Part shown: positions 1-58,404 of the stretch, piece after piece
How positions within the stretch are numbered: the stretch's first letter is position 1
How the letters are laid out: the number at the start of each line of letters is the position of its first letter
IMG/VR virus record: IMGVR_UViG_3300003465_000373
Coordinates: 1-58,404 of that record
DNA from: a virus
Lineage: Duplodnaviria; Caudoviricetes
Length of the DNA stretch: 58,404 nucleotides
Direction: 5' to 3' (one strand)
Program-made: the position numbers and the translations under genes
Notes under the pieces: generated by a model
Seen by the model: the letters and a program-made list of their open reading frames with translations, nothing else
The model's database searches: none
Told to the model about the DNA's origin: nothing

Positions 1-7913: not shown

Positions 7914-8014
7914 GGTTGATTGTTTACGGCTTTTGCGGCTTGGGCTGCGGAGCCGGCTGCGGCGTATTCGTTGTGGACATGCCGCCTGGGAGCGATGGAC
8001 TCGGCTTACTCATC

Positions 8015-8413
8015 TCACTTCTCCTTGCAAATGTGGTCCACGATGATCTTCCACTCCTCCTCGGAGCAGAAGCGTCGGTGGGCCTGTTCCCAATACTTGA
8101 TCCTTTCCTCGACGGTCGTTTCATCCCAACAGTGCCGGCACAGGGCGTAGCAGCCTTGGCGGCGTTCGTTGAATGGCACCTTGCGTGGGGCCACGATGTT
8201 GAAAGTAGTGTCGCAGCGGTAGCAGGCTGCGTTCGCCGGATAGAGCCACCGGCTCACCGGGCCAATCCTGGGCTGGCTAGGCGTGCATTCCTTGGGCCTG
8301 ACTGGCGGTGTGGGCACATCCCGAAGCCCGTAGACGAAGTTCTGCATCACGAAACAGCCGCCGACTATGCCTAGAACAACTCCGAGGAAGAAATTGGCGT
8401 AGCCGTTATTCAT
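8015..8413 (-). CDS. membrane-anchored Cys-rich protein
   Basis: N-terminal TM helix, CYRC and CRHC motifs. Confidence 0.6.
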   Translation of the reverse strand: MNNGYANFFLGVVLGIVGGCFVMQNFVYGLRDVPTPPVRPKECTPSQPRIGPVSRWLYPANAACYRCDTTFNIVAPRKVPFNERRQGCYALCRHCWDETTVEERIKYWEQAHRRFCSEEEWKIIVDHICKEK

Positions 8414-8864
8414 GCTTCCTCGCCTGGACCTGGGTGATCTCATTCATGCCGTTGTAGGTGATGATGTAGTACATTCCCTTGGTTAGCGGCATCGAAGGCA
8501 CGCTGTTGAACTCCTTCTCCCGGCCGTCCTCAAAGACCACGATGCAAGTCTTGATCGTCTTGCGGCCAGGCTCAACTTGGACCTCGACCTTGTTGCCCTC
8601 TACCCTCTTGTTCTTCTTGATGTTCTTGGGATCAAGGTCTTGGACTTCCTTCTCGCCCATCTTGACCGTGGCAACCACGCCCTCGATGGTGTAGGACTCT
8701 TTACGCTTCTCCCTCTCGATCTTGGCCTGAGCCTCCATGAGCTTGATGGTGTTGTCCGTCATGTTGTTCATAACCCTTTCAGCCATCCACACTCCGCAGC
8801 CGCTAAGGTTTATTGCCAAGAGGGCTAGGAAAACCACGATCAACGTCTTCATTGTCTTCTCCAT
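8406..8864 (-). CDS. putative lipoprotein
   Basis: Signal peptide ending in the lipobox LSGC. Confidence 0.7.
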   Translation of the reverse strand: MEKTMKTLIVVFLALLAINLSGCGVWMAERVMNNMTDNTIKLMEAQAKIEREKRKESYTIEGVVATVKMGEKEVQDLDPKNIKKNKRVEGNKVEVQVEPGRKTIKTCIVVFEDGREKEFNSVPSMPLTKGMYYIITYNGMNEITQVQARKHE

Positions 8865-9256
8865 TACATCCAGAAGACTGACTCGCCCGTGGCCTTATCG
8901 ACCTCCCAATGGATGCCGAACTTCTGGAGGTCCGACACCATTGCGGAACGTGCTTTTCGCAGGGCGTCCATCATGTATTTGGCAAGCAGGTTGTCCTGCT
9001 GCTTGTAGTCCCCGATCTGCTGCGTCACCGTGCGGATCATGGTGATGAGATCATGAGGGTCGGCCTCGTACTTTTTGTCGGCAATCGTGATTTCCCGACG
9101 CCTGACACGCAGCACCGTGCCGCCTGCCGGCCTGGTCATCAGACCCTTCACCCCCATCATGTGCGGGGCAAGGTCGCCCTTCTTTTTGTCCGTCACGACC
9201 AAAGAATTCTCACTCCCCGCAGGCCGAAGCTCGCCCAAGGGCATTAGATCATTCAT
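8864..9256 (-). CDS. hypothetical protein
   Basis: 130-aa ORF coupled to the downstream gene; AAGGA RBS. Confidence 0.65.
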   Translation of the reverse strand: MNDLMPLGELRPAGSENSLVVTDKKKGDLAPHMMGVKGLMTRPAGGTVLRVRRREITIADKKYEADPHDLITMIRTVTQQIGDYKQQDNLLAKYMMDALRKARSAMVSDLQKFGIHWEVDKATGESVFWM

Positions 9257-9302
9257 TTGATTATCCTTATAGTTGCGGGAGTTATGTGATAAATGACACG
9301 AG

Positions 9303-9375
9303 AGCGGCTGATCGGACTCGAACCGACGACATTGACGTTGGCAACGTCACACTCTACCAACTGAGTTACAGCCGC
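9303..9375 (-). tRNA. tRNA-Gly(GCC)
   Basis: TGACG-TTGCCAA-CGTCA, U73. Confidence 0.93.
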
Positions 9376-9414
9376 AAACAACAGGGCTGCCGAAGCAACC
9401 CTTGACAATCCGTT

Positions 9415-9702
9415 TTACACTACTTTCGTCACCACATACTGATGGTTGTACGGGACTCCATTTGGCAATTCTTCCTTCGGCTTCAAAGCCTGTTCAGGCA
9501 TCTGTTCATATCGAAGTCGCAGAAGTCCCTTGGCGGCTTCGAGTGCATTGTCCGAGCTTTCCGACTGCTGCACCGGAACTTTCCAGTCCCCTGGGCGGCT
9601 GGTGTCCACAGTTGGATGACTCGGCCCCATCGCCACGATCACGCAAGCGATGAAGGTTTTGACTACGTTGTACAGCCCGAACAGGCGGTCATAGGTAGTC
9701 AT
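9415..9702 (-). CDS. hypothetical protein
   Basis: 95-aa ORF; TAGATA upstream. Confidence 0.5.
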   Translation of the reverse strand: MTTYDRLFGLYNVVKTFIACVIVAMGPSHPTVDTSRPGDWKVPVQQSESSDNALEAAKGLLRLRYEQMPEQALKPKEELPNGVPYNHQYVVTKVV

Positions 9703-9759
9703 GTCATAGTATCTATCGGCTCGCCGGGTCTTTTTCCTTAGTAAATCGGGAGTCCCAGC

Positions 9760-10572
9760 TTACCCGAAATCGTAGTAGGATTGTTCGGGGTAGTCGCAGT
9801 CGTTGTCACGGTCACGGCCGTAGGAGCGGCGGTGAGGACCGTGGAAGGTCGGCCTGGCCATAGGGATGATGTTGTCGTCCTTCTCGGCCTTCTCCTCTTG
9901 TGGCTTCTCAGGCTCCTTGGGAGGGGCGACCCGCTTGATTTCCAGGTCACGTTTCTTGCGGTAGTAGCCGCAGAAGTATTCCTTCTCGTTGCGGTTGTGC
10001 TGCCTGGTCCAATCCCGGATCACGTCGAAGTTCACGGCCACCGAAGACTGCAAGAAGTTGTACTCGCTCGTGTAGAGCATCAGTACGCCTTCCAGGTTCA
10101 AGTGCTTGTTCAGAAGGCAGAGTACGTCGTCCCACGGCTTGAACTTGATGGGGCTGTCCATCTGGAACAGCACCATCAGGCAGGTGATAACGTCGTACTT
10201 GCCGGTAGCACCCAATTCCGTGTGGAAGAAGATGCGGTCCTTGTCCTTGTTGTGCTTGCGGGCCTGTTGAATCGAGTAGTAGTCGATGTCCACGCCCACG
10301 ATCTCGGCGTCTGGGAACCGCTTGGCCAGGGCGAAGGCTTCTTCGCCCGTCGAACAGCCGAAGGACAAGACCCGCTTGGCGTCCGGTTGGAACTGCTTGG
10401 CACTGTCAAAGATGAGCGGGAACCGCTCAGGCTTGGTCATATGACTCATCTGGAGGTAGCCTTGGCTGTGCTGGCTGTAGTAGCCAGGCCCGTAATATGG
10501 AACCTTTTCCCCTGGGCGATATTGGGAATGTCCCGAGGGATACGCTTTTGGCTCTTTTGTTTCCACGACCAT
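9760..10572 (-). CDS. SAM-dependent methyltransferase (CheR-like motif)
   Basis: RVLSFGCSTGEE, EIVGVDID, YDVITCLMVL. Confidence 0.85.
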   Translation of the reverse strand: MVVETKEPKAYPSGHSQYRPGEKVPYYGPGYYSQHSQGYLQMSHMTKPERFPLIFDSAKQFQPDAKRVLSFGCSTGEEAFALAKRFPDAEIVGVDIDYYSIQQARKHNKDKDRIFFHTELGATGKYDVITCLMVLFQMDSPIKFKPWDDVLCLLNKHLNLEGVLMLYTSEYNFLQSSVAVNFDVIRDWTRQHNRNEKEYFCGYYRKKRDLEIKRVAPPKEPEKPQEEKAEKDDNIIPMARPTFHGPHRRSYGRDRDNDCDYPEQSYYDFG

Positions 10573-10616
10573 TGCTCCACCAGTGAGGAACTTCGTTTCG
10601 TACAAAAACAACCGAG

Positions 10617-10689
10617 AGCGGCTGACCGGACTTGAACCGGCAATATCTTGGTTGGGAACCAAGTGCATTGCCAATTATGCTACAGCCGC
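10617..10689 (-). tRNA. tRNA-Gly(CCC)
   Basis: CTTGG-TTCCCAA-CCAAG, U73. Confidence 0.92.
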
Positions 10690-10702
10690 ACAGCATGTTG
10701 GT

Positions 10703-10919
10703 GGCGGGAAAGAAGTCCACTTGTGGTTAACGGCCACTGGTTATCTTCTTTCCCGCCGTGTTTTGGAGGCGAGGCCGGTTGGGTTATGAGCCTCGGTCTG
10801 AACCGTTCACCGGCCCCGCCATGTGTGCCAAAAGTAGGCCCCAGAAGAAATGTACCTACCGTTGGCACGAGAAGTGTTTTCCTCGATCCTGCGTTGCAGC
10901 ACAAGACCGAATACTTCTC
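10703..10919 (-). ncRNA. four tandem rod-shaped small RNAs
   Basis: Hairpins at 10703-10757, 10768-10820, 10825-10868 and 10869-10919, each closed by a 7-13 bp stem. Confidence 0.6.
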
Positions 10920-10925
10920 ATTGAG

Positions 10926-10999
10926 TCGGAGAGGTAGGATTTGAACCTACGGCCTTGAGGTTATGAGCCTCACGAGCTACCAGACTGCTCCACTCTCCA
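10926..10999 (-). tRNA. tRNA-Met(CAT), initiator-like
   Basis: TGAGG-CTCATAA-CCTCA; TGGAGCAG..GGTAGCTCG D arm; non-WC 1:72 pair. Confidence 0.88.
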
Positions 11000-11042
11000 A
11001 TAACTACATCGGCTTCAAGCCGTTGCGACTTTAGGCCGTAAA

Positions 11043-11114
11043 TGTCACCGGTGAGAGTCGAACTCACATTACGGGCTTCGGAGGCCCGTGTCCTATCCAT
11101 TGAACGACGGTGGC
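11043..11114 (-). tRNA. tRNA-Arg(CCG)
   Basis: CGGGC-CTCCGAA-GCCCG. Confidence 0.92.
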
Positions 11115-11119
11115 AAAAG

Positions 11120-11192
11120 TACCGGCAGCGGGAGTCGAACCCGCATGGTCGTCTTTATGAGGGACGATGGAGAACCACTACTCCACACCGGC
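11120..11192 (-). tRNA. tRNA-Met/Ile2(CAT), short D arm
   Basis: CGTCC-CTCATAA-AGACG. Confidence 0.75.
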
Positions 11193-11201
11193 GTTTGTTT
11201 C

Positions 11202-11435
11202 TCAGTACCAGCACTCCGCAGGGAGCCGGTCTTCATCTTCGTCATCAGCGACTTGCTTATCGAGGTCAGGCCCGCCAGCAAGGCGTGCCGCCAACTTCCT
11301 TACCTCGTTGATGAGGAAGTTCGTCTCCTCGACGTGATGTCGCTCAAGGTCTTTGTATCGCTCTTCCCAACTCTTGTTGGGGTCCATCTTGTACCTGGGA
11401 ACCTCGATCCAGGCATATCCTATGTAGTCTTTCAT
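11202..11435 (-). CDS. hypothetical protein
   Basis: 77-aa ORF between tRNAs. Confidence 0.55.
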   Translation of the reverse strand: MKDYIGYAWIEVPRYKMDPNKSWEERYKDLERHHVEETNFLINEVRKLAARLAGGPDLDKQVADDEDEDRLPAECWY

Positions 11436-11440
11436 ATCAG

Positions 11441-11512
11441 TGGCCTGCCAGAGAGTTGAACTCTGTTCTCCTGGTTAAGAGCCAGGTACGTCACCACTTA
11501 CGCTTGCAGGCC
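11441..11512 (-). tRNA. tRNA-Lys(CTT)
   Basis: CCTGG-CTCTTAA-CCAGG. Confidence 0.85.
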
Positions 11513-11679
11513 ATTTTTGATCTTGTGGAACCTCTTCAGGATTTCCATACAGCGGTAGGGGTCTTTAACCCTTAACGTCGTCGTGTTCCCACAACTATAC
11601 TCCCGGTAGTTGCCGCCGAGTAGTTGTTTTTCGAGGGCCTCGATGATCCTTCGATACTGTGCTGTTTTCTTCATATAAG

Positions 11680-11752
11680 TACCCCGCCAGAGACTCGAAC
11701 TCTGACCCTACCCGTTAAAAGCGGGAAATGCTGCCTCTAACACCTGCGGGGC
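11680..11752 (-). tRNA. tRNA-Lys(TTT)
   Basis: CCCG-CTTTTAA-CGGG. Confidence 0.85.
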
Positions 11753-11807
11753 ATATCAACTTGTGTCTTGGTATGTTGGACGTTTATGTTTCATCGCTTG
11801 CTCCTTG

Positions 11808-12032
11808 TTAAAACTCTTCGATGGAGTCATCGAACTCGTAATCGGCTACGCCGTAGTCCAAGACCCACTGGTTGTGGTCGATTTCTTCTTCGCCATCACC
11901 GAAGTCTTCGGCACGAACAAGCTCCACGACCTCCACGAACTCGCCGGCCTCGTCGTCAAAGCCCAAGACGGGCTTGCTTCGTTCTTCCGGGGTCATCTGG
12001 GCAATCCGTTCCGCCAATTCGTCAAAAGTCAT
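11808..12032 (-). CDS. acidic hypothetical protein
   Basis: 74-aa ORF, ATGA overlap with the upstream gene. Confidence 0.6.
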   Translation of the reverse strand: MTFDELAERIAQMTPEERSKPVLGFDDEAGEFVEVVELVRAEDFGDGEEEIDHNQWVLDYGVADYEFDDSIEEF

Positions 12033-12302
12033 ACGACTTCTCCCTTGAGTAAGTTTCTGATCGCCTTGGCGATCAATTTGGCTTTCTTCGTCGCCGTCAG
12101 GCCGACGTAATCCTTGCCAGGTTCTCCTTCGAGGATGCTCATGATCTCGTTCGCCGTTCTAAAATAGCGAGTGAGATGTTCATTTCCGAGGGGAAACGAG
12201 TTGAACTCACAGTCCTTCTTCTGACAAAACCACTTGTGCAGCTTCTTGGCTACCTCACGGTTGTCATCCGCTCGCCTAATTCCTCGGGCCATCAAACACA
12301 TG
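12029..12302 (-). CDS. hypothetical protein
   Basis: ORF from MCLMARG with GGTGG upstream; start approximate. Confidence 0.55.
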
Positions 12303-12324
12303 AACACCACCTTTGTTAGAACAG

Positions 12325-12398
12325 AGCGGGATATGGGAGTCGAACCCATCTAAATCCTGCTTGGAAGGCAGGTGCAACAGCCGCAATGCGTATCCCGC
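12325..12398 (-). tRNA. tRNA-Gly(TCC)
   Basis: CCTGC-CTTCCAA-GCAGG, U73. Confidence 0.88.
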
Positions 12399-12403
12399 AA
12401 ATA

Positions 12404-12470
12404 TGTGCGACAAGAAAAAAGTAAGAGGTTCGATGATTAAAAGTCATGTACTCCTACAAACATCCGCACA
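12404..12470 (-). ncRNA. rod RNA capped by a tRNA-Lys(TTT) anticodon stem-loop
   Basis: TGTGCG/CGCACA closing stem, GTAGGAG/CTCTTAC mid stem, apical ATGA-CTTTTAA-TCAT. Confidence 0.65.
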
Positions 12471-12472
12471 AG

Positions 12473-12545
12473 TGCCTCGCCAGGGGATTGAACCCTGCAC
12501 GTCCAGGTTAAGAGCCTGGTGCCTCTCCATTGAAGCGTGCGAGGC
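12473..12545 (-). tRNA. tRNA-Lys(CTT)
   Basis: CCAGG-CTCTTAA-CCTGG. Confidence 0.85.
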
Positions 12546-12551
12546 GTTAAG

Positions 12552-12629
12552 TGGAACTGGCCGGACTCGAACCGAGCATTTTGCCCCTCTTAGGTGGGGT
12601 GGCTTTCTCCTGTTAAGCCTTACAGTCCC
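12552..12629 (-). ncRNA. non-canonical tRNA with Ala-type acceptor and ambiguous CTAA loop
   Basis: GGGACTG/CAGTTCC-A (G3:U70), 5-bp D stem, CCCC-ACCTAAGA-GGGG. Confidence 0.6.
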
Positions 12630-12634
12630 GAGAG

Positions 12635-12731
12635 CGGTGAGAGGTAGGAGTCGAACCTACATCCCCTGAGTTGGACCCCAGGTATCTTAGTCCATGCCAC
12701 CGTCCAAGGTGGACTTTTAGACGACCTCACC
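12635..12731 (-). ncRNA. Trp(CCA)-like tRNA with D-loop hairpin complementary to its anticodon loop
   Basis: D insert CCACC-TTGGAC-GGTGG; anticodon arm CCTGGG-GTCCAA-CTCAGG; normal T arm, G73. Confidence 0.75.
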
Positions 12732-12742
12732 AGAAGAACCAG

Positions 12743-12814
12743 TCGAGCCGGTTGGAATTGAACCAACTACCTACTCCTTATCAGAGAGACGTGCTACCGG
12801 TACACCACGGCTCG
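12743..12814 (-). tRNA. tRNA-Ile(GAT)
   Basis: Loop CTGATAA; cloverleaf. Confidence 0.82.
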
Positions 12815-12927
12815 ATGCGTGCCGGTCCTGGGGCATGGTAAACCTTACGGGCCGGCACACACATCTAATCATATAAATTTATTCTCCTCCCCTCGCCCAG
12901 ATGTGTGAGAAGGCTTAGTTCAGAGAG

Positions 12928-13001
12928 GGTGACTATCGGGAATCGAACCCGAACCTCCAGATTCACAGTCTGGCGTGAACAACCTTTACACCATAGCCAC
13001 C
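12928..13001 (-). tRNA. tRNA-His(GTG)
   Basis: CCAGA-CTGTGAA-TCTGG, G-1:C73. Confidence 0.92.
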
Positions 13002-13006
13002 ATCAG

Positions 13007-13228
13007 TCATCTGTCTTTCGGACAGACTTTCTTCAACGCCTTTTGGATGGCGTCAATCGCTTCGTGTGCGATCCAAATCTGTTCGTTGTGTGACTCCTCG
13101 CTCAACCCCATAGGGCAGTTGAGACTGTGGAGGCATTCACGCAACTCGTCCAACTTCTCGTCAATGAACAACACAGGATTATTCTTCACTGTCTTCCCTT
13201 TCGGGTAGTAATTCGTGACATAGTTCAT
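13007..13228 (-). CDS. hypothetical protein
   Basis: ORF from MNYVTNY. Confidence 0.5.
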   Translation of the reverse strand: MNYVTNYYPKGKTVKNNPVLFIDEKLDELRECLHSLNCPMGLSEESHNEQIWIAHEAIDAIQKALKKVCPKDR

Positions 13229-13266
13229 ATCGACTGTTGGGCCTCGTTTCTTCAATACTTTTTCAG

Positions 13267-13390
13267 TGCCCCTGGCGGGATTTGAACACCGCTCTAACGG
13301 CTTAACAGGCTGTAGTCCTTCGAGGGCATTCCAAGCGGACAAGAAGGTGAAAGACGTTTTTACGTCGTGCTTCCATTACACTACAGGAGC
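13267..13390 (-). ncRNA. tRNA-like RNA with ~50-nt insert between D arm and an Asn(GTT) anticodon arm
   Basis: GCTCCTG/CAGGGGC-A, D arm GTGT-AATGGAA-GCAC, extra hairpins, ACAGC-CTGTTAA-GCCGT, T arm. Confidence 0.7.
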
Positions 13391-13491
13391 GTTTTCCACG
13401 ACCAAATCGAAGAGAGTTTTCTCCCCCGTAAGTGGAGGAGTTCAGAGTCGAACTGAATAAACCATGTACTCCGCTTCAGCATTCGTAGAAG

Positions 13492-13562
13492 CTGTAGACC
13501 AGGGACTCGAACCCCAACTAAGACGTTCAGAGCGTCTCGTGCTGCCATTACACCAGTCTACA
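13492..13562 (-). tRNA. tRNA-Gln(CTG)
   Basis: AGACG-CTCTGAA-CGTCT, U1-A72, G73. Confidence 0.9.
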
Positions 13563-13573
13563 ATGTTTCAAAG

Positions 13574-13700
13574 TGCCAGGGGTAGGAGTCGAACCCACAT
13601 CGCCCGGCTTATAAGACCGGGGCTTTAGTTCACACAGTCCTGTCTAATGTGTGAGTGACAGCGTGCTATTCCGGCCCAATCCGGCTTAAGCTACCCTGGC
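13574..13700 (-). tRNA. tRNA-Ile(TAT) with ~55-nt structured D-loop insert
   Basis: CCGGT-CTTATAA-GCCGG; acceptor GCCAGGG/CCCTGGC-A; D stem encloses two hairpins. Confidence 0.78.
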
Positions 13701-13704
13701 GTAT

Positions 13705-13845
13705 TGGTTGCAGGAACCGGACAGCTACCCCGGTATCTCCCCCAATGTTCCATTGGCGTTCTGGCCTACGGCCGGGGGTATCCTTGCACCCCCATATGCT
13801 GGCGAGTAGGCCAGGTGGTGGAGGCGGCTTTTGAACGATCCTGCG
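13705..13845 (-). ncRNA. tRNA-like RNA with initiator-type acceptor end and encoded CCA
   Basis: C-GCAGGA...TCCTGC-A-A-CCA; internal 9-bp stem CTGGCCTAC/GTAGGCCAG; degenerate T loop. Confidence 0.6.
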
Positions 13846-13847
13846 AG

Positions 13848-13919
13848 CAGCCACGGAAGGACTCGAACCTTCATATCCTGCTTAACAGGCAGGCGAATTA
13901 CCAATTATTCGACACGGCT
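13848..13919 (-). tRNA. tRNA-Asn(GTT)
   Basis: CCTGC-CTGTTAA-GCAGG, G73. Confidence 0.88.
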
Positions 13920-13925
13920 AAAATG

Positions 13926-13999
13926 CTGCTGCGGGGGACTCGAACCACCTCCTGCTCCCTCAAATGGGAGCTATGCTGCCCATGATACACCACGCAACA
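13926..13999 (-). pseudogene. Gln(TTG)-like tRNA with 6-nt anticodon loop
   Basis: GCTCCC-ATTTGA-GGGAGC, U1-A72, imperfect T stem. Confidence 0.6.
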
Positions 14000-14056
14000 G
14001 TTTTGGACCATAACCGAATTGTCAAAGAACTTCCCACCCAGAGGGGGGTTGTCAAG

Positions 14057-14128
14057 TCTCGGAGGCAGGATTCGCACCTGCGACCTGGAACTTATGAGGC
14101 TCCCGAGCTACTGCTGCTCCACTCCGAA
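14057..14128 (-). tRNA. tRNA-Met(CAT)
   Basis: GGAGC-CTCATAA-GTTCC; T loop GTGCGAAT. Confidence 0.82.
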
Positions 14129-14130
14129 AG

Positions 14131-14205
14131 TCGGGATGGCAGGAGTTGAACCTGCGTTCTCCAGTATCCGAAACTGGCGACCACTCCAAGCTGGTCCACA
14201 TCCCG
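14131..14205 (-). tRNA. tRNA-Pro(CGG)
   Basis: CCAGT-TTCGGAT-ACTGG. Confidence 0.9.
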
Positions 14206-14264
14206 GTTTCTTCGGTTTTGGGATGCCGTGTTAAATCGGCAGAGAACCGTCGCCAAACTCTCAG

Positions 14265-14339
14265 TCGGGGGAGGAGGATTTGAACCTCCGTTCTTCTGCT
14301 TCCAAGGCAGACGACCACTCCAAGCTGGTCCACCCCCCG
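14265..14339 (-). tRNA. tRNA-Pro(TGG)
   Basis: TCTGC-CTTGGAA-GCAGA. Confidence 0.9.
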
Positions 14340-14608
14340 ATTACTTCTCCAAGTATTCCAACTCACACCAGGCGAAGCCCCAGCCATCCCAGAACAGGAG
14401 TGCCGTGCCGGCTTGCCAGTTAATCTCCTTTACCAAACCCGCCACGGTCGAAAACATCGGGTCTTCGTACTTCTTGTACTTCCAGAACTCACCGACCTTA
14501 ACTTCCATGATGGTCTACCTCGTGTAAACATCGCCAGTTGTGCTAAAGGACTTATGTGCTCTCCCGAGACTGAATCTGCCTTTTACACCAATACCTCTCT
14601 GGCCTAAG

Positions 14609-14679
14609 CAGGTCCGCAAGGATTTGAACCCTGACTGACAAGGTTGGAGCTTGTCGTGCTGCCGTTACACTACGGACCT
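14609..14679 (-). tRNA. tRNA-Trp(CCA)
   Basis: ACAAG-CTCCAAC-CTTGT, G73. Confidence 0.92.
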
Positions 14680-15024
14680 GTGTATTTCTTCCCAATGCAA
14701 CTTCTTGTGACAGTTAGAACACAAGATGATACACTTGGCTATTTCTTGAAGTATCCTTTCTCTGCTCCATCCATAGGACGCCACTTTGGAGAGTGCCCTA
14801 TCCTTATGACTTGGATCATCGTGGTGAAACTCCAAGCAGGCTTGGTGATCTTCACCGCATCGAGAACACTTCAACACTGACTTGTAGTCAGCGAGCCACT
14901 CTCGTAGCTCAGTTTTTCGTTCCTTGACCTTGCTTTTCGCTCGGTCCTTGTTATTGGCATACCACCGACGCCGATACTCACGGCATTTGTCGAGGTTCGC
15001 CTGTTTCCATTCTGCTGTAGCCAT
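14665..15024 (-). CDS. HNH endonuclease
   Basis: CSRC..DH..CLEFHH and KCIILCSNCH motifs; same family as 296-709. Confidence 0.82.
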   Translation of the reverse strand: MATAEWKQANLDKCREYRRRWYANNKDRAKSKVKERKTELREWLADYKSVLKCSRCGEDHQACLEFHHDDPSHKDRALSKVASYGWSRERILQEIAKCIILCSNCHKKLHWEEIHRSVV

Positions 15025-15166
15025 GCTCTAACATAGTCATGGACTCCAAAACCTCGTCAGCAGTTTGGAGCGGCCAGTGCTGGAACAACCGAGTCGTTTG
15101 CGTGGTTTCCAGTCCCCGTGAGGGGCCACTGACCCGGTGGGCTTTTGGCCCCCGACCGCATAAGTC

Positions 15167-15559
15167 TTATCCCTTCCCCTTTTCGGCACGATCCCGTGCC
15201 ATTTGTTCCCTCCGACGCTCGGCTGAGTGGCAGAAGGGGAAGCGTCTGCTACTCTTCCAAGTTGACTTGCTGCCGTAGCCCCAATTCTTCTTGGAGCGAT
15301 ACGACCGGGCGGCTCCGTCGAGGACATAGGGCGAGTCGTCCAATTCGACCCACAACTGGTGCCACTTCTGCCATTCCCGTCGTGTCCCCTCTGCGGGCCT
15401 GAATATCTCGTGGCCGTCGAGGTAGAACACGTCGCCTTCGAGCGTCAGTTCGCCTTCCAGCTTTGCTCGGCACATCCGCTCGAAGATTGCCTTCTTGCGG
15501 TCGGCCCCCTCAGCCTTGAAGATGCTGAACCGTTCCCTTCGGAACATTTTTGCCATCAT
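15167..15559 (-). CDS. hypothetical protein
   Basis: 130-aa ORF coupled to the upstream gene. Confidence 0.6.
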   Translation of the reverse strand: MMAKMFRRERFSIFKAEGADRKKAIFERMCRAKLEGELTLEGDVFYLDGHEIFRPAEGTRREWQKWHQLWVELDDSPYVLDGAARSYRSKKNWGYGSKSTWKSSRRFPFCHSAERRREQMARDRAEKGKG

Positions 15560-15799
15560 CTACTCCAAATCAGAATTCGGGTCCGGCTCCCCGTTGTCCC
15601 ATTCCATCAGGTCATACGGGTCGCCACTCCACTCGCAGTCACAGCACCGTGCCCAACTCTCGTGGTACACAGTCTCGGGATGACCGCACATGAAACAGGG
15701 GTTGTAGTGGTGCCACGCCTTGCACTTCTTGCACTCGTGGTAGCTGCCCCTCCAGGACACCGACTCACTACCACAAGAAGGACACACGGCCACCAACAT
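15560..15799 (-). CDS. small multi-CxxC Zn-finger protein
   Basis: CPSC, CKKC, CFMC, CCDC. Confidence 0.6.
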   Translation of the reverse strand: MLVAVCPSCGSESVSWRGSYHECKKCKAWHHYNPCFMCGHPETVYHESWARCCDCEWSGDPYDLMEWDNGEPDPNSDLE

Positions 15800-15811
15800 A
15801 GTTCACCCCAT

Positions 15812-15914
15812 AAAACGAAAAAACCGCTTCAAGTTCCCTGGTGAACCTGAGCGGCCTATGGTGTTCCTATGAACCGGCTCAGGTTGACCCTGAAACCGGC
15901 ATTTCGGTTTCAGG
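15812..15914 (-). promoter_or_regulatory. transcription attenuator 1 (terminator plus competing hairpins)
   Basis: Terminator CCGCTCAGGTTC/GAACTTGAAGCGG-T6 (15818-15854); antiterminator AACCTGAGCCGG (15874-15885); upstream hairpin 15889-15914. Confidence 0.8.
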
Positions 15915-15916
15915 AG

Positions 15917-16042
15917 TTATCTCGTATCAATGTTATTTCCCTGTTCGGGCTTGGCTGCGACTGGACGTACCGTCTGCGGCTTGGCATGGACTTGGCCCTG
16001 CCATTTGTGCTGCATACCAGTAGTCGGTCGCATGGAAGACAT
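15917..16042 (-). CDS. leader peptide 1 (41 aa)
   Basis: MSSMRPTTGMQHKWQGQVHAKPQTVRPVAAKPEQGNNIDTR*; AGGAG RBS; stop abuts the first hairpin. Confidence 0.75.
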   Translation of the reverse strand: MSSMRPTTGMQHKWQGQVHAKPQTVRPVAAKPEQGNNIDTR

Positions 16043-16137
16043 TGAACTTAGAACTCCTGTTCTATTTGGTTTCGATTCTGGCTGCCATCACCATGACGGC
16101 AAACATATCTGACGTATATATAGTCGTCAACCGGTAT

Positions 16138-16611
16138 TTATTTCTTCACTTCTTTCGGAATTTCTTTCAGAATTTCTTTCTGGGCCTCCTCTGGCATCTT
16201 TTTCACCAGTTCGGATGAGGACTGGATTTTCTTGCCGAGGCCGTCCACGATCTTGATGCCGAGTTCATCGCAAACCTTCTTCTCCGGGATATTATCGGCA
16301 GTGCGGTCGCCGCCCTTGGCAAAAATATCTGGCTTCCAACTGCTTTTGACGCCTGAGAGCCATTTGAGCGTTTCGCATACGGTATGATCCTTGTCCATAC
16401 AGGCCACGACAAAATCAACGCCCTTCAGGGCCTCGATGATCTTGAGCCGTTCTTTTTGCGGCATAAAGGCGTACCCTTTTTTCGTGACCAAGAATTCGTC
16501 ACTGTTGACGATGACCACGAGCCGGTCGCCCAAGGCCCTAGCCTGCTGGAGATACTCAATATGTCCGACATGAAGGGGGTCGAATCCGCCCGATGCTACT
16601 ACGGTTATCAT
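16138..16611 (-). CDS. cytidylyl/adenylyltransferase (TagD/RfaE-II-like)
   Basis: ASGGFDPLHVGH (HxGH), LVVIVNSD, KPDIFAKGGD, KIQSSS. Confidence 0.9.
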   Translation of the reverse strand: MITVVASGGFDPLHVGHIEYLQQARALGDRLVVIVNSDEFLVTKKGYAFMPQKERLKIIEALKGVDFVVACMDKDHTVCETLKWLSGVKSSWKPDIFAKGGDRTADNIPEKKVCDELGIKIVDGLGKKIQSSSELVKKMPEEAQKEILKEIPKEVKK

Positions 16612-16619
16612 ACACTTAT

Positions 16620-17471
16620 TTAGCGGTGGCGGAACAATTCTCCAATGCCGATCAGGTATTCTTCCATCCCTTCGATCCACGACCGCAGCGGAGGTCGTTT
16701 GTTGTTGATGAGGACGCCGTGATGGGGCCGTTTGGCCAGCGTCATGAAGTTCTTGCTTGACAACTCGTTCACACGGCAGTCGCCCACCGTAAAGTCGATG
16801 ATCTCCCTGGCCCACTGTGACTTGGTGGCCGATCCGTGGTTGGTCAGGTGATAGGTTCCGAAATCGGCCGGTTCACGCACGAGGTCATACACGGCACGAG
16901 CCAGGTCGAAGCTATAAGTCGGGCAGGCTCGCACGTCATTGACGACATCAATCTCATCGTCGTGCCTGGCCCGATCCAGAACCTTGTCGATGAAGTTGGC
17001 TCGCCTGCCGCCAGGCCCAAAAAGCCAAGACGTGCGGACGATCCAGTGTTTATTCCAACTCTGCCGAAGGTATCGCTCGCCAACTAACTTAGTTTGGCCG
17101 TAGACGTTGACTGGCCGAACCGGCTCCCGGCCTTCGTCGTAGCCATTTTCATCCTCCTGCCCGAAGACCATTTCCGTCGAAAAATGCACGATTCTGGCAT
17201 CGTACTTCTTGCATGAGGAAGCCAAGGTCCGTATGGCGTCGGCGTTGATGCACTCACACATATTGGGGTGATGTTGTGCCAAGTCTACGTCCGTGTAGGC
17301 GGCACAATTGATTACAATGTCTGGTCGAAGGTTGGCGATGTGGCAGTTGACCTGGGTTGGGTTGGTGATGTCGCACGTCTTGCGGGAGAACGCCACCATC
17401 GTCTCGAAGGAAAATACTTGGCGTAAGGCGTAGGCCAACATACTGTCGCCGCCCAGGATCAGAACTTTCAT
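16620..17471 (-). CDS. rfbD: dTDP-4-dehydrorhamnose reductase family
   Basis: PDIVINCAAYTDVD, HFSTEMVF, PVNVYGQTKLVGE, IVRTSWLFG, GTYHL. Confidence 0.88.
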   Translation of the reverse strand: MKVLILGGDSMLAYALRQVFSFETMVAFSRKTCDITNPTQVNCHIANLRPDIVINCAAYTDVDLAQHHPNMCECINADAIRTLASSCKKYDARIVHFSTEMVFGQEDENGYDEGREPVRPVNVYGQTKLVGERYLRQSWNKHWIVRTSWLFGPGGRRANFIDKVLDRARHDDEIDVVNDVRACPTYSFDLARAVYDLVREPADFGTYHLTNHGSATKSQWAREIIDFTVGDCRVNELSSKNFMTLAKRPHHGVLINNKRPPLRSWIEGMEEYLIGIGELFRHR

Positions 17472-17472
17472 T

Positions 17473-18150
17473 TTACAACCTGCGTAATTCAAGTTCCATG
17501 TGCATTGGGAACAAACAGTAGTTCACCAACTCGTACTCGCCGTCTGATCGCCACTTGGTATCGAACCACACCAGATGCTTATTTTTAGGGTCGGGATTCC
17601 ACGGCCTAGCCGGTGGCGGCAGTTTGTCTGCGTCCACGACCTGCCCTGGGACAAGTTTCGTCCCTAAAGTCTCTTCCTGTTTAACAGGCTTGGGCAGTTC
17701 TGGCAATGCCTCTGACTTGTCTGGCAGGCAAGGTATGATCGGAACTGGTAGCTTGACCTCGACCGGGACTTGTGGCTGCACGGCAATTATCGGTGGCAGC
17801 AGAATGCTCTCGGCAACTCGCTCGGGCACGACAAACGGCCCGATGATGCTAGGGATGTTGGCCGGCTCGATCTTGATTACCGGTGGCAGAGAGGCTTCGA
17901 GCTTGGGATCAACTTGAACTTCCGTGACCGTCACCATGTTAGCCATGTCGGTGTGGACAATGATAGGTGGAGAAATCTTTCGCATCACCACAACTGGCTC
18001 TTTGACTTCGCCACCGAGGTTGTGGACCCCAACGGGTGGTTCCGGCATGGTCGGAAGTGGTTTTTCCGGTTTCTTCTCTTCGATATGTGGTGCTGGCGGC
18101 GGAAGCGGTTGCTCCTGGGGTGGCGGTGGATTATACGATACTCGGCCCAT
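17473..18150 (-). CDS. Pro/Val-rich hypothetical protein
   Basis: Low-complexity ORF from MGRVSY. Confidence 0.6.
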   Translation of the reverse strand: MGRVSYNPPPPQEQPLPPPAPHIEEKKPEKPLPTMPEPPVGVHNLGGEVKEPVVVMRKISPPIIVHTDMANMVTVTEVQVDPKLEASLPPVIKIEPANIPSIIGPFVVPERVAESILLPPIIAVQPQVPVEVKLPVPIIPCLPDKSEALPELPKPVKQEETLGTKLVPGQVVDADKLPPPARPWNPDPKNKHLVWFDTKWRSDGEYELVNYCLFPMHMELELRRL

Positions 18151-18553
18151 TATCTGTTCCCATACTTGGGTTCTTGGGCTTAGGCTTCTCTCTGGTCTTA
18201 GCTTGGGCGTAGAAAACGAACGACGTATTCTTCTCTGGAAGCTGGCTGCCCTTATACTGTACCTGTCGGTAGACGACATTTAACTTAGTATGAGGGTTCT
18301 CGTATTGCATCATATCCTTGAGACGTGCCAGGATCGAGTCGATAAAAGTGCGGCTACCGGTGATGCGGAGGCCGTCTTCGCCAAAAGTAGAGCCTTTCTT
18401 GCCGGGCTGGATCGGATCAAACTGAATAGGCCCTGGACGGAGGGACTGCCAGTATTGCATGACCTGATCCTTCTGCATCCGCCAACTTTGCGGGGCTACG
18501 TCGTAGCTGCTTGTTGCACCACCAGCTAAGAACTCACGGAAACTCATCTCCAT
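18131..18553 (-). CDS. hypothetical phage protein
   Basis: Starts MEMSFREFL; TAGATA upstream. Confidence 0.65.
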   Translation of the reverse strand: MEMSFREFLAGGATSSYDVAPQSWRMQKDQVMQYWQSLRPGPIQFDPIQPGKKGSTFGEDGLRITGSRTFIDSILARLKDMMQYENPHTKLNVVYRQVQYKGSQLPEKNTSFVFYAQAKTREKPKPKNPSMGTDNGPSIV

Positions 18554-18585
18554 AACGGAGTATCTATACCCGCTGGAGACGAATT

Positions 18586-18972
18586 TCACTTCGGCAAACT
18601 GAGGCCGTGCGGGTGATAACGTCCATCTTTCTTTGATACGAAGACAAAACGAGCATCAGCGATGTGGTCCTTGCCGGCCTTGGCACGGTGCTCACGATAA
18701 GCCTTAACTTCAATCACAATTGCATTGCGACGAAGTTCTTTAATCTCCGCTCGGAGAAAAATGATGTCACCCGCTTCGGCGGCTCCATGAAAAGTGCCCT
18801 CGTACTTGTAAGTAACCGCTGAGTCACATTCGGAGTCATGGAGAAGCCTGTAGGCACAGCAGGCGGCAGCCTTGTCAAGCTCGCTGAAAAACGCACCACC
18901 AAAGATCATGGGATATTGAAAATTGCACTGGTCAGGCATGACCGTGAACGCCGTTTCAAATACAAGATTCAT
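18586..18972 (-). CDS. acyl-CoA thioesterase (hotdog fold)
   Basis: VMPDQCN..MIFGG.FFSELDKAA and ARFVFVS motifs. Confidence 0.85.
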   Translation of the reverse strand: MNLVFETAFTVMPDQCNFQYPMIFGGAFFSELDKAAACCAYRLLHDSECDSAVTYKYEGTFHGAAEAGDIIFLRAEIKELRRNAIVIEVKAYREHRAKAGKDHIADARFVFVSKKDGRYHPHGLSLPK

Positions 18973-19068
18973 GTGCCTTCTCCCACTTTCGCAAATACTC
19001 TACTGCCGAGAGCAGTGTGGCGAACTCCTTGAGCGGCTTTTGATGCTTGCATTTCGAGCACCACTTCA

Positions 19069-20181
19069 CTATTCGTCCAACTCCTTCGCCTTTTCCTTGA
19101 AGTAATCCCATGCCGTGAGGAGCTTTTCCTCGTCCTTGGGAGTAATCGTAAGCGAGTAATTAAACTTGGTCACATCAACCCCAAACTCGCTCTTCATCGT
19201 GTTGACAAAGTAAGTGTTCGTGTATGGGGCCTGGGGGTAGCCAGCCAAACCGCCAAAGTCCTTGAGCTTGTGTGGCAGCGAGGTCTTGAAGATCGACTCA
19301 TTGTAGGGCCGGGTGTAGCCGTACCCTTCCGACCACATGCCGCCAGAAATGCGGATGGGCTTCTGCCCAGCCAACCGGCGAGGGTCAGCTTGGCTCGTCA
19401 TGAACCCCAGAATATACGCCTTCGGGTGAAATTTGCTAGTCGTGCCCTGGCCGTTATATCCGAACTGGCCCAGCCGTAGGATGGAGTACAACACCGTTGG
19501 GTCGGTGTTCATGTTGGTCAGAACGAAGTAGTTGTCCTTGAAGATAATTGTATCCCTGTGCCCAAATGCCGACACCCACGGCGACTCCTGGGACAAGATG
19601 AACTTCATGTAATCGCTTTCGAGGCTGGCCTTCAGCCCCATACGGTGGCAGGCGATGTAGACATTATCGCCTTCCGGGTACGCCACCCTGATGTCCCTCG
19701 GGAAATAGGGGTTCATGAAATACCGCTCGCCATGCGAGTCCCTGTACTTGACCAGACCGCCCCAGCACGGCATCGAGTGCCGGAAGTAGGTGAAATACTC
19801 GCCGTCCCGGAAAACGGTGATCGTGTAGGTCATGCCTTTCGCCTGGTTCATGAGGAAGTCAATCGCCAGGAGGGCCTCCTCCTTGGTCTTTGTCCGCACG
19901 AACTCGTCGTCACGGTAGACCTCCTTGTTCTGGACGGCATCGGCCCACTTCCACTTCACCGTTTCGATCTTCATCGCTCCACCCTTTCGTGTAGTCGTGG
20001 GTTTCTTAACGGTTCCGCTCTTTCGTGCCTTCACGGGCGAAATGAGCATCGCAAACACTTTGGCCCTTCGTGTCGGAGCCGGTTTGAGTGCCGTCTTGCT
20101 CTTGCGTAGTGTGGCCGTCTTCTTTGGGGTTGCCTTCTTGGTTGCCGCCTTGGTCTTTCGTGCAGTCGAAGACGTTTTCAT
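19069..20181 (-). CDS. hypothetical protein, optional Lys/Ala/Thr-rich N-terminal tail
   Basis: Long ORF; alternative start MKIETV near 19974 with GGAG. Confidence 0.65.
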   Translation of the reverse strand: MKTSSTARKTKAATKKATPKKTATLRKSKTALKPAPTRRAKVFAMLISPVKARKSGTVKKPTTTRKGGAMKIETVKWKWADAVQNKEVYRDDEFVRTKTKEEALLAIDFLMNQAKGMTYTITVFRDGEYFTYFRHSMPCWGGLVKYRDSHGERYFMNPYFPRDIRVAYPEGDNVYIACHRMGLKASLESDYMKFILSQESPWVSAFGHRDTIIFKDNYFVLTNMNTDPTVLYSILRLGQFGYNGQGTTSKFHPKAYILGFMTSQADPRRLAGQKPIRISGGMWSEGYGYTRPYNESIFKTSLPHKLKDFGGLAGYPQAPYTNTYFVNTMKSEFGVDVTKFNYSLTITPKDEEKLLTAWDYFKEKAKELDE

Positions 20182-20197
20182 TGTCCTGCCCTCGCAA

Positions 20198-20434
20198 TTA
20201 TGGGTCTGTGAACCAAATCTGGTCAATATCTCTTGCCATTTCACTGACCTCTTGTTCTGCTTCGAGCCAGAACTCAACGTCCTTGCCATCCGGCTTGCCG
20301 GCAGCCTCCCACTTGAGGTAGGCCCTGCGGCGGACTTCTTCGTAGGCCGCAGGGAGGTCAAACTCCCACAAGTCGTCGTCCTTTTTTTTGAAGAACCTGG
20401 CGACAGTGGCAAACAGGTTTGGGCGGTCTTTCAT
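20198..20434 (-). CDS. DUF2934 family protein
   Basis: VRRRAYLKWEAAGKPDGKDVEFWLEAE. Confidence 0.85.
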   Translation of the reverse strand: MKDRPNLFATVARFFKKKDDDLWEFDLPAAYEEVRRRAYLKWEAAGKPDGKDVEFWLEAEQEVSEMARDIDQIWFTDP

Positions 20435-20435
20435 G

Positions 20436-21614
20436 TTATGACAACTGCCTTTCCGGTATCGCAGCCCCACTTTGAATCAGGTGACTCTTTGTCTCCTCAA
20501 TCAGTTGGCCGAGCCACTTGATGTACGGCGTACCGCCAGTGCCGGTCGGGTTATCGACTCGCTTCTGGATGTAATTCACGGCGTAGTCGAAGTGCTGCTG
20601 ACGGAATTTGATAAGCTCCTCCACGCAAGCGTTGTACGCCTCGATTGTGTTTTTGACTGCTCCCGACCCCGGCTTTTGTTCATGGTTGTGTATGATGTAG
20701 TGTCGGACGCCGGTGATGCCGTCCATGTAGGCCAGGTGCTCAGGCGGCATGTAGTCCCGCATCTCGTCCAGGTGGTGCGTCAACATCGAGTCTTCATGCT
20801 TGATGCCAAGGAACTTCAGTAGGCTTGGCACAATGCTGCTCTGGGCACCAGTCTCGCCACGGTAGTTCTGCGGCTCATTATCAAAGCAGCCCTCATACAC
20901 GACATCGGTGAAGCCGAAGATATAGGGGCGGACCTGAGAGTAGTACACATCCGGGCTGCACCCTTCCGGCATCCTGGCCAGGGTCGCATTCATGGCTACT
21001 AGACTCTTGTGGACACGCTCAAGAGCCGGTTGCTGGACGCTCGACTTGTACACTTCATAGCCCTTGTACTCTGCGATGGCCTGCAACGCCTCCGCTGCCC
21101 TGGCCTCAATGTCAACATGAACCAGGATGAACCAATCCTCGTCCTTCTTGGCCTTTCGGGTGAAGTTCTGAAGAAGCTCGATGTTGCCGAGTTCAATGGG
21201 GCCGTTCTGGTCGATCCGCTTCCAGTTGTGCAAGCAGTAAGAGGCATACGACAGGATGGGCGGACGACCAACTGCCTTCGCCAGCCGCACAAGGGGTTGA
21301 GCGATGTAGTAGGGGATCGACTTCTGTACCTTGCCACGGTAATCCCTGGCATGGATCACAGCACTGGCGATGTAGGAGAAGAGCATAAAAGCCCGCTCCA
21401 CCGCCATGTCATTCTCGCAGTCGATGAACTCGGTAAGGCTAAAGTGCTTGTCGAAGATCGGGTGGGTGGTGATGTACTCCTGGAGTCGGCCCTCGTCCAC
21501 GAGGTCGGGGAGATCACGACACAGTTGCTCCAGATAGGCGAACTCACGCACCCGGATGGCTTCCAGTGGGTCTTTATTGGGCAGAAAGCCACGGTCTTGC
21601 AAGGTCCATTTCAT
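20436..21614 (-). CDS. indoleamine 2,3-dioxygenase family heme enzyme
   Basis: RPPILSYASY..NW, EDWFILVHVDIE, GETGAQSS, MRDYMPPEH, FRQQH, GTGGT motifs. Confidence 0.9.
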   Translation of the reverse strand: MKWTLQDRGFLPNKDPLEAIRVREFAYLEQLCRDLPDLVDEGRLQEYITTHPIFDKHFSLTEFIDCENDMAVERAFMLFSYIASAVIHARDYRGKVQKSIPYYIAQPLVRLAKAVGRPPILSYASYCLHNWKRIDQNGPIELGNIELLQNFTRKAKKDEDWFILVHVDIEARAAEALQAIAEYKGYEVYKSSVQQPALERVHKSLVAMNATLARMPEGCSPDVYYSQVRPYIFGFTDVVYEGCFDNEPQNYRGETGAQSSIVPSLLKFLGIKHEDSMLTHHLDEMRDYMPPEHLAYMDGITGVRHYIIHNHEQKPGSGAVKNTIEAYNACVEELIKFRQQHFDYAVNYIQKRVDNPTGTGGTPYIKWLGQLIEETKSHLIQSGAAIPERQLS

Positions 21615-21821
21615 GACGAAGGCCCTGTGAACGTCTTAAGTTAACAGTAAACGATCCTGGTGTTGTCGTTGATGCACGGCCAGATGCACTGAAAAAGCTC
21701 AGTATCCCTGAATGACTTCATATGCTCCCTTGGAACCAACAGCACGTCGATGATAGCCCCTTTGATGGGGATGTGCCAGTTGAGGAAATCTTCGTGTTCC
21801 AACGCTATGAGCTTGCGTCCC

Positions 21822-22008
21822 TCAAATTCCAAGGTCTTCATTCTTCAGTTCCTCATCACCCTTGATCCTAGCTACCATGTTGCTGAGCCACTTGCCAAGG
21901 GTGGTGTCTTCATATTCATCCCAAACCTCCGCAAGAAGAGAATACAACTCCTCTTTGCATTCCTGCATGACTTGTTGCTTCACCAGTTCTTCCTCGTGGT
22001 CGGACATA
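21822..22008 (-). CDS. small hypothetical protein
   Basis: ORF from MSDHEEE just after tRNA-Leu; start approximate. Confidence 0.45.
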
Positions 22009-22010
22009 AA

Positions 22011-22093
22011 TACCGGCAGAGGGACTTGAACCCCCACGTCCTTTCGGACACCTGCTCTTGAGGCAGGCGTGTCTTCCGTTTCACCATGCCGGC
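22011..22093 (-). tRNA. tRNA-Leu(CAA), long variable arm
   Basis: CCTGC-CTCAAGA-GCAGG; V arm GTCC-GAAA-GGAC. Confidence 0.93.
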
Positions 22094-22192
22094 GTTGGAG
22101 GCAGTTGAAAGTCTGCGGGGCTAATCCCCGCTCACTACCGGCGATCCCGCCGACCACTGCCTCCTGTGCCATACTCCTACGATGGAGTGGCG

Positions 22193-23080
22193 TTAATTTG
22201 GCCTTTGGTTCGCCCGTGTGGCTTCAAGGAGACTCTTGTCGAGGTCGATGATATAGTCCCGACCGAAGTCCCCATTTTCAAGATTATCTATTAACGTCTG
22301 CGGTAAATTTTGTCGGATGTCGTTCCGCCGCATGAACGGCTCCGATACTGCCGACAGGGCAATCGCTGCCACCGTGTCCACGTCGCCACGCAAATTGACA
22401 ATCCATCGTAGCATGTCGGCCTGGTTGTTGTGCTCCATGATCGCCGTCATGGCTGCGTGGACACACTGGATGCCTTCAACACCCACCTTGCCACGCCACG
22501 CCTCCCGCCAGTTGTAGCCTGGCACATGGCCGTTAAGGTATGCAGGCAACCAGTGCTTCGGCTCCATCGTCTGATGGAAAAACAGGCCCATGAGAGCCGC
22601 AGCCACGGCAGCGTCCACGCCCTTTTTGGTCTTGTGTGTGATCTCGGCCTGAATTGTGGCCATTTCCTTGCACTGAGCGATGCTGTTTGCAAACACGCCG
22701 ACCGGGCCGACTCGCATCGCCGCCCCGGACTTTTCCGAGTCCGGCTTGATATTGGCCAGGAACCCGTCCGGCGTCTGATTATCCTTGTTCTCCAGGAACC
22801 CCTGAAAAGCACGGGAGTAGCCGTCACGGGGGTCACGCAGGAACACCGCCAGAAAGTGCTTGACGATATTCTGAGGCGTCCACTCGTCGCCCGAGACGAT
22901 GGCCTCAGCTACGGCGATGGACATCTGGGTGTCGTCGGTGTACATGCCGGGCTTGATGCCCTTGTGCTTACCGTGCTGGACGTAGCCATACTCAAAATTG
23001 CCACCCCATTTGTGCAGAGCTTCGTCGTTGTATTCGTATCCCGCTCCAAATGCGTCACCGATTGCACACTCCAACAGCAT
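22193..23080 (-). CDS. ADP-ribosylglycohydrolase (DraG/ARH family)
   Basis: AIGDAFG, YTDDTQM, SGAAMR, ITH, GDVDTVAAIA. Confidence 0.92.
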   Translation of the reverse strand: MLLECAIGDAFGAGYEYNDEALHKWGGNFEYGYVQHGKHKGIKPGMYTDDTQMSIAVAEAIVSGDEWTPQNIVKHFLAVFLRDPRDGYSRAFQGFLENKDNQTPDGFLANIKPDSEKSGAAMRVGPVGVFANSIAQCKEMATIQAEITHKTKKGVDAAVAAALMGLFFHQTMEPKHWLPAYLNGHVPGYNWREAWRGKVGVEGIQCVHAAMTAIMEHNNQADMLRWIVNLRGDVDTVAAIALSAVSEPFMRRNDIRQNLPQTLIDNLENGDFGRDYIIDLDKSLLEATRANQRPN

Positions 23081-23320
23081 GATGGCCTCCTTAGCCGGCG
23101 AACGAAAGGTATGCCTTGTTCTTTTCCTGCTCGACGCCCAAGGCAAGGACATGCGTCATCCGCTGAAGTTCCTTCAACACATTCTTGCTGCTGATGTCGA
23201 TGTAAGGGATGCGGTCAGCAGGGCAACTCACATCACCGAGCATCTGGTTGATGTTGTGGGCCTGGCCGACGATGACCATGAGTCTGGCCCTGATTTCGTT
23301 AAGTTCGGCCTTGTTTACCA

Positions 23321-23830
23321 TTAGGCTTCCGCCTCCACTTTGACCTTCCACCAGCGGAAGGCATTGACCTTGAACTTGACGATGTAGCCGTTGTTCAGTA
23401 GCAACCGATGGAACACCCCATCCTCGGTATCCCACTCGTCCGCTAGGATACGCAGGTCTTCGGCCGGGAAGTAAACCTGCTCCTCTTCGCTTGGGGCCTC
23501 GACCACCGGTTGGTCGTCCAGCGTATAACGGAGGATGAAAATGTGATAGCCATCCGTGAGCATAAAGGCGATTTCCTCGGCCGGCACGATGTAGAAGTGG
23601 TCGTCCACGAAGCGGAGCGACACACCTTCCGCATTCCAGTGCTCATCCTCCAAGAGCTTGCGAATACTCTTGGGTAGGTCGTCCTGGATTTCACTCAGAC
23701 GCTCCGCATAAGCCTTACTGGCTACCTCGAACGCCTCATCATAGTCAAAAGCGTTCCCGTCCTGGTCCTTACCAGGAGCGTCAGGCGGCTCCATGTACAG
23801 TTGACGGGTGAAGTACAGCATTATGGTCAC
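23321..23830 (-). CDS. hypothetical acidic protein
   Basis: 169-aa ORF in a coupled run of genes. Confidence 0.65.
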   Translation of the reverse strand: MTIMLYFTRQLYMEPPDAPGKDQDGNAFDYDEAFEVASKAYAERLSEIQDDLPKSIRKLLEDEHWNAEGVSLRFVDDHFYIVPAEEIAFMLTDGYHIFILRYTLDDQPVVEAPSEEEQVYFPAEDLRILADEWDTEDGVFHRLLLNNGYIVKFKVNAFRWWKVKVEAEA

Positions 23831-24063
23831 TCCGGGTTATTGCATCCGGCTTTACCGGATGCAATCTCTTTCTTGACCTCATCCACCAGCTTTGTCAATT
23901 CGACTTCGGACTGGCGTGTGAGACTGCTGATAAATCGGTAGAAGTTTTCGTCAGAAAAGACAATATCTCCCAACAATACCGAAAGCTCGGTTGCTCTGGA
24001 AATGATGGCAAGAAGTTCATCTTTGACAACTTCCTTGAGGTCTTTCATGAACTTCGCTCCGAT

Positions 24064-24139
24064 TGGAGACAGAGGGACTCGAACCCTCGACCATGAGCTT
24101 CCACTTGGGCCTTAACTCCCGGTCACGCCTGTTATCCCC
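24064..24139 (-). ncRNA. minimal tmRNA tRNA-like-domain mimic
   Basis: GGGGATA/TGTCTCC-A (G3:U70), stemless D loop, GACC/GGTC helix, T arm GAGGG-TTCGAGT-CCCTC, no mRNA-like domain. Confidence 0.65.
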
Positions 24140-24435
24140 TATAGCGTCTGCTTTCCACGCAGTATATCCCAAAACATCACCCAATCGCACGCCTTGGCCC
24201 AGAGCGGATTGGTAAACGCCGCTGGATGGTTTCTTTCAAAAACGAAATGACCAGTCCAGGCAAATGGGTAGACTACAAACGGCACGAGCGGCAAGAGCAG
24301 CAAGTACCAGCCCCCGTGGGCCAGGATGGTGAACAACACCACCAGGGTCGCAATCTGCCCCATAAAATGGAGCCGCCGACACCAGATGTTCTGGTGAAGG
24401 CTTAAGTAGTATTTATAGTAATCCCAGAAACTCAA
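24139..24435 (-). CDS. DUF962/Mpo1-like membrane protein
   Basis: YYLSLHQN..CRRLHF.G, Y.FAW.GHFVFERN.PA.F..P.W. Confidence 0.85.
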   Translation of the reverse strand: MSFWDYYKYYLSLHQNIWCRRLHFMGQIATLVVLFTILAHGGWYLLLLPLVPFVVYPFAWTGHFVFERNHPAAFTNPLWAKACDWVMFWDILRGKQTL

Positions 24436-24698
24436 CTGTCGATCTCCTCGATGGTCACTTGGTTCTTGAACGGCTTTTCCGCTTGCGGACTCTCTTCCAA
24501 TCCCTTGTTGCTGGAATACCGAAACCTCTCATAGTACATGAGGCCAGTAGGCCCAAGCAATGGTTGCACACTGAGAACCTTCTTTGCCCACAATTGAGGA
24601 TATATCCTCCGCACGAGAGGTATCGTAAACCGCTTATATTGTACGTCTTCCGGCTCGATCCGCTCCTGGATTAAGCCTGGCGTTTCGCCGTTGCTCAT
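24432..24698 (-). CDS. short protein carrying a copy of a major capsid protein segment
   Basis: KRFTIPLVRRIYPQLWAKKVLSVQPLLGPTGLMYYERFRYSSNKG closely matches the gp23 in this window. Confidence 0.85.
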   Translation of the reverse strand: MSNGETPGLIQERIEPEDVQYKRFTIPLVRRIYPQLWAKKVLSVQPLLGPTGLMYYERFRYSSNKGLEESPQAEKPFKNQVTIEEIDS

Positions 24699-24961
24699 TC
24701 TCTGTTGTTGTTTCTTCGATCCGCACTTGGTTGGCGGGCCAGCCGCCATATGTACCATCGGCACTTGCGGCCTTTTTCTTTACTTCATCCCGGCAGCGGC
24801 CCACCATGTCTTTTGAGAAATAGCCGATCATGTCACCTACTTCGAGGCAACACACGTCAACGCACTTCTCCATGATGAACGTCCACGTCGTCGGTTCTGC
24901 TTTCTTTCTGCCGGTAATGAACGTGGACTCGACATGCAGATCAACTTCTTTGCTCATAAAG

Positions 24962-25033
24962 AGCCACCGGAGGGAGTCGAACCCTCTTGTCCCGCTTACA
25001 AGGCGGGTGCATCGCCGGCAATGCTTCAGCGGC
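24962..25033 (-). tRNA. tRNA-Thr(TGT)
   Basis: CCCGC-CTTGTAA-GCGGG. Confidence 0.88.
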
Positions 25034-25069
25034 ACAAACGCAACGACTATGTAGTGCTTGTCATATGGA

Positions 25070-25864
25070 TTATATCACAAAAGCCGCAGGAAGTTCTCCT
25101 TCTGCCATCGCCTGCTCGTTTTCGAGCCAACTCACGAGGAAATAAACATCGTTGCTTTCGATGACCAGTATATTGTCGTTTTCCCGGTCGAGTTTCGACT
25201 GGACCTTCTTCGGGATAGGCCCGGCCGGTCGGTCAAGGACAATAACCGGCAGGTAGCCCCTGGCGTTGCGAGTCAGCTTGGCAAAACGGTATGTTTCGCT
25301 TAACTGGTTATCCTGGTGTCCTCCGACCCAATCCTTTACACGTTTCTGGCAAATGTAAGCCTCCACTTCGCCAACTTCCACCCGAAAGTCTAACGATTTA
25401 ACTTGGTCACTGCTCGCCGGCCTCTGCGTTACCACGTTGCCGTGGTCATCGAGATACCTTGAATTATTGCCACTAAGTTTCTCCCAGCTAAAGTGGCGGT
25501 TGTTCTTTTTGACATACTTAAAGCATTGCTTTAAGTATGCCTCTCCCACATTTTGACGGTTAACGCCTATGGCAAAACCTTGCAGTATAAACAATTCTTC
25601 AAGCTGATTGATCCGCCTATCGTAGAATTTCTTGAAGTCATTTACACCAAACTTATCTTCAAGACCCCATTCGGTCAACCTCTTGAACATTTTGTCCTGT
25701 GTGCTGATGTCAAACTTACCGGACTCGAATTGGGCTTTCATCGTGGCGATATTCTGGCCCTTTTTTTCTTCGAGGAACTCGTCGTAATTCAACGGGATGT
25801 CGTACCTACCTACATTCGCTTTCTTGAACTCAACGAAACTTTCTCGACCAAACTTATCTAGCAT
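25070..25864 (-). CDS. putative restriction endonuclease
   Basis: RQNVGE...KSLDF..YICQK..GGHQDNQ pattern suggests a PD-(D/E)xK-like nuclease; adjacent to an MTase; AT-richer than flanks. Confidence 0.55.
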   Translation of the reverse strand: MLDKFGRESFVEFKKANVGRYDIPLNYDEFLEEKKGQNIATMKAQFESGKFDISTQDKMFKRLTEWGLEDKFGVNDFKKFYDRRINQLEELFILQGFAIGVNRQNVGEAYLKQCFKYVKKNNRHFSWEKLSGNNSRYLDDHGNVVTQRPASSDQVKSLDFRVEVGEVEAYICQKRVKDWVGGHQDNQLSETYRFAKLTRNARGYLPVIVLDRPAGPIPKKVQSKLDRENDNILVIESNDVYFLVSWLENEQAMAEGELPAAFVI

Positions 25865-25979
25865 TTAACTGTTCTCTCAGTTTGCAACGTATTATTTTCC
25901 TTCAGTTTTGGTTGAGACAAGAATCCTCGAACGCACCTAAACTGGCTATAGCATAGATCGGTAAACTGCCGGAAAAACT

Positions 25980-27179
25980 TCACATCGCTCTCTCACTTGT
26001 TAGCGAGATACGTTCGATGGCTTCTTCCATGATCGCCCTGGCTGTTCTGTAGTCGATCCTGCGTCTCCTTTGGCCCTTCTTGTTGTTTCCCTTGAATGGA
26101 GCCATTAAGAGGTCGCAGGTGTCTTCCCGATACTTTTCCAATATCTCGTTGCAGGCGGCGAGGAACGCATCTTCTTTCCCGACCACGCCTGGAACGTCAA
26201 TTATGGAGACGAGCCTACTCGAAACCTTCATTTTGCGGTCGTAATTGAGTTCTTCTGGTTTGCAGAAGATGATGCGATCAGAGTGTGTACTGTCTATGCC
26301 ACGAAGTCCAATGTTGCCTTGTTGGATGTTGAAGGTGATTGTGTTCTTCTTATGTGGTCTTTTATCCATTCCCTTCAACTCACCGAGGGTGAATAGGTAC
26401 TGTTGGTTCTTGTATACTTTGGCTTGACTGCCCTTGGAATCATCACCATGCCAGCACGCTACCAATACAGGGCAGTCAGTGTTCTGAAAAATCTTCTTCT
26501 CGATTATCGCAATTATCGCTAGGCGGTCCTGGAAGGCCCCGTTCAAAAGGAACGTCTCCGGGATTATTGCTACGACGTTCTCGTGACTATCCAAGCACTT
26601 TTCTATGGCGAGGAGATATATGTCCGTTAGACTTGTGTTTTCAAAATACTGGTAGAACCGACTCCCATACCTTGTTGCAGTACACTTCGACATATAGGGC
26701 GGGTTCGTCACCACAAGCCGACCCGTGGCAGGGATGGATACCAGCGAATCGTTGTAGGCCACTACACCGTTGACCATGTTCACATCTATATCTAGCCCAA
26801 TGAAATCATCGACGCCGATTTTCTTGAGTGCAGTCCATAACGAGCAGTCCCCAGCATATGGGTCGATCACACCATGCTGACAATGTGACTTGATGAAGTC
26901 TTTGACTGGCTTTACAAGCCACTTATCGGATGTTGTGAAGTGTTGAGCCAGGTCAGTATCGGCGGTTTTTAGCTTTTCTTGACACCATTCCAAGAATCTT
27001 GCAGGCGGCTCACAGTCTCTTGGTGAGTTGCAGCGACAAAAGTAATGTTCCAACAAATGATACGGAACAGTATCACCAGTTTCGGAGATGTACAACTCGT
27101 AGAAGTCTTTGCAGGTATCTACTATTTGGTGACGCTTCATGAATTTGAAGCAAGACCTGCCAATCTGCGTCTTTGCCAT
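25980..27179 (-). CDS. N6-adenine DNA methyltransferase
   Basis: QHFT, IDPYAGD (motif I), VTNPPY (motif IV), IIPETFL. Confidence 0.85.
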   Translation of the reverse strand: MAKTQIGRSCFKFMKRHQIVDTCKDFYELYISETGDTVPYHLLEHYFCRCNSPRDCEPPARFLEWCQEKLKTADTDLAQHFTTSDKWLVKPVKDFIKSHCQHGVIDPYAGDCSLWTALKKIGVDDFIGLDIDVNMVNGVVAYNDSLVSIPATGRLVVTNPPYMSKCTATRYGSRFYQYFENTSLTDIYLLAIEKCLDSHENVVAIIPETFLLNGAFQDRLAIIAIIEKKIFQNTDCPVLVACWHGDDSKGSQAKVYKNQQYLFTLGELKGMDKRPHKKNTITFNIQQGNIGLRGIDSTHSDRIIFCKPEELNYDRKMKVSSRLVSIIDVPGVVGKEDAFLAACNEILEKYREDTCDLLMAPFKGNNKKGQRRRRIDYRTARAIMEEAIERISLTSERAM

Positions 27180-27200
27180 AAACCGTGTATGTAATCGTTG

Positions 27201-27695
27201 CTACTCGATAGTCACTTGATTCTTGAACGGCTCGGGCTTCTGCCAAGTGGTGCCGAGGCTGGTCTTATAAGCGACTTTCTGGTAAGCGATTGCCATCTCA
27301 CTCCAGGAGAACGGGTCATCAATGTGCTCATCGGTCTGGATGGACCGGCACTGACATCCCGTCAAGTCCCATTGCTCGATCATTTGGCCGCAGCCGTCGT
27401 ATAGTCCCAAGTTGAGCCTGGCGAAGTCCGTTGGTGGGTACTTGCCGAATTCGTGGCTCAGCGAGACGACGATCAGTTCCCAATGCGGGTACTGCTTGCC
27501 GGGAATCCAGGACTTGTGACTTAAGAAGTTAAGTTCGACTTCCTCAATGGGGAAGTTGGGCCTGGAGTTGACTTTGACGAACTGCGGCTCCTGAAGTATC
27601 TGTCCCTGGTCGCCAAAAAACGTGGCGATCCACCTGAACTTTTTCTTGAACACCTGCGGCTTGAATTCGTGTTGCAAATTCTCTGGTGCGTCCAT
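27201..27695 (-). CDS. divergent tail tube (gp19-like) paralog
   Basis: FKKKFRW, FVKVNSRPN..IEEVELNFL..K.WIPGK, LYDGCG..IE.W.L resemble T4-like tail tube proteins. Confidence 0.6.
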   Translation of the reverse strand: MDAPENLQHEFKPQVFKKKFRWIATFFGDQGQILQEPQFVKVNSRPNFPIEEVELNFLSHKSWIPGKQYPHWELIVVSLSHEFGKYPPTDFARLNLGLYDGCGQMIEQWDLTGCQCRSIQTDEHIDDPFSWSEMAIAYQKVAYKTSLGTTWQKPEPFKNQVTIE

Positions 27696-28012
27696 TACTT
27701 GTGCTTCTCGATTAGTTTGCGTAATGCGTCTTCGGAGAGCAGCCCGGTCTGCCGATCCACTTCCTTGCCGTCCTTGATGAACAGGATTGTTGGAACGACT
27801 GAAATCTTGTAGTCTGACGACAGCTTCATGTTCTCGCTGGCGTTGACCTTGCCGATACTGACAGCCTCGCCGTACTCTTCAGACAGTTTGTCGATGGTTG
27901 GGGCCAGGCGGCGACAGGGGCCGCAGGTTGGCGTGTAGAAATCCACGACCGCCAACTTGTCCGACGTTAGAACTTCGCCGTGGAACGTATCTTCATTGAA
28001 TTGCTTCGTCAT
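27695..28012 (-). CDS. trxA: thioredoxin
   Basis: VVDFYTPTCGPCR, VPT cis-Pro motif, ~105 aa. Confidence 0.9.
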   Translation of the reverse strand: MTKQFNEDTFHGEVLTSDKLAVVDFYTPTCGPCRRLAPTIDKLSEEYGEAVSIGKVNASENMKLSSDYKISVVPTILFIKDGKEVDRQTGLLSEDALRKLIEKHK

Positions 28013-28297
28013 GTGATCCTCTCTGCGTGTACTGTTGTATTTAGATAGTGTTCGTAGAAGTAATATCGGCTGAAGGAAGGCTGGGCTTGAGGGATAAATA
28101 GGGCATGTGCTGCGACGGCAAGCCGGTAAGGCTAAACCACCTGAACGATGGCGTGGATCATTTGGCAGACGACATCCCCATCCGCAACGACGATGCGGCT
28201 CCGATGAACGTCCCAGACCTGAAATTGACAAAAGTAACGGGCAGATCGACCCGGTGGGTCAAAGACGTGACTACAGAAGTGACGGATAAGCCTTAAG

Positions 28298-28380
28298 TGC
28301 CCAGGAGAGGACTCGAACCTCCACCCGATTGCTCGGACCAGCCCCTCAAGCTGGCGTGTCTGCCATTTCACCACCTGGGC
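28298..28380 (-). tRNA. tRNA-Leu(GAG), long variable arm
   Basis: CCAGC-TTGAGGG-GCTGG. Confidence 0.92.
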
Positions 28381-28389
28381 AGGTGTGAT

Positions 28390-28683
28390 CTATCTATGCT
28401 TCTTCTGCTTGGAATCGTAAAGCCCTGTGTTCTTCAACGTCCTCTGGACCGATAACAAGTCCATCGCCGTCATGATGCTGTTGGCCCTCATGCGGCGAAG
28501 GATGATGAACAGCGACGTGTCCTTGTGCCGAAAGATCGTGGCTTTCACTTGCCGACCCTGCGGCTGGACTTCTATCGGCTCTGCGGTCCAGCCAAGTTCC
28601 TCCAAAGCGGAGCGTACCTCACCGTACCGATAGACCGGTCTAACGTCCAGGAGGAAGTCCATCAACTGCTGGCTGGTCTTCAT
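28390..28683 (-). CDS. hypothetical protein
   Basis: 97-aa ORF. Confidence 0.6.
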   Translation of the reverse strand: MKTSQQLMDFLLDVRPVYRYGEVRSALEELGWTAEPIEVQPQGRQVKATIFRHKDTSLFIILRRMRANSIMTAMDLLSVQRTLKNTGLYDSKQKKHR

Positions 28684-28686
28684 TCC

Positions 28687-29232
28687 CTACTCCCTCAGCG
28701 GCGGTTGGCAATAGTTCCAATCCTGGACCATCTTCGCCGTCCGCAGTAAACCAAATGTATAGTCCTCCCTCGTGACCTCATCCTCGCCGCACGGGAGGAA
28801 GATTCCTTGCTTGGCCGGCATTGGTCGGTACAGTGTCTTGCTCATCCTGGTCTTCGGGGTAATATACATTGTCACCGAGCAGACTTGACCAGAATAAACC
28901 GCCCCATATGCCACAAGAAGCTGCGACTGGCACTGGTAAGGAACCTGACGATCCCTGTCATGTCGGGTGTGGAAAAGCATCTCTCCATAGACACGACGGA
29001 ACGGGTGATTGGCGTCGTGGTATAGGCCCTCGATAAAGCTGATCGGCAGGTAGATGCCATCCTGCTTCGCCACCCGCACCAAAGCTGTTTTGCGGAAGAA
29101 CGGAATGACCGTCCGCTTGGGCGGCTCCTGAGCCTCGACCGGGCCGAAGATTTCATCCCAGCTTGTCCGACTCAAGTATGCCTGGACCCCAAGGTGAGAA
29201 TCAAAGCGTGGAACCACGATGAGGGAACGCAT
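28687..29232 (-). CDS. hypothetical protein
   Basis: ORF from MRSLIV with AAGGAGG RBS. Confidence 0.65.
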   Translation of the reverse strand: MRSLIVVPRFDSHLGVQAYLSRTSWDEIFGPVEAQEPPKRTVIPFFRKTALVRVAKQDGIYLPISFIEGLYHDANHPFRRVYGEMLFHTRHDRDRQVPYQCQSQLLVAYGAVYSGQVCSVTMYITPKTRMSKTLYRPMPAKQGIFLPCGEDEVTREDYTFGLLRTAKMVQDWNYCQPPLRE

Positions 29233-29242
29233 GTCTGCCTCC

Positions 29243-29446
29243 TTATTCGAGGCCAACCATTGGCAGCACCTTCTGGAAGAGTGTCCGCCTTGCTTCGTCA
29301 ACCTCGGCCTCGGCCTCCAGCCAGAACTCCACATCTCTTCCCAGAGGGAAGCCGGCGTCCTTGGCCTTGAGCCACGCCTTGAGGGCGATTTCCTCGTGCC
29401 TTCTCTGTTGCCGAAGCATTGAGTCTTGGTACGTCGGAAGCGGCAT
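29243..29446 (-). CDS. DUF2934 family protein
   Basis: EEIALKAWLKAKDAGFPLGRDVEFWLEAE. Confidence 0.8.
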   Translation of the reverse strand: MPLPTYQDSMLRQQRRHEEIALKAWLKAKDAGFPLGRDVEFWLEAEAEVDEARRTLFQKVLPMVGLE

Positions 29447-29477
29447 TTCTGGCTCCTTCGTGGTTAGGAATGGATAG

Positions 29478-29560
29478 TACCCAGGAGAGGATTTGAACCT
29501 CCACGTCCTTGCGGACATTGGCTCCTGAAGCCAACGTGTCTGCCGTTTCACCACCTGGGC
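29478..29560 (-). tRNA. tRNA-Leu(CAG), long variable arm
   Basis: TTGGC-TTCAGGA-GCCAA. Confidence 0.92.
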
Positions 29561-29565
29561 ATTGA

Positions 29566-29664
29566 ACAGACGTGCCCGGCCCGATGTCGTTCGTGAGGCG
29601 ACACACCAACCGGCCACCGTCCAGGTTGCCCTGGGGTCGGTGGCTCCGTGCCAGGCCCGTCGTT
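29566..29664 (-). ncRNA. candidate three-way-junction small RNA
   Basis: GCCTGGC/GCCGGGC closing stem, GCCACCG/CGGTGGC arm with GCAA tetraloop, TGTCG/CGACA arm. Confidence 0.5.
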
Positions 29665-29888
29665 CTCATCCATTGCTGAGCATGACATACTGCTGTACGG
29701 CTACATCCGTGCAGCCAAGGGACTTGAGATGGTCGTAGAAAGTTCCTTGCTTGCCAGACTCCATGAACTTGATCTCCTCGTCCCACGGGCTGAGTCCTTC
29801 AGGGATAACGAGGGAGAACACAGGAGTCTGTTCTCCAGTCCACTGTTGCATGGTGTAGAACGTGAAAATCCGCTCCATACGGCTTATC

Positions 29889-30194
29889 TCACGGGTAGCG
29901 GTTGGGCAGGCGGTGCTGCCGGTCGTAGGCTCCCGCCTGCCAGCCGTTGCGATACTCATCGGCAAACGTCCAGCGAATGGGAGCAAGCCAGTTTCCTGCG
30001 TAGCCATCACGGTATCCCCTGAGATATGCGTTGGATGGCGAAGCTGGCGGCTTCGGCATGTCCTGCGGGATCGGCGGCGGCGACTCGGCCTTCGGCGGTG
30101 CTACCTGCGGAGGCGGCACTACGTTCGGCTCCTTCTGGCAGCCGACGCCGACCAGCAACATACAGGCGAATAATACAAGGAAAATGTGTTTCAT
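29889..30194 (-). CDS. putative lipoprotein
   Basis: Signal peptide with lipobox GVGC, Pro-rich linker. Confidence 0.7.
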   Translation of the reverse strand: MKHIFLVLFACMLLVGVGCQKEPNVVPPPQVAPPKAESPPPIPQDMPKPPASPSNAYLRGYRDGYAGNWLAPIRWTFADEYRNGWQAGAYDRQHRLPNRYP

Positions 30195-30224
30195 GACAAT
30201 ACCAACCTTTTTTGAAAGAAAAAG

Positions 30225-30306
30225 CGGAAGGTGAGGGACTCGAACCCCCAACGGTTTCCCGCAGACCGCTTTCAAGGCGGCACCCTCGTCCAGCCGGACA
30301 CCTTCC
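30225..30306 (-). tRNA. tRNA-Ser(TGA)
   Basis: GCCGC-CTTGAAA-GCGGT, V arm, G73. Confidence 0.85.
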
Positions 30307-30750
30307 TTATGGTTCGTTAAATCCCAAAGCAGCCATGAGGTCTTTGCCTTTCATTGGCGTGACCGGTTCAGGGTCCGGCCACTCATCCCAGGTGCTCGTG
30401 ATACGGACATGCTTCGGGTCAATGCCGATGGCCTTGAGTCTGAACTCTGCCTCGGACTCCTCCTTGATGTCGGAGTGTTGGGCAATTGCGGCATGGCAAT
30501 ACGTCTGCACCTTCCAACCATCCCGCACCAGGGCCTCTACGATGTCAGCACAGAGGCATAAGTGCTGGTCAAGTTGGTGGCCGACGTTCCGAAGCAACGG
30601 CCCGATCTTGATACCGGGAAACTCTCGGTGTACGGCCTGAAAGTGCTCTGCCATTCCTGGGTACATCAGGGGCACGACTACTTGTGCTGTGGCCACTTTT
30701 GCCTCACGCTTCTTCAAAAGGCTAATTCTCGTTCGCATATGAGGTCGCAC
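30307..30750 (-). CDS. hypothetical protein (start uncertain)
   Basis: ORF of up to 147 aa. Confidence 0.55.
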   Translation of the reverse strand: MRPHMRTRISLLKKREAKVATAQVVVPLMYPGMAEHFQAVHREFPGIKIGPLLRNVGHQLDQHLCLCADIVEALVRDGWKVQTYCHAAIAQHSDIKEESEAEFRLKAIGIDPKHVRITSTWDEWPDPEPVTPMKGKDLMAALGFNEP

Positions 30751-31453
30751 CTTTTCTCAAGGATGGCGACCGCATTCTGCAACTCGGTTAAAACCTCGCA
30801 GAGCTTGCTGGGCACCGTCCAGAACTCGTCATCCGCCCGGATCATACCGGCTGCGGACTCTACGAGCGTCTGTACGGCGTTACCCCCGGTCGGGTCATAG
30901 GCAATGAATACGACCTCGCTTCTGGGCAAAGCCGCCGCCGTCTCAGCCATTGCCTTCTTCCTCCACGACTTCGACCGGCAATGGCTTGCCGTCGAAGGGG
31001 CAGGGGTCGCTGTCCTTGTGGCGGTTCGGGTTGGCACACTGTCCCTTGCAGTAGAAACCGCACTTGGGGCATAAGACCTCAAGCTGGCCGTCGTTGACGA
31101 CCTGCAACTCCACACGATCAACCTGCTTACAGTGGTGGATGGTGCTCTCGCCCATTTTCAGCCTCCTTGAGTTTCTTCCGCCTTCTTCTGCACGTCCAAC
31201 TTCGTCCACGGTCGCTTTGGCATGGCGTCACCTGGAATTGGCTGCCTTCGGCACCTCGCTGATCTTGTCAATCTCGGAAAGGCGGTTGCCAATGGCGACA
31301 GAGATTATGCCCCAGGCCACAAGGCAAAGAAAGGCCACGGTTGTCAGACCGGGATCGTCACGCTTGATAGCGAAAATAAGGCTTACGACACCACCGGTCA
31401 GGAAAAGTACAAACATGACTGACAGGAATATGAGCAGCAGCATAGACAACTCC

Positions 31454-31708
31454 TTAGTCGAACAGGGCCTTATCCACTTCCTTTTCGGCCTGGAGCCAAT
31501 TGTCTCGCTCGTCCTTACTGCCATGCAGCCAACGGAAGTAGGCACGCTTGGCGATCTCATTGCGACGGGCATTTTCGTCAATTACGAGTGCCCCATTATC
31601 CTCGTCCTCGACCCAGACGTTGATGCGGACTTCATCCGCCCATTCCTGCCAGTCGTTGCAGAGCAGGTCATCATGGGCCTCTTCAATTATTTCACATCTC
31701 ACTTCCAT
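31454..31708 (-). CDS. DUF2934-containing protein
   Basis: EIAKRAYFRWLHGSKDERDNWLQAEKE. Confidence 0.7.
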   Translation of the reverse strand: MEVRCEIIEEAHDDLLCNDWQEWADEVRINVWVEDEDNGALVIDENARRNEIAKRAYFRWLHGSKDERDNWLQAEKEVDKALFD

Positions 31709-31749
31709 GTTTCCTCCAGGCGACTTAAGTAGTCTCCTAAGTAATATCG

Positions 31750-32487
31750 TCAATGTTCGTCCGGCACTTTAAGGAGCCGGTCACGGTAGTTCACAAAGAG
31801 TTCGGTCGGCAGCCAAGCACAGCCCGGCTTGCACAATGGTATCACATCCTCGTAGGGAACCCACTCCCAGCCGAGGTTCTTGTTCGGCTCCATCAGAACT
31901 GGCTCACCTTCGATCCAATCGGCCACCACGAAGATGCCGACATAGTGTTTGCCTTCGAGGACGTTGTTGACGACCATCCAATCCAGGCGTGACTCATCAA
32001 ACCTGCGGAGTTTCACCTTGAGTTTGGTTTCTTCTTCGACTTCCCGCAGACTTCCGTCCTCGATGGACTCGCCGTATTCAAGATGTCCTCCTGGAACACA
32101 GCGGCTCCCCTCACAGTGACTCCCGATCCGAGTGCCCAGGAGGACGTGACTCTGTTTAACGATGACGACACCCAGGCCGACCTTGGGTTTGCGGTCTTCG
32201 CCGCAGATCAACTTATTGACCCAGGAAACGAGGCCGTTTTTCGTCCAGAAAGAGTTGGGTTGAGTGCTCATGATGTCTTGGTACACCATGAGGCGGATTA
32301 AGTCAAGCCTTTGTGCAACCTGCTGACACCAGATGACATTGGCCTCTTCCCAATCGTGATCGGAGACGCTATAGTTGGCGTCATAAAATGCTTGAATAGG
32401 AGTGAGGTCTGCGATCAAGGCGTGCTGAAGTTCACGCAGTCGCTTGTCAATGTGGTTGTCTAGGCTTTCCATGAGTCGGTCCTGCAT
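31750..32487 (-). CDS. Nudix hydrolase with N-terminal extension
   Basis: Nudix box PGGHLEYGESIEDGSLREVEEET; MEPNK..GWEW. Confidence 0.88.
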   Translation of the reverse strand: MQDRLMESLDNHIDKRLRELQHALIADLTPIQAFYDANYSVSDHDWEEANVIWCQQVAQRLDLIRLMVYQDIMSTQPNSFWTKNGLVSWVNKLICGEDRKPKVGLGVVIVKQSHVLLGTRIGSHCEGSRCVPGGHLEYGESIEDGSLREVEEETKLKVKLRRFDESRLDWMVVNNVLEGKHYVGIFVVADWIEGEPVLMEPNKNLGWEWVPYEDVIPLCKPGCAWLPTELFVNYRDRLLKVPDEH

Positions 32488-32683
32488 TAGTGTCCGGGGT
32501 GGGGGTCGAACCCACATGACCCATTTTTTGAGAATGGGATGTCTCGCCAGTTGCATCACCCGGACGATACGGGCAGTGCCTACAACCTGAACTGCAACAG
32601 TAGCCTCGCTTCAACAGGAACAATTCTGTGAAGACGTACTTGCCGTTCTCCAAGTAATAGTCAACACCCTCAACGAGCTTCAT
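32447..32683 (-). CDS. DUF5522-like small Cys-rich protein (3' end overlaps tRNA)
   Basis: DYYLENGKYVFTE.FLLKRGYCCSSGCRHCPY. Confidence 0.7.
   Translation of the reverse strand: MKLVEGVDYYLENGKYVFTELFLLKRGYCCSSGCRHCPYRPGDATGETSHSQKMGHVGSTPTPDTNAGPTHGKPRQPH
32491..32565 (-). tRNA. tRNA-Leu(CAA), short variable region
   Basis: CCATT-CTCAAAA-AATGG; no V arm. Confidence 0.85.
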
Positions 32684-32687
32684 GGAG

Positions 32688-32762
32688 TGTTAGCGGTGGG
32701 ACTCGAACCCACAAAACCCTGGTTCTGAACCAGAGATGTCTCACCAATTGCATCACGCTAAC
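32688..32762 (-). tRNA. tRNA-Leu(CAG), short variable region
   Basis: TCTGG-TTCAGAA-CCAGG. Confidence 0.85.
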
Positions 32763-32767
32763 GTAAG

Positions 32768-32841
32768 TAGCCCCGAGAGGACTCGAACCTCCAAACTGCT
32801 GGCTCTAAACCAGCCGGCTTTGCCAATTTGCCTACAGGGCC
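32768..32841 (-). tRNA. tRNA-Leu(TAG), short variable region
   Basis: GCTGG-TTTAGAG-CCAGC. Confidence 0.87.
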
Positions 32842-32846
32842 AAATG

Positions 32847-33287
32847 TTACTCTAATCGAATGACCTTATTCCGACCTTCAATCACTTCAAATGAGTCCGC
32901 ACAAGCAACCGTGCCGGCGTAACTCACGCCACAATATGGTTCAGTTTGATACACGATTCTCTTCACTAAATGACCGTCTGGCACACGACACTGCAACTTC
33001 TTATTCAGGTTCACTATCGTAACTTCGCCTCTACGATCCAAGAAACTGACAACCTGAACTCTGTTGCCATTCGGCATAACCATTTCATAAGGTGTCAAGG
33101 TTTCTTCAAACTCTACTCGTGCCGGCCTCGTCAACGTGCCCGCAAGCCAGGTAATTAGAACCAGATAAGTAAGCCAGGCCGTCATCTTCCACCGTTTTTG
33201 AATTTCAGAATCGGCCAGACAGACGACCGACCAAATCGTGGTAGCAAAGATGAGTACACCCAACACCAATATGTGCATGAAGACCAT
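32847..33287 (-). CDS. membrane protein
   Basis: Two N-terminal TM helices; AAGGAG RBS. Confidence 0.65.
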   Translation of the reverse strand: MVFMHILVLGVLIFATTIWSVVCLADSEIQKRWKMTAWLTYLVLITWLAGTLTRPARVEFEETLTPYEMVMPNGNRVQVVSFLDRRGEVTIVNLNKKLQCRVPDGHLVKRIVYQTEPYCGVSYAGTVACADSFEVIEGRNKVIRLE

Positions 33288-33302
33288 GATGTTCTCCTTA
33301 AG

Positions 33303-33393
33303 CGGAAGGCGTGGGACTCGAACCCACACAGCCACATCTTAGTGGCTGTACACGCTTTCGAGGCGTGCCCCTCATCCAAGCCGGATGCCTTCC
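33303..33393 (-). tRNA. tRNA-Ser(CGA)
   Basis: CACGC-CTCGAAA-GCGTG, long V arm, G73. Confidence 0.87.
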
Positions 33394-33398
33394 ATTAG

Positions 33399-33473
33399 TG
33401 TCACCGGTGGGACTCGAACCCACAAGACCCAGGCTCTCGACCTGAGATGTCTCGCCAATTGCATCACGGTGAC
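33399..33473 (-). tRNA. tRNA-Leu(GAG), short variable region, C33
   Basis: TCAGG-TCGAGAG-CCTGG. Confidence 0.8.
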
Positions 33474-33479
33474 GTAAAG

Positions 33480-33554
33480 TAGCCTCGGTGGGACTCGAAC
33501 CCACAAAACAAGTCATTTTAAGTGACCCGGATTTGCCAATTCTCCTACGAGGCC
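33480..33554 (-). tRNA. tRNA-Leu(TAA), short variable region
   Basis: GGTCA-CTTAAAA-TGACT. Confidence 0.87.
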
Positions 33555-33703
33555 AGTGCTTGAACTCAACTCTAACGAGATAAGATCGCACCAATGTATT
33601 ATTGACGTTTCATCGCCGTGCGACACCGCTCTCTCCCCCTACGGGTCAGGGGCCGGATCACGGTCAAGAGGTTCCCCGGTCGTCGTGCGAATCCCCGTCA
33701 AAG

Positions 33704-33792
33704 CGGAAGGAGAGGGAATCGAACCCTCGGCTCCCTTGCGGGAGCACCAGTTCTCCAAACTGGCCCGGCTGACCATCGTCCGGCCCCCTTCC
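33704..33792 (-). tRNA. tRNA-Ser(GGA)
   Basis: CCAGT-TTGGAGA-ACTGG, long V arm. Confidence 0.85.
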
Positions 33793-33795
33793 ATT

Positions 33796-34353
33796 TCACA
33801 TCTCTTCTGGCGTTGGCTTGTCATACCACATTCTTGCCGACAGCATGTCGCAGCAGTGACAGAAGGCACCAAGCCGCCCAATAATCCGCTCCTCGCCGTA
33901 ATCTTTCTCGCCGTGTATGTGGGTGAGTGCGTTGAGTTCCTCTTCCGTGAAGAGAATGTCATACACATCCGGCAGAGCGTGCTCGTAGAGGAACTTTTTG
34001 TTCTCGTCCTCCACGATGGCCCGATGAATTTCCCACCGTGGCGGCTCCAGATCACTGTACTTGAATATCTTCTCAACGTCGTGGAAATAGATCACTTTGA
34101 CGACGTTGTGCCACTCGAACGGTAAGTCCCGAAGCCAAGCCAGGCCCTCATACATTGTCTCACCGATCAGCAGACACTCGACCAGATGATCGACGTAGCC
34201 GCCCTCCCACGCCTGGTGCTTCTTCTTCGACCCCTTAGCCTTCTTGATAAGTTGCTCGTGGTCGTGGTGGAACCTCAACAAGCCATCGTAGTATGACTGG
34301 TCTTCACAGGCACGCAGGAATTTCATCAGCACTTTGTAGTTGCCCACGCTCAC
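33796..34353 (-). CDS. HD-domain protein (YhaM-like)
   Basis: KKHQAWEGGYVDH, YFHDVEK, HIHG, HCCDMLSAR. Confidence 0.8.
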   Translation of the reverse strand: MSVGNYKVLMKFLRACEDQSYYDGLLRFHHDHEQLIKKAKGSKKKHQAWEGGYVDHLVECLLIGETMYEGLAWLRDLPFEWHNVVKVIYFHDVEKIFKYSDLEPPRWEIHRAIVEDENKKFLYEHALPDVYDILFTEEELNALTHIHGEKDYGEERIIGRLGAFCHCCDMLSARMWYDKPTPEEM

Positions 34354-34626
34354 TGCGACAGATACCCCTTCACAAAGCCGCCGACCATGCAGCCGAAGCC
34401 GAATGCTGGCATCGTCCAGCCAAACGGGATCAAGAACGACCTGTAATCCGAGATTTGTTCTCTGGCGATGCAGTCGCCGGCATACAGCAGGCCGCTCATG
34501 ATGGCCGAGAAACAGATGCCGAGTAAGAGTCCTAAAAACGAACAGACTAGAGTTTTCTTCACGTTATTCCTCCTTGGATATAACTCTTATCGACACATTT
34601 AAGCGTTAACTTCACTATTTAACTTC

Positions 34627-34989
34627 ATGCTCAAGTTGCCGCTTGCTTACGCCACTATGTCCGTGATTTTCCTGTCGGCGTGCTTGGTCTTCAACTACTT
34701 CATCAACACTGTTCTTAAGCACTCACAAGGCTTTTGGACTGATGTAAAGGCATGGGCTTTGTTCGCCGTCCCACTCATGTTCATCCACAGTTTCATCACG
34801 CTTGCCTGGCGAACTGGCAAGGAGGCCGGTATTGACGGGTGGGGCGTCACGATTACCGCCACCCTTGCCAATGCTCTCGGTACAACCCTTGCCCTGTGGC
34901 TCTTCTTTAACGAACCACCCACTGCCGGCAAACTCATCGGCCTTGGCCTAGTAGTCGCCGGTAGCGTCGTAGCTACCTGCTACGGCTAA
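34627..34989 (+). CDS. 4-TM DMT/SMR-like membrane protein
   Basis: Four hydrophobic helices; LFFNEPPT.GKLIGLGLVVAG. Confidence 0.7.
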   Translation: MLKLPLAYATMSVIFLSACLVFNYFINTVLKHSQGFWTDVKAWALFAVPLMFIHSFITLAWRTGKEAGIDGWGVTITATLANALGTTLALWLFFNEPPTAGKLIGLGLVVAGSVVATCYG

Positions 34990-35332
34990 ACCGCAATAAT
35001 CCCGCCATCCACGACTTCGCCTTGTAGTAGCGTTATTTGGTTCATTGCGAGCGTGATACCGGCATTCTTTAGTGCGTCACGCCATTGTAATTCCAAATCG
35101 GACGGAGTGAACACCGGGCCATCCAAAAAGAAGTCTATATCTGGGGTTGGCAAGTCTGGTCCAATGATCGCCTCCCTTGGCGTTGGCACCAAATCACCAT
35201 AACGCCGATTGGTCTTATTGGTCTGACCTGTTATCAGATCGACTGTGGACGAAGACAGTATCGCATTGTGAATGTTCCAGTAGGGCATGACCTTACCTCC
35301 TTTTGGAGTATGTATTGTCATGGCAGTACAAA

Positions 35333-35413
35333 TGGGTCCATGAGGAATCGAACCTCTTAGGATTAACCAGCGGTTTTACAGACCGCCTTGCTTCCCACAG
35401 CGATAGTGGACCC
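35333..35413 (-). tRNA. tRNA-Tyr(GTA)
   Basis: GCGGT-CTGTAAA-ACCGC, V arm, atypical D arm. Confidence 0.8.
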
Positions 35414-35447
35414 GACTGGAACAGAGAACTTGGCAACAGTTGTAAGA

Positions 35448-35518
35448 GGCATAAGTACGGGAATCGAACCCGCTCCTCTCCCTGTGGACGGGAGTGTGCT
35501 CCGATACACCAAGCCCCC
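35448..35518 (-). pseudogene. tRNA-like gene with broken acceptor stem
   Basis: D, anticodon (CTCCC-GTCCACA-GGGAG) and T arms present; acceptor strands do not pair. Confidence 0.55.
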
Positions 35519-35526
35519 AAATTGTA

Positions 35527-35646
35527 TGGCCCCACCGGTCAGGACTCGAACCTGACAACCTTTCCCTTGCGGGCTTGCTCTTCATCCACACCCCATACAT
35601 TCAGAGGGGGAAATTAAGTGGCTACCACCTTCGAGCTACGGGGGGT
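35527..35646 (-). ncRNA. anticodon-less tRNA mimic with D-loop insert
   Basis: D stem GCTC/GAGC encloses a ~45-nt hairpin; CCC-GCAA-GGG mini arm; T arm GTCAGG-TTCGAGT-CCTGAC. Confidence 0.7.
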
Positions 35647-35789
35647 AAGCGGGGGCTGTACTCCTATCGAGCATCCTCATTCTCCAGCCCGCTTTCCACG
35701 GCGGACCTGGGTTCCAGAGTTTCGTGTTGCCTTTTTAGGCTTATTTCGTATACTGCACGTCAGTCGCCCCACATTCAGGAGGACCAACG

Positions 35790-36395
35790 ATGTTTTCCAT
35801 GACCCGCCGCAGCTTCCTCAAGGGCCTGGCCGCATTGGGCGGCTTCCTCGGTCTGACCAAGGTCGCAACCGCTAAGCCGGTGCCCGTCGATCCCAAGCCG
35901 TCCCACCTTGTCCGCCTCCAGTTCGAGAAGCACAGCGAGTGCGACGATCTATGCGTCGTCAACGGCCCCGAGGCCCTGAATGGCATCCCCTTGGAGGAGA
36001 GGCCCACCGGCCTCCATGCCTCGTGGAAAGGCATCAGCTTCAAGTGGAGCCGGGAAGGTCGTGCCTGGATCGACAAGAAAGACGCCCAATGGCTCAGGTG
36101 GAAGCTGCCGAAGGGGCCTTATGACTCGCCCTTCGGGGAAAACATTCGAGACTTCATCTCCTGGGGCGAAGTCATCATCATTGAGGAAGTCACCTTCAGT
36201 ACCACCAGGAACACCGCCTGTGTGACCTTCATGTTGAAGCCCTGCGAAGCAACACGGAAGATTGAGTACCCGTCGAACTTCCACTTCAGCCAGAGCAGGG
36301 AGACGATCCGCCAGGAAGTCGAGCGAGCCTTTGCCGACACCGGCGACCCCAGGCCGGGCCTGCCGATTGACGACTATATCGGCCCGAAAAAGTAA
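35790..36395 (+). CDS. protein with twin-arginine (Tat) signal peptide
   Basis: MTRRSFLKGLAALGGFLGLTKVATA; AGGAGG RBS. Confidence 0.75.
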   Translation: MFSMTRRSFLKGLAALGGFLGLTKVATAKPVPVDPKPSHLVRLQFEKHSECDDLCVVNGPEALNGIPLEERPTGLHASWKGISFKWSREGRAWIDKKDAQWLRWKLPKGPYDSPFGENIRDFISWGEVIIIEEVTFSTTRNTACVTFMLKPCEATRKIEYPSNFHFSQSRETIRQEVERAFADTGDPRPGLPIDDYIGPKK

Positions 36396-36396
36396 G

Positions 36397-36478
36397 TGCG
36401 TTGGGAGGGAATCGAACCCCCACAGCCTAATGGCGTCTGGGTTACAGCCAGGTGAACTCGCCAATGTTCAGCCAACGC
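36397..36478 (-). tRNA. tRNA-Tyr(GTA)
   Basis: CTGG-CTGTAAC-CCAG, V arm. Confidence 0.85.
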
Positions 36479-36484
36479 ATTGAG

Positions 36485-36620
36485 TGACCCTGGAGGGACT
36501 CAAACCCTCAAGCCCTTTACAGTGTGGGATGGGACTGCACCAACCTTCCACTTGCGGTTTTATCTCCCGCTGGCGGCGGCTTTCTCTGGGCCGCTTGTTT
36601 TTCGTTTTCACCACAAGGTC
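36485..36620 (-). ncRNA. tRNA-ended RNA with replaced D/anticodon domain
   Basis: GACCTTG/CAGGGTC-A acceptor, T arm GAGGG-TTTGAGT-CCCTC, ~100-nt structured interior. Confidence 0.6.
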
Positions 36621-36628
36621 ATTAACAG

Positions 36629-36706
36629 TGCCAGCGGAGGGACTCGAACCCTCGACCTTCCGGGTTTCAACCGGACGCTCTTTCCAAAAAGCTGAGCTAC
36701 GCTGGC
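36629..36706 (-). tRNA. tRNA-Phe(GAA)
   Basis: TCCGG-TTGAAAC-CCGGA. Confidence 0.9.
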
Positions 36707-36746
36707 ATTTGGCCTTACCGAATTGTCAAAGATCGAAACGATCAAG

Positions 36747-36819
36747 TGCCTGGGGTCAGACTCGAACTGACCACCCCTTGCTCTTCAGGCAAGTGCTCTA
36801 CCGGATGAGCTACCCAGGC
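36747..36819 (-). tRNA. tRNA-Phe(GAA)
   Basis: CTTGC-CTGAAGA-GCAAG. Confidence 0.92.
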
Positions 36820-37177
36820 ATTCATTCACACGTCGAGGCCCCGGAGCCGGGCGATCTTCTCCAGTTCGTTACGCCTCTGAACCAGCCGCTTGAGGGTGCG
36901 GTTGTTCGCCGCCTCCCAAGGCGTCTCCGGTTCGTAGTTGTCGATAATCTGCTGGAGGGCCTCGATCTTCTCCTCCAGCGTCATGTCGCTCCTCATCAAC
37001 GTCCAGGCGTTCATATTTTTACATTCCACCAAATCCGTCGCTACTTCCCTCCTTAAACCAGAGGTATAGGAGGAAGAGTAAAAACGCTAACACAATGCCC
37101 GCACAAAGGTTTCCCATATTTCGTGCCCCGGCGACCAGTTGTCCCGGCGTTGCAGGCCAGCGTCCTCCAAGGGCAAG

Positions 37178-37266
37178 CGGAAGGAGAGGGAGTTGAACCC
37201 TCGGCCCCCTTGCGGGAGCGACGGTTTAGCAAACCGTTGTGGAAAACCGACATCCACGTTCCCTCC
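37178..37266 (-). tRNA. tRNA-Ser(GCT)
   Basis: ACGGT-TTGCTAA-ACCGT, long V arm. Confidence 0.85.
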
Positions 37267-37287
37267 AGTTTGACCTGACAAAACTTG

Positions 37288-37374
37288 CAAGACATTGACG
37301 GACTCGAACCGTCTCACCGGGCTATGAACCCGGTCGTTAGCCGATAACTGTAGTCCTACGACCATTCAGGTCTT
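37288..37374 (-). ncRNA. initiator-like (CAT) tRNA with enlarged D arm and bulged acceptor
   Basis: CCGGG-TTCATAG-CCCGG (three G-C pairs); D arm GTCGT..ACGAC extended. Confidence 0.65.
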
Positions 37375-37468
37375 TGAACGCCGCAGTCGCCTTCATGGCC
37401 CCCACGATACAACTGCCTTCGCAACAGGTCTGGCCTTGCGGCCAACTTAGTGCAGGCTGACGTTCAAG

Positions 37469-37541
37469 TGCAAGGTACGGGACTCGAACCCGTAAACCCA
37501 CGTTGGCAACGTGGTGTGATCGCCAATTTCACCAACCCTGC
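37469..37541 (-). tRNA. tRNA-Gly(GCC), atypical A73
   Basis: CCACG-TTGCCAA-CGTGG. Confidence 0.85.
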
Positions 37542-37576
37542 GGCTCCAGCGAGACAACAAGTCCAAAAGACGTTCG

Positions 37577-37642
37577 TGATCTTCGGGTGGGAGTCGAACC
37601 CACAACCTCTCCAGCTTGTCACCTGGACACGATCCAAGATCA
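37577..37642 (-). ncRNA. D-armless tRNA-like RNA (GAC in an 8-nt loop)
   Basis: GATCTT/AAGATC acceptor, TCCAG-GTGACAAG-CTGGA, T arm GTGGG-TTCGACT-CCCAC. Confidence 0.65.
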
Positions 37643-37711
37643 TCCGGGGGAACCTTCTTCCAAAGAGGTAGTCCTCTAGGGCATTCTCGCAGTTAAGGCT
37701 TATTCAGCCAG

Positions 37712-37782
37712 AGACTCCGGTCGGATTTGAACCGACGTGTCTGATTTTGCAGACCAGTGCCTTGCCTCTCGGCCACGGAGTC
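37712..37782 (-). tRNA. tRNA-Cys(GCA)
   Basis: CTGGT-CTGCAAA-ATCAG, U73. Confidence 0.92.
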
Positions 37783-37790
37783 TTGTTGTC

Positions 37791-37979
37791 TCAGAACGGT
37801 CGCCAGATCAGGTAGCCGGCCCCGAACAGCACTGCCAGGATCAGCAGAGCCAGGAGCCAAGACAGCCATCCGCCGCCCTTGGGCGGCTCTGACTTCTTGT
37901 CCGTGTTCCCCTTCATGATCTCCTTGGCCACTACAGTCCCGACAACCACCGACGTTGGGTTAAGGAAGCCCATGACCAT
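37791..37979 (-). CDS. small membrane protein
   Basis: C-terminal TM helix; GGAGG RBS. Confidence 0.6.
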   Translation of the reverse strand: MVMGFLNPTSVVVGTVVAKEIMKGNTDKKSEPPKGGGWLSWLLALLILAVLFGAGYLIWRPF

Positions 37980-38015
37980 CCCTCCATGAAAAAGAGGACA
38001 ACCGTTCTGTCACAG

Positions 38016-38088
38016 TATTCCCGGCAGGAGTCGAACCTGGCATCGCTGGCTTCGCAGGCCAATGCTCTGTCCATTGAGCTACGGGAAT
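38016..38088 (-). tRNA. tRNA-Arg(GCG)
   Basis: TTGGC-CTGCGAA-GCCAG; A20-type D loop. Confidence 0.87.
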
Positions 38089-38199
38089 AAAAAAACCCTC
38101 CAGACTGGCTTCAGGCTGGAGGGTTCTGAGATTCTTATCTCTATGGTGCTTGCCGACTTACTCATGCTTCTCTTCAGTCGGTACACTTCCCTCCAGCCT
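38089..38199 (-). promoter_or_regulatory. transcription attenuator 2
   Basis: Terminator CCCTCCAG/CTGGAGGG-T7 directly before tRNA-Arg; antiterminator AGGCTGGAGGG (38189-38199) inside the leader ORF. Confidence 0.82.
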
Positions 38200-38256
38200 T
38201 GCGGAATAACGCAAGGACGAAAGACAAAGGCCCAGACTAAAGCAAAACACGTTCAT
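38158..38256 (-). CDS. leader peptide 2 (32 aa)
   Basis: MNVFCFSLGLCLSSLRYSARLEGSVPTEEKHE*; AGGA RBS. Confidence 0.75.
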   Translation of the reverse strand: MNVFCFSLGLCLSSLRYSARLEGSVPTEEKHE

Positions 38257-38282
38257 CGTTCAGTATTCCTGAGTTAAGGGCA

Positions 38283-38594
38283 TTACTGCCCAGCACCACT
38301 TATGTAGTAACCAGCCTCGATTTTTTTCGCAACCTGGGTTTCTTTTTTCTCGATCATCCCAACAGGACGCTCCGAGAGGACGATAGGTTCGGGCACTCTC
38401 TTGATTTCCTCGCCACATTGCGAGCAAAACAGCCTCACCACCACATCCTTGACGCAGACCGCCTTGTGGACGATCCGGCCGTCTTCTTCCTTGATTGCCA
38501 GTGTTTCCCAGATGTTTTCTTCGGAAACGTGCTTCTCGAACTCCTTTGAGCCGCAGTTGCACCTGACATTGTTCTTATCGTCCAGTGTGACCAT
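38283..38594 (-). CDS. Zn-ribbon hypothetical protein
   Basis: CNCG and CSQC motifs. Confidence 0.6.
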   Translation of the reverse strand: MVTLDDKNNVRCNCGSKEFEKHVSEENIWETLAIKEEDGRIVHKAVCVKDVVVRLFCSQCGEEIKRVPEPIVLSERPVGMIEKKETQVAKKIEAGYYISGAGQ

Positions 38595-38631
38595 GATCTT
38601 TAGGGCAAAAACACCTTTTTGTTATCTATGG

Positions 38632-38967
38632 TCACATCGAAAAACTCGACCCGCACCCACAAGTCGTCTTGACATTGGGGTTAGTGCAGACGAAGCCCAT
38701 GCGGTTGAGGTCGTTAATGAAGTCGATGGTCGTGCCATCGACGTACATGGCGGAACGGAGGTCAACCATGACCTTCACGCCGTCCTGCTCGATCACCGTG
38801 TCCTTCTCTTTCGGGGCCTCCGGGTCGAGTTCGAGCTTCCACTGGAAGCCTGAGCAGCCGCCGCCTCGCACGGCCACACGGAGCTTAATCTCCTCGCCCT
38901 CCTGAGCCTGCTCTGCGATGATCCTCTTGATCTCTTTAACGGCGTTCTCGGTAAGCGTTATGTTCAT
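38632..38967 (-). CDS. iscA: A-type Fe-S carrier (IscA/ErpA/HesB family)
   Basis: LRVAVRGGGCSG, NPNVKTTCGCGSSF. Confidence 0.92.
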   Translation of the reverse strand: MNITLTENAVKEIKRIIAEQAQEGEEIKLRVAVRGGGCSGFQWKLELDPEAPKEKDTVIEQDGVKVMVDLRSAMYVDGTTIDFINDLNRMGFVCTNPNVKTTCGCGSSFSM

Positions 38968-39044
38968 TGTTCCTTCCGGTGAAATCGCACAGTGGCATGG
39001 TTCAATACGAACCATGCCACTGTGAAATAGTGTCATCGCCAGAA

Positions 39045-39341
39045 TTAGATGACCTGGCAAGCCTGCTTTGGGTTGTCCGCAATGTGCTTGCGGAGATCGC
39101 CCACGGTAAAGCGGACGAAATCACTCCGCTTCTTGCCTGGCCACTGAGCCATGACCTTGGTCTTGGCCGGGAGCTTCACAAGCTCTTCCGGGCTTTCCAC
39201 GATCTCAACCACCGTCCGGTCTTCGTACTGACGGAAGACGATGAATGGGTTGTGTGGCAGCGTCTTCTTGCTGCGGATGCCGCTCAACTGGAAGTAAGCG
39301 GTCTTGTTGTTGGAACCAGTCGTTTCGATTCTCGTAGTCAC
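39045..39341 (-). CDS. hypothetical protein
   Basis: 98-aa ORF with AGGA RBS. Confidence 0.6.
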   Translation of the reverse strand: MTTRIETTGSNNKTAYFQLSGIRSKKTLPHNPFIVFRQYEDRTVVEIVESPEELVKLPAKTKVMAQWPGKKRSDFVRFTVGDLRKHIADNPKQACQVI

Positions 39342-39416
39342 AGTTCATTTCCTTTCTGTTCTTTCGTTTGTGGTCCCTTTGGACATGATGTATATCGGCA
39401 CCGTTGGTGTGGGACT

Positions 39417-39914
39417 TTAACGAGTTTCCGGGTGATAATACTTGGGGAGATAGGCAAGAAGAGCGTCGAGTTTGTCCTCCTGCGTCTTAATGTACTCTTG
39501 CGAGTAGTTGCGATACAGGTGGCCGGCGTAGTTCTTGGCGAGTTCTCCGAGCCGGTCCCAATCAACCCCCTCGTTGCCGAAGAAGCGGTGGATTAGTTTG
39601 TACGTCTCCGTCTCCACCGAGTCCCGGTCCTTCGTCTCTCCACGGCTGCCACGTCGGTTGTCCAACAAGTATACCATTTCCTTGGCCACCTTCTCGTAGG
39701 GGTCGTAGTGTAGTTCCTCGTGGAAGTAATGCTCCTTTTGCATTTTTCGCTTCATGAACATGGCCGGCTCGCCCTTACCACGGAACCAGCCATCGCTCGG
39801 CTTCGGCTTGCCGCCGTTCGTAGAAGGTTTAGGGCCTAAGCCGCTCTTGTCGGTCTTGATGAACAAGGCGTCTTGGCTTTGTTCTTCATTCGTGAGCCAG
39901 TGCTTAAAGTGCAT
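39417..39914 (-). CDS. hypothetical protein with capsid-targeting-like N terminus
   Basis: Starts MHFKHWLTNEE. Confidence 0.6.
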   Translation of the reverse strand: MHFKHWLTNEEQSQDALFIKTDKSGLGPKPSTNGGKPKPSDGWFRGKGEPAMFMKRKMQKEHYFHEELHYDPYEKVAKEMVYLLDNRRGSRGETKDRDSVETETYKLIHRFFGNEGVDWDRLGELAKNYAGHLYRNYSQEYIKTQEDKLDALLAYLPKYYHPETR

Positions 39915-40153
39915 ACCATATCTACAGTTCTCGCCCCAATTATCTCGACCGGCGAGGTCGTTTCTATCCAACAACGAGCACCACAAGACAGCGGCTTGTC
40001 CGGGCTGTAGATCAGCTTGGACGGGCCGTGAATGATTACTTCGTCCCCGTAGAAGTTTTGGCGATAAGTCTTAACCGTCAGAACCGGCAGCCTCGTCCCG
40101 TTCTTCTTGTTCGACCTAATGTGAAATTGGTTGACGTGGATTTGCTTCTTCAT
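39836..40153 (-). CDS. hypothetical phage protein
   Basis: IHVNQ..IRSN.K.G...PV.TVK...GPSK.IYSPDKPLSCGARCWIET, a pattern I recall from phage proteins. Confidence 0.7.
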   Translation of the reverse strand: MKKQIHVNQFHIRSNKKNGTRLPVLTVKTYRQNFYGDEVIIHGPSKLIYSPDKPLSCGARCWIETTSPVEIIGARTVDMVCTLSTGSRMKNKAKTPCSSRPTRAA

Positions 40154-40176
40154 GTAGTTAATATCGGCAGGAGCAA

Positions 40177-40208
40177 CAAAAAACCGCAGCGGGGAAACCC
40201 GCTGCGGC
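40177..40208 (-). terminator. intrinsic terminator
   Basis: CCGCAGCGGG hairpin followed by a T run on the minus strand. Confidence 0.85.
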
Positions 40209-40228
40209 TGCTGCGTCACTCTCTGTCA

Positions 40229-40636
40229 CTACTTCATGGGTTGGGCGTGCAGGTGCTTGGCCACGAACGGCTGGAGGCCGGACATATCACCACTCTGGGC
40301 GGACTGATACAAGGCCATGCCCAACTTACCAACTTCAGGGTCTTGCGGAGTTTTCTGAAACTGGCGGGTGAAAATCTCATAAAGCTGGAGCCAATTGGGG
40401 TCACTGATCTGGTCAGCAAACGTGCTAAGGCTTATTCTCTTTGGCTCGCCCGGTGTCGGTGGCTGCCCCGGTGGTGTGCCTTGCCCTGCTGGACCTGCCG
40501 CAGCCTGTCCTGGACTCGGCTGTGCTTGCGGTCCCGTCTGATTGATCGGGATTGCACGCTGTCCGATGTTAGGAAGCAAATTGCCAAACCCTTCGTTTTG
40601 TGCCCGCTCCTTAAGCCATTCGTGAAACTTCTTCAT
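40229..40636 (-). CDS. hypothetical protein with capsid-targeting-like N terminus
   Basis: MKKFHEWLKERAQNEG then a Pro/Gln linker. Confidence 0.7.
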   Translation of the reverse strand: MKKFHEWLKERAQNEGFGNLLPNIGQRAIPINQTGPQAQPSPGQAAAGPAGQGTPPGQPPTPGEPKRISLSTFADQISDPNWLQLYEIFTRQFQKTPQDPEVGKLGMALYQSAQSGDMSGLQPFVAKHLHAQPMK

Positions 40637-40680
40637 GTATCCATCCTTGTTGTGCAAATCGTGATTTATCTATGCACTGC

Positions 40681-41451
40681 TCATTTCAAATTAAAGCACT
40701 TATCCAAGTGGCAGAGCATTCGCTGACGGCCATTTGGCGAGGCAACTGGCTTCTGTGACGAGTCGCAGTGCTTCTGGACGTAAGTCTCAACCTCACCAAT
40801 GTCAACGGACCTGTTGTTATCATAGTCTGCCTCGCTCAAGGCTTTGACGAATGGCTTAACGAAATTCCAGACGTAGGCTGATTTATGCGACTCGCACGCT
40901 GCCAAGATCGCTACTCGGTCATTGTGCTTGTCCCAATCGACCAACATCGCTCCAGCGTGGCAGGCGTCCACCAGGAGCAGCAGGTGGGCCTTTACTTTCG
41001 ATAGTGCTTCGATTATCTCGGCAGCCGTCACACTATCGCTGGCTGGGTAGAACTTGAAGTTCCCTTCTTTGCCCCCGCTGCCGTGCGTGCCAATGTAGAC
41101 GATGCACAAGTCATCGGGACCAGCAACATCCGCCACCCACTTTAGACCTTCCAAACACTTCTCTCTTGTGGCCTGTTGGCTGTGGACAGATTTAATCTTG
41201 ACGTGGTAAGAGCTATCGCACGCCTTCTTGATCCCGTCCTCGATGTGGCGGGCCTCCTGGGCAAACACGTCCTCACGGTTGCTGTTGACAGCAACGTAGT
41301 TGACGCCAACGCTGAACATAATCAGATTAGGTTTACAGTAAGGAGCCGGGCATTGAGCCGGCACACGATTCGGAGCTTCTGTGGCGTTGATGGCTCCAAA
41401 TGCCATCAGGGCTACTACAGAAGCAAAAAAGCGAAAGCATCTTCTGAGCAT
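40681..41451 (-). CDS. secreted caspase-like (C14/C13) protease
   Basis: His-Cys dyad VYIGTHGS / LLVDACHAG; signal peptide. Confidence 0.8.
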   Translation of the reverse strand: MLRRCFRFFASVVALMAFGAINATEAPNRVPAQCPAPYCKPNLIMFSVGVNYVAVNSNREDVFAQEARHIEDGIKKACDSSYHVKIKSVHSQQATREKCLEGLKWVADVAGPDDLCIVYIGTHGSGGKEGNFKFYPASDSVTAAEIIEALSKVKAHLLLLVDACHAGAMLVDWDKHNDRVAILAACESHKSAYVWNFVKPFVKALSEADYDNNRSVDIGEVETYVQKHCDSSQKPVASPNGRQRMLCHLDKCFNLK

Positions 41452-41530
41452 GAAGCTATGTATCCAAGAGTTATTTCAAAATAATTGCCCTACATATAGG
41501 ACAAGTAGTTTCTTCGCTTGAGGACTAACA

Positions 41531-41863
41531 ATGGCTTCATTTTCTGAATGGGTGGGCGGCAAGCTCAACGAAACACAAGAGCAAGGTCTTGTAGACAAGC
41601 ACTTGCCTTCACCAACAGAAATACAACAACTCCGCACGGTTGTTTCCAAGCTGTATGAGTTATGGCCGCACCAACCCCGATTCCCAGGCAACCACGATGA
41701 GGCGAGAAAGAAGGGGTACTATAGCTGGGCCGACATGGTTTCCAAAGAAAACCCAGCCGTGCAGGACTTTGAGAGAGTACAGCAAAAGGCAGAAAAAATG
41801 GTTGACGCCATGATTGAAAAGCTCAGAGACTTGCAATTTGAAATCCAACACATGGACGTTTAA
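41531..41863 (+). CDS. hypothetical protein
   Basis: Starts MASFSEWVGGKLNE; GAGG RBS. Confidence 0.65.
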   Translation: MASFSEWVGGKLNETQEQGLVDKHLPSPTEIQQLRTVVSKLYELWPHQPRFPGNHDEARKKGYYSWADMVSKENPAVQDFERVQQKAEKMVDAMIEKLRDLQFEIQHMDV

Positions 41864-41871
41864 GGAAGCGT

Positions 41872-42123
41872 ATGGACCTCCACGAAGTTTCACCACCAGG
41901 ATGGCATGGCACAGTCGCCGCTATGCGAATTAAGCACAGTGGCGAAATCGACAACCCCTACGCTCTCGCCTGGCACATGAAGAACAAAGGTGACACGTCG
42001 CATTATAAGGACACCAAGACCTCAAAGGTGAAGAACGTACCGCCCAGGAAAAAGGGCAAGAGGCACCGCAAGAAACTTTTCCCGAGCTTCAAAGAGTGGC
42101 TGGAGGATAGCAATGCCCTTTAA
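41872..42123 (+). CDS. small basic phage protein
   Basis: EVSPPGW.GTV.AM...IDNPYALAW.MKNKG. Confidence 0.7.
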   Translation: MDLHEVSPPGWHGTVAAMRIKHSGEIDNPYALAWHMKNKGDTSHYKDTKTSKVKNVPPRKKGKRHRKKLFPSFKEWLEDSNAL

Positions 42124-43189
42124 GAGTAAAGCACAACGCCGTGCATGTTATGCCAGGAACGACCCCAATTGGGATTGTGGTGAGTGGGAGTCTCACACCA
42201 AGAACAAAAGACTACCAGAACGAGTGACCAAGGATCACATGGACTTTAAGAGTTTCTACCACCAGGCTGAAGTCCAAGACATCAGCGAAGGCAAGGTAGG
42301 CCGTTTCCTCGGTCGCCTTGCCGGCGTGGCCTTGCCGACCCTCGGCGGGGCCTACGCCACTGCCTCGATGATGGGCACTGGCGACCCGCTCGGGCCAGGT
42401 AGTGCTCCGGGTGGACTGGCCGGTTTCTTTGGCGGGATGATGAAAGGCGGCGACATTGGGGCAGCCATCGGTGACAGCCTCGGAGATAAGCTGTGGAGCG
42501 GCGTCAAGTCATTCCTTGGTCTGTTTCGTAGGAGAAAGCCGGCAGCAACGGCAACACAGAATTACATCGACAAACTGGCGGCGGGCCGCACCGACCTACC
42601 AACCGACGAACCAGTGGTAAGGGACCAACCACAGTCTATTCGGTCCTTGGCACAGCGTAAGCAGGACGACCTTAGCGATGAGGACTACATGACCAGGCGA
42701 CAGCAGCGGAAGGCGGCATCTGAGGCCCTTATCGCCGCCATGTCCATCGCCCGCTACTCTTCCGATCAGATCATGCGGATGTATAATCTGTCTCCAAGCA
42801 ACGAGATACTGACGCTGTGGGCCATGAACTATATGGACGCCATCGCCAAGGCTGGTCAAGAAGGAGGCAAAGAGGCGGCTGTCAGAGAGGCTTTGCATAG
42901 CCTGGCCGACATGATCGCTAAAGGCAAAATGGAGAAACCGCAGCGGAAAGAACGTGCGGCTACGCCGGCTGAAGAGCCGCAGACCGTGAAGGCCCCGGAC
43001 GTACCGTTAGCCGGGCCAGAAGACCTCAAAGTGCCAGATAGCCTCACCAAGCCGTCCGTGACACGTCAGATCGACTTGTTTGGAAATGAAATAGAAACGC
43101 CGTCTCAGAAGAGACGGCGTTCAGGTGGGGGCGGTCGTCGTCGGCGTGCTCCAACAACAATGGAGCAACCTGGCCTGTTTGATAATTAG
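42113..43189 (+). CDS. hypothetical protein with glycine-zipper region
   Basis: MPFKSKAQRR start; Gly-rich hydrophobic segment. Confidence 0.7.
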   Translation: MPFKSKAQRRACYARNDPNWDCGEWESHTKNKRLPERVTKDHMDFKSFYHQAEVQDISEGKVGRFLGRLAGVALPTLGGAYATASMMGTGDPLGPGSAPGGLAGFFGGMMKGGDIGAAIGDSLGDKLWSGVKSFLGLFRRRKPAATATQNYIDKLAAGRTDLPTDEPVVRDQPQSIRSLAQRKQDDLSDEDYMTRRQQRKAASEALIAAMSIARYSSDQIMRMYNLSPSNEILTLWAMNYMDAIAKAGQEGGKEAAVREALHSLADMIAKGKMEKPQRKERAATPAEEPQTVKAPDVPLAGPEDLKVPDSLTKPSVTRQIDLFGNEIETPSQKRRRSGGGGRRRRAPTTMEQPGLFDN

Positions 43190-43539
43190 CCACTTGTTGC
43201 TTCGGCGTGCATCTGTTCGACCTCTTCGGGCGTAACGCTGCGGGCGACCTTCAGGGCACTGCGGAACATACGTCCGCCGAGGACACCGTGGGCCTCCTCA
43301 TCATCCACTTTGTCACGGATAATCCGACGCAGACGCCAGCGTTCCATCAACCCTGGGTTCTGCATTGCATTCGCCACCTGCTCTCTGTTCTGATAACACT
43401 GGTAGACCGCTTTCACAACCTCGATCAATACGGTCGCAATGGTGGTAATCGTAAACGGGTCAATAGCGTACACCTTCACCGGTTCATCGCCAGCCATGTC
43501 GTTGGCAATGGCCCTTGCCTTTTCTTCAATAATGCTCAT
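43186..43539 (-). CDS. hypothetical protein
   Basis: 117-aa ORF with AAGGA RBS. Confidence 0.65.
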   Translation of the reverse strand: MSIIEEKARAIANDMAGDEPVKVYAIDPFTITTIATVLIEVVKAVYQCYQNREQVANAMQNPGLMERWRLRRIIRDKVDDEEAHGVLGGRMFRSALKVARSVTPEEVEQMHAEATSG

Positions 43540-43595
43540 GCTGAGTCCTTTCGTTTTGGCAGCGGCAAACTGCCGCCGCAGCCCTATATACCCTC

Positions 43596-44267
43596 ATGGA
43601 ACTCGCTTTCAAGACATGGCTCACCGAACAGGGACCGGTCGGGCCTGACATGACAACAGCCCATCAGGCTTCAGCATTGCTCCAGAAGGAATTGCAGCAG
43701 TTGCAGAACAACCCGCAGAAGATCGTAGATGCCATGCGGAAGTTGGGTGTGGACCCGGAACAGTTCAAAACCGGAAGTCAGGAAGACCGCATCAACTTGT
43801 TCAACCAACTGACGATGAAGCTGGAAGGGAATCCGCAAGTCCAGAGGATCATGGACACGGTGAATAAGATGAAGAACCAGCCGCTCCCGGAGTGGGTCAT
43901 CGAGGAAGGGTTCTGGGGTGTAGTGAAGACACTTGCCTCACCGCTCGTCTATCTGGGAAAAAAGGCCCTGGAGACGATTTCCTTTGTTCTTCAGCCGATT
44001 CCCGGCGTCGGTGGTCTATTGGCTAAAGCGTTTGCACCGTGGCGTGAACTAGAGAAAGACCTGGGTAAAGGGCGTGTTCAATACACGGGGATGTTGTTAT
44101 TGACGTTTTTGTTGTCGCCAATGTTGCTTGGCATAGGTGTGGCCACAGGGAACCCAGGGGCAGTAGCCGCTGGAGTCAGTACAGCCGGTTATTCGCTGGC
44201 TTGGTGGGCACACATGCTCTTCGGCAAAGCCGTCATGGAGCCGTTTTTGAAGTTGGCTGACGGTTAG
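43596..44267 (+). CDS. membrane protein with capsid-targeting-like N terminus
   Basis: MELAFKTWLTEQ; C-terminal TM helices. Confidence 0.7.
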   Translation: MELAFKTWLTEQGPVGPDMTTAHQASALLQKELQQLQNNPQKIVDAMRKLGVDPEQFKTGSQEDRINLFNQLTMKLEGNPQVQRIMDTVNKMKNQPLPEWVIEEGFWGVVKTLASPLVYLGKKALETISFVLQPIPGVGGLLAKAFAPWRELEKDLGKGRVQYTGMLLLTFLLSPMLLGIGVATGNPGAVAAGVSTAGYSLAWWAHMLFGKAVMEPFLKLADG

Positions 44268-44964
44268 TTTCGTTCTTGAAGTCCCTTACCACGTCTTCCA
44301 ATTTGTCAAAGTGTGGAAGTTTGAAGACGCAGAATGTCGAGGCCAGAAGTTCCTCCTGCATGAGCCGCTGCGTTTCTTCTGAATACGCCTGATAACTCTT
44401 ACGATTCCTGTTCGTTATCTTCAGTGTGGGTAAATCGTCAAACTTGACGTATTTTATGTCCGTCCACTGCCCGGTTCTGTTTACCATGATGACAGCGGTG
44501 TAGTCAAATCTGTGGGACTTGTGCCGATGGGTGCTGGGGACGATCTGGTTATTGATGATGTGTTCCCGGCCGTCACGGAAAGATACGTTGAATTTGCCGT
44601 CTTCATCGGCCGTTTTGCATTCAACGGTGAGTGTTTTTGGCAGGTCAAGGCCGCTCAGTTCGTAGTCGTACCGTGCCCCACGGTCCATGTCGTCCATCTT
44701 GCGACATTGGTAGCCGAGCTTTTTTGCGGCGGTGGCGAATGATAACTCGGAAATACAACCGACGACGTGTGAGAAAGCGTTGCACTTCTCGATAGCACGA
44801 AAGAACTCATTGGGGCTGATCCAGTCGAGTCCAAACCGTTTCGCAATTTCGTCATCAACCTCAAGCAACATTGCCGGAATATGCCTCAAAGAACTGACTT
44901 CTCCGAAGTATATCGGCAAATCGGCCTCAGAACTTGACTCGGAATAATCCGCAAAGTCCGCCAA
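44233..44964 (-). CDS. putative PD-(D/E)xK endonuclease (start uncertain)
   Basis: G.ISE, RYDYE, TVECKT, FDY.AV pattern. Confidence 0.55.
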   Translation of the reverse strand: MADFADYSESSSEADLPIYFGEVSSLRHIPAMLLEVDDEIAKRFGLDWISPNEFFRAIEKCNAFSHVVGCISELSFATAAKKLGYQCRKMDDMDRGARYDYELSGLDLPKTLTVECKTADEDGKFNVSFRDGREHIINNQIVPSTHRHKSHRFDYTAVIMVNRTGQWTDIKYVKFDDLPTLKITNRNRKSYQAYSEETQRLMQEELLASTFCVFKLPHFDKLEDVVRDFKNETNRQPTSKTAP

Positions 44965-44970
44965 CTCAAC

Positions 44971-45000
44971 AAAAAACCCTCGATCCGAAGATCGAGGGTT
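44971..45000 (-). terminator. intrinsic terminator after the major capsid gene
   Basis: CCCTCGAT hairpin with T run. Confidence 0.9.
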
Positions 45001-45032
45001 AAGTTTTACTACAAGTTCACGTTGAGTTCACG

Positions 45033-46469
45033 TTAGATGACGAAGTTCGCAATGCTCATACGAGCGTAGAACTTGGCACCTTCACGCAACAACTTCTTTC
45101 CATAACGGGTCAAGATACCCTTGCGTGGGCAGAAGCTCTCAGGATCAAGAACAACTGGAGTCTGGGTCAACGGTACATATGGACAGTAGAAGTAACCCGA
45201 GTCCATATAACTATCACCACGGTATCCCATGAGAATCTGTCCAGATGGGAACAATGGGTCTTTGTACAACCGCCACCGGTTGTTAACAGTACCAACGTAC
45301 TGGATACCAAGAGACGAAGTGAACGTCTCAGATGGAGTCGGTGCGAAACCTGCGGTTGCCGTCTCGAAGATGGAGGCGACTTCAGGGCTGGTCACAAGCC
45401 AGTTGCAGCCACCACGCAGCGTCTTCCGGTGGACGACGTTGCTAACTTCAACAACCTTGACGTACAGAGACTCGTACTTTTCCTTGATCGTGTCACCCAG
45501 GGCTGTGTTGAAATCCCATGCCGCAACCGTACCTGCGTTGTTACGGAGGTCGGTGAGAACTTCACGGTCAATTTCCAGGTTAATTTCCTGGGCCAGAACT
45601 GCGGTCAACTCGGCCTCTGCGTCCAAGTTGTGCTGGGAACGCAAGTCCTGCTGGGCCTCGTAGCTCCAGACTGCCTTCAACTTGCGAGTCTTGGCCGTGA
45701 TGTCTTCCGACTCAATGACCAAGTTCACTTCTGGCAGGTCTTGGTTGCATTCCATGTTGTACTCGTAAGAGGCAACGATGGAGTTAGCACCTGGGTCTGC
45801 GGACCAAGTGAAGGTTACAACACCACTCGTGGCGTTGAGGGTAGCGGCAGTTACCTTCGGGGAAGGCGTGCCGATGTCAACGAACACGATAGAGCCGGCG
45901 GCGTTCGTGGAGAACGTCTGGATTGCAACTGCACCGTCATACACGGTTCCCAAGAACGTGCCGCTGAAGACCGGAGTCTTCTCCAACGTGTAGGTGAGGC
46001 TCGTGCCGCCACCGGCGTTGTTCTGCGTCTCGTTCTGGACGAACTGCGACGTGTAGAAGATGTCCAAGTTGCCATCACCAGATGCCAACTGCTGGAGGGA
46101 CGAAGAGTCGTCCGATGGGAAGCCACCCTGGTTGGTCGCACCACGCATCGCACCCTTGTTGGAGGAGTAGCGGAAGCGGAGGTAGTACACAAGGCCAGTT
46201 GGACCCAAGAGCGGCTGAACGCTAACAATCTTGTTTGCGATCAACTGCGGGTAAATACGGCGTACCAACGGAATAGAGATACGCTTGAATTGTGCGATGT
46301 CGCTCGTGTCGGTCGAAACCTCATTGATGAGCCTCTGGTTTTCCAGAAGGACGGCGGTCGTTCCCCTGACGAAGCGATCATTGATGCCTTCGAGAAGGCC
46401 AACCTCACTCCAACGACGCTCCAACACGGCAGCTTCGTTGAGCAGGCGAGAGTTCATACTCATGTTCAT
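45033..46469 (-). CDS. gp23: major capsid protein (T4 gp23-like)
   Basis: TAVLLENQ, SVQPL.GPTGL, AKTRKLKA.WS.EAQQDL..HNLDAEAEL, YCPYVPL, P.KG..TRYG. Confidence 0.97.
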   Translation of the reverse strand: MNMSMNSRLLNEAAVLERRWSEVGLLEGINDRFVRGTTAVLLENQRLINEVSTDTSDIAQFKRISIPLVRRIYPQLIANKIVSVQPLLGPTGLVYYLRFRYSSNKGAMRGATNQGGFPSDDSSSLQQLASGDGNLDIFYTSQFVQNETQNNAGGGTSLTYTLEKTPVFSGTFLGTVYDGAVAIQTFSTNAAGSIVFVDIGTPSPKVTAATLNATSGVVTFTWSADPGANSIVASYEYNMECNQDLPEVNLVIESEDITAKTRKLKAVWSYEAQQDLRSQHNLDAEAELTAVLAQEINLEIDREVLTDLRNNAGTVAAWDFNTALGDTIKEKYESLYVKVVEVSNVVHRKTLRGGCNWLVTSPEVASIFETATAGFAPTPSETFTSSLGIQYVGTVNNRWRLYKDPLFPSGQILMGYRGDSYMDSGYFYCPYVPLTQTPVVLDPESFCPRKGILTRYGKKLLREGAKFYARMSIANFVI

Positions 46470-46503
46470 GGTTTATTTAATCCTTTATACCAATGATCTT
46501 CAC

Positions 46504-47427
46504 TTATTGATTCTTGCTGCCGTACTCGGCCAGGTACTTCCACTCGTTGAAGAGTTTGTTCCGGGCACTGGTTGCAGCATCTTCGTCAGCAACGGGTTCG
46601 CCAGCGGCATTGACGTGTTCGGCAATCACCTTAACGTCGTCCACAACACGCTGTCCCTTGCTCTGTGCGTTCTTGGCCGCATGTTTCCGAGCAGTTCTTT
46701 CAATTCTGGCTCCCTCAGTCAGAACCTCTTGGGCCTGACGTGCAACTTCATTTAGCTTGGTGTTCTCGGTATGGAGCCTCATATTCCGAGCTTCAAGAAT
46801 CCTCATCTGGCCCTTGGTTTCCTCAAGCTGACGTGCCAACTCGTCCAACTTAGTAGAAGTGGCGAAGTTGTAGTCTTCAGCATCGAGGTAGTGGGATGCG
46901 ACTTCGAGAATCTTGTCCAACGCAACCTTGTGCTCTGCCATTGCTGGGTCGTTGAGCACGTCACGCTTGGCGGATTCAAAGAACTCCTCGCCCTTGAGTG
47001 CGAGGAACTGATCTACCTTGTCAACGATGTATTCCTTGATCTCGCCCAAGCGGTTGTCGTACTCCTCGTACAGATCGACTTCGAGAGTGTCGTTCTTGGA
47101 GCGTTCCTGCTGCAACATCTCGAAGGCTTCTTGATAACCTTCCTCAAGCTGCTGCTCGTACTCCTCCTTGAGCGTCTCGATGCGATCCCGCTGGTCGAGA
47201 ATAATCTCATACGCCTCGGCGTAGCCTTGTTCGGCCACCTTCTCTGCCTCGGCAATCTTGGCCTCGGCCTGTCCGTAGGCGTCCGCCAACTTGGCGTCAT
47301 ACTCGGCGTCCAATTCGGCAACGGCCTCGTCCAACATAGCCTTCACGGCATCGGCAACCTTGGCCTGAGCGTCTTCTGGAATCAGCCCGGACAACGCATT
47401 AAGAACCTTCTCTTGACTGGTCTTCAT
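46504..47427 (-). CDS. gp22: prohead core scaffold (gp22-like)
   Basis: Acidic coiled-coil protein between protease and capsid genes. Confidence 0.75.
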   Translation of the reverse strand: MKTSQEKVLNALSGLIPEDAQAKVADAVKAMLDEAVAELDAEYDAKLADAYGQAEAKIAEAEKVAEQGYAEAYEIILDQRDRIETLKEEYEQQLEEGYQEAFEMLQQERSKNDTLEVDLYEEYDNRLGEIKEYIVDKVDQFLALKGEEFFESAKRDVLNDPAMAEHKVALDKILEVASHYLDAEDYNFATSTKLDELARQLEETKGQMRILEARNMRLHTENTKLNEVARQAQEVLTEGARIERTARKHAAKNAQSKGQRVVDDVKVIAEHVNAAGEPVADEDAATSARNKLFNEWKYLAEYGSKNQ

Positions 47428-47476
47428 TTTTGATCCTCTCAAAGTCTTTTGAATTACTATGCCTTATCCGGCATGA

Positions 47477-48154
47477 TTATCTTCCAATCCTGTTCTTCAA
47501 TTCGTCGGTGTGCTTCTGTACCAAAGTTCCGATGAAGGAAATCAACGTCTTGTCGTTGAGGGTATTTACACTCCTGGCTTCATTTTTCACCACACAAGAG
47601 TCAATTTTCTGTGGTTCTGGTACATAGAAGTTCTCGTTCTTACCTTTGACCACTTGCTTCTGGAATGCAGAGAAAGTGCTCGGGTCCGCAACAGCGTCGA
47701 ACGTGATGAGCTTATAGCTCTCACCAATAACAAGAACGCCTTCGTTGTTAATCTGGCCGTTTCCTACACCACGGCTGCTAATACCAACTCGGCCACCGGC
47801 CTCCATGATCTTCTTCAAGATGATGCCGGCTGGCGTTGGAAGAACTTCACCTTCGCCCATAAGGGTATTGCCTTCCCACCACAACTTAGTAACGATGTGG
47901 GATGCTTCCTTAAGATGGATGATGCTGTCTGCTGGGTGATCCAACTCACCGTACAGGCTTCTACCCCTCATGGCCTCTTCGAGACGCACTACGTTCTGAG
48001 CGAGAACGTCATAGGGGTACATCCTCTTATTTTTGTTAACTGCGTTTGCTTCTTGGAACCGACCACGAAAAATACACTTACCAGTGCTACTTGACTCGTT
48101 AAGTGCAAGTTCGGCCCAACCAACGCATTCGGTGTATAGAACCATACTGTCCAT
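47477..48154 (-). CDS. gp21: prohead protease (T4 gp21-like)
   Basis: NKNKRMY, GELDHP, ASH, VLPTPAG, GISSRGVG, FDAVADPS. Confidence 0.95.
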   Translation of the reverse strand: MDSMVLYTECVGWAELALNESSSTGKCIFRGRFQEANAVNKNKRMYPYDVLAQNVVRLEEAMRGRSLYGELDHPADSIIHLKEASHIVTKLWWEGNTLMGEGEVLPTPAGIILKKIMEAGGRVGISSRGVGNGQINNEGVLVIGESYKLITFDAVADPSTFSAFQKQVVKGKNENFYVPEPQKIDSCVVKNEARSVNTLNDKTLISFIGTLVQKHTDELKNRIGR

Positions 48155-48221
48155 TGATTTCTCCCGTTAAGTTGGAAATGGAAGGTGGAGTGCCATCACT
48201 CCACCTTCCTGGTAACTTGCA

Positions 48222-50159
48222 TTAACCACTGATCTTCTGGTTGTAGTCGGCACCAATGCCTGGGCCACTTGGCAGGCTGCCACTTCCCTTGTCAACGATG
48301 AGATTATCGCTCTTCATCTTCCAAACGGAGATGGACTTTGGAACATATGGATTCTGGAGTTCTGGCCAAGTATCGCCGTGCATCTGAGCGAAACCGCCGT
48401 CATGGTTCTTGTCCACACCCGGCTCGCCCTTCATGGTGTAATCACCGAACGGCTTGAGGATATACGGGTTGTTCAACGACGGCCAAGTGTCCTTGCCGCC
48501 CTTGTTGCCCCAACCGTGGTTCCTCATCTGGTCGGCCTCGCCGCCCTTGTAGCTCTTACCGTCCGACACAGGAGCGGAGTCGCCCCAATCGCCCGTGTAG
48601 GAGCCTGGGTGGCCAGGCTGCTTGGCCTTCTTGTTCAAGATTGGGTGGTCGCCAACGACCGTAGTGTGTGCCGAATTCGACACATTCCAGTCCTCGGAGG
48701 CACCATCCAAGTTGGCCTCAACGATGGTCTGGAGATACTCAGCAACATCTGCTGCAAGCTCAAGCGTTGGAGCCTTTTGGCCTTCCAAAACCGCCTTAAG
48801 CTCAGTCAAGTATTCCGTGCTGGCTTCACGAACGTCCTCGTTGTTGGCTGCGAGTGCCATGCGGCGGACCTCAACAAGTGCGTTGTAAAGGTCCGTGTAG
48901 ACCTGCATCTCGGTGGCCATTGCCTCATCCAACTGCGGGTAGAAGCCCTTGACCACTGCCTGGAACTGCTCGTAAGCGTCCACGTCGCCCTCAGTCGTCA
49001 ACTTGGCGTTAGCCAACTGTGCGATGCGGTTCACCCGATCAGCGTAGGCGTCGTGTGCGACACGCAAAATACCTTCCGCCATGAACTGGCAGGTCTGATC
49101 GTCAAAATTAACCTGTCCAGCGTTGTCTAGGGCCTTCTTGATGGTCGAGGCCAACTCACTCTGCGTGAGATACAACACGTTCGGGTGCTTTGAGACGAGA
49201 TCACTGATGCTTTCCTCAAGCTCAGCGTTGTGCGACATATTGTTCAGCCGCTTGATCTTCGCTACGGACTTGATGAATTCTTCGTTGAACGCCAACGTCC
49301 GGGCTGCCTCACGCAAAACCTTTACGTCGGTCTTCAACGTCTTGTACTGGAGTTGGAGAATCTTACCTTCGTTCCTGACCTTGGTAGTCGGAATCTTGAT
49401 CGACAGCACGTCGCCCACGTCATTGGTCTTCACTTCGACGTTGCTGGTGTTGTGGCCATGCTGCACGAAGTCAACGTACTGGCTGACGTTCTCGCACAGA
49501 TTGAACCATTCCTTCATCATCTTGCCGGTCGTGCCGGTCTTGATGAGCTTCACCTTGCGGTGAATGCCGCCGATTTCGTTCCGCTTGCGAGTCCGCATTT
49601 CGGCAGACTTCTTGGACGGCATATTCCGCTTGCGGCGGGACAACTTCTGCTTGGAGGACTTGCCTGCGGCGAATCCGCCCTTGGCCTTATTGCCCCCGTG
49701 ACCCCACTTCACGACCTTGCCCTGGCGGGAGTCCCAACGCACAACGTCATCCGATTCCGTCATCTGTGTGACGCCGGACTTCCGTGCGTTCTTGAAGAGG
49801 TTCATATAATTCTCGAATTGCAAGTTCGCCTCAATCTCGTTGCCGTCCACGATGGCGTCAACCATCTTGGCAACGCACTCACGCAACCGCTTCCGCTGGC
49901 TCTCCGTATCCACCACAAGCTCGGTGATGTCATCGAAGCTGATGGACTCGTTAGTGAGGTTGTAATTGGCATGAATATAAGTGCCGTGGTCGGTGTCGTA
50001 GACAACCTTGCCATTATCAAAGAAGCGGAACGTCAATGGGCCGGAATCCAATACGTCGGCCAACACGTCTTGTGCTTCGTGCAACTCATATTCAGCTTGC
50101 GAAAGGGAGTCTTGCTCAATCCTGTCAAAGACTTCAAAGTTCACGAGTTTTCGTCGCAT
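48222..50159 (-). CDS. large head-module protein
   Basis: 645-aa ORF directly upstream of gp21; basic central stretch. Confidence 0.7.
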   Translation of the reverse strand: MRRKLVNFEVFDRIEQDSLSQAEYELHEAQDVLADVLDSGPLTFRFFDNGKVVYDTDHGTYIHANYNLTNESISFDDITELVVDTESQRKRLRECVAKMVDAIVDGNEIEANLQFENYMNLFKNARKSGVTQMTESDDVVRWDSRQGKVVKWGHGGNKAKGGFAAGKSSKQKLSRRKRNMPSKKSAEMRTRKRNEIGGIHRKVKLIKTGTTGKMMKEWFNLCENVSQYVDFVQHGHNTSNVEVKTNDVGDVLSIKIPTTKVRNEGKILQLQYKTLKTDVKVLREAARTLAFNEEFIKSVAKIKRLNNMSHNAELEESISDLVSKHPNVLYLTQSELASTIKKALDNAGQVNFDDQTCQFMAEGILRVAHDAYADRVNRIAQLANAKLTTEGDVDAYEQFQAVVKGFYPQLDEAMATEMQVYTDLYNALVEVRRMALAANNEDVREASTEYLTELKAVLEGQKAPTLELAADVAEYLQTIVEANLDGASEDWNVSNSAHTTVVGDHPILNKKAKQPGHPGSYTGDWGDSAPVSDGKSYKGGEADQMRNHGWGNKGGKDTWPSLNNPYILKPFGDYTMKGEPGVDKNHDGGFAQMHGDTWPELQNPYVPKSISVWKMKSDNLIVDKGSGSLPSGPGIGADYNQKISG

Positions 50160-50296
50160 ATTAACTCCTACTCCGTAGCTGTGGCTTACTAAACCATGTG
50201 TGGTATGTATGCTCTTGGAATGAAAAACTTCACTTATCCCTAAAATTAGTTCCGGCCGGGTAAATACCTGGCGATAAAGTTCACCCGGAGAACGAG

Positions 50297-50617
50297 ATGG
50301 ATATGAGTTCCTATGAGGACAACTTGGCTAAGGAGTGCCCGGCTTTAGCCGCTTTTGAAAGGCGACGACTCGCACATATCAACGAGGCGTTTCTGAATAC
50401 AACCGCCACCAAATCGGAACCGGAGAAGGCTGAACCGACAGAAACACCAAAGTCGGACCATAACAGACAGGCACTAATCAAAGAAATCAGCCGATTGACC
50501 AAGCAAGCAGAAGATTTGGTTGTCAAAATTCGTGGCAAGGAGGCGGACGCCCTCCAGCAAGCCATGCTCCATGCTGACTGGATGAAGAACTTATTGGCCC
50601 TGGTGATAGGTGGATAA
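50297..50617 (+). CDS. hypothetical protein (shares N terminus with 51672 ORF)
   Basis: SYEDNLAKECPALAAFERRRLAHINEAFL. Confidence 0.7.
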   Translation: MDMSSYEDNLAKECPALAAFERRRLAHINEAFLNTTATKSEPEKAEPTETPKSDHNRQALIKEISRLTKQAEDLVVKIRGKEADALQQAMLHADWMKNLLALVIGG

Positions 50618-50619
50618 AG

Positions 50620-51021
50620 ATGAGAAAACTAACATTCCGAGATTACGTCCGATACCGTGAAAGCCAGGCAGAAGAAGAATTCGGCATGGACGATGAAGGT
50701 GATGACATTGAGAAGATCAACCACTTTATGCTCCTCGCCCTGGCCGATCAAGACATTCGTGGCAGCCTCTATCCCATACTTCAACAGATCGCAGGACAGG
50801 ATGACACCGGCGAGATGCAAGACCTTCTCAAGCGGATCGACATCAATAGCCTTGGCCGTAAAGCTAAGAAAATGCTAAAGGCCAAACTGCGTCACGGCCA
50901 CGACAACGACGACGGCCCGGCCACGCCAGAAGATAAGATTGACAGGATGGATATGGTGAAGCCGGCCTATGCCGATAGTGGTAAGGGCATGGACGACAAC
51001 AACTCGCAAGGAGGCCCGTAA
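50620..51021 (+). CDS. hypothetical protein
   Basis: Starts MRKLTFRDYV. Confidence 0.65.
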   Translation: MRKLTFRDYVRYRESQAEEEFGMDDEGDDIEKINHFMLLALADQDIRGSLYPILQQIAGQDDTGEMQDLLKRIDINSLGRKAKKMLKAKLRHGHDNDDGPATPEDKIDRMDMVKPAYADSGKGMDDNNSQGGP

Positions 51022-51653
51022 TGTACCAAGTTTACCAACAGCCGAGCGACTTGTGGGGCCTTAAGTACATTCCTGTACTTGAGAACTACAGCATGGACGC
51101 AGACGGCCCGATGGTTGTCGATAAAATCATCCCTAACCCGTTCGGCTTCCAGGCCATCGACAGACAGGCACTCCGGGAAGAAATCATACGTCTCGGCAGC
51201 GACCTTCGCTACATCATGGAAATCGGCGTTTCCATCGTGCGTATAGAAGAAGAGTCCAAAGGCTCCACACAGGTCATATTGGAGAATAAGCCGGCCGACG
51301 CCATCTACGTCGGTTTCGACATCAACGACCACGGTGGCTGGGTCCGTGAACATCCTAACTGCTACTTCTTCGCCTGTGATTCCGAGAATATGGAGTTCAT
51401 CGAAGCAAAGCTGAAAGAAGTTGGGATGCCAGAAATCGACCTCTACCTGATCGACGGTTGGCACTCGGTTAACAAAGTGCTTAAGGAATGGAGATATACG
51501 AAATGGCTCTCTAGGCATGGGTCTGTTGTGATGCACGACATCAGTTGTCATCCATGCGGCCTCGTGTTCGACGCCATTGACGAAGAACTTTTCGACAAGC
51601 GACGGCACGAGAGCAATGGAAGTTGGGGTCTTGGTATTGCTGTTAAGAAATAA
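51021..51653 (+). CDS. methyltransferase (Methyltransf_24-like)
   Basis: IMEIGV, IDLYLIDGWHS, VVMHD, WGLGI. Confidence 0.8.
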   Translation: MYQVYQQPSDLWGLKYIPVLENYSMDADGPMVVDKIIPNPFGFQAIDRQALREEIIRLGSDLRYIMEIGVSIVRIEEESKGSTQVILENKPADAIYVGFDINDHGGWVREHPNCYFFACDSENMEFIEAKLKEVGMPEIDLYLIDGWHSVNKVLKEWRYTKWLSRHGSVVMHDISCHPCGLVFDAIDEELFDKRRHESNGSWGLGIAVKK

Positions 51654-51671
51654 ATATCTGGAGGATACAAC

Positions 51672-52349
51672 ATGAAGTCGTTTGAAGACAAGCTACACGA
51701 AGACTGCCCGGCCTTGGCGGCGTTTGAGGCAAAACGCCTAGCGAAGCTCAACGAAGCATTCTTGAAGACGGCCCCAGCACCGAAGCCTGCTGTCAAACCA
51801 GCCGCACCCCCGGCTGCTGGCACGCCTCCCTCACCGCAACCTGCCGCCGCCGCACCCCAAGGATTCTCGCCGCTACCGCAGGGAATACCAAAGGAAGACC
51901 CCATCGTTTGGCGTGCTGAGGACCAGCCAAACGACCCAAACCACTTCAAAAGCCTTGACGACGCCATCGGGAAAGCACCGCCCATTGGTCACAGTCCGAC
52001 TGAACAACAACAGCTTGCATCAGCGATAGGCCGGCTCTGGCGTGACTCGGACGGCATTGTGCAAGGCTTGAAGAAAGTCAACGAGGTATTCACACAACTA
52101 ATGCCCAGCCTTGGGCCAGAAGTGAGCAACTTCTTATCGGCCAGCTTGGGCCAGGTGTTTGGCATTATCCAAGAAAAGGCCAGAGATATTCGTGGCGTTG
52201 CTGTCGAACTGAAACAGATGATGGGCAACATGCTCAAGGCTGGCCACGGCGATAAAGACTTCCGTCAAATGCACGCCGATCTCAAGGCCAGGAACCCCGC
52301 AGGCTACATGGACGACCTGGAAGGTGATGTAATCGACGCTCGTAAATAA
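51672..52349 (+). CDS. hypothetical protein (shares N terminus with 50297 ORF)
   Basis: SFEDKLHEDCPALAAFEAKRLAKLNEAFL. Confidence 0.7.
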   Translation: MKSFEDKLHEDCPALAAFEAKRLAKLNEAFLKTAPAPKPAVKPAAPPAAGTPPSPQPAAAAPQGFSPLPQGIPKEDPIVWRAEDQPNDPNHFKSLDDAIGKAPPIGHSPTEQQQLASAIGRLWRDSDGIVQGLKKVNEVFTQLMPSLGPEVSNFLSASLGQVFGIIQEKARDIRGVAVELKQMMGNMLKAGHGDKDFRQMHADLKARNPAGYMDDLEGDVIDARK

Positions 52350-52424
52350 CGAAAAAACGAAGACGCCCAGGTTGCCGATACTCAATGGACACCTGGGCGT
52401 TCCGCCTTCAGGAGTAAGGTGCTG

Positions 52425-58404: not shown

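What the first reader, a model, noticed from the sequence alone, without database searches (positions are those of the whole stretch)
12635..12731. Trp-like tRNA whose D-loop hairpin is complementary to its anticodon loop
The inserted hairpin loop TTGGAC is the exact complement of the anticodon loop GTCCAA (6 of 6). An alternative helix AGTCCA/TGGACT is also possible. This repeats in miniature the logic of the 3143-3419 RNA: two unrelated sequences with D-insert:anticodon pairing. The pairing might be intramolecular masking or dimerisation.
Basis: partly seen in the sequence, partly recalled or inferred. Interest (0 to 1): 0.82.

Follow-up and report, generated by a model that had tools for sequence, protein, structure and literature searches.

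The report
Odd tRNA-like gene in phage array
A 97-base tRNA look-alike inside a giant phage's block of about sixty tRNA genes has two hairpin loops that could pair with each other, but nothing I could test shows that the match is more than coincidence.

Summary
On the minus strand, 12731..12635 is a 97-nt tRNA-like gene. It has a perfect 7-bp acceptor stem, a canonical T arm, a 6-bp stem capped by the 6-nt loop GUCCAA, and an enlarged D region. That D region carries the hairpin CCACC-UUGGAC-GGUGG, whose loop is the exact 6/6 complement of GUCCAA. ARAGORN and Rfam do not call it a tRNA. It sits in a roughly 38-kb minus-strand array of 49-50 tRNA genes plus about ten uncalled tRNA-like genes. 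The host is a huge T4-like phage: its gp23 capsid is 75.6% identical to LR756511.1 and 79-87% to the 80 best IMG/VR relatives.

The functional reading is not supported. Shuffles reach the same complementarity in 1.4-1.7% of trials, or 10% with a parse-free test. That is the lowest of 35 comparable elements, which is about what a null minimum gives. UUGG is a common D-loop motif here (52 of 194 tRNAs), and it automatically complements CCA+A37. I found no ortholog or paralog of the insert, so covariation is untestable. "Trp-like" rests only on CCA and G73.

My best reading is a tRNA-derived, non-decoding RNA produced by array turnover. Functional loop-loop pairing remains possible, at about 15%.

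The parts
12635..12731 (-). Whole 97-nt tRNA-like gene. It lies 10 nt downstream of tRNA-Ile(GAU) (12742-12814) and 5 nt upstream of another uncalled tRNA-like gene.
   Evidence: Not called by ARAGORN. No Rfam tRNA hit at gathering. The only Rfam match is tRNA-Sec at 18.1 bits, E = 0.31, against a gathering score of 47.
12725..12731 (-). Acceptor stem, 5' strand GGUGAGG.
   Evidence: Pairs 7 of 7 (6 Watson-Crick, 1 G.U) with UCUCACC at 12636-12642.
12635..12643 (-). Bulged C (12643), acceptor 3' strand UCUCACC (12642..12636) and discriminator G (12635). No encoded CCA.
12644..12660 (-). T arm: GUAGG UUCGACU CCUAC.
   Evidence: 5 of 5 stem pairs and a canonical T loop. The same 17-mer occurs in uncalled tRNA-like genes of LR756511.1 and G007.
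12665..12682 (-). Anticodon-like hairpin: CCUGGG / GUCCAA / CUCAGG. The stem is 6 bp and the loop 6 nt, containing U-CCA-A.
   Evidence: pair probabilities 0.98-0.99. In the deletion scan ARAGORN reads it as a 2-nt anticodon 'cc'.
12671..12676 (-). Loop GUCCAA.
12697..12712 (-). D-region hairpin: CCACC / UUGGAC / GGUGG.
   Evidence: pair probabilities 0.89-0.91.
12702..12707 (-). Loop UUGGAC, the exact complement of GUCCAA. It contains the D-loop-type UUGG.
   Evidence: TTGG occurs in the D-loop region of 52 of 194 ARAGORN tRNAs of the clade.
12689..12722 (-). Outer helix of the D region. Either GUCUA (12722..12718) pairs with UGGAC (12694..12690), as in the MFE fold, or GUCU pairs with AGAU together with AGUCCA/UGGACU. 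The alternative fold is 2.3 kcal/mol worse.
   Evidence: -37.6 against -35.3 kcal/mol.
12683..12689 (-). 7-nt single-stranded linker UAAGAUA between the D region and the anticodon-like stem. A canonical tRNA has 1 nt here.

Best explanation
This is a tRNA-derived but non-canonical gene in the large tRNA array of a huge T4-like phage.

Shown:
- It keeps an intact acceptor-stem/T-arm minihelix and a perfectly paired anticodon-like stem.
- Its D region is enlarged by about 23-27 nt that form an extra hairpin.
- A 7-nt linker replaces the single nucleotide 26.
- The anticodon loop has 6 nt instead of 7.

Inferred:
- It is co-transcribed with its neighbours, which lie 5-10 nt away on the same strand.
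- It is cut out by RNase P and 3' processing and receives CCA, because these steps need only the minihelix.
- It cannot decode like a normal tRNA.
- It is therefore a tRNA mimic thrown up by the array's duplication, insertion and deletion turnover. If it has any role, it would be as a competitor or decoy for tRNA-binding enzymes such as host anticodon nucleases. Otherwise it is a neutral by-product.

The 6/6 complementarity of the two loops is most likely incidental. UUGG is the usual D-loop motif (G18 G19 preceded by U), and it automatically complements CCA plus A37. Only two further base pairs then have to arise by chance.
For: Context:
- gp23 capsid, gp20 portal and prohead protease are in the window.
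- There are 49-50 ARAGORN tRNAs, all on the minus strand.
- A further 11 T-arm motifs are uncalled, and about ten of them have acceptor pairings.

Anatomy of the element.

Not a canonical tRNA even after removal of the insert:
- Of 1653 single deletions, 52 give a full-length ARAGORN call.
- 46 of those have a 2-nt anticodon (28 'cc', 18 'gg'). Only 1 is Trp(cca).
- In contrast, three other oversized elements become ordinary tRNAs after removal of about 51-56 nt: W01 291437 becomes Tyr, G007 871 becomes Arg or Val, and window 13700 becomes Ile.

Two other tRNAs of the window also have 6-nt anticodon loops. The adjacent tRNA-like gene, 12629..12552, is degenerate. Both fit birth-and-death turnover.

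Chance level of the complementarity.

D-loop origin of UUGG: 52 of 194 tRNAs have TTGG and 8 of 194 have TTGGA.

Relatives carry many differently remodelled tRNA-like genes that share this T arm but not the body.
Against: - Every helix of the element is perfect (7, 5+5, 6 and 5 bp). That is not what a long-decayed pseudogene looks like and hints at selection on the fold.
- Both complementary motifs are presented as whole loops on stable hairpins. For two free 6-nt loops that has a raw probability of 1 in 4096.
- A second element of the same array (3143-3419) shows a 9-nt complement between its D insert and its anticodon region (0.7-1.4% of shuffles).
- Expression, processing and CCA addition are inferred, not observed.
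- The decoy role has no direct support.
Confidence: 0.55

Rival explanations
1. The loop-loop complementarity is functional. The D-region hairpin loop UUGGAC forms a 6-bp kissing helix with GUCCAA. This could happen within one molecule, masking the anticodon-like loop, for example from anticodon nucleases. It could also happen between two molecules, as a head-to-tail dimer held by two kissing contacts.
For: - The complement is exact, 6/6, with both motifs displayed as whole loops of stable hairpins.
- The isolated duplex is worth -6.4 to -8.6 kcal/mol.
- Per-element shuffle frequency is 1.4-1.7%.
- The 277-nt RNA at 3143-3419 has an analogous 9-nt complement.
- Phage tRNAs are proposed to evade anticodon nucleases through changes in the anticodon loop (PMC10264068; I read the abstract only).
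Against: - It is the lowest of 35 p-values, which a null gives about 39% of the time (my arithmetic). In the parse-free test it reaches 10% and ranks 5th of 28.
- There is no enrichment of such pairing among the insert-bearing tRNA-like genes of relatives.
- UUGG is explained by D-loop ancestry.
- A cis kiss is incompatible with an L-shaped tRNA fold (inference).
- There is no homolog, so no covariation.
Confidence: 0.15
2. It is a dead relic: a tRNA paralog recently disabled by a 1-nt loss in the anticodon loop and an insertion in the D region, and under no selection.
For: - No ortholog was found in any collection searched.
- The adjacent tRNA-like gene has mismatched T and anticodon stems.
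- Three 6-nt anticodon loops occur in one array.
- The fold is only marginally more stable than shuffles (z = -1.92).
Against: All stems, including those of the insert itself, are perfectly paired. The T arm and acceptor stem are intact.
Confidence: 0.2
3. The extra D-region hairpin is an intron-like or mobile insertion module, as seen in relatives and in Lak megaphage tRNAs. It is removed to give a working, if unusual, tRNA.
For: - LR756511.1 carries at least 8 copies of a module of about 50 nt, four of them inside tRNA D loops. G007 carries 5-6 copies of another module inside anticodon stems.
- Removing those modules restores canonical tRNAs.
- Lak phages have 'enigmatic introns' in tRNAs (PMC6784885; I read passages).
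- The element shares the 10-mer CUUGGACGGU with one LR756511.1 module.
Against: - Removal of the insert does not restore a canonical tRNA: 1 of 1653 deletions gives Trp.
- The insert has no paralog in the window or in relatives.
- Similarity to the modules is not significant: 192 of 2000 shuffles reach it.
- No RtcB and no archaeal-type splicing endonuclease was found in 5 related records, including one complete genome.
Confidence: 0.07
4. The hairpin loop U-UGG-A-C is a codon mimic that binds the anticodon loop (U33-CCA-A37) of genuine tRNA-Trp in trans, in the manner of a T-box specifier. The RNA would then be a sponge or sensor for tRNA-Trp.
For: UUGGA complements U33-CCA-A37, which the three canonical tRNA-Trp genes of the clade all carry (sequences printed). 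An indoleamine 2,3-dioxygenase gene lies in the same array.
Against: This is pure sequence logic. There is no conservation, and no other feature of a T-box or of any known tRNA-binding RNA. Rfam gives nothing.
Confidence: 0.03

Closest known systems
tRNA genes with 'enigmatic introns' in Lak megaphages (Devoto et al. 2019, PMC6784885; passages read), and the insertion modules I found in the relatives LR756511.1 and G007
   Same: All are huge-phage tRNA arrays with oversized tRNA genes that standard bacterial tRNA finders miss. In LR756511.1 the extra sequence sits in the D loop, as here.
   Different: In those cases the insert is conserved or repeated, and removing it restores a canonical tRNA. 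Here the insert is unique and only about 23-27 nt long. Removing it leaves a 6-nt anticodon loop and a 7-nt linker.
Phage T4 stable RNAs 'species 1 and 2' encoded within the T4 tRNA cluster (recalled; no paper retrieved)
   Same: Small structured RNAs of unknown function that are co-encoded and co-processed with phage tRNAs in a T4-type phage.
   Different: The relationship is an analogy only.
Anticodon-intron pairing in archaeal and eukaryotic pre-tRNAs (recalled)
   Same: An inserted segment is complementary to the anticodon loop of its own tRNA.
   Different: Those introns lie next to the anticodon (37/38) and are cut by a splicing endonuclease. Here the insert is in the D region, and no such enzyme was found in the clade.
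Kissing-loop complexes of two 6-7-nt hairpin loops, such as TAR-TAR* and ColE1 RNA I/RNA II (recalled)
   Same: Two stable hairpins whose whole loops are Watson-Crick complementary.
   Different: Those are documented intermolecular complexes. Here pairing is only a possibility read from the sequence.
Canonical tRNA-Trp
   Same: U-CCA-A in the loop, a G discriminator, and a canonical T arm.
   Different: The loop is 6 nt and the first pair is G1-C72. There is no similarity to the clade's tRNA-Trp genes. It is not scored as a tRNA by Rfam or ARAGORN.

Membership tests
tRNA (Rfam RF00005 / ARAGORN cloverleaf) | Covariance-model score at or above the gathering score of 29 bits | tested here: not met
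   There is no RF00005 match at 12635-12731 among the 41 hits at gathering. At E up to 10, the only clan match kept is tRNA-Sec at 18.1 bits.
tRNA (Rfam RF00005 / ARAGORN cloverleaf) | 7-bp acceptor stem with a discriminator base | tested here: met
   GGUGAGG / UCUCACC pairs 7 of 7, followed by G. One bulged C lies between the T stem and the acceptor stem.
tRNA (Rfam RF00005 / ARAGORN cloverleaf) | 5-bp T stem with a UUCRANY loop | tested here: met
   GUAGG UUCGACU CCUAC.
tRNA (Rfam RF00005 / ARAGORN cloverleaf) | 5-bp anticodon stem with a 7-nt loop (U33, purine 37) | tested here: not met
   The stem is 6 bp and the loop is the 6-nt GUCCAA. The register that gives a 7-nt loop needs two mismatches (read from the sequence). 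ARAGORN reads a 2-nt anticodon.
tRNA (Rfam RF00005 / ARAGORN cloverleaf) | D arm of 3-4 bp with a 7-11-nt loop, and one nucleotide (26) before the anticodon stem | tested here: not met
   40 nt lie between position 9 and the anticodon-like stem. They contain two stacked helices and a 7-nt linker.
tRNA-Trp | Anticodon CCA in a normal loop, and sequence kinship with tRNA-Trp genes of the same clade | tested here: not met
   CCA is present, but in a 6-nt loop. The best local alignment to the window's tRNA-Trp is 12 matched bases with two gaps, lying in the D region of the element. The T arm is not Trp-specific: 12 of 120 stretches. G73 as a Trp identity element is recalled, not tested.
tRNA-Sec (RF01852) | Gathering score of 47 bits, 8/5 or 9/4 acceptor/T stems, long variable arm, anticodon UCA | tested here: not met
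   The score is 18.1 bits, and the alignment starts inside the element. There is no long variable arm and no UCA.
Intron- or module-bearing phage tRNA | Removal of one contiguous insert restores a canonical tRNA | tested here: not met
   1 of 1653 deletions gives Trp(cca), and 46 give 2-nt anticodons. The three control elements give 181-253 canonical calls each for their top isotype.
Intron- or module-bearing phage tRNA | The insert recurs in other genes or in relatives | tested here: not met
   The D-region and anticodon-arm stretch containing the insert (RNA positions 8-70) matched only itself, both in the window and in the LR756511.1, G007, G001 and G008 sequence held. Similarity to the LR756511.1 modules was reached by 192 of 2000 shuffles.
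Kissing-loop pair | Two stable hairpins with Watson-Crick complementary loops | tested here: met
Kissing-loop pair | Covariation of the loops, or physical evidence of pairing | not testable with these tools
   No homolog was found. No sequencing run was listed.
Y RNA-like / YrlA tRNA mimic | A Ro (TROVE) protein partner and a Ro-binding stem | tested here: not met
   TROVE was found in 0 of 5 related records. There is no Rfam match.

The most novel reading that the evidence does not exclude
The array encodes self-addressed tRNA mimics. An insert in the D region carries an antisense or codon-like loop (U-UGG-AC) for the RNA's own anticodon-like loop (GU-CCA-A). The RNA would then either hide that loop, for example from anticodon nucleases, pair head-to-tail into dimers, or capture genuine tRNA-Trp. 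The 277-nt RNA at 3143-3419, with its 9-nt complement between D insert and anticodon region, would be a second and larger example of the same design.
Probability: 0.12. Interest if true: 0.75.

Novelty: new variant of a known kind. Interest (0 to 1): 0.3.

Why it matters
Huge phages carry dozens of tRNA genes, and a sizeable minority of them are not ordinary tRNAs. In this window about ten T-arm-bearing genes escape ARAGORN, and relatives carry repeated insertion modules.

If the loop-loop match here were functional, it would be a new way for a tRNA-shaped RNA to regulate or shield its own anticodon. That would be relevant to the arms race around tRNA-cleaving defence systems.

As it stands, the element is one more example of how fast these arrays remodel tRNA bodies while keeping the acceptor/T minihelix. 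The value of this check is to set the chance level of the eye-catching complementarity at about 1-2% per element, which is unremarkable across the array.

Tried and rejected

Searches for homologs:
- megablast and blastn of the region against INPHARED phages gave only an 87-nt tRNA-Gly match to LR756511.1.
- An exact 16-mer of the D hairpin in IMG/VR gave 13 stretches, none in a tRNA-like context.
- A 25-mer of T arm plus acceptor in IMG/VR gave 0.
- An acceptor ... T-arm/acceptor pattern gave 0 in JGI metagenomes and 0 in GTDB genomes.
- A stems-only pattern with free loops in metagenomes gave 6 stretches, none followed by a T arm.
- BLAST of the 97-mer in the 20 largest related IMG/VR records and in LR756511.1 gave only T-arm matches plus one 15-nt chance hit in coding DNA.
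- Flanking proteins used as anchors (window 17473-18279 and 16620-17492) found no relatives.
- All pattern scans need exact matches.

Candidate orthologs sharing the T arm:
- I examined LR756511.1 291437..291311, G007 498893-499001 and G007 4872-4970. Their bodies are different and none shows the complementarity.

Module search:
- The pattern CTTGGACGGNNNNCCGTC in IMG/VR gave 119 stretches. 7 had a T-loop-like word nearby, and only 1 (L245) is a real module.

Other checks:
- Homology of the insert to the LR756511.1 modules was rejected as unproven.
- Rfam at E up to 10 on the element and at E up to 5 on the 277-nt RNA gave nothing meaningful.
- Sequencing runs: none was listed and no RNA holder was listed, so I did not use read laying.
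- The promoter and terminator scan of 11000-15200 gave nothing bearing on the element.
- No RtcB, TROVE or tRNA-intron endonuclease was found in 5 related records.

Literature:
- The searches found no report of intramolecular pairing between a D insert and the anticodon loop in a tRNA-like RNA.
- The supplements of PMC6784885, which list its intron sequences, were not available. They might contain similar D-region inserts.

Full report
**1. What is in the sequence.**

Read on the minus strand, window 12731..12635 is a 97-nt RNA. Its parts, 5' to 3', are:
- GGUGAGG, the acceptor 5' strand
- UC
- GUCUA AAA G U
- CCACC UUGGAC GGUGG, the D-region hairpin
- C A UGGAC
- UAAGAUA, a 7-nt linker
- CCUGGG GUCCAA CUCAGG, the anticodon-like hairpin
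- GGAU
- GUAGG UUCGACU CCUAC, the T arm
- C, a bulged base
- UCUCACC, the acceptor 3' strand
- G, the discriminator

UUGGAC (window 12707..12702) and GUCCAA (12676..12671) are exact complements, 6 of 6. The flanking bases do not pair.

The MFE fold is -37.6 kcal/mol, with z = -1.92 and 7 of 200 shuffles folding as well. It is a four-armed cloverleaf-like shape in which both motifs are complete loops of stable hairpins. Pair probabilities are about 0.9 and about 0.99.

Forcing the two motifs to pair in a nested way costs 8.5 kcal/mol (-29.1 against -37.6). Only a loop-loop kiss would therefore be compatible with the rest of the fold. The isolated duplex is worth -6.4 to -8.6 kcal/mol.

**2. Where it sits.**

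The window is an IMG/VR virus record that CheckV rates 12% complete. It encodes a gp23-type major capsid protein, a gp20-type portal with an intein, and a prohead protease.
- The capsid is 75.6% identical to that of the 595-kb uncultured phage LR756511.1.
- 381 IMG/VR stretches encode a capsid relative. The best 80, which were kept, are 79-87% identical.

ARAGORN finds 49 tRNA genes, or 50 with the intron option, between 712 and 38088, all on the minus strand. Rfam confirms 41 at gathering. Neither tool calls 12635-12731. The best Rfam match there is tRNA-Sec at 18.1 bits, against a gathering score of 47.

A scan for T-arm motifs found 56 on the minus strand and none on the plus strand. Eleven lie outside ARAGORN calls, and about ten of those have a matching acceptor stem. 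This element is one of them.

It lies 10 nt after tRNA-Ile(GAU). It lies 5 nt before another uncalled, more degenerate tRNA-like gene at 12629..12552.

**3. What kind of tRNA-like gene it is.**

The acceptor stem pairs 7 of 7. The T arm is canonical. A 5-6-bp anticodon-like stem sits at the right distance from the T arm, 4-5 nt.

Three features break the tRNA rules:
- The loop has 6 nt.
- 40 nt lie where a D arm of 16-19 nt should be.
- 7 nt replace nucleotide 26.

I deleted every single stretch of 10-70 nt in silico, 1653 variants in all, and ran ARAGORN on each.
- 52 variants gave a full-length call.
- 46 of those have a two-base anticodon (28 'cc', 18 'gg').
- Only one is Trp(cca).

Three other oversized elements treated the same way became ordinary tRNAs once about 51-56 nt were removed:
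- LR756511.1 291437..291311 became Tyr-GUA.
- G007 871-995 became Arg-UCG or Val-UAC.
- Window 13700..13574 became Ile-UAU.

So this gene is not simply a good tRNA with an intron.

"Trp-like" rests on U-CCA-A in the loop and a G discriminator. There is no sequence kinship with the tRNA-Trp genes of this window, LR756511.1 or G007. The T arm is widely shared: of the first 120 IMG/VR stretches with the 19-mer, 42 were uncalled, 28 Asn, 12 Trp, 7 Tyr, 6 Met and 25 of other types.

**4. Relatives.**

I found no ortholog.
- Exact-word and pattern scans of IMG/VR, JGI metagenomes and GTDB genomes gave nothing real.
- BLAST in LR756511.1 and in the 20 largest related IMG/VR records hit only the T arm.
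- Flanking proteins found no syntenic loci.

The same 17-nt T arm occurs in uncalled tRNA-like genes of LR756511.1 (127 nt) and G007 (109 and 99 nt). Their bodies are unrelated to this one.

These phages do carry families of inserts.
- LR756511.1 has at least 8 copies of a module of about 50 nt: a helix, a GNRA-capped hairpin reading CUUGGAyrc-GAAA-...UCCCC, and then UACAAAC. Four copies sit in tRNA D loops. One more lies on an unrelated IMG/VR contig.
- G007 has 5-6 copies of a different module inside anticodon stems.

Lak megaphage tRNAs with "enigmatic introns" are in print (PMC6784885; passages read).

The element shares the 10-mer CUUGGACGGU with one LR756511.1 module. However, 192 of 2000 shuffles score as well, so I do not claim homology.

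No RtcB, Ro/TROVE or archaeal-type splicing endonuclease was detected in five related records, one of them complete.

**5. Is the complementarity more than chance?**

- Shuffling the 31-nt D region: 345 of 20000 trials (1.7%) reach a complement of 6 nt or more to the 8-nt loop window.
- An automated survey of 35 uncalled T-arm-bearing elements from the window, LR756511.1, G007, G001 and G008 set the last hairpin loop before the T arm against everything upstream. This element had the lowest value, 14 of 1000. By my arithmetic, a minimum of 0.014 or less among 35 null tests is expected 39% of the time.
- A parse-free version, using the 23 nt in the anticodon-arm position against the upstream region, gave 101 of 1000, 5th of 28.
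- Among 232 tRNA and tRNA-like genes folded by MFE, two have a 6-nt loop-loop complement. One is this element. The other is an ordinary tRNA-Ser(CGA), whose anticodon loop happens to match its own T loop.

Part of the match is also built in. TTGG, the usual G18 G19 preceded by U, is in the D-loop region of 52 of 194 ARAGORN tRNAs of the clade, and TTGGA is in 8. UUGGA is by definition the complement of U33-CCA-A37.

In favour of something real, the 277-nt RNA at 3419..3143 has AAUCGCAAA in its 198-nt D-loop insert. This is complementary to UUUGCGAUU in its anticodon region. 14 of 2000 shuffles reach it and 14 of 1000 in the parse-free test. Two such cases among about ten odd genes in one array is suggestive. 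But both were picked by eye first, and the insert-bearing tRNAs of relatives show no such tendency.

**6. Verdict.**

The most probable reading (0.55) is a tRNA-derived, non-decoding RNA made by the array's rapid duplication and insertion/deletion turnover.
- It is processed like its neighbours because its minihelix is intact (inferred).
- The loop-loop match is incidental.
- If it has a role, the likeliest is as a tRNA mimic towards tRNA-binding enzymes. Phage tRNAs are proposed to counter host anticodon nucleases (PMC10264068; abstract read).

The rivals are:
- a dead relic (0.2)
- functional kissing, in cis or as a dimer (0.15)
- a spliced insert (0.07)
- a codon-mimic loop that binds tRNA-Trp (0.03)

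None can be decided without RNA data or closer relatives. No sequencing run was listed.

Noticed in passing
window 3143-3419 (-): A 277-nt tRNA-like gene with a perfect acceptor stem and T arm. Its D arm GUGU..GCAC is split by an insert of about 198 nt, and its anticodon stem CAAAC/GUUUG encloses a 19-nt loop that ends in AUUCGGA. AAUCGCAAA in the insert is complementary (9 nt) to UUUGCGAUU in that loop. 14 of 2000 shuffles reach this. Rfam finds nothing.
   Followed up: partly
window 13574-13700 (-): A 127-nt tRNA-like gene. ARAGORN calls it His only with a 30-nt 'intron'. It has a hairpin inside the D loop and a hairpin of about 42 nt between the D arm and the anticodon arm. Deleting about 51-56 nt gives tRNA-Ile(UAU) in 253 variants.
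   Followed up: partly
window 12552-12629 (-): A 78-nt uncalled tRNA-like gene directly downstream of the finding. It has a good acceptor stem, an imperfect T stem, a 4-bp anticodon stem and an 8-nt loop ACCUAAGA.
   Followed up: partly
window 7754-7826 and 13925-14000 (-): Two ARAGORN 'tRNA-???' genes with 6-nt anticodon loops (GAUUAC and AUUUGA). With the finding, that makes three 6-nt loops in one array.
   Followed up: no
window 32490-33554 (-): Five tRNAs of 75-76 nt have Leu anticodons (CAA, CAG, UAG, GAG, UAA). They have Leu-type D arms but no long variable arm. Type II Leu tRNAs of 83-84 nt lie at 22011, 28297 and 29477. Short Leu-anticodon tRNAs also occur in G007, G008 and G001 (names printed).
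   Followed up: no
window 24064-24139, 37288-37374, 37579-37666, 35530-35705, 6273-6334 (-): Further T-arm-bearing elements that ARAGORN does not call. They have acceptor-like pairings and non-canonical bodies.
   Followed up: no
LR756511.1 287.2-291.5 kb (loci L017, L020, L039) and L245: A repeated RNA module of about 50 nt: an outer helix, a conserved ACUUGGAyrc-GNRA-...UCCCC hairpin, and then UACAAAC. There are at least 8 copies in LR756511.1. Four are inserted in tRNA D loops (genes of 125-128 nt) and the others stand outside tRNA-like genes. One more copy lies on an unrelated IMG/VR contig. There is no Rfam family for it.
   Followed up: partly
G007 (loci L142-L144): 871-995, 4872-4970, 6212-6336, 14780-14904, about 34790-34888: A second repeated module of about 50 nt (..AGUCUCAGCGCCAAUUUGUCC-UWCG-GGAAUGCUUAGUUGGGAUUACAU). 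It is inserted in the 5' strand of the anticodon stem of different tRNAs. Removing it restores Arg(UCG) or Val(UAC) genes.
   Followed up: partly
window 20436-21614 (-) and 22193-23152 (-): An indoleamine 2,3-dioxygenase homolog (PF01231, E = 2.5e-67) and an ADP-ribosylglycohydrolase lie inside the tRNA array. These are unusual phage cargo. The first acts on tryptophan.
   Followed up: no
window 52425-55004 (-): The gp20-type portal gene carries an intein splicing domain at residues 156-336.
   Followed up: no
LR756511.1 179588-179661; G007 (L141): tRNAs with anticodon CUA, which ARAGORN labels 'Pyl'. These are possible amber suppressors in relatives. None was seen in this window.
   Followed up: no

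What the first reader, a model, noticed from the sequence alone, without database searches (positions are those of the whole stretch)
13574..13700. tRNA-Ile(TAT) with a pseudoknotted D-loop insert
The D loop holds CCGG-ATTGGG-CCGG and TCACACA-(TTAGACAGGAC)-TGTGTGA. Upstream CTGTC can pair with loop GACAG, giving an H-type pseudoknot. The other arms are intact. The insert could be a small ribozyme, an intron or a protein-binding module.
Basis: partly seen in the sequence, partly recalled or inferred. Interest (0 to 1): 0.7.

Follow-up and report, generated by a model that had tools for sequence, protein, structure and literature searches.

The report
Phage tRNA-Ile gene with oversized D region
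A huge phage carries an isoleucine tRNA gene that is normal except for about 54 extra bases where the D loop should be, and it is one of many such interrupted tRNA genes in this group of phages.

Summary
On the minus strand, 13700..13574 encodes a 127-nt tRNA-Ile(UAU)-like gene. It has a perfect 7-bp acceptor stem, a canonical anticodon arm (CUUAUAA loop), a 5-nt variable loop, a T arm and discriminator A. About 54 extra bases sit in the D region. ARAGORN and Rfam miss it at default thresholds.

- The pseudoknot is possible but weak: P about 0.04 given the hairpin, and the insert alone folds no better than shuffles.
- RNAfold prefers two tandem hairpin modules, each closed by GCU/AGC, over one D stem.
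- I found no known ribozyme, no bulge-helix-bulge motif and no homologue of the insert.

Context matters most. The window is a fragment of a huge T4-like phage with 49 called tRNAs and 14 further T-arm motifs. Interrupted tRNA genes recur in its relatives. A 277-nt tRNA-like gene in this window has a 201-nt D-loop insert, and its homologue in another phage keeps the scaffold through compensatory changes. A 52-nt hairpin insert family also covaries.

My best reading is a lineage-specific expanded or interrupted tRNA-Ile(UAU) gene that is probably maintained. Whether the insert is excised or retained is unknown. A decaying pseudogene remains a serious rival. There is no expression or covariation evidence for the target itself.

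The parts
13574..13700 (-). Whole 127-nt tRNA-Ile(UAU)-like gene; 13574 is the discriminator A, and no CCA is encoded
   Evidence: Sequence reading; acceptor partner search; deletion scan giving ARAGORN tRNA-Ile(tat)
13694..13700 (-). Acceptor stem 5' strand, GCCAGGG
   Evidence: 7/7 Watson-Crick pairs with 13575-13581
13575..13581 (-). Acceptor stem 3' strand, CCCUGGC
13665..13691 (-). Hairpin module 1: GCU-UAAG-CCGG-AUUGGG-CCGG-AAU-AGC. It reads as an extended D-arm-like hairpin with GG in the terminal loop.
   Evidence: RNAfold MFE and pair probabilities: GCU/AGC 0.83-0.95, CCGG/CCGG 0.99
13622..13662 (-). Hairpin module 2: GCU-GUCAC-UCACACA-UUAGACAGGAC-UGUGUGA-ACUAA-AGC.
   Evidence: RNAfold: the 7-bp stem has probability 0.86-0.95. 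It aligns in position with the extended D arm of the paralogue at 12635-12731.
13657..13661 (-). CUGUC, the proposed pseudoknot strand that could pair with GACAG at 13640-13644 in the module-2 loop
   Evidence: Complementarity read directly. Chance 4.4% given the hairpin. Probability about 0.01 as a nested helix.
13603..13621 (-). Anticodon arm CCCGGU-CUUAUAA-GCCGGG, with anticodon UAU at 13611-13613, U33 and A37
   Evidence: The 17-nt core is identical to the anticodon arm of a canonical tRNA-Ile(tat) in L105.
13582..13598 (-). T arm GUGGG-UUCGACU-CCUAC
   Evidence: Almost identical to the T arm of the tRNA-like gene at 12635-12731.

Best explanation
This is a tRNA-Ile(UAU) gene of a huge T4-like phage. 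Its D region carries a lineage-specific expansion of about 54 nt, which folds as two tandem hairpin modules.

It sits inside a co-oriented array of more than 50 tRNA genes, 11 nt upstream of tRNA-Gln. It is therefore most likely transcribed with its neighbours. Its ends are most likely cut like theirs, because the acceptor/T-arm stack that end-processing enzymes recognise is perfect.

I read it as one member of a class of interrupted or expanded tRNA genes that this phage lineage maintains, not as junk.

Shown:
- the anatomy
- the absence of known ribozyme and intron signatures
- selection on other insert-bearing tRNA genes of the lineage

Inferred:
- that this particular gene is maintained
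- that it yields a stable 127-nt RNA

Not known: whether the insert is removed by an unidentified endonuclease plus the RNA ligases these phages encode, or stays as an extra domain. If it stays, the RNA would probably not work as an ordinary decoder. It might then act as a tRNA-like RNA.
For: 1. The scaffold is intact: 7/7 acceptor pairs, canonical spacing on both sides of the insert, U33, A37, a T loop UUCGACU and discriminator A. Removing 48-62 nt gives an ARAGORN tRNA-Ile(tat).
2. UAU is an anticodon no other called tRNA of the window supplies.
3. The same window holds a 277-nt tRNA-like gene (3419..3143, minus strand) whose D stem GUGU/GCAC closes a 201-nt insert. Its 284-nt homologue in another phage (L120 17292-17575) keeps 7/7 acceptor pairs with 4 pairs changed on both sides, and all 5 anticodon-stem pairs exchanged. 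RNAalifold finds 17 pairs overall with changes on both sides. D-loop inserts are therefore compatible with purifying selection on the tRNA scaffold here.
4. A 52-nt hairpin insert interrupts the 5' strand of the anticodon stem in 8 tRNA genes of 4 phage records, including window 13390..13267. Removing it restores a perfect 5-bp stem and a 7-nt loop in 7 of the 8. Its long helix is 94.8% paired, has 4 pairs changed on both sides, and 0 of 500 shuffles reach its covariation score.
5. Another D-loop case exists: a 116-nt tRNA-His-like gene with two hairpins in its D loop (L115 9174-9289, z = -4.7).
6. The only other tRNA-Ile(UAU) found in the related records, in the complete 532-kb G006, is also non-canonical. 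It is 98 nt with a 31-nt variable region holding a hairpin.
7. A paralogue 0.9 kb away (12635-12731) shares an almost identical variable loop and T arm. It has one extended D arm of the same build: a 3-bp closing stem, an internal loop, a 5-bp stem and a UUGG-type loop.
8. G006 encodes an Rnl1-like ligase and three PF09414 ligases.
Against: - No homologue of the target or its insert was found, so there is no covariation and no test of selection on this gene.
- The insert folds no better than shuffles. With the D region shuffled, 134 of 400 versions fold at least as stably, and 137 of 400 still keep all three canonical arms.
- The array also holds clearly degenerate tRNA fragments: a T-arm/acceptor mini-helix at about 13425-13470 and a tRNA 5'-end-like fragment at about 13708-13743. 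Decay does happen here.
- The insert is not a member of the conserved 52-nt family.
- No splicing endonuclease or RtcB was found in 5 related records, including the complete genome.
- If retained, an extra arm near positions 26/27 would probably clash with the ribosome. This is an inference from general tRNA-ribosome structure and was not tested.
Confidence: 0.45

Rival explanations
1. Decaying pseudogene. A once-canonical tRNA-Ile(UAU) gene was hit at the DNA level by an insertion or local duplication in its D region. It no longer gives a working tRNA, and its stems are intact only because the event is recent.
For: - The insert is an orphan with no detectable selection on its fold.
- The array contains other tRNA fragments and degenerate tRNA-like pieces.
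- An 11-nt near-copy of the gene's 5' end lies 34 nt upstream. By my rough estimate about one such pair is expected by chance.
- HNH endonuclease genes sit in the array, which suggests recombination.
- 2 of the 3 insert-bearing genes of the window whose anticodon can be read duplicate anticodons of canonical copies, Asn GUU and Arg UCG.
Against: - Every canonical element is perfect, while the degenerate neighbours show obvious decay.
- UAU is supplied by no other called tRNA of the window.
- Other insert-bearing tRNA genes of this lineage are demonstrably under selection.
- Phage genomes tend to lose dead DNA. This is general knowledge and was not tested here.
Confidence: 0.3
2. True intron. 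The roughly 50-nt D-region insert is cut out of the precursor and the exons are ligated, giving a normal 73-79-nt tRNA-Ile(UAU). The cut would be made by an unknown phage or host endonuclease, and the joining by phage RNA ligases.
For: - A single contiguous deletion restores a canonical tRNA.
- The 52-nt family sits inside the anticodon stem, where retention seems incompatible with decoding, yet its host genes stay intact. This argues that some removal mechanism exists in the lineage.
- RNA ligase genes are present in the complete relative.
Against: - No bulge-helix-bulge motif: 2 weak hits against 1.8 expected in shuffles, and neither excises the insert.
- No EndA or RtcB in 5 records.
- No group I or ribozyme match.
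- The insert lacks the conserved motifs of the 52-nt family, so a shared recognition mechanism is not evident.
- No RNA data are available.
Confidence: 0.15
3. Small self-cleaving ribozyme or functional H-type pseudoknot embedded in the D loop.
For: CUGUC/GACAG plus the 7-bp hairpin can be drawn as an H-type pseudoknot with loops of 2, 3 and 3 nt. The combination occurs in 0.14% of shuffles.
Against: - No Rfam ribozyme family matches at E <= 10.
- The arrangement lacks a P3 equivalent, so it does not match the HDV-like double pseudoknot. That topology is recalled, not tested.
- The statistic is post hoc. The stem is a low-complexity (CA)n/(UG)n repeat.
- There is no conservation to test.
Confidence: 0.03

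Closest known systems
Canonical bacterial/phage tRNA-Ile(UAU), for example the 75-nt gene in IMG/VR locus L105 7850-7924
   Same: The 17-nt anticodon arm core (CCGGU-CUUAUAA-GCCGG) is identical. The 7-bp acceptor, 5-nt variable loop, T arm and discriminator A match in type, and the D loop begins the same way (A-GCCGG).
   Different: The target has 62 nt instead of 9 between the D-stem strands. ARAGORN and Rfam do not call it.
Archaeal tRNA introns at non-canonical positions, including the D loop, removed at a bulge-helix-bulge motif by the splicing endonuclease
   Same: An intervening sequence in a tRNA gene outside position 37/38, whose removal restores a cloverleaf.
   Different: No BHB motif. 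The array's tRNAs are of bacterial type, with an encoded G-1 on tRNA-His and tRNA-Tyr genes of 81-83 nt, longer than class I. No EndA in the related phage records.
Class II tRNAs (long variable arm) and tRNA-Sec (lengthened D stem)
   Same: Natural tRNAs that carry an extra or lengthened arm near the D/anticodon hinge and still function.
   Different: Here the extra material is on the 5' side of the hinge, in the D loop or at 26/27. It amounts to two hairpins of 27 and 41 nt. I know of no described functional tRNA with this arrangement (recalled; the literature searches found none).
Phage T4 small RNAs RNAC and RNAD, encoded in the tRNA gene region
   Same: Stable non-tRNA-sized RNAs transcribed from a T4-type tRNA cluster, with unknown role (passage read in PMC3014915).
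   Different: No sequence comparison was made. The target has a complete anticodon arm and a full tRNA scaffold.
The 52-nt hairpin insert family of huge-phage tRNA genes found here (for example window 13390..13267 and G006 L098 871-995)
   Same: A structured insert of about 50 nt near the D/anticodon junction of an otherwise intact phage tRNA gene, in the same array.
   Different: Covariance model R1 of that family does not hit the target at E <= 10 with filters off. The site differs (D region against anticodon stem positions 28-31), and the conserved UUGUCC...GGAAUGC...UACA motifs are absent.

Membership tests
tRNA (Rfam RF00005 / ARAGORN cloverleaf) | 7-bp acceptor stem formed by the 5' and 3' ends, with a discriminator base | tested here: met
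   GCCAGGG/CCCUGGC, 7/7 Watson-Crick pairs, discriminator A
tRNA (Rfam RF00005 / ARAGORN cloverleaf) | Anticodon arm with a 5-bp stem and a 7-nt loop, U33 and purine 37 | tested here: met
   CCGGU-CUUAUAA-GCCGG
tRNA (Rfam RF00005 / ARAGORN cloverleaf) | T arm with a 5-bp stem and a UUCRANY loop, preceded by a 4-5-nt variable loop | tested here: met
   GUGGG-UUCGACU-CCUAC after GCGAU
tRNA (Rfam RF00005 / ARAGORN cloverleaf) | D arm with a 3-4-bp stem and a loop of about 7-11 nt | tested here: not met
   62 nt lie between GCUU and AAGC. RNAfold instead gives two hairpins of 27 and 41 nt.
tRNA (Rfam RF00005 / ARAGORN cloverleaf) | Score at or above the family threshold | tested here: not met
   Rfam gives 19.1 bits against 29, on the 3' 71 nt only. 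ARAGORN at default does not call it. With introns allowed it forces a tRNA-His(gtg) reading on 13573-13700 that I do not accept.
Archaeal-type BHB tRNA intron | Bulge-helix-bulge motif placing both splice sites so that excision restores the tRNA | tested here: not met
   2 weak motifs against 1.8 expected in 500 shuffles. Neither removes the insert.
Archaeal-type BHB tRNA intron | Splicing endonuclease (PF01974) and RtcB ligase available | tested here: not met
   0 of 5 phage records, including the complete 532-kb relative, for each family. The window is only about 12% of its genome and the host is unknown, so absence is not proven.
Group I intron or small self-cleaving ribozymes (hammerhead, twister, pistol, hatchet, HDV-like) | Match to the family covariance model | tested here: not met
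   No such family among the 6 matches at E <= 10 in 13400-14000. About 54 nt is also far below group I size.
   With filters off, the window gives only 13292-13366 (67.4 bits) and a weak 6719-6794 (13.4 bits, E 0.16). Nothing at the target.
Isoleucine-accepting tRNA (bacterial IleRS substrate) | Identity set: A73, A35, U36, A37, A38, and particular pairs in the acceptor, D and anticodon stems (recalled from the E. coli literature) | tested here: inconclusive
   A73, A35, U36, A37 and A38 are present. U12:A23 is present only in the GCUU/AAGC model. 4:69 is A:U and 29:41 is G:C, which differ from the E. coli pairs as I recall them. Charging cannot be tested here.

The most novel reading that the evidence does not exclude
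Huge T4-like phages of bacteria run a so far undescribed system of structured intervening sequences in bacterial-type tRNA genes. The inserts lie at several positions: the D loop, the anticodon stem, the anticodon loop and the variable region. The genes stay under selection, so the inserts are either excised by a non-BHB, non-group-I mechanism or serve as functional extra domains. The 127-nt tRNA-Ile(UAU) would be a D-region member of that system, possibly tied to AUA decoding, since the only other tRNA-Ile(UAU) found in the clade also carries an extra hairpin.
Probability: 0.2. Interest if true: 0.85.

Novelty: new variant of a known kind. Interest (0 to 1): 0.55.

Why it matters
Outside group I introns, bacterial and phage tRNA genes are thought to be uninterrupted, and tRNA finders assume so. 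Interrupted tRNA genes may be common in huge phages: 14 of 63 T-arm motifs in this window lie outside called tRNAs. If they are also functional, tRNA counts and codon-coverage analyses of huge phages are systematically incomplete. There would also have to be either a new way of removing intervening sequences from tRNAs in bacterial cells or a class of tRNA-like RNAs with extra domains.

The target alone does not prove this. It is a clean, testable example, and it supplies the only AUA-reading anticodon seen in the window.

Tried and rejected
**Searches for a homologue**
- A 30-nt exact stretch of the insert in IMG/VR gave 0 hits.
- The anticodon arm plus T-loop pattern in IMG/VR gave 1 unrelated canonical tRNA.
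- Two metagenome scans gave 0 and 0.
- Two scans of GTDB genomes gave 0, then 1 unrelated canonical tRNA in an Alcaligenaceae MAG.
- BLAST of the gene against 15 related phage records matched only the generic T arm.
- blastn-short of the insert against all the DNA I held at that point matched only itself.
- Control: the neighbouring tRNA-Asn's anticodon arm gives 9 IMG/VR loci, but none shares its acceptor stem. The 3' end of the paralogue at 12635-12731 gives 0. A neighbouring protein gives 0. The array therefore has no near relative in these collections, and the lack of homologues says little.

**Expression**
- The look-up of sequencing runs listed 1 DNA run with 5% of the sampled words. No RNA holder was listed.
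- Laid on 12400-14800, that run gave one identical 139-nt piece at 13430-13568 and nothing over the target.

**Readings I rejected**
- ARAGORN with introns allowed reads 13573-13700 as tRNA-His(gtg) with a 30-nt intron. I rejected this because it needs a 3-bp anticodon stem and a poor D arm.
- Motifs AGGACTRY and TAAAAAYG are not enriched in the window.
- A 311-nt 'split tRNA' spanning the target and tRNA-Gln (13743..13433) is not supported. Its acceptor match has 7 pairs including one G-U, which by my rough estimate is close to chance, and no anticodon arm is restored.

**Tools and papers**
- Literature searches found no report of such inserts in phage tRNAs (listings only). The main text of PMC7162821 holds 0 occurrences of 'intron'. 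Supplements were not available.

Full report
**What the window is**

The record is a 58.4-kb virus fragment, about 12% complete by CheckV. It encodes a T4-type major capsid protein (45033-46469, minus strand) and a T4-type portal with an intein (52425-55004, minus strand). The capsid protein has 381 relatives in IMG/VR, and the 80 kept are 79-87% identical. Some lie on contigs of 343 and 533 kb. The best match among deposited phages is a 595-kb uncultured phage, LR756511.1, at 75.6%. The window therefore comes from a huge T4-like phage.

ARAGORN finds 49 tRNA genes, all on the minus strand. Rfam finds 41 at gathering score. The tRNAs are of bacterial type, with an encoded G-1 on tRNA-His and tRNA-Tyr genes of 81-83 nt. 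A T-loop motif, GTTCRANYC, occurs 63 times on the minus strand and 0 times on the plus strand. Fourteen of the 63 lie outside called tRNAs, and the target is one of them.

**The observation**

Read on the minus strand, 13700..13574 is:
- GCCAGGG-UA-GCUU
- 62 nt
- AAGC-C
- CCGGU-CUUAUAA-GCCGG
- GCGAU
- GUGGG-UUCGACU-CCUAC
- CCCUGGC-A

The scaffold is not chance. The 3' acceptor strand has a single 7/7 partner within 400 nt upstream, and the spacing on both sides of the insert is canonical. Deleting one block of 48-62 nt makes ARAGORN call tRNA-Ile(tat) from the same 5' end in 221 of 1120 variants.

Default tools miss the gene. Rfam in E-value mode aligns only the 3' 71 nt, at 19.1 bits. ARAGORN with introns allowed forces a tRNA-His reading that I do not accept.

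**Structure of the extra sequence**

RNAfold gives -50.6 kcal/mol for the whole gene (z = -2.8), with all three canonical arms formed. It forms two tandem hairpins instead, each closed by GCU/AGC: positions 10-36 and 39-79 of the RNA.

The statistics for the insert are weak:
- The insert alone folds no better than shuffles (z = -1.05).
- When the D region is shuffled, 134 of 400 versions are at least as stable, and 137 of 400 keep all three arms.
- A 7-bp hairpin arises in 2.7% of shuffles. The CUGUC/GACAG partner arises in 4.4% given the hairpin.

The pseudoknot is therefore sterically possible but unsupported.

No Rfam ribozyme or intron family matches at E <= 10. A search for bulge-helix-bulge motifs finds 2 weak cases against 1.8 expected, and neither excises the insert.

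**No homologue**

The searches of IMG/VR, metagenomes, GTDB genomes, 15 related phage records and the DNA held at that point found no relative of the insert or of this tRNA.

Controls show that the array as a whole has no near relative in these collections. The blank is therefore uninformative. It does mean that no covariation test can be made on the target. One DNA run holds a trace of the phage but does not cover the target, and no RNA run was listed.

**The context that changes the reading**

Using T arm plus acceptor pairing as a finder, I found many long tRNA genes in this window and in related huge phages.

(a) A 277-nt tRNA-like gene at window 3419..3143 (minus strand).
- Its D stem GUGU/GCAC closes a 201-nt insert, and its anticodon loop has 19 nt.
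- A 284-nt homologue in record G011 keeps the scaffold through compensatory change. Four acceptor pairs and all five anticodon-stem pairs are changed on both sides, and 17 pairs covary overall, including within the insert.
- No Rfam family matches it.

(b) A 52-nt hairpin insert in the 5' strand of the anticodon stem.
- It interrupts 8 tRNA genes in 4 records, including window 13390..13267, which is Asn GUU.
- Removing it restores a perfect stem and a 7-nt loop in 7 of the 8.
- Its 9-bp helix covaries, and 0 of 500 shuffles reach the score.
- A covariance model of the family finds that one copy in the window and does not hit the target.

(c) A 116-nt tRNA-His-like gene in G012 with two hairpins in its D loop.

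(d) The only other tRNA-Ile(UAU) in the relatives, in the complete G006. It is 98 nt, with a 31-nt variable region that holds a hairpin.

(e) A paralogue of the target at 12635-12731. It shares its variable loop and T arm almost exactly. It has one extended D arm of the same build as the target's modules.

**Enzymes**

No splicing endonuclease or RtcB was found in 5 records, including the complete relative. That relative does have one Rnl1-like and three PF09414 RNA ligases. The window's own ORFs show no RNA-processing enzyme apart from methyltransferase domains.

**Weighing**

Three things favour a maintained gene that belongs to a lineage-wide class of interrupted or expanded tRNA genes: the perfect scaffold, the unique anticodon, and proof that other insert-bearing tRNA genes here are under selection. 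One of those has a D-loop insert and lies in the same window.

Three things keep a recent pseudogene in play: the orphan status of the insert, the lack of any signal in its fold, and the visible tRNA debris nearby.

Excision is conceivable but has no supporting motif or enzyme. The ribozyme and pseudoknot reading has nothing beyond a drawable pairing.

**Literature**

Searches found no report of such inserts in phage tRNA genes (listings only). The main text of the huge-phage paper, PMC7162821, mentions up to 67 tRNAs and never uses the word intron (passages). A T4 review notes two small RNAs of unknown role in the T4 tRNA region (PMC3014915; passage). Supplementary tables, which may list tRNA calls, were not available.

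Noticed in passing
window 3143-3419 (-); L120 17292-17575: A 277-nt tRNA-like gene with an Arg UCG-type loop (ATTCGGA) inside a 19-nt anticodon loop. Its D stem closes a 201-nt structured insert. A 284-nt homologue in another huge phage keeps the acceptor, anticodon and T stems by compensatory changes, and 17 pairs covary overall. No Rfam family matches.
   Followed up: partly
window 13267-13390 (-); L098 871-995, 6212-6336, 14780-14904; L107 12517-12645; L106 1389-1517; L108 895-1022; L109 4943-5063: A conserved 52-nt hairpin insert (A-rich 5' linker, 9-bp covarying helix, invariant UUGUCC-NNNN-GGAAUGC, 3' UACA). It interrupts the 5' strand of the anticodon stem of different tRNAs at positions 28/29 to 30/31. 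Removing it restores a perfect stem in 7 of 8 copies. A shorter variant replaces the anticodon arm in L098 4872-4970.
   Followed up: partly
L107 4974-5071 (record G006): A 98-nt tRNA-Ile(UAU) whose 31-nt variable region holds a 5-bp hairpin with the 7-nt loop CUGAUUA. This is an anticodon-arm-like hairpin carrying GAU, the other Ile anticodon. Either arm has canonical spacing on one side.
   Followed up: partly
window 32490-32565, 32687-32762, 32767-32841, 33398-33473, 33479-33554 (-): Five 75-76-nt tRNAs without a long variable arm carry the Leu anticodons CAA, CAG, UAG, GAG and UAA. Three ordinary class II tRNA-Leu genes lie at 22011, 28297 and 29477. Similar 77-nt genes occur in relatives (L095, L103).
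   Followed up: no
window 6343-6428 (-): An 86-nt tRNA whose anticodon stem closes a 20-nt loop. The loop holds both a Glu-type loop (CUUUCAC) and an Asn-type loop (AUGUUAA). ARAGORN reads it as Glu(ttc), or as Asn(gtt) with a 13-nt intron.
   Followed up: no
window 12635-12731 (-), 7754-7826 (-), 13925-14000 (-): tRNA-like genes with 6- or 8-nt anticodon loops. The first also has an extended D arm (GUC-UAAAAGU-CCACC-UUGGAC-GGUGG-CAUG-GAC), and its T arm is nearly identical to the target's.
   Followed up: partly
window 13701-13846 (-): The 146-nt spacer just upstream of the target folds strongly (-61.2 kcal/mol, z = -2.75). It contains a tRNA 5'-end-like piece (ACCGGGGUAGCUGUCCGG) that resembles the target's own 5' end. 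No Rfam match.
   Followed up: partly
window 13425-13470 (-): A T arm plus acceptor 3' strand (UUCAG-UUCGACU-CUGAA-CUCCUCC-A) with no recognisable 5' half or anticodon arm nearby. It looks like a tRNA 3' fragment or mini-helix.
   Followed up: no
L115 9174-9289 and 10850-11003 (approx.); L120 ~18554-18697; L095 18731-18880, 18893-19001; L143 (140-nt gene): Further long tRNA genes (109-154 nt) in related or other huge phages. Their inserts lie in the D loop, the anticodon loop or stem, or the variable region.
   Followed up: no
window 52425-55004 (-), 14665-15024 (-), 20436-21614 (-): The portal gene carries an intein. An HNH endonuclease gene sits inside the tRNA array next to tRNA-Trp. An indoleamine 2,3-dioxygenase-family gene is encoded between tRNA clusters.
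   Followed up: no

What the first reader, a model, noticed from the sequence alone, without database searches (positions are those of the whole stretch)
15812..16058. Attenuator 1 has a five-segment switch consistent with stall-induced read-through
After the leader stop come segment 1 CCTGAAACCG, 2 CCGGTTTCAGG, 3 AACCTGAGCCGG, 4 CCGCTCAGGTTC and 5 GAACTTGAAGCGG-T6. A ribosome reaching the stop would cover 1, allowing 2:3 and the 4:5 terminator. A stall anywhere earlier allows 1:2 and the 3:4 antiterminator. The switch therefore responds to a shortage at almost any leader codon, suiting a multi-amino-acid sensor.
Basis: partly seen in the sequence, partly recalled or inferred. Interest (0 to 1): 0.85.

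Follow-up and report, generated by a model that had tools for sequence, protein, structure and literature searches.

The report
Five-segment attenuator before phage tRNA genes
A giant T4-like phage appears to place a large block of its tRNA genes behind a 41-codon test gene and a five-part RNA switch that lets transcription continue only when ribosomes fail to finish the test gene quickly; I found no paper describing this kind of control for tRNA genes.

Summary
On the minus strand, 2 nt after the stop of a 41-codon ORF (16042-15917), lie five segments. They form four mutually exclusive hairpins (-15.7, -15.0, -19.3, -16.1 kcal/mol), and the last is followed by T6. None of 2000 local shuffles gives such a chain.

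The window is a fragment of a roughly 0.5-Mb T4-like phage with 49 tRNA genes in two isotype-sorted blocks. The element heads the block for W, P, M, N, Q, H, I, K, G, R, E, D, V and A. Its leader holds all 14 of these residues and is the only 1 of 271 short ORFs without L, F, Y or C.

The other block (L, S, F, Y, C...) is headed by a trp-like attenuator. That leader holds the longest run of block-matched codons in the window. Homologous leaders and terminators occur in 9 related phage records, with compensatory changes in the terminator.

Stall-induced read-through is therefore the best reading. It stays inferred for this element: I could reach no homologue, there is no expression data, and the 2:3 hairpin is weaker than 3:4.

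Earlier notes of this scan describe leader-peptide attenuators before tRNA arrays in other phages. None covers this genome or this five-segment layout. My four paper searches found no published account.

The parts
16102..16130 (-). Sigma-70-like promoter candidate (TTGACG, 17 nt, TATGTT) between the upstream cytidylyltransferase-like gene (stop at 16138) and the leader
   Evidence: 9 of 12 matches. Weak on its own: 3 such sites in 3.5 kb against 2.0 expected.
16054..16058 (-). Shine-Dalgarno-like AGGAG, 11 nt before the leader ATG. Its surroundings (16063-16056) can also pair with the stop/seg1 region ('segment 0').
   Evidence: the major capsid gene has AAGGA at a similar 12-nt spacing; 8-bp duplex, -12.1 kcal/mol.
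15917..16042 (-). Leader ORF, 41 codons plus TAA. It holds all 14 isotypes of the downstream tRNA block and has no Leu, Phe, Tyr or Cys.
   Evidence: ORF; the only 1 of 271 short ORFs without L/F/Y/C, and one of 7 of 271 holding all 14 residues; codon match ranks 3rd of 271.
15905..15914 (-). Segment 1, starting 2 nt after the stop codon; 5' arm of hairpin 1:2
   Evidence: 1:2 is 10 bp, -15.7 kcal/mol
15889..15899 (-). Segment 2; pairs with segment 1 or segment 3
   Evidence: 2:3 is 10 bp with one bulge and one G-U, -15.0 kcal/mol
15874..15885 (-). Segment 3; pairs with segment 2 or segment 4 (3:4 is the antiterminator)
   Evidence: 3:4 -19.3 kcal/mol
15843..15854 (-). Segment 4; 5' arm of the terminator, or 3' arm of the antiterminator
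15824..15836 (-). Segment 5; 3' arm of the terminator hairpin 4:5
   Evidence: -16.1 kcal/mol; terminator scans
15818..15823 (-). T6 tract of the intrinsic terminator, 18 nt before the next ORF's ATG
14665..15799 (-). ORFs between the attenuator and the tRNAs: 79 aa with Cys pairs (15799-15560), 130 aa (15559-15167) and a 119-aa HNH-like ORF (15024-14665)
   Evidence: the 79-aa ORF has no homologue among 5.8 billion proteins. HNH-like relatives sit directly before tRNA genes in other large phages.
712..14679 (-). tRNA block B, 29 ARAGORN calls beginning with tRNA-Trp: W, P, M, N, Q, H, I, K, G, R, E, D, V, A. No strong minus-strand terminator was seen between 15818 and the first tRNA. The block runs to within about 700 bases of the record's end, and nothing beyond that end can be seen.
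   Evidence: the parent contig is 61,170 b against the window's 58,404 b.
38089..38256 (-). Sister element ('attenuator 2'): 32-codon leader (38256-38158), antiterminator strand inside the ORF (38198-38189), terminator (38123-38096) plus T7, directly before tRNA-Arg at 38088 and block A (R, C, G, S, F, Y, L, T; 38088-22011)

Best explanation
This is a ribosome-mediated (leader-peptide) transcription attenuator that gates the phage's second tRNA block and the three small ORFs before it.

Proposed sequence of events (inferred from anatomy):
1. Transcription starts just upstream, or reads in from the preceding operon.
2. A ribosome translates the 41-codon leader.
3. If the ribosome keeps pace and reaches the stop codon, it covers segment 1. 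Segment 2 then pairs with segment 3, segment 4 is left free to pair with segment 5, and the 4:5 hairpin plus U6 terminates transcription.
4. If the ribosome is held up anywhere in the leader, hairpin 1:2 forms (and may also act as the pause hairpin). Segment 3 then pairs with segment 4, the terminator cannot form, and RNA polymerase runs on into the tRNA genes.

The sensing codons all lie before segment 1 rather than inside it. An odd number of segments is therefore needed to give 'stall means read-through'. This layout also lets any of the 41 codons act as a sensor.

The leader is written in the residues whose tRNAs lie downstream and avoids those served by the other block. The likely signal is slow decoding caused by a lack of usable tRNA of these isotypes, or of their amino acids. 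That would give feedback control of the phage's own tRNA supply.

Shown here: the hairpins, their exclusivity, the energies, the geometry, the leader's composition bias, and the conserved sister element.
Inferred: translation of the leader, coupling to RNA polymerase, and the signal itself.
For: Structure
- Four mutually exclusive hairpins of similar strength are followed by T6; 0 of 2000 local shuffles give such a chain.
- State-dependent folds match the proposed logic. With seg1 blocked the fold is 2:3+4:5 (-37.5). With seg1 free, 1:2 then 3:4 form during chain growth.
- 1:2+3:4 is 3.5 kcal/mol more stable than 1:2+4:5, with an estimated barrier of 10.3. The barriers between 1:2 and 2:3 are 11.6-13.6 kcal/mol.
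- The stop codon ends 2 nt before seg1.

Placement
- It is one of only five strong minus-strand terminators in 58 kb.
- It lies after a promoter-like site and an ORF with a Shine-Dalgarno site, 1.1 kb before tRNA-Trp, the first gene of block B.

Leader composition
- It is the only 1 of 271 ATG ORFs of 25-60 codons in six frames without L, F, Y or C, and one of 7 of 271 holding all 14 block-B residues.
- Block-B-only codons are 25 of 41 (60% of the 40 after the ATG, 3rd highest of 271). Block-A-only codons are 5 of 40 (3rd lowest of 271).

Sister element before block A
- It has a trp-like four-segment layout.
- Its codons 4-18 form a run of 15 codons all readable by block-A tRNAs. This is the longest such run among 26,349 runs in all six frames.
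- Homologous Leu/Ser/Phe/Tyr-rich leaders with terminators stand before Leu/Ser/Phe/Tyr tRNA arrays in 9 related records, giving 8 distinct sequences counting the window.
- In the alignment, 6 of 18 pairs carry compensatory changes.
- Cys and Arg codons occur in the first 18 codons only in the window's leader. Its array is the only one that begins with tRNA-Arg and tRNA-Cys.

A second, unrelated phage
- In an unrelated 494-kb phage with no gp23 homologue, a Leu-rich 15-codon leader plus terminator precedes seven tRNA-Leu genes.
- In the same phage, a 39-codon mixed leader whose 3' part can pair with the terminator's 5' arm precedes a mixed array.
Against: - No homologue of this element, of its leader or of the ORF behind it was reachable. 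There is therefore no conservation or covariation test for the five segments.
- The one relative with a Trp-first block (G001) is cut 144 nt before its tRNA-Trp.
- The promoter match is no better than chance.
- 3:4 is 3.7 kcal/mol more stable than 2:3, with a barrier of about 8.6 kcal/mol. Part of the fully translated transcripts should still switch to the antiterminator.
- The naked RNA can pair its Shine-Dalgarno region with the stop/seg1 region, and its minimum-energy fold flips between the two states as it grows.
- The codon match is imperfect. Of the 41 codons, 5 are read only by block-A tRNAs and 9 by no tRNA in the window. All three Ala codons differ from the one that block B's tRNA-Ala reads.
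- With 16 residue types in 41 codons, sensitivity to a mild shortage of any one should be low (PMC1183508, passages read).
- By loose criteria, chains of four hairpins occur at 7 other places in the window.
- One relative (G002) shows no leader within 5 kb upstream of its Leu/Ser/Phe array. Some arrays of the unrelated phages also lack one.
Confidence: 0.6

Rival explanations
1. It is an ordinary intrinsic terminator closing the upstream sugar-nucleotide operon, or a set of RNA-stabilising or processing hairpins before the tRNA precursors. On this reading the 41-codon ORF is a chance frame or an unrelated small protein, and the overlaps among the hairpins have no regulatory role.
For: - The hairpin plus T6 is a good terminator in its own right.
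- No other terminator lies between the upstream gene's stop at 16138 and this site.
- The promoter match is at chance level.
- Chains of overlapping hairpins occur elsewhere in the window by loose criteria.
- No homologue shows that the ORF is conserved.
Against: - 0 of 2000 local shuffles give the chain.
- The ORF is the only 1 of 271 that lacks L, F, Y and C, and it holds every isotype of the block downstream.
- The stop codon sits 2 nt before seg1.
- The other tRNA block is headed by a conserved, codon-matched attenuator.
Confidence: 0.15
2. It is a real antiterminator/terminator switch, but one set by a factor other than the ribosome's position. Candidates are a phage or host RNA-binding protein, an uncharged tRNA as in a T-box, or a small RNA that stabilises 1:2 or 3:4.
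For: - The repeated, nearly identical arms could be binding sites.
- Phages of this size encode many proteins of unknown function, including the Cys-pair 79-aa ORF just downstream.
Against: - No Rfam family, T-box included, matches at E < 9.
- The motif is not repeated elsewhere in the window.
- This reading explains neither the ORF's composition nor the position of the stop codon.
- The sister element follows the leader-peptide pattern.
Confidence: 0.12
3. It is ribosome-mediated but not isotype-specific. It would be a general gauge of translation capacity or of transcription-translation coupling, opening the tRNA block whenever ribosomes lag for any reason, with the leader's composition incidental.
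For: - In this layout any delay, including failure to initiate, favours 1:2 and 3:4.
- Each residue type supplies only 1-5 of the 41 codons, so specificity is diluted.
Against: - The absence of L, F, Y and C (1 of 271) matches the split of isotypes between the two blocks.
- The same split is seen in relative G001.
- Both points argue that the composition was selected.
Confidence: 0.13

Closest known systems
E. coli trp operon attenuator (trpL): regions I-IV, pause hairpin I:II, antiterminator II:III, terminator III:IV. Basis: passages of PMC1183508 read, otherwise recalled.
   Same: - A short translated leader sits before the regulated genes.
- Mutually exclusive hairpins end in an intrinsic terminator.
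- A ribosome that reaches the stop favours termination, and a stalled one favours read-through.
- The first hairpin could serve as a pause that synchronises ribosome and polymerase.
   Different: - There are five segments, not four.
- All sensing codons lie before segment 1 rather than inside it.
- Without translation, trp terminates (I:II and III:IV). Here 1:2 and 3:4 would give read-through.
- The leader has 41 codons of 16 residue types rather than two adjacent Trp codons.
- The genes controlled are tRNA genes of a phage, not biosynthetic enzymes.
- No Rfam leader family matches.
his operon attenuator of Salmonella/E. coli, with its longer chain of alternating hairpins (recalled; only named in the abstract of PMC1183508)
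   Same: A relay of more than three alternative hairpins passes the ribosome's position down to the terminator.
   Different: - As I recall it, the his leader has an even number of segments and a run of His codons inside the first segment. It senses one amino acid.
- Here the number of segments is odd and the sensor is the whole ORF.
Multivalent leaders (thr: Thr and Ile; ilvGMEDA and ilvBN: Ile, Val, Leu) and the pheST leader, which controls a translation-apparatus gene (all recalled, not checked in a paper)
   Same: - One leader responds to several amino acids.
- pheST shows that attenuation can control the decoding machinery.
   Different: - Those leaders cover two or three amino acids. This one covers about 14-16.
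- None of them controls tRNA genes, as far as I know and as far as four literature searches show.
The Leu/Ser/Phe/Tyr-rich leader plus terminator family found here before tRNA arrays of the same phage clade (window 38089-38256; loci L090, L102, L106, L107, L108, L110, L111, L112, L116)
   Same: - It occurs in the same genome, on the same strand, in the same position relative to a tRNA block.
- Its leader is also written in the block's own isotypes.
   Different: - That family is a four-segment, trp-like design with its sensing codons inside segment 1.
- There is no sequence similarity to the element studied here.
T-box riboswitches (recalled)
   Same: They are transcription attenuators that respond to the state of tRNA.
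   Different: - A T-box binds uncharged tRNA directly, needs no ORF, and controls synthetase and amino-acid genes.
- No T-box match was found here.

Membership tests
Ribosome-mediated (leader-peptide) transcription attenuators | Short ORF with a ribosome-binding site in the 5' leader of the regulated genes | tested here: met
   A 41-codon ATG ORF (16042-15917) has AGGAG 11 nt upstream. The capsid gene has a similar spacing. Translation itself was not shown.
Ribosome-mediated (leader-peptide) transcription attenuators | Intrinsic terminator between the leader ORF and the first regulated gene | tested here: met
   The 4:5 hairpin (-16.1 kcal/mol) plus T6 lies at 15854-15818, 18 nt before the next ATG.
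Ribosome-mediated (leader-peptide) transcription attenuators | Antiterminator that shares an arm with the terminator, and further upstream alternatives linked to the ORF | tested here: met
   3:4 (-19.3) uses the terminator's 5' arm. 2:3 and 1:2 overlap in turn. Seg1 starts 2 nt after the stop.
Ribosome-mediated (leader-peptide) transcription attenuators | Regulatory codons cognate to what the regulated genes supply | tested here: inconclusive
   At residue level the match is strong: all 14 block-B isotypes are present and L, F, Y and C are absent, which is true of 1 of 271 ORFs. At codon level the match is moderate: 27 of 41 codons are readable by block-B tRNAs, 5 only by block A and 9 by neither.
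Ribosome-mediated (leader-peptide) transcription attenuators | Conservation of the ORF and covariation of the hairpins in relatives | not testable with these tools
   No homologue was reachable. The test was met only for the sister element.
Ribosome-mediated (leader-peptide) transcription attenuators | Read-through depends on leader translation and rises on starvation or tRNA shortage | not testable with these tools
   This needs an experiment. No sequencing run was listed.
Curated Rfam leader families (Trp, His, Leu, Thr, Phe leaders and similar) and T-box | Match to the family's covariance model at or above its gathering score | tested here: not met
   The best hit in 15750-16200 is the trpB motif at 17 bits against a cut-off of 59, E = 9.3. 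Nothing reached gathering score anywhere in the window except tRNAs.
Intrinsic (Rho-independent) terminators | G+C-rich hairpin directly followed by a U-tract | tested here: met

The most novel reading that the evidence does not exclude
The phage splits the genetic code between two tRNA operons and guards each with a leader peptide written in that operon's own isotypes.

- Block A (Leu, Ser, Phe, Tyr, Cys...) uses a trp-like four-segment switch.
- Block B uses this five-segment, odd-parity switch. It turns a whole 41-codon ORF into a broad sensor, so that loss of any one of about 14-16 tRNA species opens the operon.

Such loss could come, for example, from host anticodon nucleases or from phage-induced decay of host tRNAs. 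Together the two switches would give the phage feedback control of its tRNA supply. On this reading, Leu, Phe, Tyr or Cys shortage would not induce block B.
Probability: 0.45. Interest if true: 0.85.

Novelty: new variant of a known kind. Interest (0 to 1): 0.72.

Why it matters
Leader-peptide attenuation is a textbook mechanism, but it is known for genes that make amino acids and for a few synthetases. I found no account of it for tRNA genes.

If the reading is right, giant phages measure decoding speed directly and make a set of tRNAs only when those codons are read slowly. That would bear on why large phages carry near-complete tRNA sets and how those sets are expressed. It would also bear on how phages may answer host defences that destroy tRNAs.

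The element adds a design point. Placing the sensing codons before the first segment and using an odd number of segments makes one leader respond to many residues. That property can be tested directly and reused in synthetic circuits.

It also gives a practical rule for finding tRNA-linked regulators in metagenomic phage genomes.

Tried and rejected
Searches for a homologue of the element or of its neighbours. All drew a blank or hit unrelated contexts.
- The 79-aa, 447-aa and 130-aa neighbouring ORFs had no relatives in viral contigs or in 23 related records.
- An exact pattern of segments 1-3 had 0 hits in viral contigs.
- The leader peptide had no candidates among 5.8 billion proteins.
- The 79-aa ORF matched only itself.
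- tblastn and blastn of the leader and element against 1.6 Mb of fetched loci gave nothing below E = 0.06.
- Attempts to extend relative G001 beyond its cut 5' end failed: metagenome pattern 0 hits; its tRNA-Trp matched only G001; a neighbouring 270-aa protein was found in metagenome contigs without tRNAs and not in genome contigs.
- The cytidylyltransferase-like gene upstream has only 36-41% relatives, in other contexts.

Other checks
- Sequencing runs: none was listed.
- Rfam gave nothing at E < 9.
- The segment motif is not enriched, so a dispersed-repeat or operator reading is rejected.
- A promoter-like word seen upstream of the relatives' leaders is not enriched in the window.

Method notes
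- A first chain detector with gapless stems missed the bulged helices.
- A looser detector (-12 kcal/mol) found many chains and was tightened.
- The HNH-like ORF before tRNA-Trp in both the window and G001 was considered as a synteny anchor. I dropped it because equally similar copies sit before other tRNAs in other phages.
- Supplementary files of papers were not consulted.

Full report
WHAT IS THERE. The finding lies on the minus strand. Reading 5' to 3' the region holds the following.
- A sigma-70-like site, TTGACG-17-TATGTT, at 16130-16102.
- An AGGAG at 16058-16054.
- A 41-codon ATG ORF at 16042-15920, with TAA at 15919-15917.
T6 follows at 15823-15818.

Folded alone, the four neighbouring pairs give -15.7, -15.0, -19.3 and -16.1 kcal/mol. 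Each pair shares a full arm with the next, so only 1:2+3:4 or 2:3+4:5 can coexist.

IS IT MORE THAN CHANCE?
- The 121-nt stretch folds 4.5 sd better than its shuffles.
- None of 2000 dinucleotide shuffles of the 108-nt core yields a chain of four hairpins under my criteria, and one yields three.
- Over the whole window the same criteria find such chains at 2 minus-strand and 6 plus-strand loci, against 9 in 24 shuffled strands. The chain by itself is therefore not unique.
- What is unique is the combination. It follows a short ORF's stop by 2 nt, lies outside the long ORFs, and ends in one of only five strong minus-strand terminators in 58 kb.
- The arm motif is not a dispersed repeat.

CONTEXT.
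- The window is a whole IMG/VR record, estimated at 12% of a genome. It carries a T4-type major capsid protein and a portal with an intein.
- Its capsid protein has 381 relatives at about 80% identity in viral contigs, some on contigs of 223-533 kb.
- ARAGORN finds 49 tRNA genes, all on the minus strand, in two blocks.
- Block A (38088-22011) holds R, C, G, S, F, Y, L and T.
- Block B (14679-712) holds W, P, M, N, Q, H, I, K, G, R, E, D, V and A.
- The element sits 1.1 kb upstream of tRNA-Trp, the first gene of block B. Three small ORFs and no further strong terminator lie between.
- The 533-kb relative G001 shows the same split: a Trp-first mixed block, and a Ser/Phe/Leu/Tyr block on the other strand.

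THE LEADER MIRRORS ITS BLOCK.
- Among 271 ATG ORFs of 25-60 codons in all six frames, the leader is the only one with no Leu, Phe, Tyr or Cys. It is one of seven that hold all 14 block-B residues.
- With simple wobble rules, 27 of its 41 codons are readable by block-B tRNAs. Block-B-only codons rank 3rd highest of 271 and block-A-only codons rank 3rd lowest.
- The match is not perfect. Two Ser codons, one Arg codon and two Thr codons are read only by block-A tRNAs under these rules. Nine codons are read by no tRNA in the window.
- Eight of those nine (all but the Pro codon) are of types whose tRNAs lie in G001's mixed block: Thr-GGU, Ala-GGC/UGC, Val-UAC, Arg-UCU and Gln-UUG. The window's block reaches to within about 700 bases of the record's end, and the parent contig is only 2.8 kb longer. 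This remains a possibility, not a result.

THE SISTER ELEMENT SHOWS THE PRINCIPLE IS REAL IN THIS CLADE.
- Directly before block A lies a 32-codon leader (38256-38158) followed by a terminator and T7. The T-tract ends one base before tRNA-Arg.
- Its RNA has a trp-like four-segment layout. The codon-bearing 5' half pairs with the 3' half. A 10-nt stretch of that 3' half (38198-38189) is identical to part of the terminator's 3' arm and so can pair with the terminator's 5' arm.
- Codons 4-18 are all readable by block-A tRNAs. This is the longest such run among 26,349 runs in the six frames of the window.
- Homologous Leu/Ser/Phe/Tyr-rich leaders of 24-27 codons, each 20-30 nt before a G+C-rich terminator with T6-T8, stand before Leu/Ser/Phe/Tyr tRNA arrays in G001, G003, G024, G025, G026, G027, G028, G029 and G030. 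Counting the window, these are eight distinct sequences.
- In the 8-sequence alignment, 6 of 18 consensus pairs show compensatory changes, mainly in the terminator stem.
- Cys and Arg codons appear among the first 18 codons only in the window's leader. Its array is the only one that starts with tRNA-Arg and tRNA-Cys.
- One relative, G002, shows no such leader within 5 kb of its array. One pattern hit (L117) was a plain terminator after a gene.

A SECOND, UNRELATED LINEAGE. In a 494-kb phage without a detectable gp23 homologue:
- a 15-codon Leu-rich leader plus terminator lies just before seven tRNA-Leu genes;
- a 39-codon mixed leader, whose 3' part can pair with the 5' arm of the following terminator, lies 850 nt before a mixed array;
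- a Glu array, and the array of a third phage, showed no such element.

HOW ATTENUATOR 1 MOST LIKELY WORKS.
- A ribosome with the stop codon in its A site should cover about 12 nt downstream, which is 8 of the 10 bases of seg1.
- With seg1 blocked, the fold is 2:3 plus the terminator.
- With seg1 free, growing-chain folds give 1:2 and then 3:4.
- At full length, 1:2+3:4 (-37.0) beats 1:2+4:5 (-33.5), and the estimated refolding barrier is 10.3 kcal/mol. Conversions between 1:2 and 2:3 cost 11.6-13.6 kcal/mol. On the time scale of transcribing 20-60 nt these states should persist.
- Because the sensing codons lie before seg1, an odd number of segments is what makes 'ribosome late' mean 'read-through'.

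THREE QUALIFICATIONS.
1. 3:4 is 3.7 kcal/mol more stable than 2:3, and the barrier is about 8.6 kcal/mol. Termination after complete translation should therefore be leaky.
2. The Shine-Dalgarno region can pair with the stop/seg1 region (-12.1 kcal/mol). The naked transcript's best fold alternates between the two states as it grows. 'No translation' is therefore not simply 'read-through'.
3. The attenuation model of PMC1183508 (passages read) states that sensitivity falls when regulatory codons are a small fraction of the control region. This leader should respond to severe, not mild, shortage of any one species. That fits loss of a tRNA better than slight amino-acid limitation. This last step is my inference.

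HOMOLOGUES OF ATTENUATOR 1. None was reached.
- The leader, the element and the ORFs behind it have no relatives in the collections searched.
- G001's Trp-first block begins 144 nt from the record's cut end.
- Attempts to recover the sequence beyond that end failed, although a 673-kb parent contig exists.
- The five-segment structure thus rests on a single sequence.

COMPARISON WITH WHAT IS KNOWN.
- The element works like the leader-peptide attenuators of amino-acid operons. It meets their sequence-level defining features: a short ORF with a ribosome-binding site, a terminator, an overlapping antiterminator and upstream alternatives tied to the ORF.
- It matches no curated Rfam leader or T-box model.
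- It differs from trp in segment number, in the placement of the sensing codons, in the predicted default state, in the breadth of residues sensed and in the genes controlled.
- Four full-text searches gave no paper on such control of tRNA genes. I saw only listings and the starts of abstracts, plus passages of PMC1183508. Details of the his, thr, ilv, pheST and T-box systems are recalled, not checked.
- Earlier notes of this scan report leader-peptide attenuators before tRNA arrays in other phage genomes and also found no publication. None concerns this genome or a five-segment layout. They are unchecked leads that agree with my reading, which I had formed before looking.

VERDICT.
- It is a new variant of a known kind of regulator.
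- Confidence in ribosome-mediated, stall-induced read-through is 0.6.

Noticed in passing
window 38089-38256 (-); loci L090:12394-12561, L102:~230-420, L106:4058-4218, L107:4085-4241, L108:306-472, L110:7442-7604, L111:8393-8557, L112:1124-1285, L116: A trp-like four-segment attenuator with a Leu/Ser/Phe/Tyr(/Cys/Arg)-rich leader heads tRNA block A. It has homologues before Leu/Ser/Phe/Tyr tRNA arrays in nine related large-phage records. The alignment shows compensatory changes at 6 of 18 consensus pairs, mostly in the terminator stem, and a hairpin in every leader at the same position.
   Followed up: yes
window 712-14679 and 22011-38088 (-); G001 (L082-L086): The tRNA genes are sorted into two blocks by isotype: Leu/Ser/Tyr/Phe and a few others in one, and the rest in the other. 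The same split, with tRNA-Trp first in the mixed block, is seen in a 533-kb relative, where the blocks lie on opposite strands.
   Followed up: partly
L124:5964-6084 and L122:4897-5085 (record G031, 494 kb, no gp23 homologue): An unrelated huge phage has a 15-codon Leu-rich leader plus terminator directly before seven tRNA-Leu genes. It also has a 39-codon mixed leader, whose end can pair with the next terminator's 5' arm, before a mixed tRNA array. Its Glu array showed no such element.
   Followed up: partly
window 14665-15024 (-); L084:10-156; L091-L099: HNH-like endonuclease ORFs (44-53% identical to one another) sit immediately upstream of tRNA genes of various isotypes in several large phages. 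This suggests homing elements that target tRNA arrays.
   Followed up: partly
window 16056-16063 with 15914-15921 (-): The Shine-Dalgarno region of leader 1 is complementary to the stop codon/segment 1 region (8 bp, -12.1 kcal/mol). This possible 'segment 0' could block re-initiation or bias the untranslated RNA towards termination.
   Followed up: partly
window 7754-7826 and 13925-14000 (-): ARAGORN calls two tRNA-like genes with a two-base 'anticodon'. Neither is among the Rfam tRNA hits.
   Followed up: no
window 52425-55004 (-): The T4-type portal gene carries an intein splicing domain (Pfam PF14890) in front of the portal domain.
   Followed up: no
window 16138-23152 (-): Between the two tRNA blocks lie genes that look metabolic: indoleamine 2,3-dioxygenase-like, ADP-ribosylglycohydrolase, thioesterase, RmlD-like reductase and a cytidylyltransferase-like protein.
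   Followed up: no
window 45033-46469 and 24432-24764 (-); L086:18159-18359, L087:2823-2981, L082:5584-5757: A stretch of about 55-65 residues of the capsid-gene ORF, and of ORF 24432-24764, matches several separate places in G001 at 53-77% identity. It may be a repeated module or a mobile insert of unknown nature.
   Followed up: no
L106, L107, L108, L110, L111, L090, L112: 26-54 nt upstream of the leaders' start codons: A conserved word (ACTAC, C or T, ATA, G or A) precedes the relatives' Leu/Ser/Phe/Tyr leaders and may be part of a phage promoter. It is not enriched in the window (6 matches against 7 expected).
   Followed up: partly

What the first reader, a model, noticed from the sequence alone, without database searches (positions are those of the whole stretch)
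24064..24139. 76-nt mini-tmRNA: tRNA-like domain without a tag reading frame
It has the tmRNA hallmarks of GGGG start, G3:U70, A73, stemless D loop, GAC-initiated helix 2 and a T arm. Helix 2 is simply capped, so there is no mRNA-like domain. It could sequester SmpB or add Ala without tagging for degradation (inference).
Basis: partly seen in the sequence, partly recalled or inferred. Interest (0 to 1): 0.72.

Follow-up and report, generated by a model that had tools for sequence, protein, structure and literature searches.

The report
Tag-less mini-tmRNA gene in phage
A giant T4-like phage carries a 76-base gene that keeps only the alanine-accepting, tRNA-like end of the bacterial ribosome-rescue RNA (tmRNA); this kind of stripped-down RNA is already known from one published phage, so it is a divergent new member rather than a new kind.

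Summary
Window 24139..24064 (minus strand) encodes a 76-nt RNA with a 7-bp acceptor stem (G3:U70, discriminator A), a stemless GG-containing D loop, a long capped helix 2 and a T arm. It has no anticodon loop and no tag frame.

ARAGORN and Rfam call nothing there at their thresholds. It is nonetheless the best tmRNA-model match in the window (23 bits, cut-off 47).

A covariance model built from 57 other phage sequences, including the published "TLD only" tmRNA of mycobacteriophage DS6A but not this element, scores it 49.0 bits over its full length. The best of the window's 49 tRNAs scores 31.6.

Its 14-nt helix-2 cap is identical to that of a canonical TLD-only RNA that passes Rfam's tmRNA cut-off.

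It deviates at the helix-2/T-arm junction: UC in place of the near-invariant GAC, giving Watson-Crick pairs instead of tandem G·A.

Function is inferred. It is probably Ala-charged and bound by SmpB, and either competes with host tmRNA (reported for a similar molecule) or rescues ribosomes without tagging.

A complete 533-kb relative encodes SmpB and only a tag-less relative of this RNA.

The kind is published, and this scan has flagged it before on other DNA. Verdict: a new member of a known kind.

The parts
24064..24139 (-). Whole RNA gene, 76 nt (RNA position p = 24140 - window coordinate); no CCA encoded
   Evidence: Full-length matches to R1 (42.9 bits) and R2 (49.0 bits). Best RF00023 hit of the window.
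24133..24139 (-). Acceptor stem, 5' strand GGGGAUA (G3 at 24137). The first G is also the last base of the upstream ORF's TAG stop.
24125..24132 (-). D-loop analogue ACAGGCGU. Unpaired, contains GG, has no D stem. Counted as 10 nt with the following GA.
   Evidence: family range 9-14 nt
24115..24124 (-). Helix 2, 5' strand GACCGGGAGU
   Evidence: Seven of the family's 8 helix-2 pairs show compensatory changes.
24099..24114 (-). Apical cap of helix 2, UAAGGCCCAAGUGGAA. It has an A-rich 5' bulge and a CC-CAAGU-GG mini-hairpin. The 14 nt at 24101-24114 are identical in L297 and in the G001 element.
24089..24098 (-). Helix 2, 3' strand GCUCAUGGUC. Its last two bases, UC, replace the family's GAC junction and pair with the 5' GA.
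24072..24088 (-). T arm GAGGG-UUCGAGU-CCCUC
24065..24071 (-). Acceptor stem, 3' strand UGUCUCC (U70 at 24067)
24064..24064 (-). Discriminator A (A73 in tRNA numbering)
24139..24435 (-). Context: upstream Mpo1-like ORF (98 aa) on the same strand. Its stop codon overlaps nucleotide 1 of the RNA.
   Evidence: Pfam PF06127, 97.8 bits
23827..24048 (-). Context: downstream 73-aa ORF on the same strand. GGAG lies 8 nt before its ATG, and the ATG lies 15 nt after the RNA's 3' end.
   Evidence: no Pfam family

Best explanation
This is a gene for a tag-less tmRNA of the 'TLD only' type first described in mycobacteriophage DS6A. I put membership of that family at about 0.85.

Proposed mechanism, all steps inferred:
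1. The RNA is cut out of a minus-strand polycistronic transcript by the tRNA-processing enzymes.
2. It receives CCA post-transcriptionally, as all 49 tRNAs of the window must.
3. Host AlaRS charges it with alanine through G3:U70 and A73.
4. SmpB and EF-Tu bind it, and it enters ribosomes stalled with an empty A site.
5. Helix 2 is capped and no resume codon or tag frame exists, so it cannot direct tagging.

The net effect I think most likely is competition with host tmRNA for SmpB and for stalled ribosomes. That would damp ssrA tagging and proteolysis during infection.
For: Anatomy:
- Shown directly by the sequence and fold.

Family membership:
- A pattern scan of IMG/VR gave 114 loci and 90 distinct sequences. 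73 of those 90 loci, plus the window, match model R1.
- On 57 sequences that exclude this element, 96.7% of cells are paired, against 40-55% when partners are slid. 18 of 23 pairs show double changes. The 74-sequence alignment gives the same picture.
- R1, built only from IMG/VR seeds, finds exactly one hit in DS6A, at 28478-28557 (64.1 bits). That is an unannotated gap between gp33 and gp34.
- This element scores 49.0 bits on R2. For comparison: window tRNAs reach 31.6 or less, D-armless tRNA-Ala(UGC) genes 33.6-40.7, and the ends of a full tmRNA 32.1.
- The 14-nt cap is identical to that of L297. L297 has the canonical GGUAUCGAC...GGAC junction and scores 53.6 bits on RF00023, above the cut-off of 47.

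Function:
- Hudson et al. 2014 (PMC4131195, passages read) state that a molecule similar to the DS6A TLD strongly inhibits tmRNA whether or not it is chargeable, perhaps by titrating SmpB. They cite Mao et al. 2009.
- PMC11915505 (passages read) says the DS6A form inhibits endogenous tmRNA in E. coli.
- 49 of 50 records carrying such genes encode no SmpB, and 13 of the 14 that are at least 90% complete. They would therefore have to use the host's SmpB.

Recalled, not from a call: G3:U70 and A73 are the AlaRS identity elements.
Against: - No expression, charging or binding data exist for this element.
- The junction before the T stem is UC. In the 74-sequence alignment, 58 have a junction ending in AC and only 2 have UC: this element and L030.
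- Rfam's tmRNA consensus and a full-length tmRNA both read GGAC at that position. A contact that matters for SmpB could therefore be altered.
- The RF00023 score of 23 bits is far below the cut-off of 47 and only 2.6 bits above a tRNA-Pro.
- No orthologue in a syntenic position was found.
- The complete relative G001 encodes its own SmpB. That fits a productive partnership better than sequestration.
- The 5' GGGG, GG, GAC, T loop and UCCA of most family members were imposed by my search pattern, so their conservation is not independent evidence.
Confidence: 0.5

Rival explanations
1. Same RNA, the opposite outcome: a productive, tag-free rescue RNA. It would work with a phage-encoded SmpB, donate alanine to the stalled chain, and leave the ribosome to be released by other factors. 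Phage proteins made from broken mRNAs would then be spared from proteolysis. This is what is assumed for the CDS-less tmRNAs of jakobid mitochondria.
For: - G001 is a complete 532,729-bp relative (major capsid protein about 81% identical). It encodes SmpB (186.9 bits, 176-aa open frame).
- G001 has no full-length tmRNA. Its best RF00023 hit, at 21.6 bits, is its own tag-less G3:U70/A73 RNA with the same 14-nt cap, and its best RF04321 hit is 22.6 bits, below cut-off.
- PMC11915505 (passages read) reports that CDS-less mitochondrial tmRNAs co-occur with SmpB.
Against: - The window holds no SmpB. It is only about 12% of a genome, so this says little.
- 0 of 5 further relatives (25-69% complete) have SmpB.
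- One relative, G002, has a full tmRNA with the tag AENDLRLAA.
- The only experimental report I could read about describes inhibition.
- The G001 RNA has a 4-bp D stem, so it is not the same molecule.
Confidence: 0.25
2. A decayed tRNA-Ala gene: a pseudogene left over in a tRNA-rich region, with no function of its own.
For: - It lies in a 38-kb stretch with 49 tRNA genes on the same strand.
- The Rfam tRNA model gives a sub-threshold 22.2-bit partial match.
- The G001 relative keeps a D stem, which suggests descent from a cloverleaf.
- The window also holds other odd tRNA-like genes.
Against: - All 7 acceptor pairs, all 5 T-stem pairs and 7 of 8 helix-2 pairs are intact.
- The unpaired cap is identical over 14 nt to that of two RNAs whose helix-2 sequences are entirely different.
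- Only 2 of the 50 occurrences of that 14-mer in IMG/VR lie in tRNA-like frames, and both sit at the same structural position.
- It scores 17 bits above any true tRNA of the window on the family model.
Confidence: 0.07
3. A tRNA mimic with a job outside trans-translation. Examples: a decoy for host tRNA-cleaving defence nucleases, or a ligand for a phage protein that recognises the conserved cap.
For: - The cap is conserved across unrelated phages, yet it is absent from the one full-length tmRNA I inspected, G002's. Its role is unexplained.
- The window and G001 carry several other tRNA-like genes with abnormal anticodon loops.
- The junction differs from the tmRNA consensus.
Against: - It has no anticodon loop for an anticodon nuclease to cut.
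- The rest of the molecule copies tmRNA-specific features: a stemless D loop and a GAC-initiated helix 2.
- Canonical relatives pass the tmRNA model.
- No candidate partner protein was identified.
Confidence: 0.08

Closest known systems
'TLD only' (CDS-less) tmRNA of Mycobacterium phage DS6A (tmRNA Website tmID 11587; Hudson, Lau & Williams 2014, PMC4131195; PMC11915505)
   Same: - Length of about 80 nt.
- GGGG start, G3:U70 and discriminator A.
- Stemless D loop with GG.
- GAC-initiated helix 2, capped by an A-rich bulge and a small CC...GG hairpin.
- T arm.
- No tag frame.
- Both match the same covariance models full length: DS6A 64.1 bits on R1, this element 42.9 on R1 and 49.0 on R2.
   Different: - DS6A has the canonical CAC junction and a GGUGGUCGAC D loop. 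This element has UC and GGCGUGAC.
- DS6A is a 60-kb temperate siphovirus of an actinobacterium with a lone gene. This is a T4-like phage, probably about 500 kb, with 49 or more tRNAs.
- Only the DS6A type has any experimental backing, and I know that only through citing papers.
Bacterial tmRNA (ssrA, Rfam RF00023)
   Same: The tRNA-like domain: acceptor stem with alanine identity, D loop without a stem, T arm, and helix 2 leaving from a GAC.
   Different: - It lacks the whole mRNA-like domain: about 300 nt, four pseudoknots, resume codon and tag frame.
- It scores 23 bits against a cut-off of 47.
- Its 3' junction reads GGUC, not GGAC.
CDS-less organellar tmRNAs (jakobid mitochondria, RF02544; two Mallomonadaceae plastids, PMC11915505)
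   Same: The concept is the same: a tmRNA reduced to its tRNA-like domain, thought to act with SmpB without tagging.
   Different: There is no sequence or profile match: RF02544 finds nothing in the window. The origin is different.
tRNA-Ala
   Same: G3:U70 and A73, the T arm, and the overall length.
   Different: It has no D stem, no 7-nt anticodon loop and no Ala anticodon. ARAGORN makes no call, and the Rfam tRNA model gives 22.2 bits against a cut-off of 29, on a partial alignment only.

Membership tests
TLD-only (CDS-less) phage tmRNA, DS6A type | Full-length match to a profile of the family that separates it from tRNAs | tested here: met
   R2 was built from 57 sequences including DS6A and L297, without this element. 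It scores the element 49.0 bits over positions 1-80 of 80, and the best window tRNA 31.6. R1 gives 42.9 against 26.2. 63 of the 73 other matches score higher than it on R1, so it sits at the divergent edge.
TLD-only (CDS-less) phage tmRNA, DS6A type | Helix 2 closed by a short cap in place of the mRNA-like domain: an A-rich 5' bulge plus a CC-N4-5-GG hairpin | tested here: met
   Alignment rows. 14 of 14 nt are identical to L297 and the G001 element.
TLD-only (CDS-less) phage tmRNA, DS6A type | Alanine identity set (G3:U70, A73) on a 7-bp acceptor stem | tested here: met
   Also present in DS6A, L297 and G001, none of which was found with the pattern that imposed it.
TLD-only (CDS-less) phage tmRNA, DS6A type | NAC (usually GAC) linker between helix 2 and the T stem | tested here: not met
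   The element has UC. 58 of 74 aligned sequences end this linker in AC, and 2 of 74 have UC.
TLD-only (CDS-less) phage tmRNA, DS6A type | Binds SmpB and inhibits tmRNA tagging | not testable with these tools
   Known only from statements in PMC4131195 and PMC11915505 about a similar or DS6A molecule. Mao et al. 2009 is not held.
tmRNA (RF00023) | Score at or above Rfam's gathering cut-off (47 bits) | tested here: not met
   23 bits
tmRNA (RF00023) | mRNA-like domain with resume codon, tag frame and stop | tested here: not met
   Only 36 nt lie between the D loop and the T arm. ARAGORN calls no tmRNA or tag.
tmRNA (RF00023) | tRNA-like domain: acceptor stem with G3:U70, stemless D loop, T arm, helix 2 from GAC | tested here: met
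tRNA (RF00005), as tRNA-Ala | Cloverleaf with D stem and 7-nt anticodon loop; score at or above 29 bits | tested here: not met
   22.2 bits, aligned to 24064-24119 only, with the anticodon arm deleted. ARAGORN makes no call.
mt-tmRNA (RF02544) | Match to the family model | tested here: not met
   0 matches at E <= 10 in the window

The most novel reading that the evidence does not exclude
In this clade of roughly 500-kb T4-like phages, the tag-less alanine-accepting RNA may be the dedicated partner of a phage-encoded SmpB. The pair would form a self-contained ribosome-rescue module that frees ribosomes without marking proteins for destruction. On this reading the 14-nt helix-2 cap is a previously unrecognised functional element of tag-less tmRNAs, for example a docking site that substitutes for the missing mRNA-like domain. 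That cap is conserved between unrelated phages but absent from the one full-length tmRNA I inspected.
Probability: 0.2. Interest if true: 0.6.

Novelty: new member of a known kind. Interest (0 to 1): 0.35.

Why it matters
Standard annotation (ARAGORN, Rfam cut-offs) misses these genes, so phage surveys of tmRNA undercount them. Two surveys I read in passages relied on ARAGORN (PMC7162821, PMC9004378).

One degenerate pattern alone recovered dozens of distinct, covarying examples from IMG/VR. In the papers I searched, only DS6A is named. A common phage RNA that tampers with, or replaces, the host's rescue-and-tag system would be a widespread and largely unstudied layer of phage control over host translation.

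This instance adds three things:
- a very large T4-like phage as carrier;
- a natural junction variant, with Watson-Crick pairs instead of tandem G.A, that could be used to probe what SmpB needs;
- a conserved cap whose role is open.

Tried and rejected
- Synteny. The 169-aa neighbour has no relatives in IMG/VR. 80 loci with Mpo1-like genes hold no family match at E <= 0.01 apart from two weak hits of 27 and 24.9 bits, which I did not examine. tblastx of the G001 and G002 RNA neighbourhoods against the window found nothing, apart from one 38-residue match about 4 kb from the element. The 169-aa and 264-aa neighbours have no match in 5 relatives. So I could not test whether a full tmRNA sits at the same spot in sister phages.\n- Closer orthologues. 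The 14-mer plus T-loop pattern in metagenome contigs gave one stretch, on a contig of the same length as L297's.\n- Expression. No RNA holder was listed, and no sequencing run of any kind. Read laying was therefore not used.\n- Own promoter or terminator. Counts of consensus sites did not exceed the shuffles: 5 against 3.0 +/- 1.6, and 7 against 4.6 +/- 2.4.\n- Jakobid mt-tmRNA model: no hit.\n- attP relic of a tmRNA-integrating phage: rejected. Both halves of the acceptor stem and the D loop are present, and in DS6A the gene lies about 10 kb from the integrase.\n- K-turn reading of the cap: considered by eye and dropped, because the G.A order does not fit the consensus as I recall it.\n- Mao et al. 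2009 could not be read. Supplements of the tmRNA database papers were not seen and may list more phage TLD-only sequences.\n- ARAGORN made overlapping tmRNA calls in 3 of 57 family loci, with implausible 15-33-aa tags. I treated these as spurious and did not follow them up.

Full report
**What is there**

On the minus strand, window 24139..24064 reads as a 76-nt RNA, in this order:
- acceptor strand GGGGAUA;
- ten bases with a GG, of which the last two (GA) open a GAC;
- a 36-nt hairpin;
- T arm GAGGG-UUCGAGU-CCCUC;
- acceptor strand UGUCUCC;
- an unpaired A.

The third acceptor pair is G.U. The minimum-energy fold gives exactly this three-helix layout, with no D stem and no 7-nt loop. The energy itself is unremarkable: z = -1.21, and 22 of 200 shuffles fold as well.

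The gene fills the gap between two ORFs on the same strand. Upstream is a 98-aa Mpo1-like ORF (PF06127, 97.8 bits), whose TAG stop shares its G with nucleotide 1 of the RNA. Downstream is a 73-aa ORF whose ATG lies 15 nt past the RNA, preceded by GGAG.

**The setting**

The window is a whole IMG/VR record that CheckV rates 12% complete. It carries:
- a T4-type major capsid protein (PF07068, 286.9 bits);
- a gp20 portal protein with an intein;
- 49 ARAGORN tRNA genes, all on the minus strand.

None of the 49 tRNAs encodes CCA, and neither does the element (the script finds the acceptor stem by a rough search). Capsid relatives at about 80% identity are numerous (381 loci). They include a complete 532,729-bp genome, G001. 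This is therefore a fragment of a very large T4-like phage.

**What standard tools say**

- ARAGORN calls nothing at the element.
- Rfam at gathering scores calls nothing there.
- At relaxed thresholds the tRNA model gives 22.2 bits (cut-off 29). It aligns only 24064-24119 and deletes the anticodon arm.
- The tmRNA model RF00023 has its best hit of the window exactly here, end to end, at 23 bits. The cut-off is 47, and the next hit is a tRNA-Pro at 20.4 bits.
- The jakobid mt-tmRNA model finds nothing.

**Relatives**

I scanned IMG/VR with a degenerate pattern (GGGG, 5-9 nt, GG, 3 nt, GAC, 20-50 nt, T loop, 7 nt, UCCA). It returned 114 stretches holding 90 distinct sequences. ARAGORN of the 90 as tRNAs, 8 of them D-armless tRNA-Ala(UGC). 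Most of the rest fold like the element.

A covariance model, R1, built from 7 of them matches 73 of the 90 loci at E <= 1e-4.

On a 57-sequence alignment that excludes the element:
- 96.7% of pair cells are standard pairs, against 40-55% when partners are slid by 1-3 columns;
- 18 of 23 pairs have changes on both sides;
- 7 of the 8 helix-2 pairs carry compensatory changes;
- 0 of 500 shuffles reach the observed covariation score.

The 74-sequence alignment that includes the element gives the same picture.

Two caveats apply. These alignments are fitted to the model. The bases fixed by my pattern cannot count as conserved. Helix 2, the cap, the T stem and acceptor pairs 4-7 were left free by the pattern.

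**Link to the literature**

Hudson, Lau and Williams 2014 (PMC4131195, passages read) list "Mycobacterium phage DS6A (TLD only)". [quoted passage not shown] They add that a similar molecule, chargeable or not, strongly inhibits tmRNA, perhaps by titrating SmpB (citing Mao et al. 2009, which is not held).

The 2025 tmRNA database paper (PMC11915505, passages read) names three kinds of CDS-less form: jakobid mitochondria, two plastids, and DS6A.

R1, which contains no DS6A sequence, finds exactly one hit in the DS6A genome. It lies at 28478-28557 and scores 64.1 bits, in an unannotated gap between gp33 and gp34. It has the same cap design. The IMG/VR family is therefore the DS6A type.

My searches found no other phage example in print:
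- "mini-tmRNA": 0 papers;
- "tmRNA" with "TLD only": 1 paper;
- "DS6A" with "tmRNA": 10 papers, listing only apart from the two above;
- "tmRNA-like" with "phage": 1 paper;
- one search returned nothing further.

Two phage surveys relied on ARAGORN (PMC7162821 and PMC9004378, passages read). ARAGORN needs a tag frame. I could not see supplements.

**Is this element a member?**

Evidence that it is:
- R1 scores it 42.9 bits full length, against 26.2 or less for the rest of the window.
- R2, built from 57 sequences including DS6A and L297 but not the element, scores it 49.0 bits. For comparison: the best window tRNA scores 31.6, D-armless tRNA-Ala(UGC) genes 33.6-40.7, and the joined ends of a full tmRNA 32.1.
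- Its cap, UAAGGCCCAAGUGG, fits the family consensus of an A-rich bulge, CC, a 4-5-nt loop and GG.
- That 14-mer occurs in 50 IMG/VR stretches. Only 2 are in tRNA-like frames, and both sit on top of helix 2.
- One of the two is L297, a canonical TLD-only RNA. It has a GGUAUCGAC D loop, a GGAC junction and an encoded CCA, and it passes Rfam's tmRNA cut-off at 53.6 bits. DS6A itself reaches only 34.7 bits.
- The three RNAs that share the cap have unrelated helix-2 sequences.

Evidence of divergence:
- 63 of the 73 other matches outscore it on R1.
- The linker before the T stem is UC. 58 of 74 aligned sequences end that linker in AC, and only this element and L030 have UC.
- Rfam's consensus and a real full-length tmRNA read GGAC at that position.
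- In the element, the 5' GA pairs with this UC by Watson-Crick pairs, so helix 2 runs straight into the T stem.

**The clade**

Among 33 records of capsid relatives, only G001 has an R1 hit at E <= 0.001. That hit, at G001:55504-55585, is an 82-nt cloverleaf. It has a 4-bp D stem, G3:U70 and A73, and the same 14-nt cap in place of an anticodon loop. ARAGORN labels it "tRNA-???". It is not syntenic with the element.

G001 encodes SmpB (186.9 bits). It has no full-length tmRNA by RF00023 (best hit 21.6 bits, which is this RNA) or by RF04321 (22.6 bits, below cut-off).

G002, 69% complete, has a full tmRNA with the tag AENDLRLAA and no SmpB.

The window has no SmpB.

Across 50 records that carry TLD-only genes, 1 has SmpB, and that one is G001. 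Among the 14 that are at least 90% complete, 1 does.

Other family statistics:
- 12 of 57 family loci have a tRNA within 1 kb.
- 21 of 57 encode CCA.

**Mechanism**

Shown: the anatomy, family membership, and the absence of a tag frame.

Inferred from established tmRNA biology and from statements in the two papers: processing, CCA addition, alanylation through G3:U70 and A73, SmpB and EF-Tu binding, and entry into stalled ribosomes.

I favour competition with host tmRNA-SmpB (0.5). It is the only effect reported for such a molecule, and most carriers lack SmpB. Tag-free rescue with a phage SmpB is the main rival (0.25), supported by G001. A decayed tRNA-Ala (0.07) fits poorly with intact helices and a conserved unpaired cap. 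A role outside trans-translation (0.08) cannot be excluded, because the cap is unexplained and the junction is atypical.

**Earlier notes of this scan**

After reaching the DS6A link myself, I found that this scan has flagged tag-less mini-tmRNAs in several other phage windows, with the same closest known relative. Nothing resembling this exact sequence was on file. Two of those notes report sister phages with a full tmRNA at the same spot. I looked for that here and could not test it, because the neighbourhood is not conserved.

**Verdict**

This is a real, divergent new member of a published kind. Interest is moderate, and comes mainly from three things: how common and unannotated the kind is, the natural junction variant, and the SmpB-plus-tag-less-RNA pairing in the complete relative.

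Noticed in passing
window 12552-12629 (-): A 78-nt tRNA-like gene that also has alanine identity: acceptor GGGACUG/CAGUUCC with G3:U70, and discriminator A. It has a 4-bp D stem, but only a 4-bp anticodon stem with an 8-nt loop, ACCUAAGA. ARAGORN does not call it and Rfam does not at its cut-off. It scores 21.8-24.9 bits on my models.
   Followed up: partly
window 7754-7826 (-) and 13925-14000 (-): ARAGORN reports 'tRNA-???' with a 2-nt anticodon at both, meaning tRNA-like genes with shortened (6-nt) anticodon loops. Together with the item above, the phage carries several tRNA look-alikes that should not decode normally.
   Followed up: no
window 789-864 (-): Rfam tRNA match of 37.2 bits, above cut-off, that ARAGORN does not call.
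   Followed up: no
window 3934-4006 (-): The only tRNA-Ala called, with anticodon CGC, folds with a bulged U in the 3' acceptor strand. No tRNA-Ala(UGC) or (GGC) is in the window.
   Followed up: no
window 24139-24141 (-): The TAG stop of the Mpo1-like ORF shares its G with nucleotide 1 of the RNA. Cutting out the RNA's 5' end would leave that mRNA without a stop codon, making it a natural substrate for ribosome rescue. This is like the smpB/ssrA overlap noted for Carsonella in PMC4131195.
   Followed up: no
window 24432-24764 (-): A 110-aa ORF matches only the first ~50 positions of the Gp23 major capsid profile (35.1 bits). It lies 20 kb from the full capsid gene at 45033-46469.
   Followed up: no
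window 52425-55004 (-): The T4-type portal (gp20) gene is interrupted by an intein splicing domain.
   Followed up: no
window 20436-23152 (-): Phage-borne homologues of indoleamine 2,3-dioxygenase (227.9 bits) and ADP-ribosylglycohydrolase (120.5 bits) sit next to each other.
   Followed up: no
L016, L023, L024, L036, L080, L096 (68 nt); L090, L101 (74-75 nt): IMG/VR phages carry tRNA-Ala(UGC) genes with no D stem. They have a tmRNA-like GG...GAC D loop, a long anticodon stem and a normal UGC loop. They look like intermediates between tRNA-Ala and the tag-less tmRNA. They score 33.6-38.7 bits on R2 (only three of them, L016, L024 and L096, were scored).
   Followed up: partly
G001:89409-89492 (L346:1501-1585): A tRNA-Phe(GAA)-like gene of 85 nt with a 7-bp anticodon stem and a 15-nt loop. 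It is a second tRNA with an expanded anticodon loop in the complete relative.
   Followed up: no
L030:927-994 (-), L121:538-617 (-): Two other IMG/VR tag-less RNAs close the helix-2/T-arm junction with Watson-Crick pairs (GAC...GUC, GGAC...GUCC), as the window's element does. The variant therefore recurs.
   Followed up: partly

What the first reader, a model, noticed from the sequence alone, without database searches (positions are those of the whole stretch)
38089..38270. Attenuator 2 directly gates the first tRNA of cluster B
The terminator T run ends at the first base of tRNA-Arg(GCG). Leader codons 20-23 (AGGCTGGAGGG) are an 11-nt complement of the terminator 5' arm. Upstream codons are F, C, F, S, L, G, L, C, L, S, S, L, R(CGT), Y, S, and the next canonical tRNAs are Arg(GCG), Cys, Gly, Ser, Phe, Phe, Tyr. 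Extra hairpins (CCTTGCG/CGCAAGG, CCGACT/AGTCGG) make the exact switching path uncertain.
Basis: partly seen in the sequence, partly recalled or inferred. Interest (0 to 1): 0.85.

Follow-up and report, generated by a model that had tools for sequence, protein, structure and literature searches.

The report
Leader-peptide attenuator gating phage tRNA genes
A giant T4-like phage places a tiny test reading frame, written in the codons that its own downstream tRNAs read, and a switchable transcription stop directly in front of a tRNA gene cluster, a trp-operon-style control that I could not find described for tRNA genes.

Summary
On the minus strand a 32-codon ORF (38256-38158) lies inside a very stable long hairpin. 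It is followed by a strong intrinsic terminator whose U-run ends one base before tRNA-Arg(GCG). An exact 11-nt stretch of the ORF is complementary to the terminator 5' arm (0 of 1000 shuffles bind as well).

Eight further diverged loci in related huge phages have the same layout: promoter-like site, SD, 24-27-codon ORF, long hairpin and terminator. All sit before Ser/Leu/Phe/Tyr tRNA clusters. In-frame, 119 of 128 regulatory codons encode those amino acids, against 47 and 48 of 128 in the other two frames. ORF indels are all multiples of three. The main hairpins covary.

Only this window adds Cys, Gly and Arg codons to the leader, and only its cluster begins with tRNA-Arg(GCG), Cys and Gly(GCC).

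Weak points:
- The window copy is only marginally recognised by models built from the relatives.
- Its ORF runs well past the antiterminator segment.
- Antiterminator complementarity is significant in 4 of 7 loci.
- There are no expression data.

Earlier notes of this scan report the same kind of element on other DNA. Five literature searches found no published case.

The parts
38304..38332 (-). Weak promoter-like site: -35 TTGCGA (38332-38327), 17-nt spacer, -10 TACTAC (38309-38304). It lies inside the 3' end of the upstream 103-aa ORF.
   Evidence: Read. It occupies the same relative place as TTGNNN-17-TAC(T/C)AT sites upstream of the leader in six of the nine related copies listed and, read from its sequence, in L109. 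The consensus scan did not report it, because the last base of the -10 is C. Inferred, weak.
38267..38270 (-). Shine-Dalgarno-like AGGA, 10 nt before the ATG.
   Evidence: The spacing is long. The relatives carry GGAG/AGGG/AAGGTG 7-10 nt before their start codon.
38158..38256 (-). Leader ORF of 32 codons plus TAA stop.
   Evidence: It ranks first of 2,919 small ORFs of the window against a peptide profile built from relatives only, but at E = 0.33.
38203..38247 (-). Regulatory run, codons 4-18. All 15 are cognate to tRNAs of the downstream cluster. This is also the 5' strand of the long hairpin (segment 1).
   Evidence: It is the longest run of such codons in all six frames of the window; the next longest is 13.
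38197..38216 (-). Tip hairpin of the long leader hairpin (7 bp, 6-nt loop).
   Evidence: The equivalent hairpin in relatives has compensatory changes in 6 of 6 pairs. Model R2 aligns the two.
38189..38199 (-). Segment 2: the antiterminator strand, 11 nt, codons 20-23. In the minimum-energy fold it pairs with segment 1. Alternatively it pairs with segment 3.
38153..38181 (-). Middle hairpin (6 bp). Its 3' arm overlaps the stop codon by one base.
   Evidence: An equivalent hairpin in relatives is 89% paired, with 3 of 5 pairs showing compensatory change.
38128..38141 (-). Small 5-bp hairpin between the ORF and the terminator. It has no counterpart in relatives.
38094..38125 (-). Intrinsic terminator hairpin. 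Segment 3 is 38123-38113 (5' arm). Segment 4 is 38106-38096 (3' arm).
38089..38095 (-). Run of seven T (the U-tract).
38015..38088 (-). tRNA-Arg(GCG), the first gene behind the terminator.
   Evidence: Rfam tRNA 58.7 bits.
22011..37782 (-). The rest of tRNA cluster B: 19 further tRNAs (Cys, Gly(gcc), Thr(tgt), and 16 Ser/Leu/Phe/Tyr) interspersed with small ORFs. How far the attenuator's control reaches is not known.
   Evidence: Promoter-like sites on this strand at 35111-35084 and 30199-30170.

Best explanation
This is a ribosome-mediated (leader-peptide) transcription attenuator in front of a phage tRNA operon.

Proposed mechanism:
1. Transcription enters from upstream, either from a weak promoter-like site at 38332-38304 or by read-through from the preceding genes.
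2. The nascent RNA folds into a long hairpin in which segment 1 (codons 4-18) holds segment 2 (codons 20-23).
3. The terminator (segments 3 and 4) can then form, and RNA polymerase stops at the U-run, one base before tRNA-Arg(GCG).
4. A ribosome that starts on the leader and stalls within codons 4-14 keeps segment 1 covered. It stalls because charged Phe, Cys, Ser, Leu or Gly tRNAs are scarce. (Stalls at codons 15-18, which include the Arg and Tyr codons, also cover segment 2 in the folding model.)
5. Segment 2 is then free to pair with segment 3, the terminator cannot form, and transcription runs into the tRNA genes.
6. Because the tRNAs made are those that read the leader codons, the circuit would be a feedback loop that sets the phage's own tRNA supply.

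Shown:
- The sequence elements.
- Their statistical significance.
- Their conservation, covariation and frame-specific constraint in relatives.

Inferred:
- That the ORF is translated.
- That stalling causes read-through.
- The feedback logic.
For: In the window:
- ORF, SD-like site, terminator and abutting tRNA are present.
- The 11-nt segment 2/3 complement: 0 of 1000 shuffles bind as well.
- Among 7 minus-strand terminators examined, this one has the longest upstream complement.
- Folding of the transcript cut before segment 4: no antiterminator without a ribosome (near-isoenergetic with the long hairpin); antiterminator with a ribosome at codons 1-14 (except codon 4); none at codons 15-27.
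- All 15 of 15 regulatory codons are cognate to cluster B tRNAs. The background share of such codons is 0.32, so P is about 5e-8 per position.

In relatives:
- The same module occurs in G001, G002, G003, L095, L096, L101, L106 and L109.
- A peptide profile separates these from the rest of 71,089 small ORFs (E at most 2.4e-6 versus at least 0.5).
- The downstream same-strand tRNAs are 13 of 14 Ser/Leu/Phe/Tyr in G001 and 14 of 14 in G003. Leader runs of 18 of 18 and 16 of 16 codons are cognate.
- Frame control: 119 of 128 codons encode the cluster's amino acids in frame, against 47 and 48 of 128 in the other two frames.
- Indels between close pairs: 3 of 3 inside the ORF are multiples of three, against 4 of 30 outside.
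- Structure: 92.5% of cells are paired against 76.8% in shuffles (0 of 500 reach it), and 40-54% when slid.
- The segment 2/3 register is the best of 320 tested, with 41 of 47 cells paired.

Leader and cluster change together:
- Cys, Gly(GGC) and Arg(CGT) codons occur in the regulatory run only in the window.
- tRNA-Cys, Gly(gcc) and Arg(gcg) follow the terminator only in the window.

Link between window and family:
- Model R2, built without the window, has its best window hit at 38086-38288: full length, 11.4 bits, E about 0.03.
Against: Window copy versus the family:
- It is only marginally recognised: R2 E about 0.03 with rough calibration, R1 matches the terminator part only, and the peptide profile without the window gives E = 0.33.
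- Its SD spacing is long (10 nt) and its promoter-like -10 lacks the final T.
- Its ORF runs 9 sense codons past segment 2. With a ribosome at codons 28-33 the equilibrium fold of the truncated transcript still shows the antiterminator, which does not fit the classical logic.

Antiterminator support is uneven:
- In the full transcript the terminator wins thermodynamically at 32 of 33 ribosome positions.
- ORF/arm complementarity is not significant in L095 (274 of 1000), L106 (491 of 1000) or G002 (783 of 1000).
- Covariation of the segment 2/3 helix does not exceed shuffles (115 of 500).

Codon and tRNA matching has gaps:
- Synonymous codon choice is not tuned beyond chance (P = 0.29, 0.37 and 0.20; window 0.036).
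- In G002 5 of 16 regulatory codons have no cognate tRNA in the sequence held.
- The L101 and L109 leaders hold Lys and Gln codons.

Other points:
- L109 has no ATG/GTG/TTG at the homologous start.
- The alignment used for covariation was fitted to the model, and 4 of its 12 rows are antisense terminator hits.
- No RNA data exist for this phage.
Confidence: 0.65

Rival explanations
1. A translation-sensing switch that is not codon-specific. Any ribosome loading on the leader opens the long hairpin and relieves termination, so tRNA transcription follows overall translation capacity rather than the supply of particular charged tRNAs.
For: Equilibrium folding gives the antiterminator for a ribosome almost anywhere in codons 1-14, and again at codons 28-33 in the window. 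Synonymous codon choice is not tuned beyond chance.
Against: It does not explain why 119 of 128 in-frame codons are confined to the amino acids of the downstream tRNAs. It also does not explain why the window's leader gained Cys, Gly and Arg codons together with those tRNAs.
Confidence: 0.1
2. A conserved structured small RNA, or 3' UTR element, that ends in its own terminator. The ORF is a by-product of a pyrimidine-rich hairpin arm and is not translated. The downstream tRNAs are made by leaky read-through and RNase P cleavage.
For: The RNA is very stable (z = -6.1) and its helices covary. L109 lacks a canonical start codon. In the window a second terminator-like hairpin abuts tRNA-Gly at 9375 with no leader-like ORF seen between it and the upstream ORF's stop codon. 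From recall, T4 encodes small stable RNAs of unknown role in its tRNA region.
Against: The amino-acid restriction is frame-specific (93% against 37-38%). ORF indels preserve the frame. SD-like sites and start codons are kept in 8 of 9 loci. No Rfam family matches.
Confidence: 0.12
3. A small Ser/Leu-rich peptide gene with a function of its own, for example a membrane-active peptide, followed by its own partly leaky terminator. Its position before the tRNAs is incidental.
For: The ORF, start codon and SD are conserved. Asn at position 2 and an E/G-G motif are conserved.
Against: Substitutions between lineages are radical for a folded or membrane peptide (Leu/Ser/Phe/Tyr exchange freely) yet stay within the set read by the cluster. 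The position before the Ser/Leu/Phe/Tyr tRNA cluster is constant. There is no room for a promoter behind the terminator. ORF codons are complementary to the terminator arm.
Confidence: 0.1
4. An ordinary terminator of the upstream 103-aa gene plus a chance ORF.
For: The phage uses canonical terminators between co-directional genes, for example 40207-40184 and 44998-44977. A 32-codon ORF alone is not unusual.
Against: A structured spacer of about 160 nt lies between the stop codon (38283) and the terminator. The 11-nt complement is significant. The module recurs in relatives that lack the 103-aa gene, which has no homologue at all.
Confidence: 0.03

Closest known systems
Multivalent leader-peptide attenuators of enterobacterial amino-acid operons (thr, ilvGMEDA, leu, pheA, his, trp leaders)
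   Same: A short ORF with regulatory codons. Segments 1:2, 2:3 and 3:4 with mutually exclusive pairing. An intrinsic terminator directly before the regulated genes. Several amino acids sensed by one leader, as in thr and ilv. (The properties of these families are recalled, not taken from a call.)
   Different: The regulated genes are tRNAs, not biosynthetic enzymes. The leader samples 4 to 7 amino acids rather than runs of one or two. The product (tRNA) is itself what the sensor reads. No Rfam leader family matches: Phe_leader scores 18.2 bits against a threshold of 55. In the window the stop codon lies far beyond segment 2.
pheST (pheM leader) attenuator of E. coli phenylalanyl-tRNA synthetase
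   Same: Leader-peptide attenuation applied to a component of the translation apparatus rather than to a biosynthetic pathway (recalled).
   Different: It controls a synthetase gene, with Phe codons only. It is not a tRNA operon and not phage-borne.
T-box riboswitches
   Same: A terminator/antiterminator choice that reports the charging state of a tRNA (recalled).
   Different: The T-box binds uncharged tRNA directly and needs no ORF. No T-box match in Rfam here. The frame-specific codon constraint here points to a ribosome as the sensor.
Leader-ORF plus terminator modules before phage tRNA clusters noted earlier in this scan on other genomes
   Same: The same idea and layout. Among them are a Ser/Tyr/Leu-rich leader before a Leu/Leu/Tyr/Ser array, and a phage with such a module before each of two tRNA clusters (AI notes, not independent evidence).
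   Different: They lie on other DNA. No look-alike of the related element L094:3703-3892 was found among earlier windows. I did not examine those loci.

Membership tests
Leader-peptide (ribosome-mediated) transcription attenuators | A short ORF with a ribosome-binding site, upstream of the regulated genes | tested here: met
   ATG ORF of 32 codons with AGGA 10 nt upstream. 8 of 9 family loci have ATG or GTG plus an SD-like site. Frame-preserving indels, 3 of 3.
Leader-peptide (ribosome-mediated) transcription attenuators | Regulatory codons that correspond to the product of the regulated genes | tested here: met
   15 of 15 codons are cognate to cluster B tRNAs. 119 of 128 in frame against 47 and 48 of 128 out of frame.
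Leader-peptide (ribosome-mediated) transcription attenuators | An intrinsic terminator between the leader and the regulated genes, with no promoter in between | tested here: met
   Hairpin 38125-38094 plus a run of seven T that ends one base before the tRNA.
Leader-peptide (ribosome-mediated) transcription attenuators | Mutually exclusive 1:2, 2:3 and 3:4 pairings | tested here: met
   In silico only. Segment 2 pairs with segment 1 in the minimum-energy fold and is an exact 11-nt complement of segment 3. In relatives the 2:3 pairing is significant in 3 of 6 loci, and its covariation is not above shuffles.
Leader-peptide (ribosome-mediated) transcription attenuators | Stop codon placed so that an unstalled ribosome masks segment 2 | tested here: inconclusive
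   In the window the stop is 9 sense codons past segment 2, and the modelled ribosome at the stop does not cover it. In the relatives the stop lies about 2-5 codons after segment 2, so a ribosome at the stop would cover at least part of it (geometry inferred).
Leader-peptide (ribosome-mediated) transcription attenuators | Read-through that depends on the supply of charged tRNA | not testable with these tools
   No sequencing run was listed for this DNA.
Rfam leader and riboswitch families (Phe_leader, T-box and others) | Score at or above the family's gathering threshold | tested here: not met
   Only tRNA reaches its threshold.
The phage leader/terminator family defined here from relatives (model R2, peptide profile) | A significant match of the window element to models built without it | tested here: inconclusive
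   R2: best hit of the window, full length, 11.4 bits, E about 0.03 with rough calibration. Peptide profile: rank 1 of 2,919 but E = 0.33. R1 matches only the terminator.

The most novel reading that the evidence does not exclude
The phage runs a closed feedback loop on its own decoding capacity. Each of its two tRNA operons may be gated by its own test ORF, and the two ORFs divide the genetic code between them.
- Leader 2 (this finding) is almost only Phe/Cys/Ser/Leu/Gly/Arg/Tyr.
- The ORF at 16042-15917, before the other cluster, has 0 of 40 Leu/Phe/Tyr/Cys codons.

Ribosome stalling on any codon family would then switch on exactly the tRNA operon that supplies it. The tRNAs produced shut the operon off again. 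This would be the first case of tRNA genes autoregulated through translation of a leader. It could also act as a sensor of host tRNA depletion or cleavage during infection.
Probability: 0.35. Interest if true: 0.9.

Novelty: new variant of a known kind. Interest (0 to 1): 0.8.

Why it matters
Phage-encoded tRNAs are usually discussed as a fixed supplement to the host pool. How their expression is set is largely unknown.

A leader-peptide attenuator written in the codons of the tRNAs it controls would mean that huge phages measure decoding capacity directly and adjust tRNA synthesis to demand. This extends a textbook bacterial mechanism to a new class of genes. It also gives a simple, testable sensor of tRNA shortage, for example after host shut-off or tRNA-cleaving defence.

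The element is short, self-contained and portable to reporter assays.

Five full-text searches listed no such case. I saw listings and abstract starts only, plus passages of PMC2965389. That paper has no occurrence of the phrases 'tRNA gene', 'tRNA operon' or 'upstream of tRNA'.

Tried and rejected
Searches for close relatives of the window locus:
- The 103-aa upstream protein has no homologue among 5.8 billion proteins except itself.
- It has no relative in viral contigs, nor in five related records.
- The 189-aa neighbour gave none.
- An exact 37-nt tRNA pattern gave none.
- Named phages share only tRNA-sized matches.
- The 80 loci around related capsid genes share only structural genes.
- The upstream proteins are also absent from the later loci.
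- A 185-aa cluster protein led to one distant phage without the element.

Sequencing runs:
- None was listed, and no RNA holder was listed.

Rfam:
- No family besides tRNA matched.

Models and patterns:
- Model R1, built from two close relatives, does not find the window's leader.
- A DNA pattern scan of viral contigs returned only the 4 known records.
- R1 over 28 related records found 4, all already known. Most of the records are fragments of 6-30%.

Anchor gene:
- A small S24-like gene lies behind the leader in relatives. Of 75 loci with at least 200 nt upstream, 9 had a leader-like ORF, and one of those (L169) is a false positive.
- L109 was added later by the model.

Rejected idea:
- That synonymous codons are chosen to sample every tRNA species. 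This is not beyond chance.

Alignment:
- The MAFFT alignment of all eight sequences gave only a partial consensus.

Second module:
- The second leader-like ORF (16042-15917) has no sequence match in G001-G003.
- A generic scan found no clear counterpart there.

My first impression, an ordinary terminator or a small RNA, was abandoned.

Full report
**Context**

The window is a whole IMG/VR record of 58,404 bases, estimated 12% complete. It comes from a T4-like phage: it has a Gp23 capsid protein and a Gp20 portal protein that carries an intein. Records with about 80% identical capsid proteins reach 532,729 bases and carry up to 59 tRNA genes. All 49 tRNA genes that ARAGORN finds in the window lie on the minus strand. 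Every coordinate below refers to the minus strand.

**The observation**

- An ATG ORF of 32 codons runs from 38256 to 38158. An AGGA lies 10 nt before it.
- Codons 4-18 read F C F S L G L C L S S L R Y S.
- Codons 20-23 contain the 11-nt AGGCTGGAGGG (38199-38189). This is the exact reverse complement of 38123-38113 in the 5' arm of a terminator hairpin (38125-38094).
- The terminator's seven T (38095-38089) end one base before tRNA-Arg(GCG), which starts at 38088.
- The two "extra hairpins" are the tip of a long imperfect hairpin that encloses most of the ORF (37 pairs, 9 of them G-U), and a middle hairpin that overlaps the stop codon.

This is more than chance.
- The 200-nt stretch folds at -76.6 kcal/mol, z = -6.1.
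- All 3 window matches to the 11-mer with at most 1 mismatch lie in this locus.
- A complement of 10 nt or more appeared in 17 of 5000 shuffles.
- An equally strong ORF/arm duplex appeared in 0 of 1000 dinucleotide shuffles.

**First impression and dead ends**

The phage uses canonical terminators between co-directional genes. The upstream 103-aa gene ends at 38283. I therefore first favoured an ordinary terminator or a small structured RNA.

Close relatives of the locus could not be found.
- The 103-aa protein has no homologue at all.
- The neighbouring proteins have none in related records.
- Named phages share only tRNA-sized matches.
- Rfam has nothing but tRNA.
- No sequencing run was listed.

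**The turning point**

I checked how often a terminator abuts a tRNA in the window and in tRNA regions of three related records. This showed a very strong terminator 6 nt before tRNA-Tyr in G003, the first tRNA of its cluster.

Upstream of that terminator lies a GTG ORF of 27 codons with a GGAG 10 nt before it. Codons 4-19 of this ORF are only Leu, Ser, Tyr and Phe. All 14 downstream same-strand tRNAs are Tyr, Ser, Leu or Phe.

I then scanned all held loci for small ORFs rich in these residues and followed by a terminator. Of 143 candidate rows, 6 have a terminator: 5 from the window, G001 and G003, and 1 unrelated ORF in L061.

In G001 and G002 the module is followed by a small S24-like gene (weak Pfam match) and then by Ser/Phe/Leu tRNAs. 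Using that gene as an anchor brought more loci from viral and metagenome contigs. These added the leader-bearing loci L095, L096, L101, L106 and L107. A covariance model added L109 and a partial L104.

In all there are nine loci, counting the window and not counting near-identical copies. A peptide profile separates them cleanly from 71,089 small ORFs (E at most 2.4e-6 against at least 0.5).

**Evidence that the ORF is read as codons**

1. Frame control. In the regulatory stretch, 119 of 128 in-frame codons encode Leu/Ser/Phe/Tyr (plus Cys/Gly/Arg in the window). The same nucleotides give 47 and 48 of 128 in the other two frames. I chose the segment limits myself, which favours frame 0, but the gap is large.
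2. Indels. Between four close pairs, 3 of 3 indels inside the ORF are 3 nt long. Outside the ORF, 4 of 30 are multiples of three.
3. Start signals. A start codon and an SD-like site are kept in 8 of 9 loci. L109 has none at the homologous place.
4. Substitutions. Changes between lineages exchange Leu, Ser, Phe and Tyr freely. This is odd for a functional peptide but expected if only the codon class matters.

**Evidence that the leader matches the genes behind it**

- G001: 13 of 14 downstream tRNAs are Ser/Leu/Phe/Tyr (the other has a CUA anticodon), and 18 of 18 regulatory codons are cognate.
- G003: 14 of 14 tRNAs, and 16 of 16 codons.
- Window: cluster B holds 20 tRNAs. Sixteen are Ser/Leu/Phe/Tyr, and the others are Arg(gcg), Cys, Gly(gcc) and Thr(tgt). 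All 15 of 15 codons are cognate.
- The share of such codons in the phage's long ORFs is 0.32.
- The run of 15 is the longest in all six frames of the window; the next is 13.
- The window is the only locus whose regulatory run holds Cys (TGC, TGT), Gly (GGC) and Arg (CGT) codons. It is also the only one in which tRNA-Arg(gcg), Cys and Gly(gcc) follow the terminator. This is one lineage, so it is suggestive rather than a statistic.

Against over-reading:
- Given the amino-acid sequence, the choice of synonymous codons does not cover the tRNA species better than chance (P = 0.29, 0.37 and 0.20; window 0.036).
- In G002 5 of 16 regulatory codons lack a cognate tRNA in the sequence held.
- The L101 and L109 leaders contain Lys and Gln codons.

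**RNA structure**

All seven distinct sequences I folded give the same topology: a long hairpin spanning the ORF, a middle hairpin near the stop codon, then the terminator.

On the model-fitted alignment of the relatives:
- 92.5% of cells pair, against 76.8% in shuffles (0 of 500 reach it) and 40-54% when the partners are slid.
- 31 of 48 pairs show changes on both sides.
- The tip hairpin has compensatory change in 6 of 6 pairs.

Caveats: the alignment was fitted to the model, and 4 of its 12 rows are antisense terminator hits.

The conserved Ser-Leu codons (the AGTCTG motif) pair with the segment that can alternatively pair with the terminator's 5' arm.

The antiterminator pairing is less well supported.
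- Its register is the best of 320 tried, with 41 of 47 cells paired.
- It beats slid controls (87% against 27-64%).
- Its covariation does not exceed shuffles (115 of 500).
- Taken locus by locus, ORF/arm complementarity is significant in the window (0 of 1000), G003 (0), L101 (12) and G001 (18). It is not significant in L095 (274), L106 (491) or G002 (783).
- The pairing segments of the window are unrelated in sequence to those of the relatives, so complementarity was kept while the sequence changed.

**Mechanistic modelling**

I folded transcripts cut just before the terminator's 3' arm.
- In the window, a ribosome footprint at codons 1-14 (except codon 4) frees segment 2 to pair with segment 3. 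No ribosome, or a ribosome at codons 15-27, does not.
- In G001, a stall at codons 3-16 adds the segment 2 pairing.
- In the complete transcript the terminator is the equilibrium winner at 32 of 33 positions. The choice must therefore be kinetic, as it is (from recall) in the trp leader.
- A point against the classical scheme in the window: the ORF runs 9 sense codons beyond segment 2, and a ribosome at codons 28-33 still gives the antiterminator at equilibrium.
- In the relatives the stop lies about 2-5 codons after segment 2, so a terminating ribosome would mask at least part of it. This is geometry read, and is an inference.

**Is the window copy a member of the family?**

- The narrow model R1 matches only its terminator.
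- R2, built from six relatives without the window, has its best hit of the whole window at 38086-38288. The hit is full length, 11.4 bits, E about 0.03 with rough calibration. It aligns the tip hairpins.
- The peptide profile built without the window ranks the ORF first of 2,919, but at E = 0.33.

I read the window element as a divergent member or a close analogue. The functional argument does not depend on which it is.

**Promoter**

Six of the nine related copies listed (G001, G002 and its twin L107, G003, L096, L106) carry TTGNNN, 17 nt, then TAC(T/C)AT, 27-56 nt before the start codon. L095 has a weaker -35 (TTGTTT). L101 has the -10 hexamer but no TTGNNN at a 17-nt spacing. L109, not in those listings, shows the same motif in its sequence.

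The window has TTGCGA, 17 nt, then TACTAC, inside the end of the upstream orphan gene. The consensus scan does not report this site. Transcription may therefore also enter from upstream.

**Comparison with known systems, and novelty**

The element works like the multivalent leader-peptide attenuators of amino-acid operons, and like the pheST leader (recalled). It differs in two ways: it controls tRNA genes, and its sensor reads the very molecules that the operon makes.

No Rfam leader or T-box family matches. Five full-text searches listed no description of leader-peptide attenuation of tRNA genes (listings and abstract starts only). Passages of PMC2965389 on attenuator surveys have no occurrence of the phrases 'tRNA gene', 'tRNA operon' or 'upstream of tRNA'.

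Earlier notes of this scan describe the same kind of module on other genomes. They are AI notes. They came after my reading was formed, and I count them as agreement, not as evidence.

**Verdict**

- Observation: confirmed.
- Interpretation: supported by comparative sequence evidence, untested experimentally.
- Most likely (0.65) this is a codon-specific leader-peptide attenuator of a phage tRNA operon.
- Novelty: a new variant of a known kind.
- Interest: high.

Noticed in passing
window 15812-16140 (minus strand): A second module of the same design lies ahead of the other tRNA cluster. It has a 41-codon ORF (16042-15917) with AGGAG upstream, inside a very stable fold (-119 kcal/mol, z = -6.2). 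It is followed by a terminator (15854-15824) whose 5' arm has a 9-nt complement at 15885-15877. The ORF has 0 of 40 Leu/Phe/Tyr/Cys codons (P about 6e-4; the other frames have 8 and 5), the opposite of leader 2. Only 26 of 40 codons are cognate to cluster A tRNAs, against a background of 0.55. No sequence match was found in G001-G003.
   Followed up: partly
window 9376-9401 (minus strand): A GC-rich hairpin plus a T-rich tail ends exactly at the first base of tRNA-Gly(gcc) (9375). It begins about 13 nt after the stop codon of the upstream ORF, and no leader-like ORF was seen in that gap.
   Followed up: partly
L093:4001-4297, L094, L095, L097 and 80 metagenome loci (L101-L180): A 99-aa protein with a weak Peptidase_S24 match (E = 0.003, below the cut-off) lies directly behind the leader and terminator in most relatives. 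At least 463 metagenome stretches encode relatives of it. It is absent from the window.
   Followed up: partly
L109:411-596: A family member in which the homologous start codon reads GAG, with no ATG/GTG/TTG in frame nearby, although the frame stays open and the composition is kept. It may be a real variant, a non-canonical start or an assembly error.
   Followed up: no
G001 (L087), L099, L100: ARAGORN calls tRNAs with a CUA anticodon (labelled Pyl) inside or near the tRNA clusters of relatives. They may be amber suppressors.
   Followed up: no
window 7754-7826 and 13925-14000 (minus strand): Two tRNA-like genes that ARAGORN reports with a two-base anticodon 'tt' and no amino acid.
   Followed up: no
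window 52428-55004 (minus strand): The T4-type portal gene carries an intein splicing domain (Pfam Intein_splicing, E = 8.9e-11).
   Followed up: no
window 38283-38594 (minus strand): The 103-aa ORF just upstream of the leader has no homologue among 5.8 billion proteins. Its 3' end covers the place where relatives have the leader's promoter. It may be a recent insertion that weakened that promoter.
   Followed up: partly
window 38635-38967 and 40684-41451 (minus strand): The genes upstream encode an IscA/HesB-type Fe-S cluster assembly protein (E = 2.9e-23) and a Peptidase_C13-like protein (E = 4.2e-7). Both are unusual cargo for a phage.
   Followed up: no
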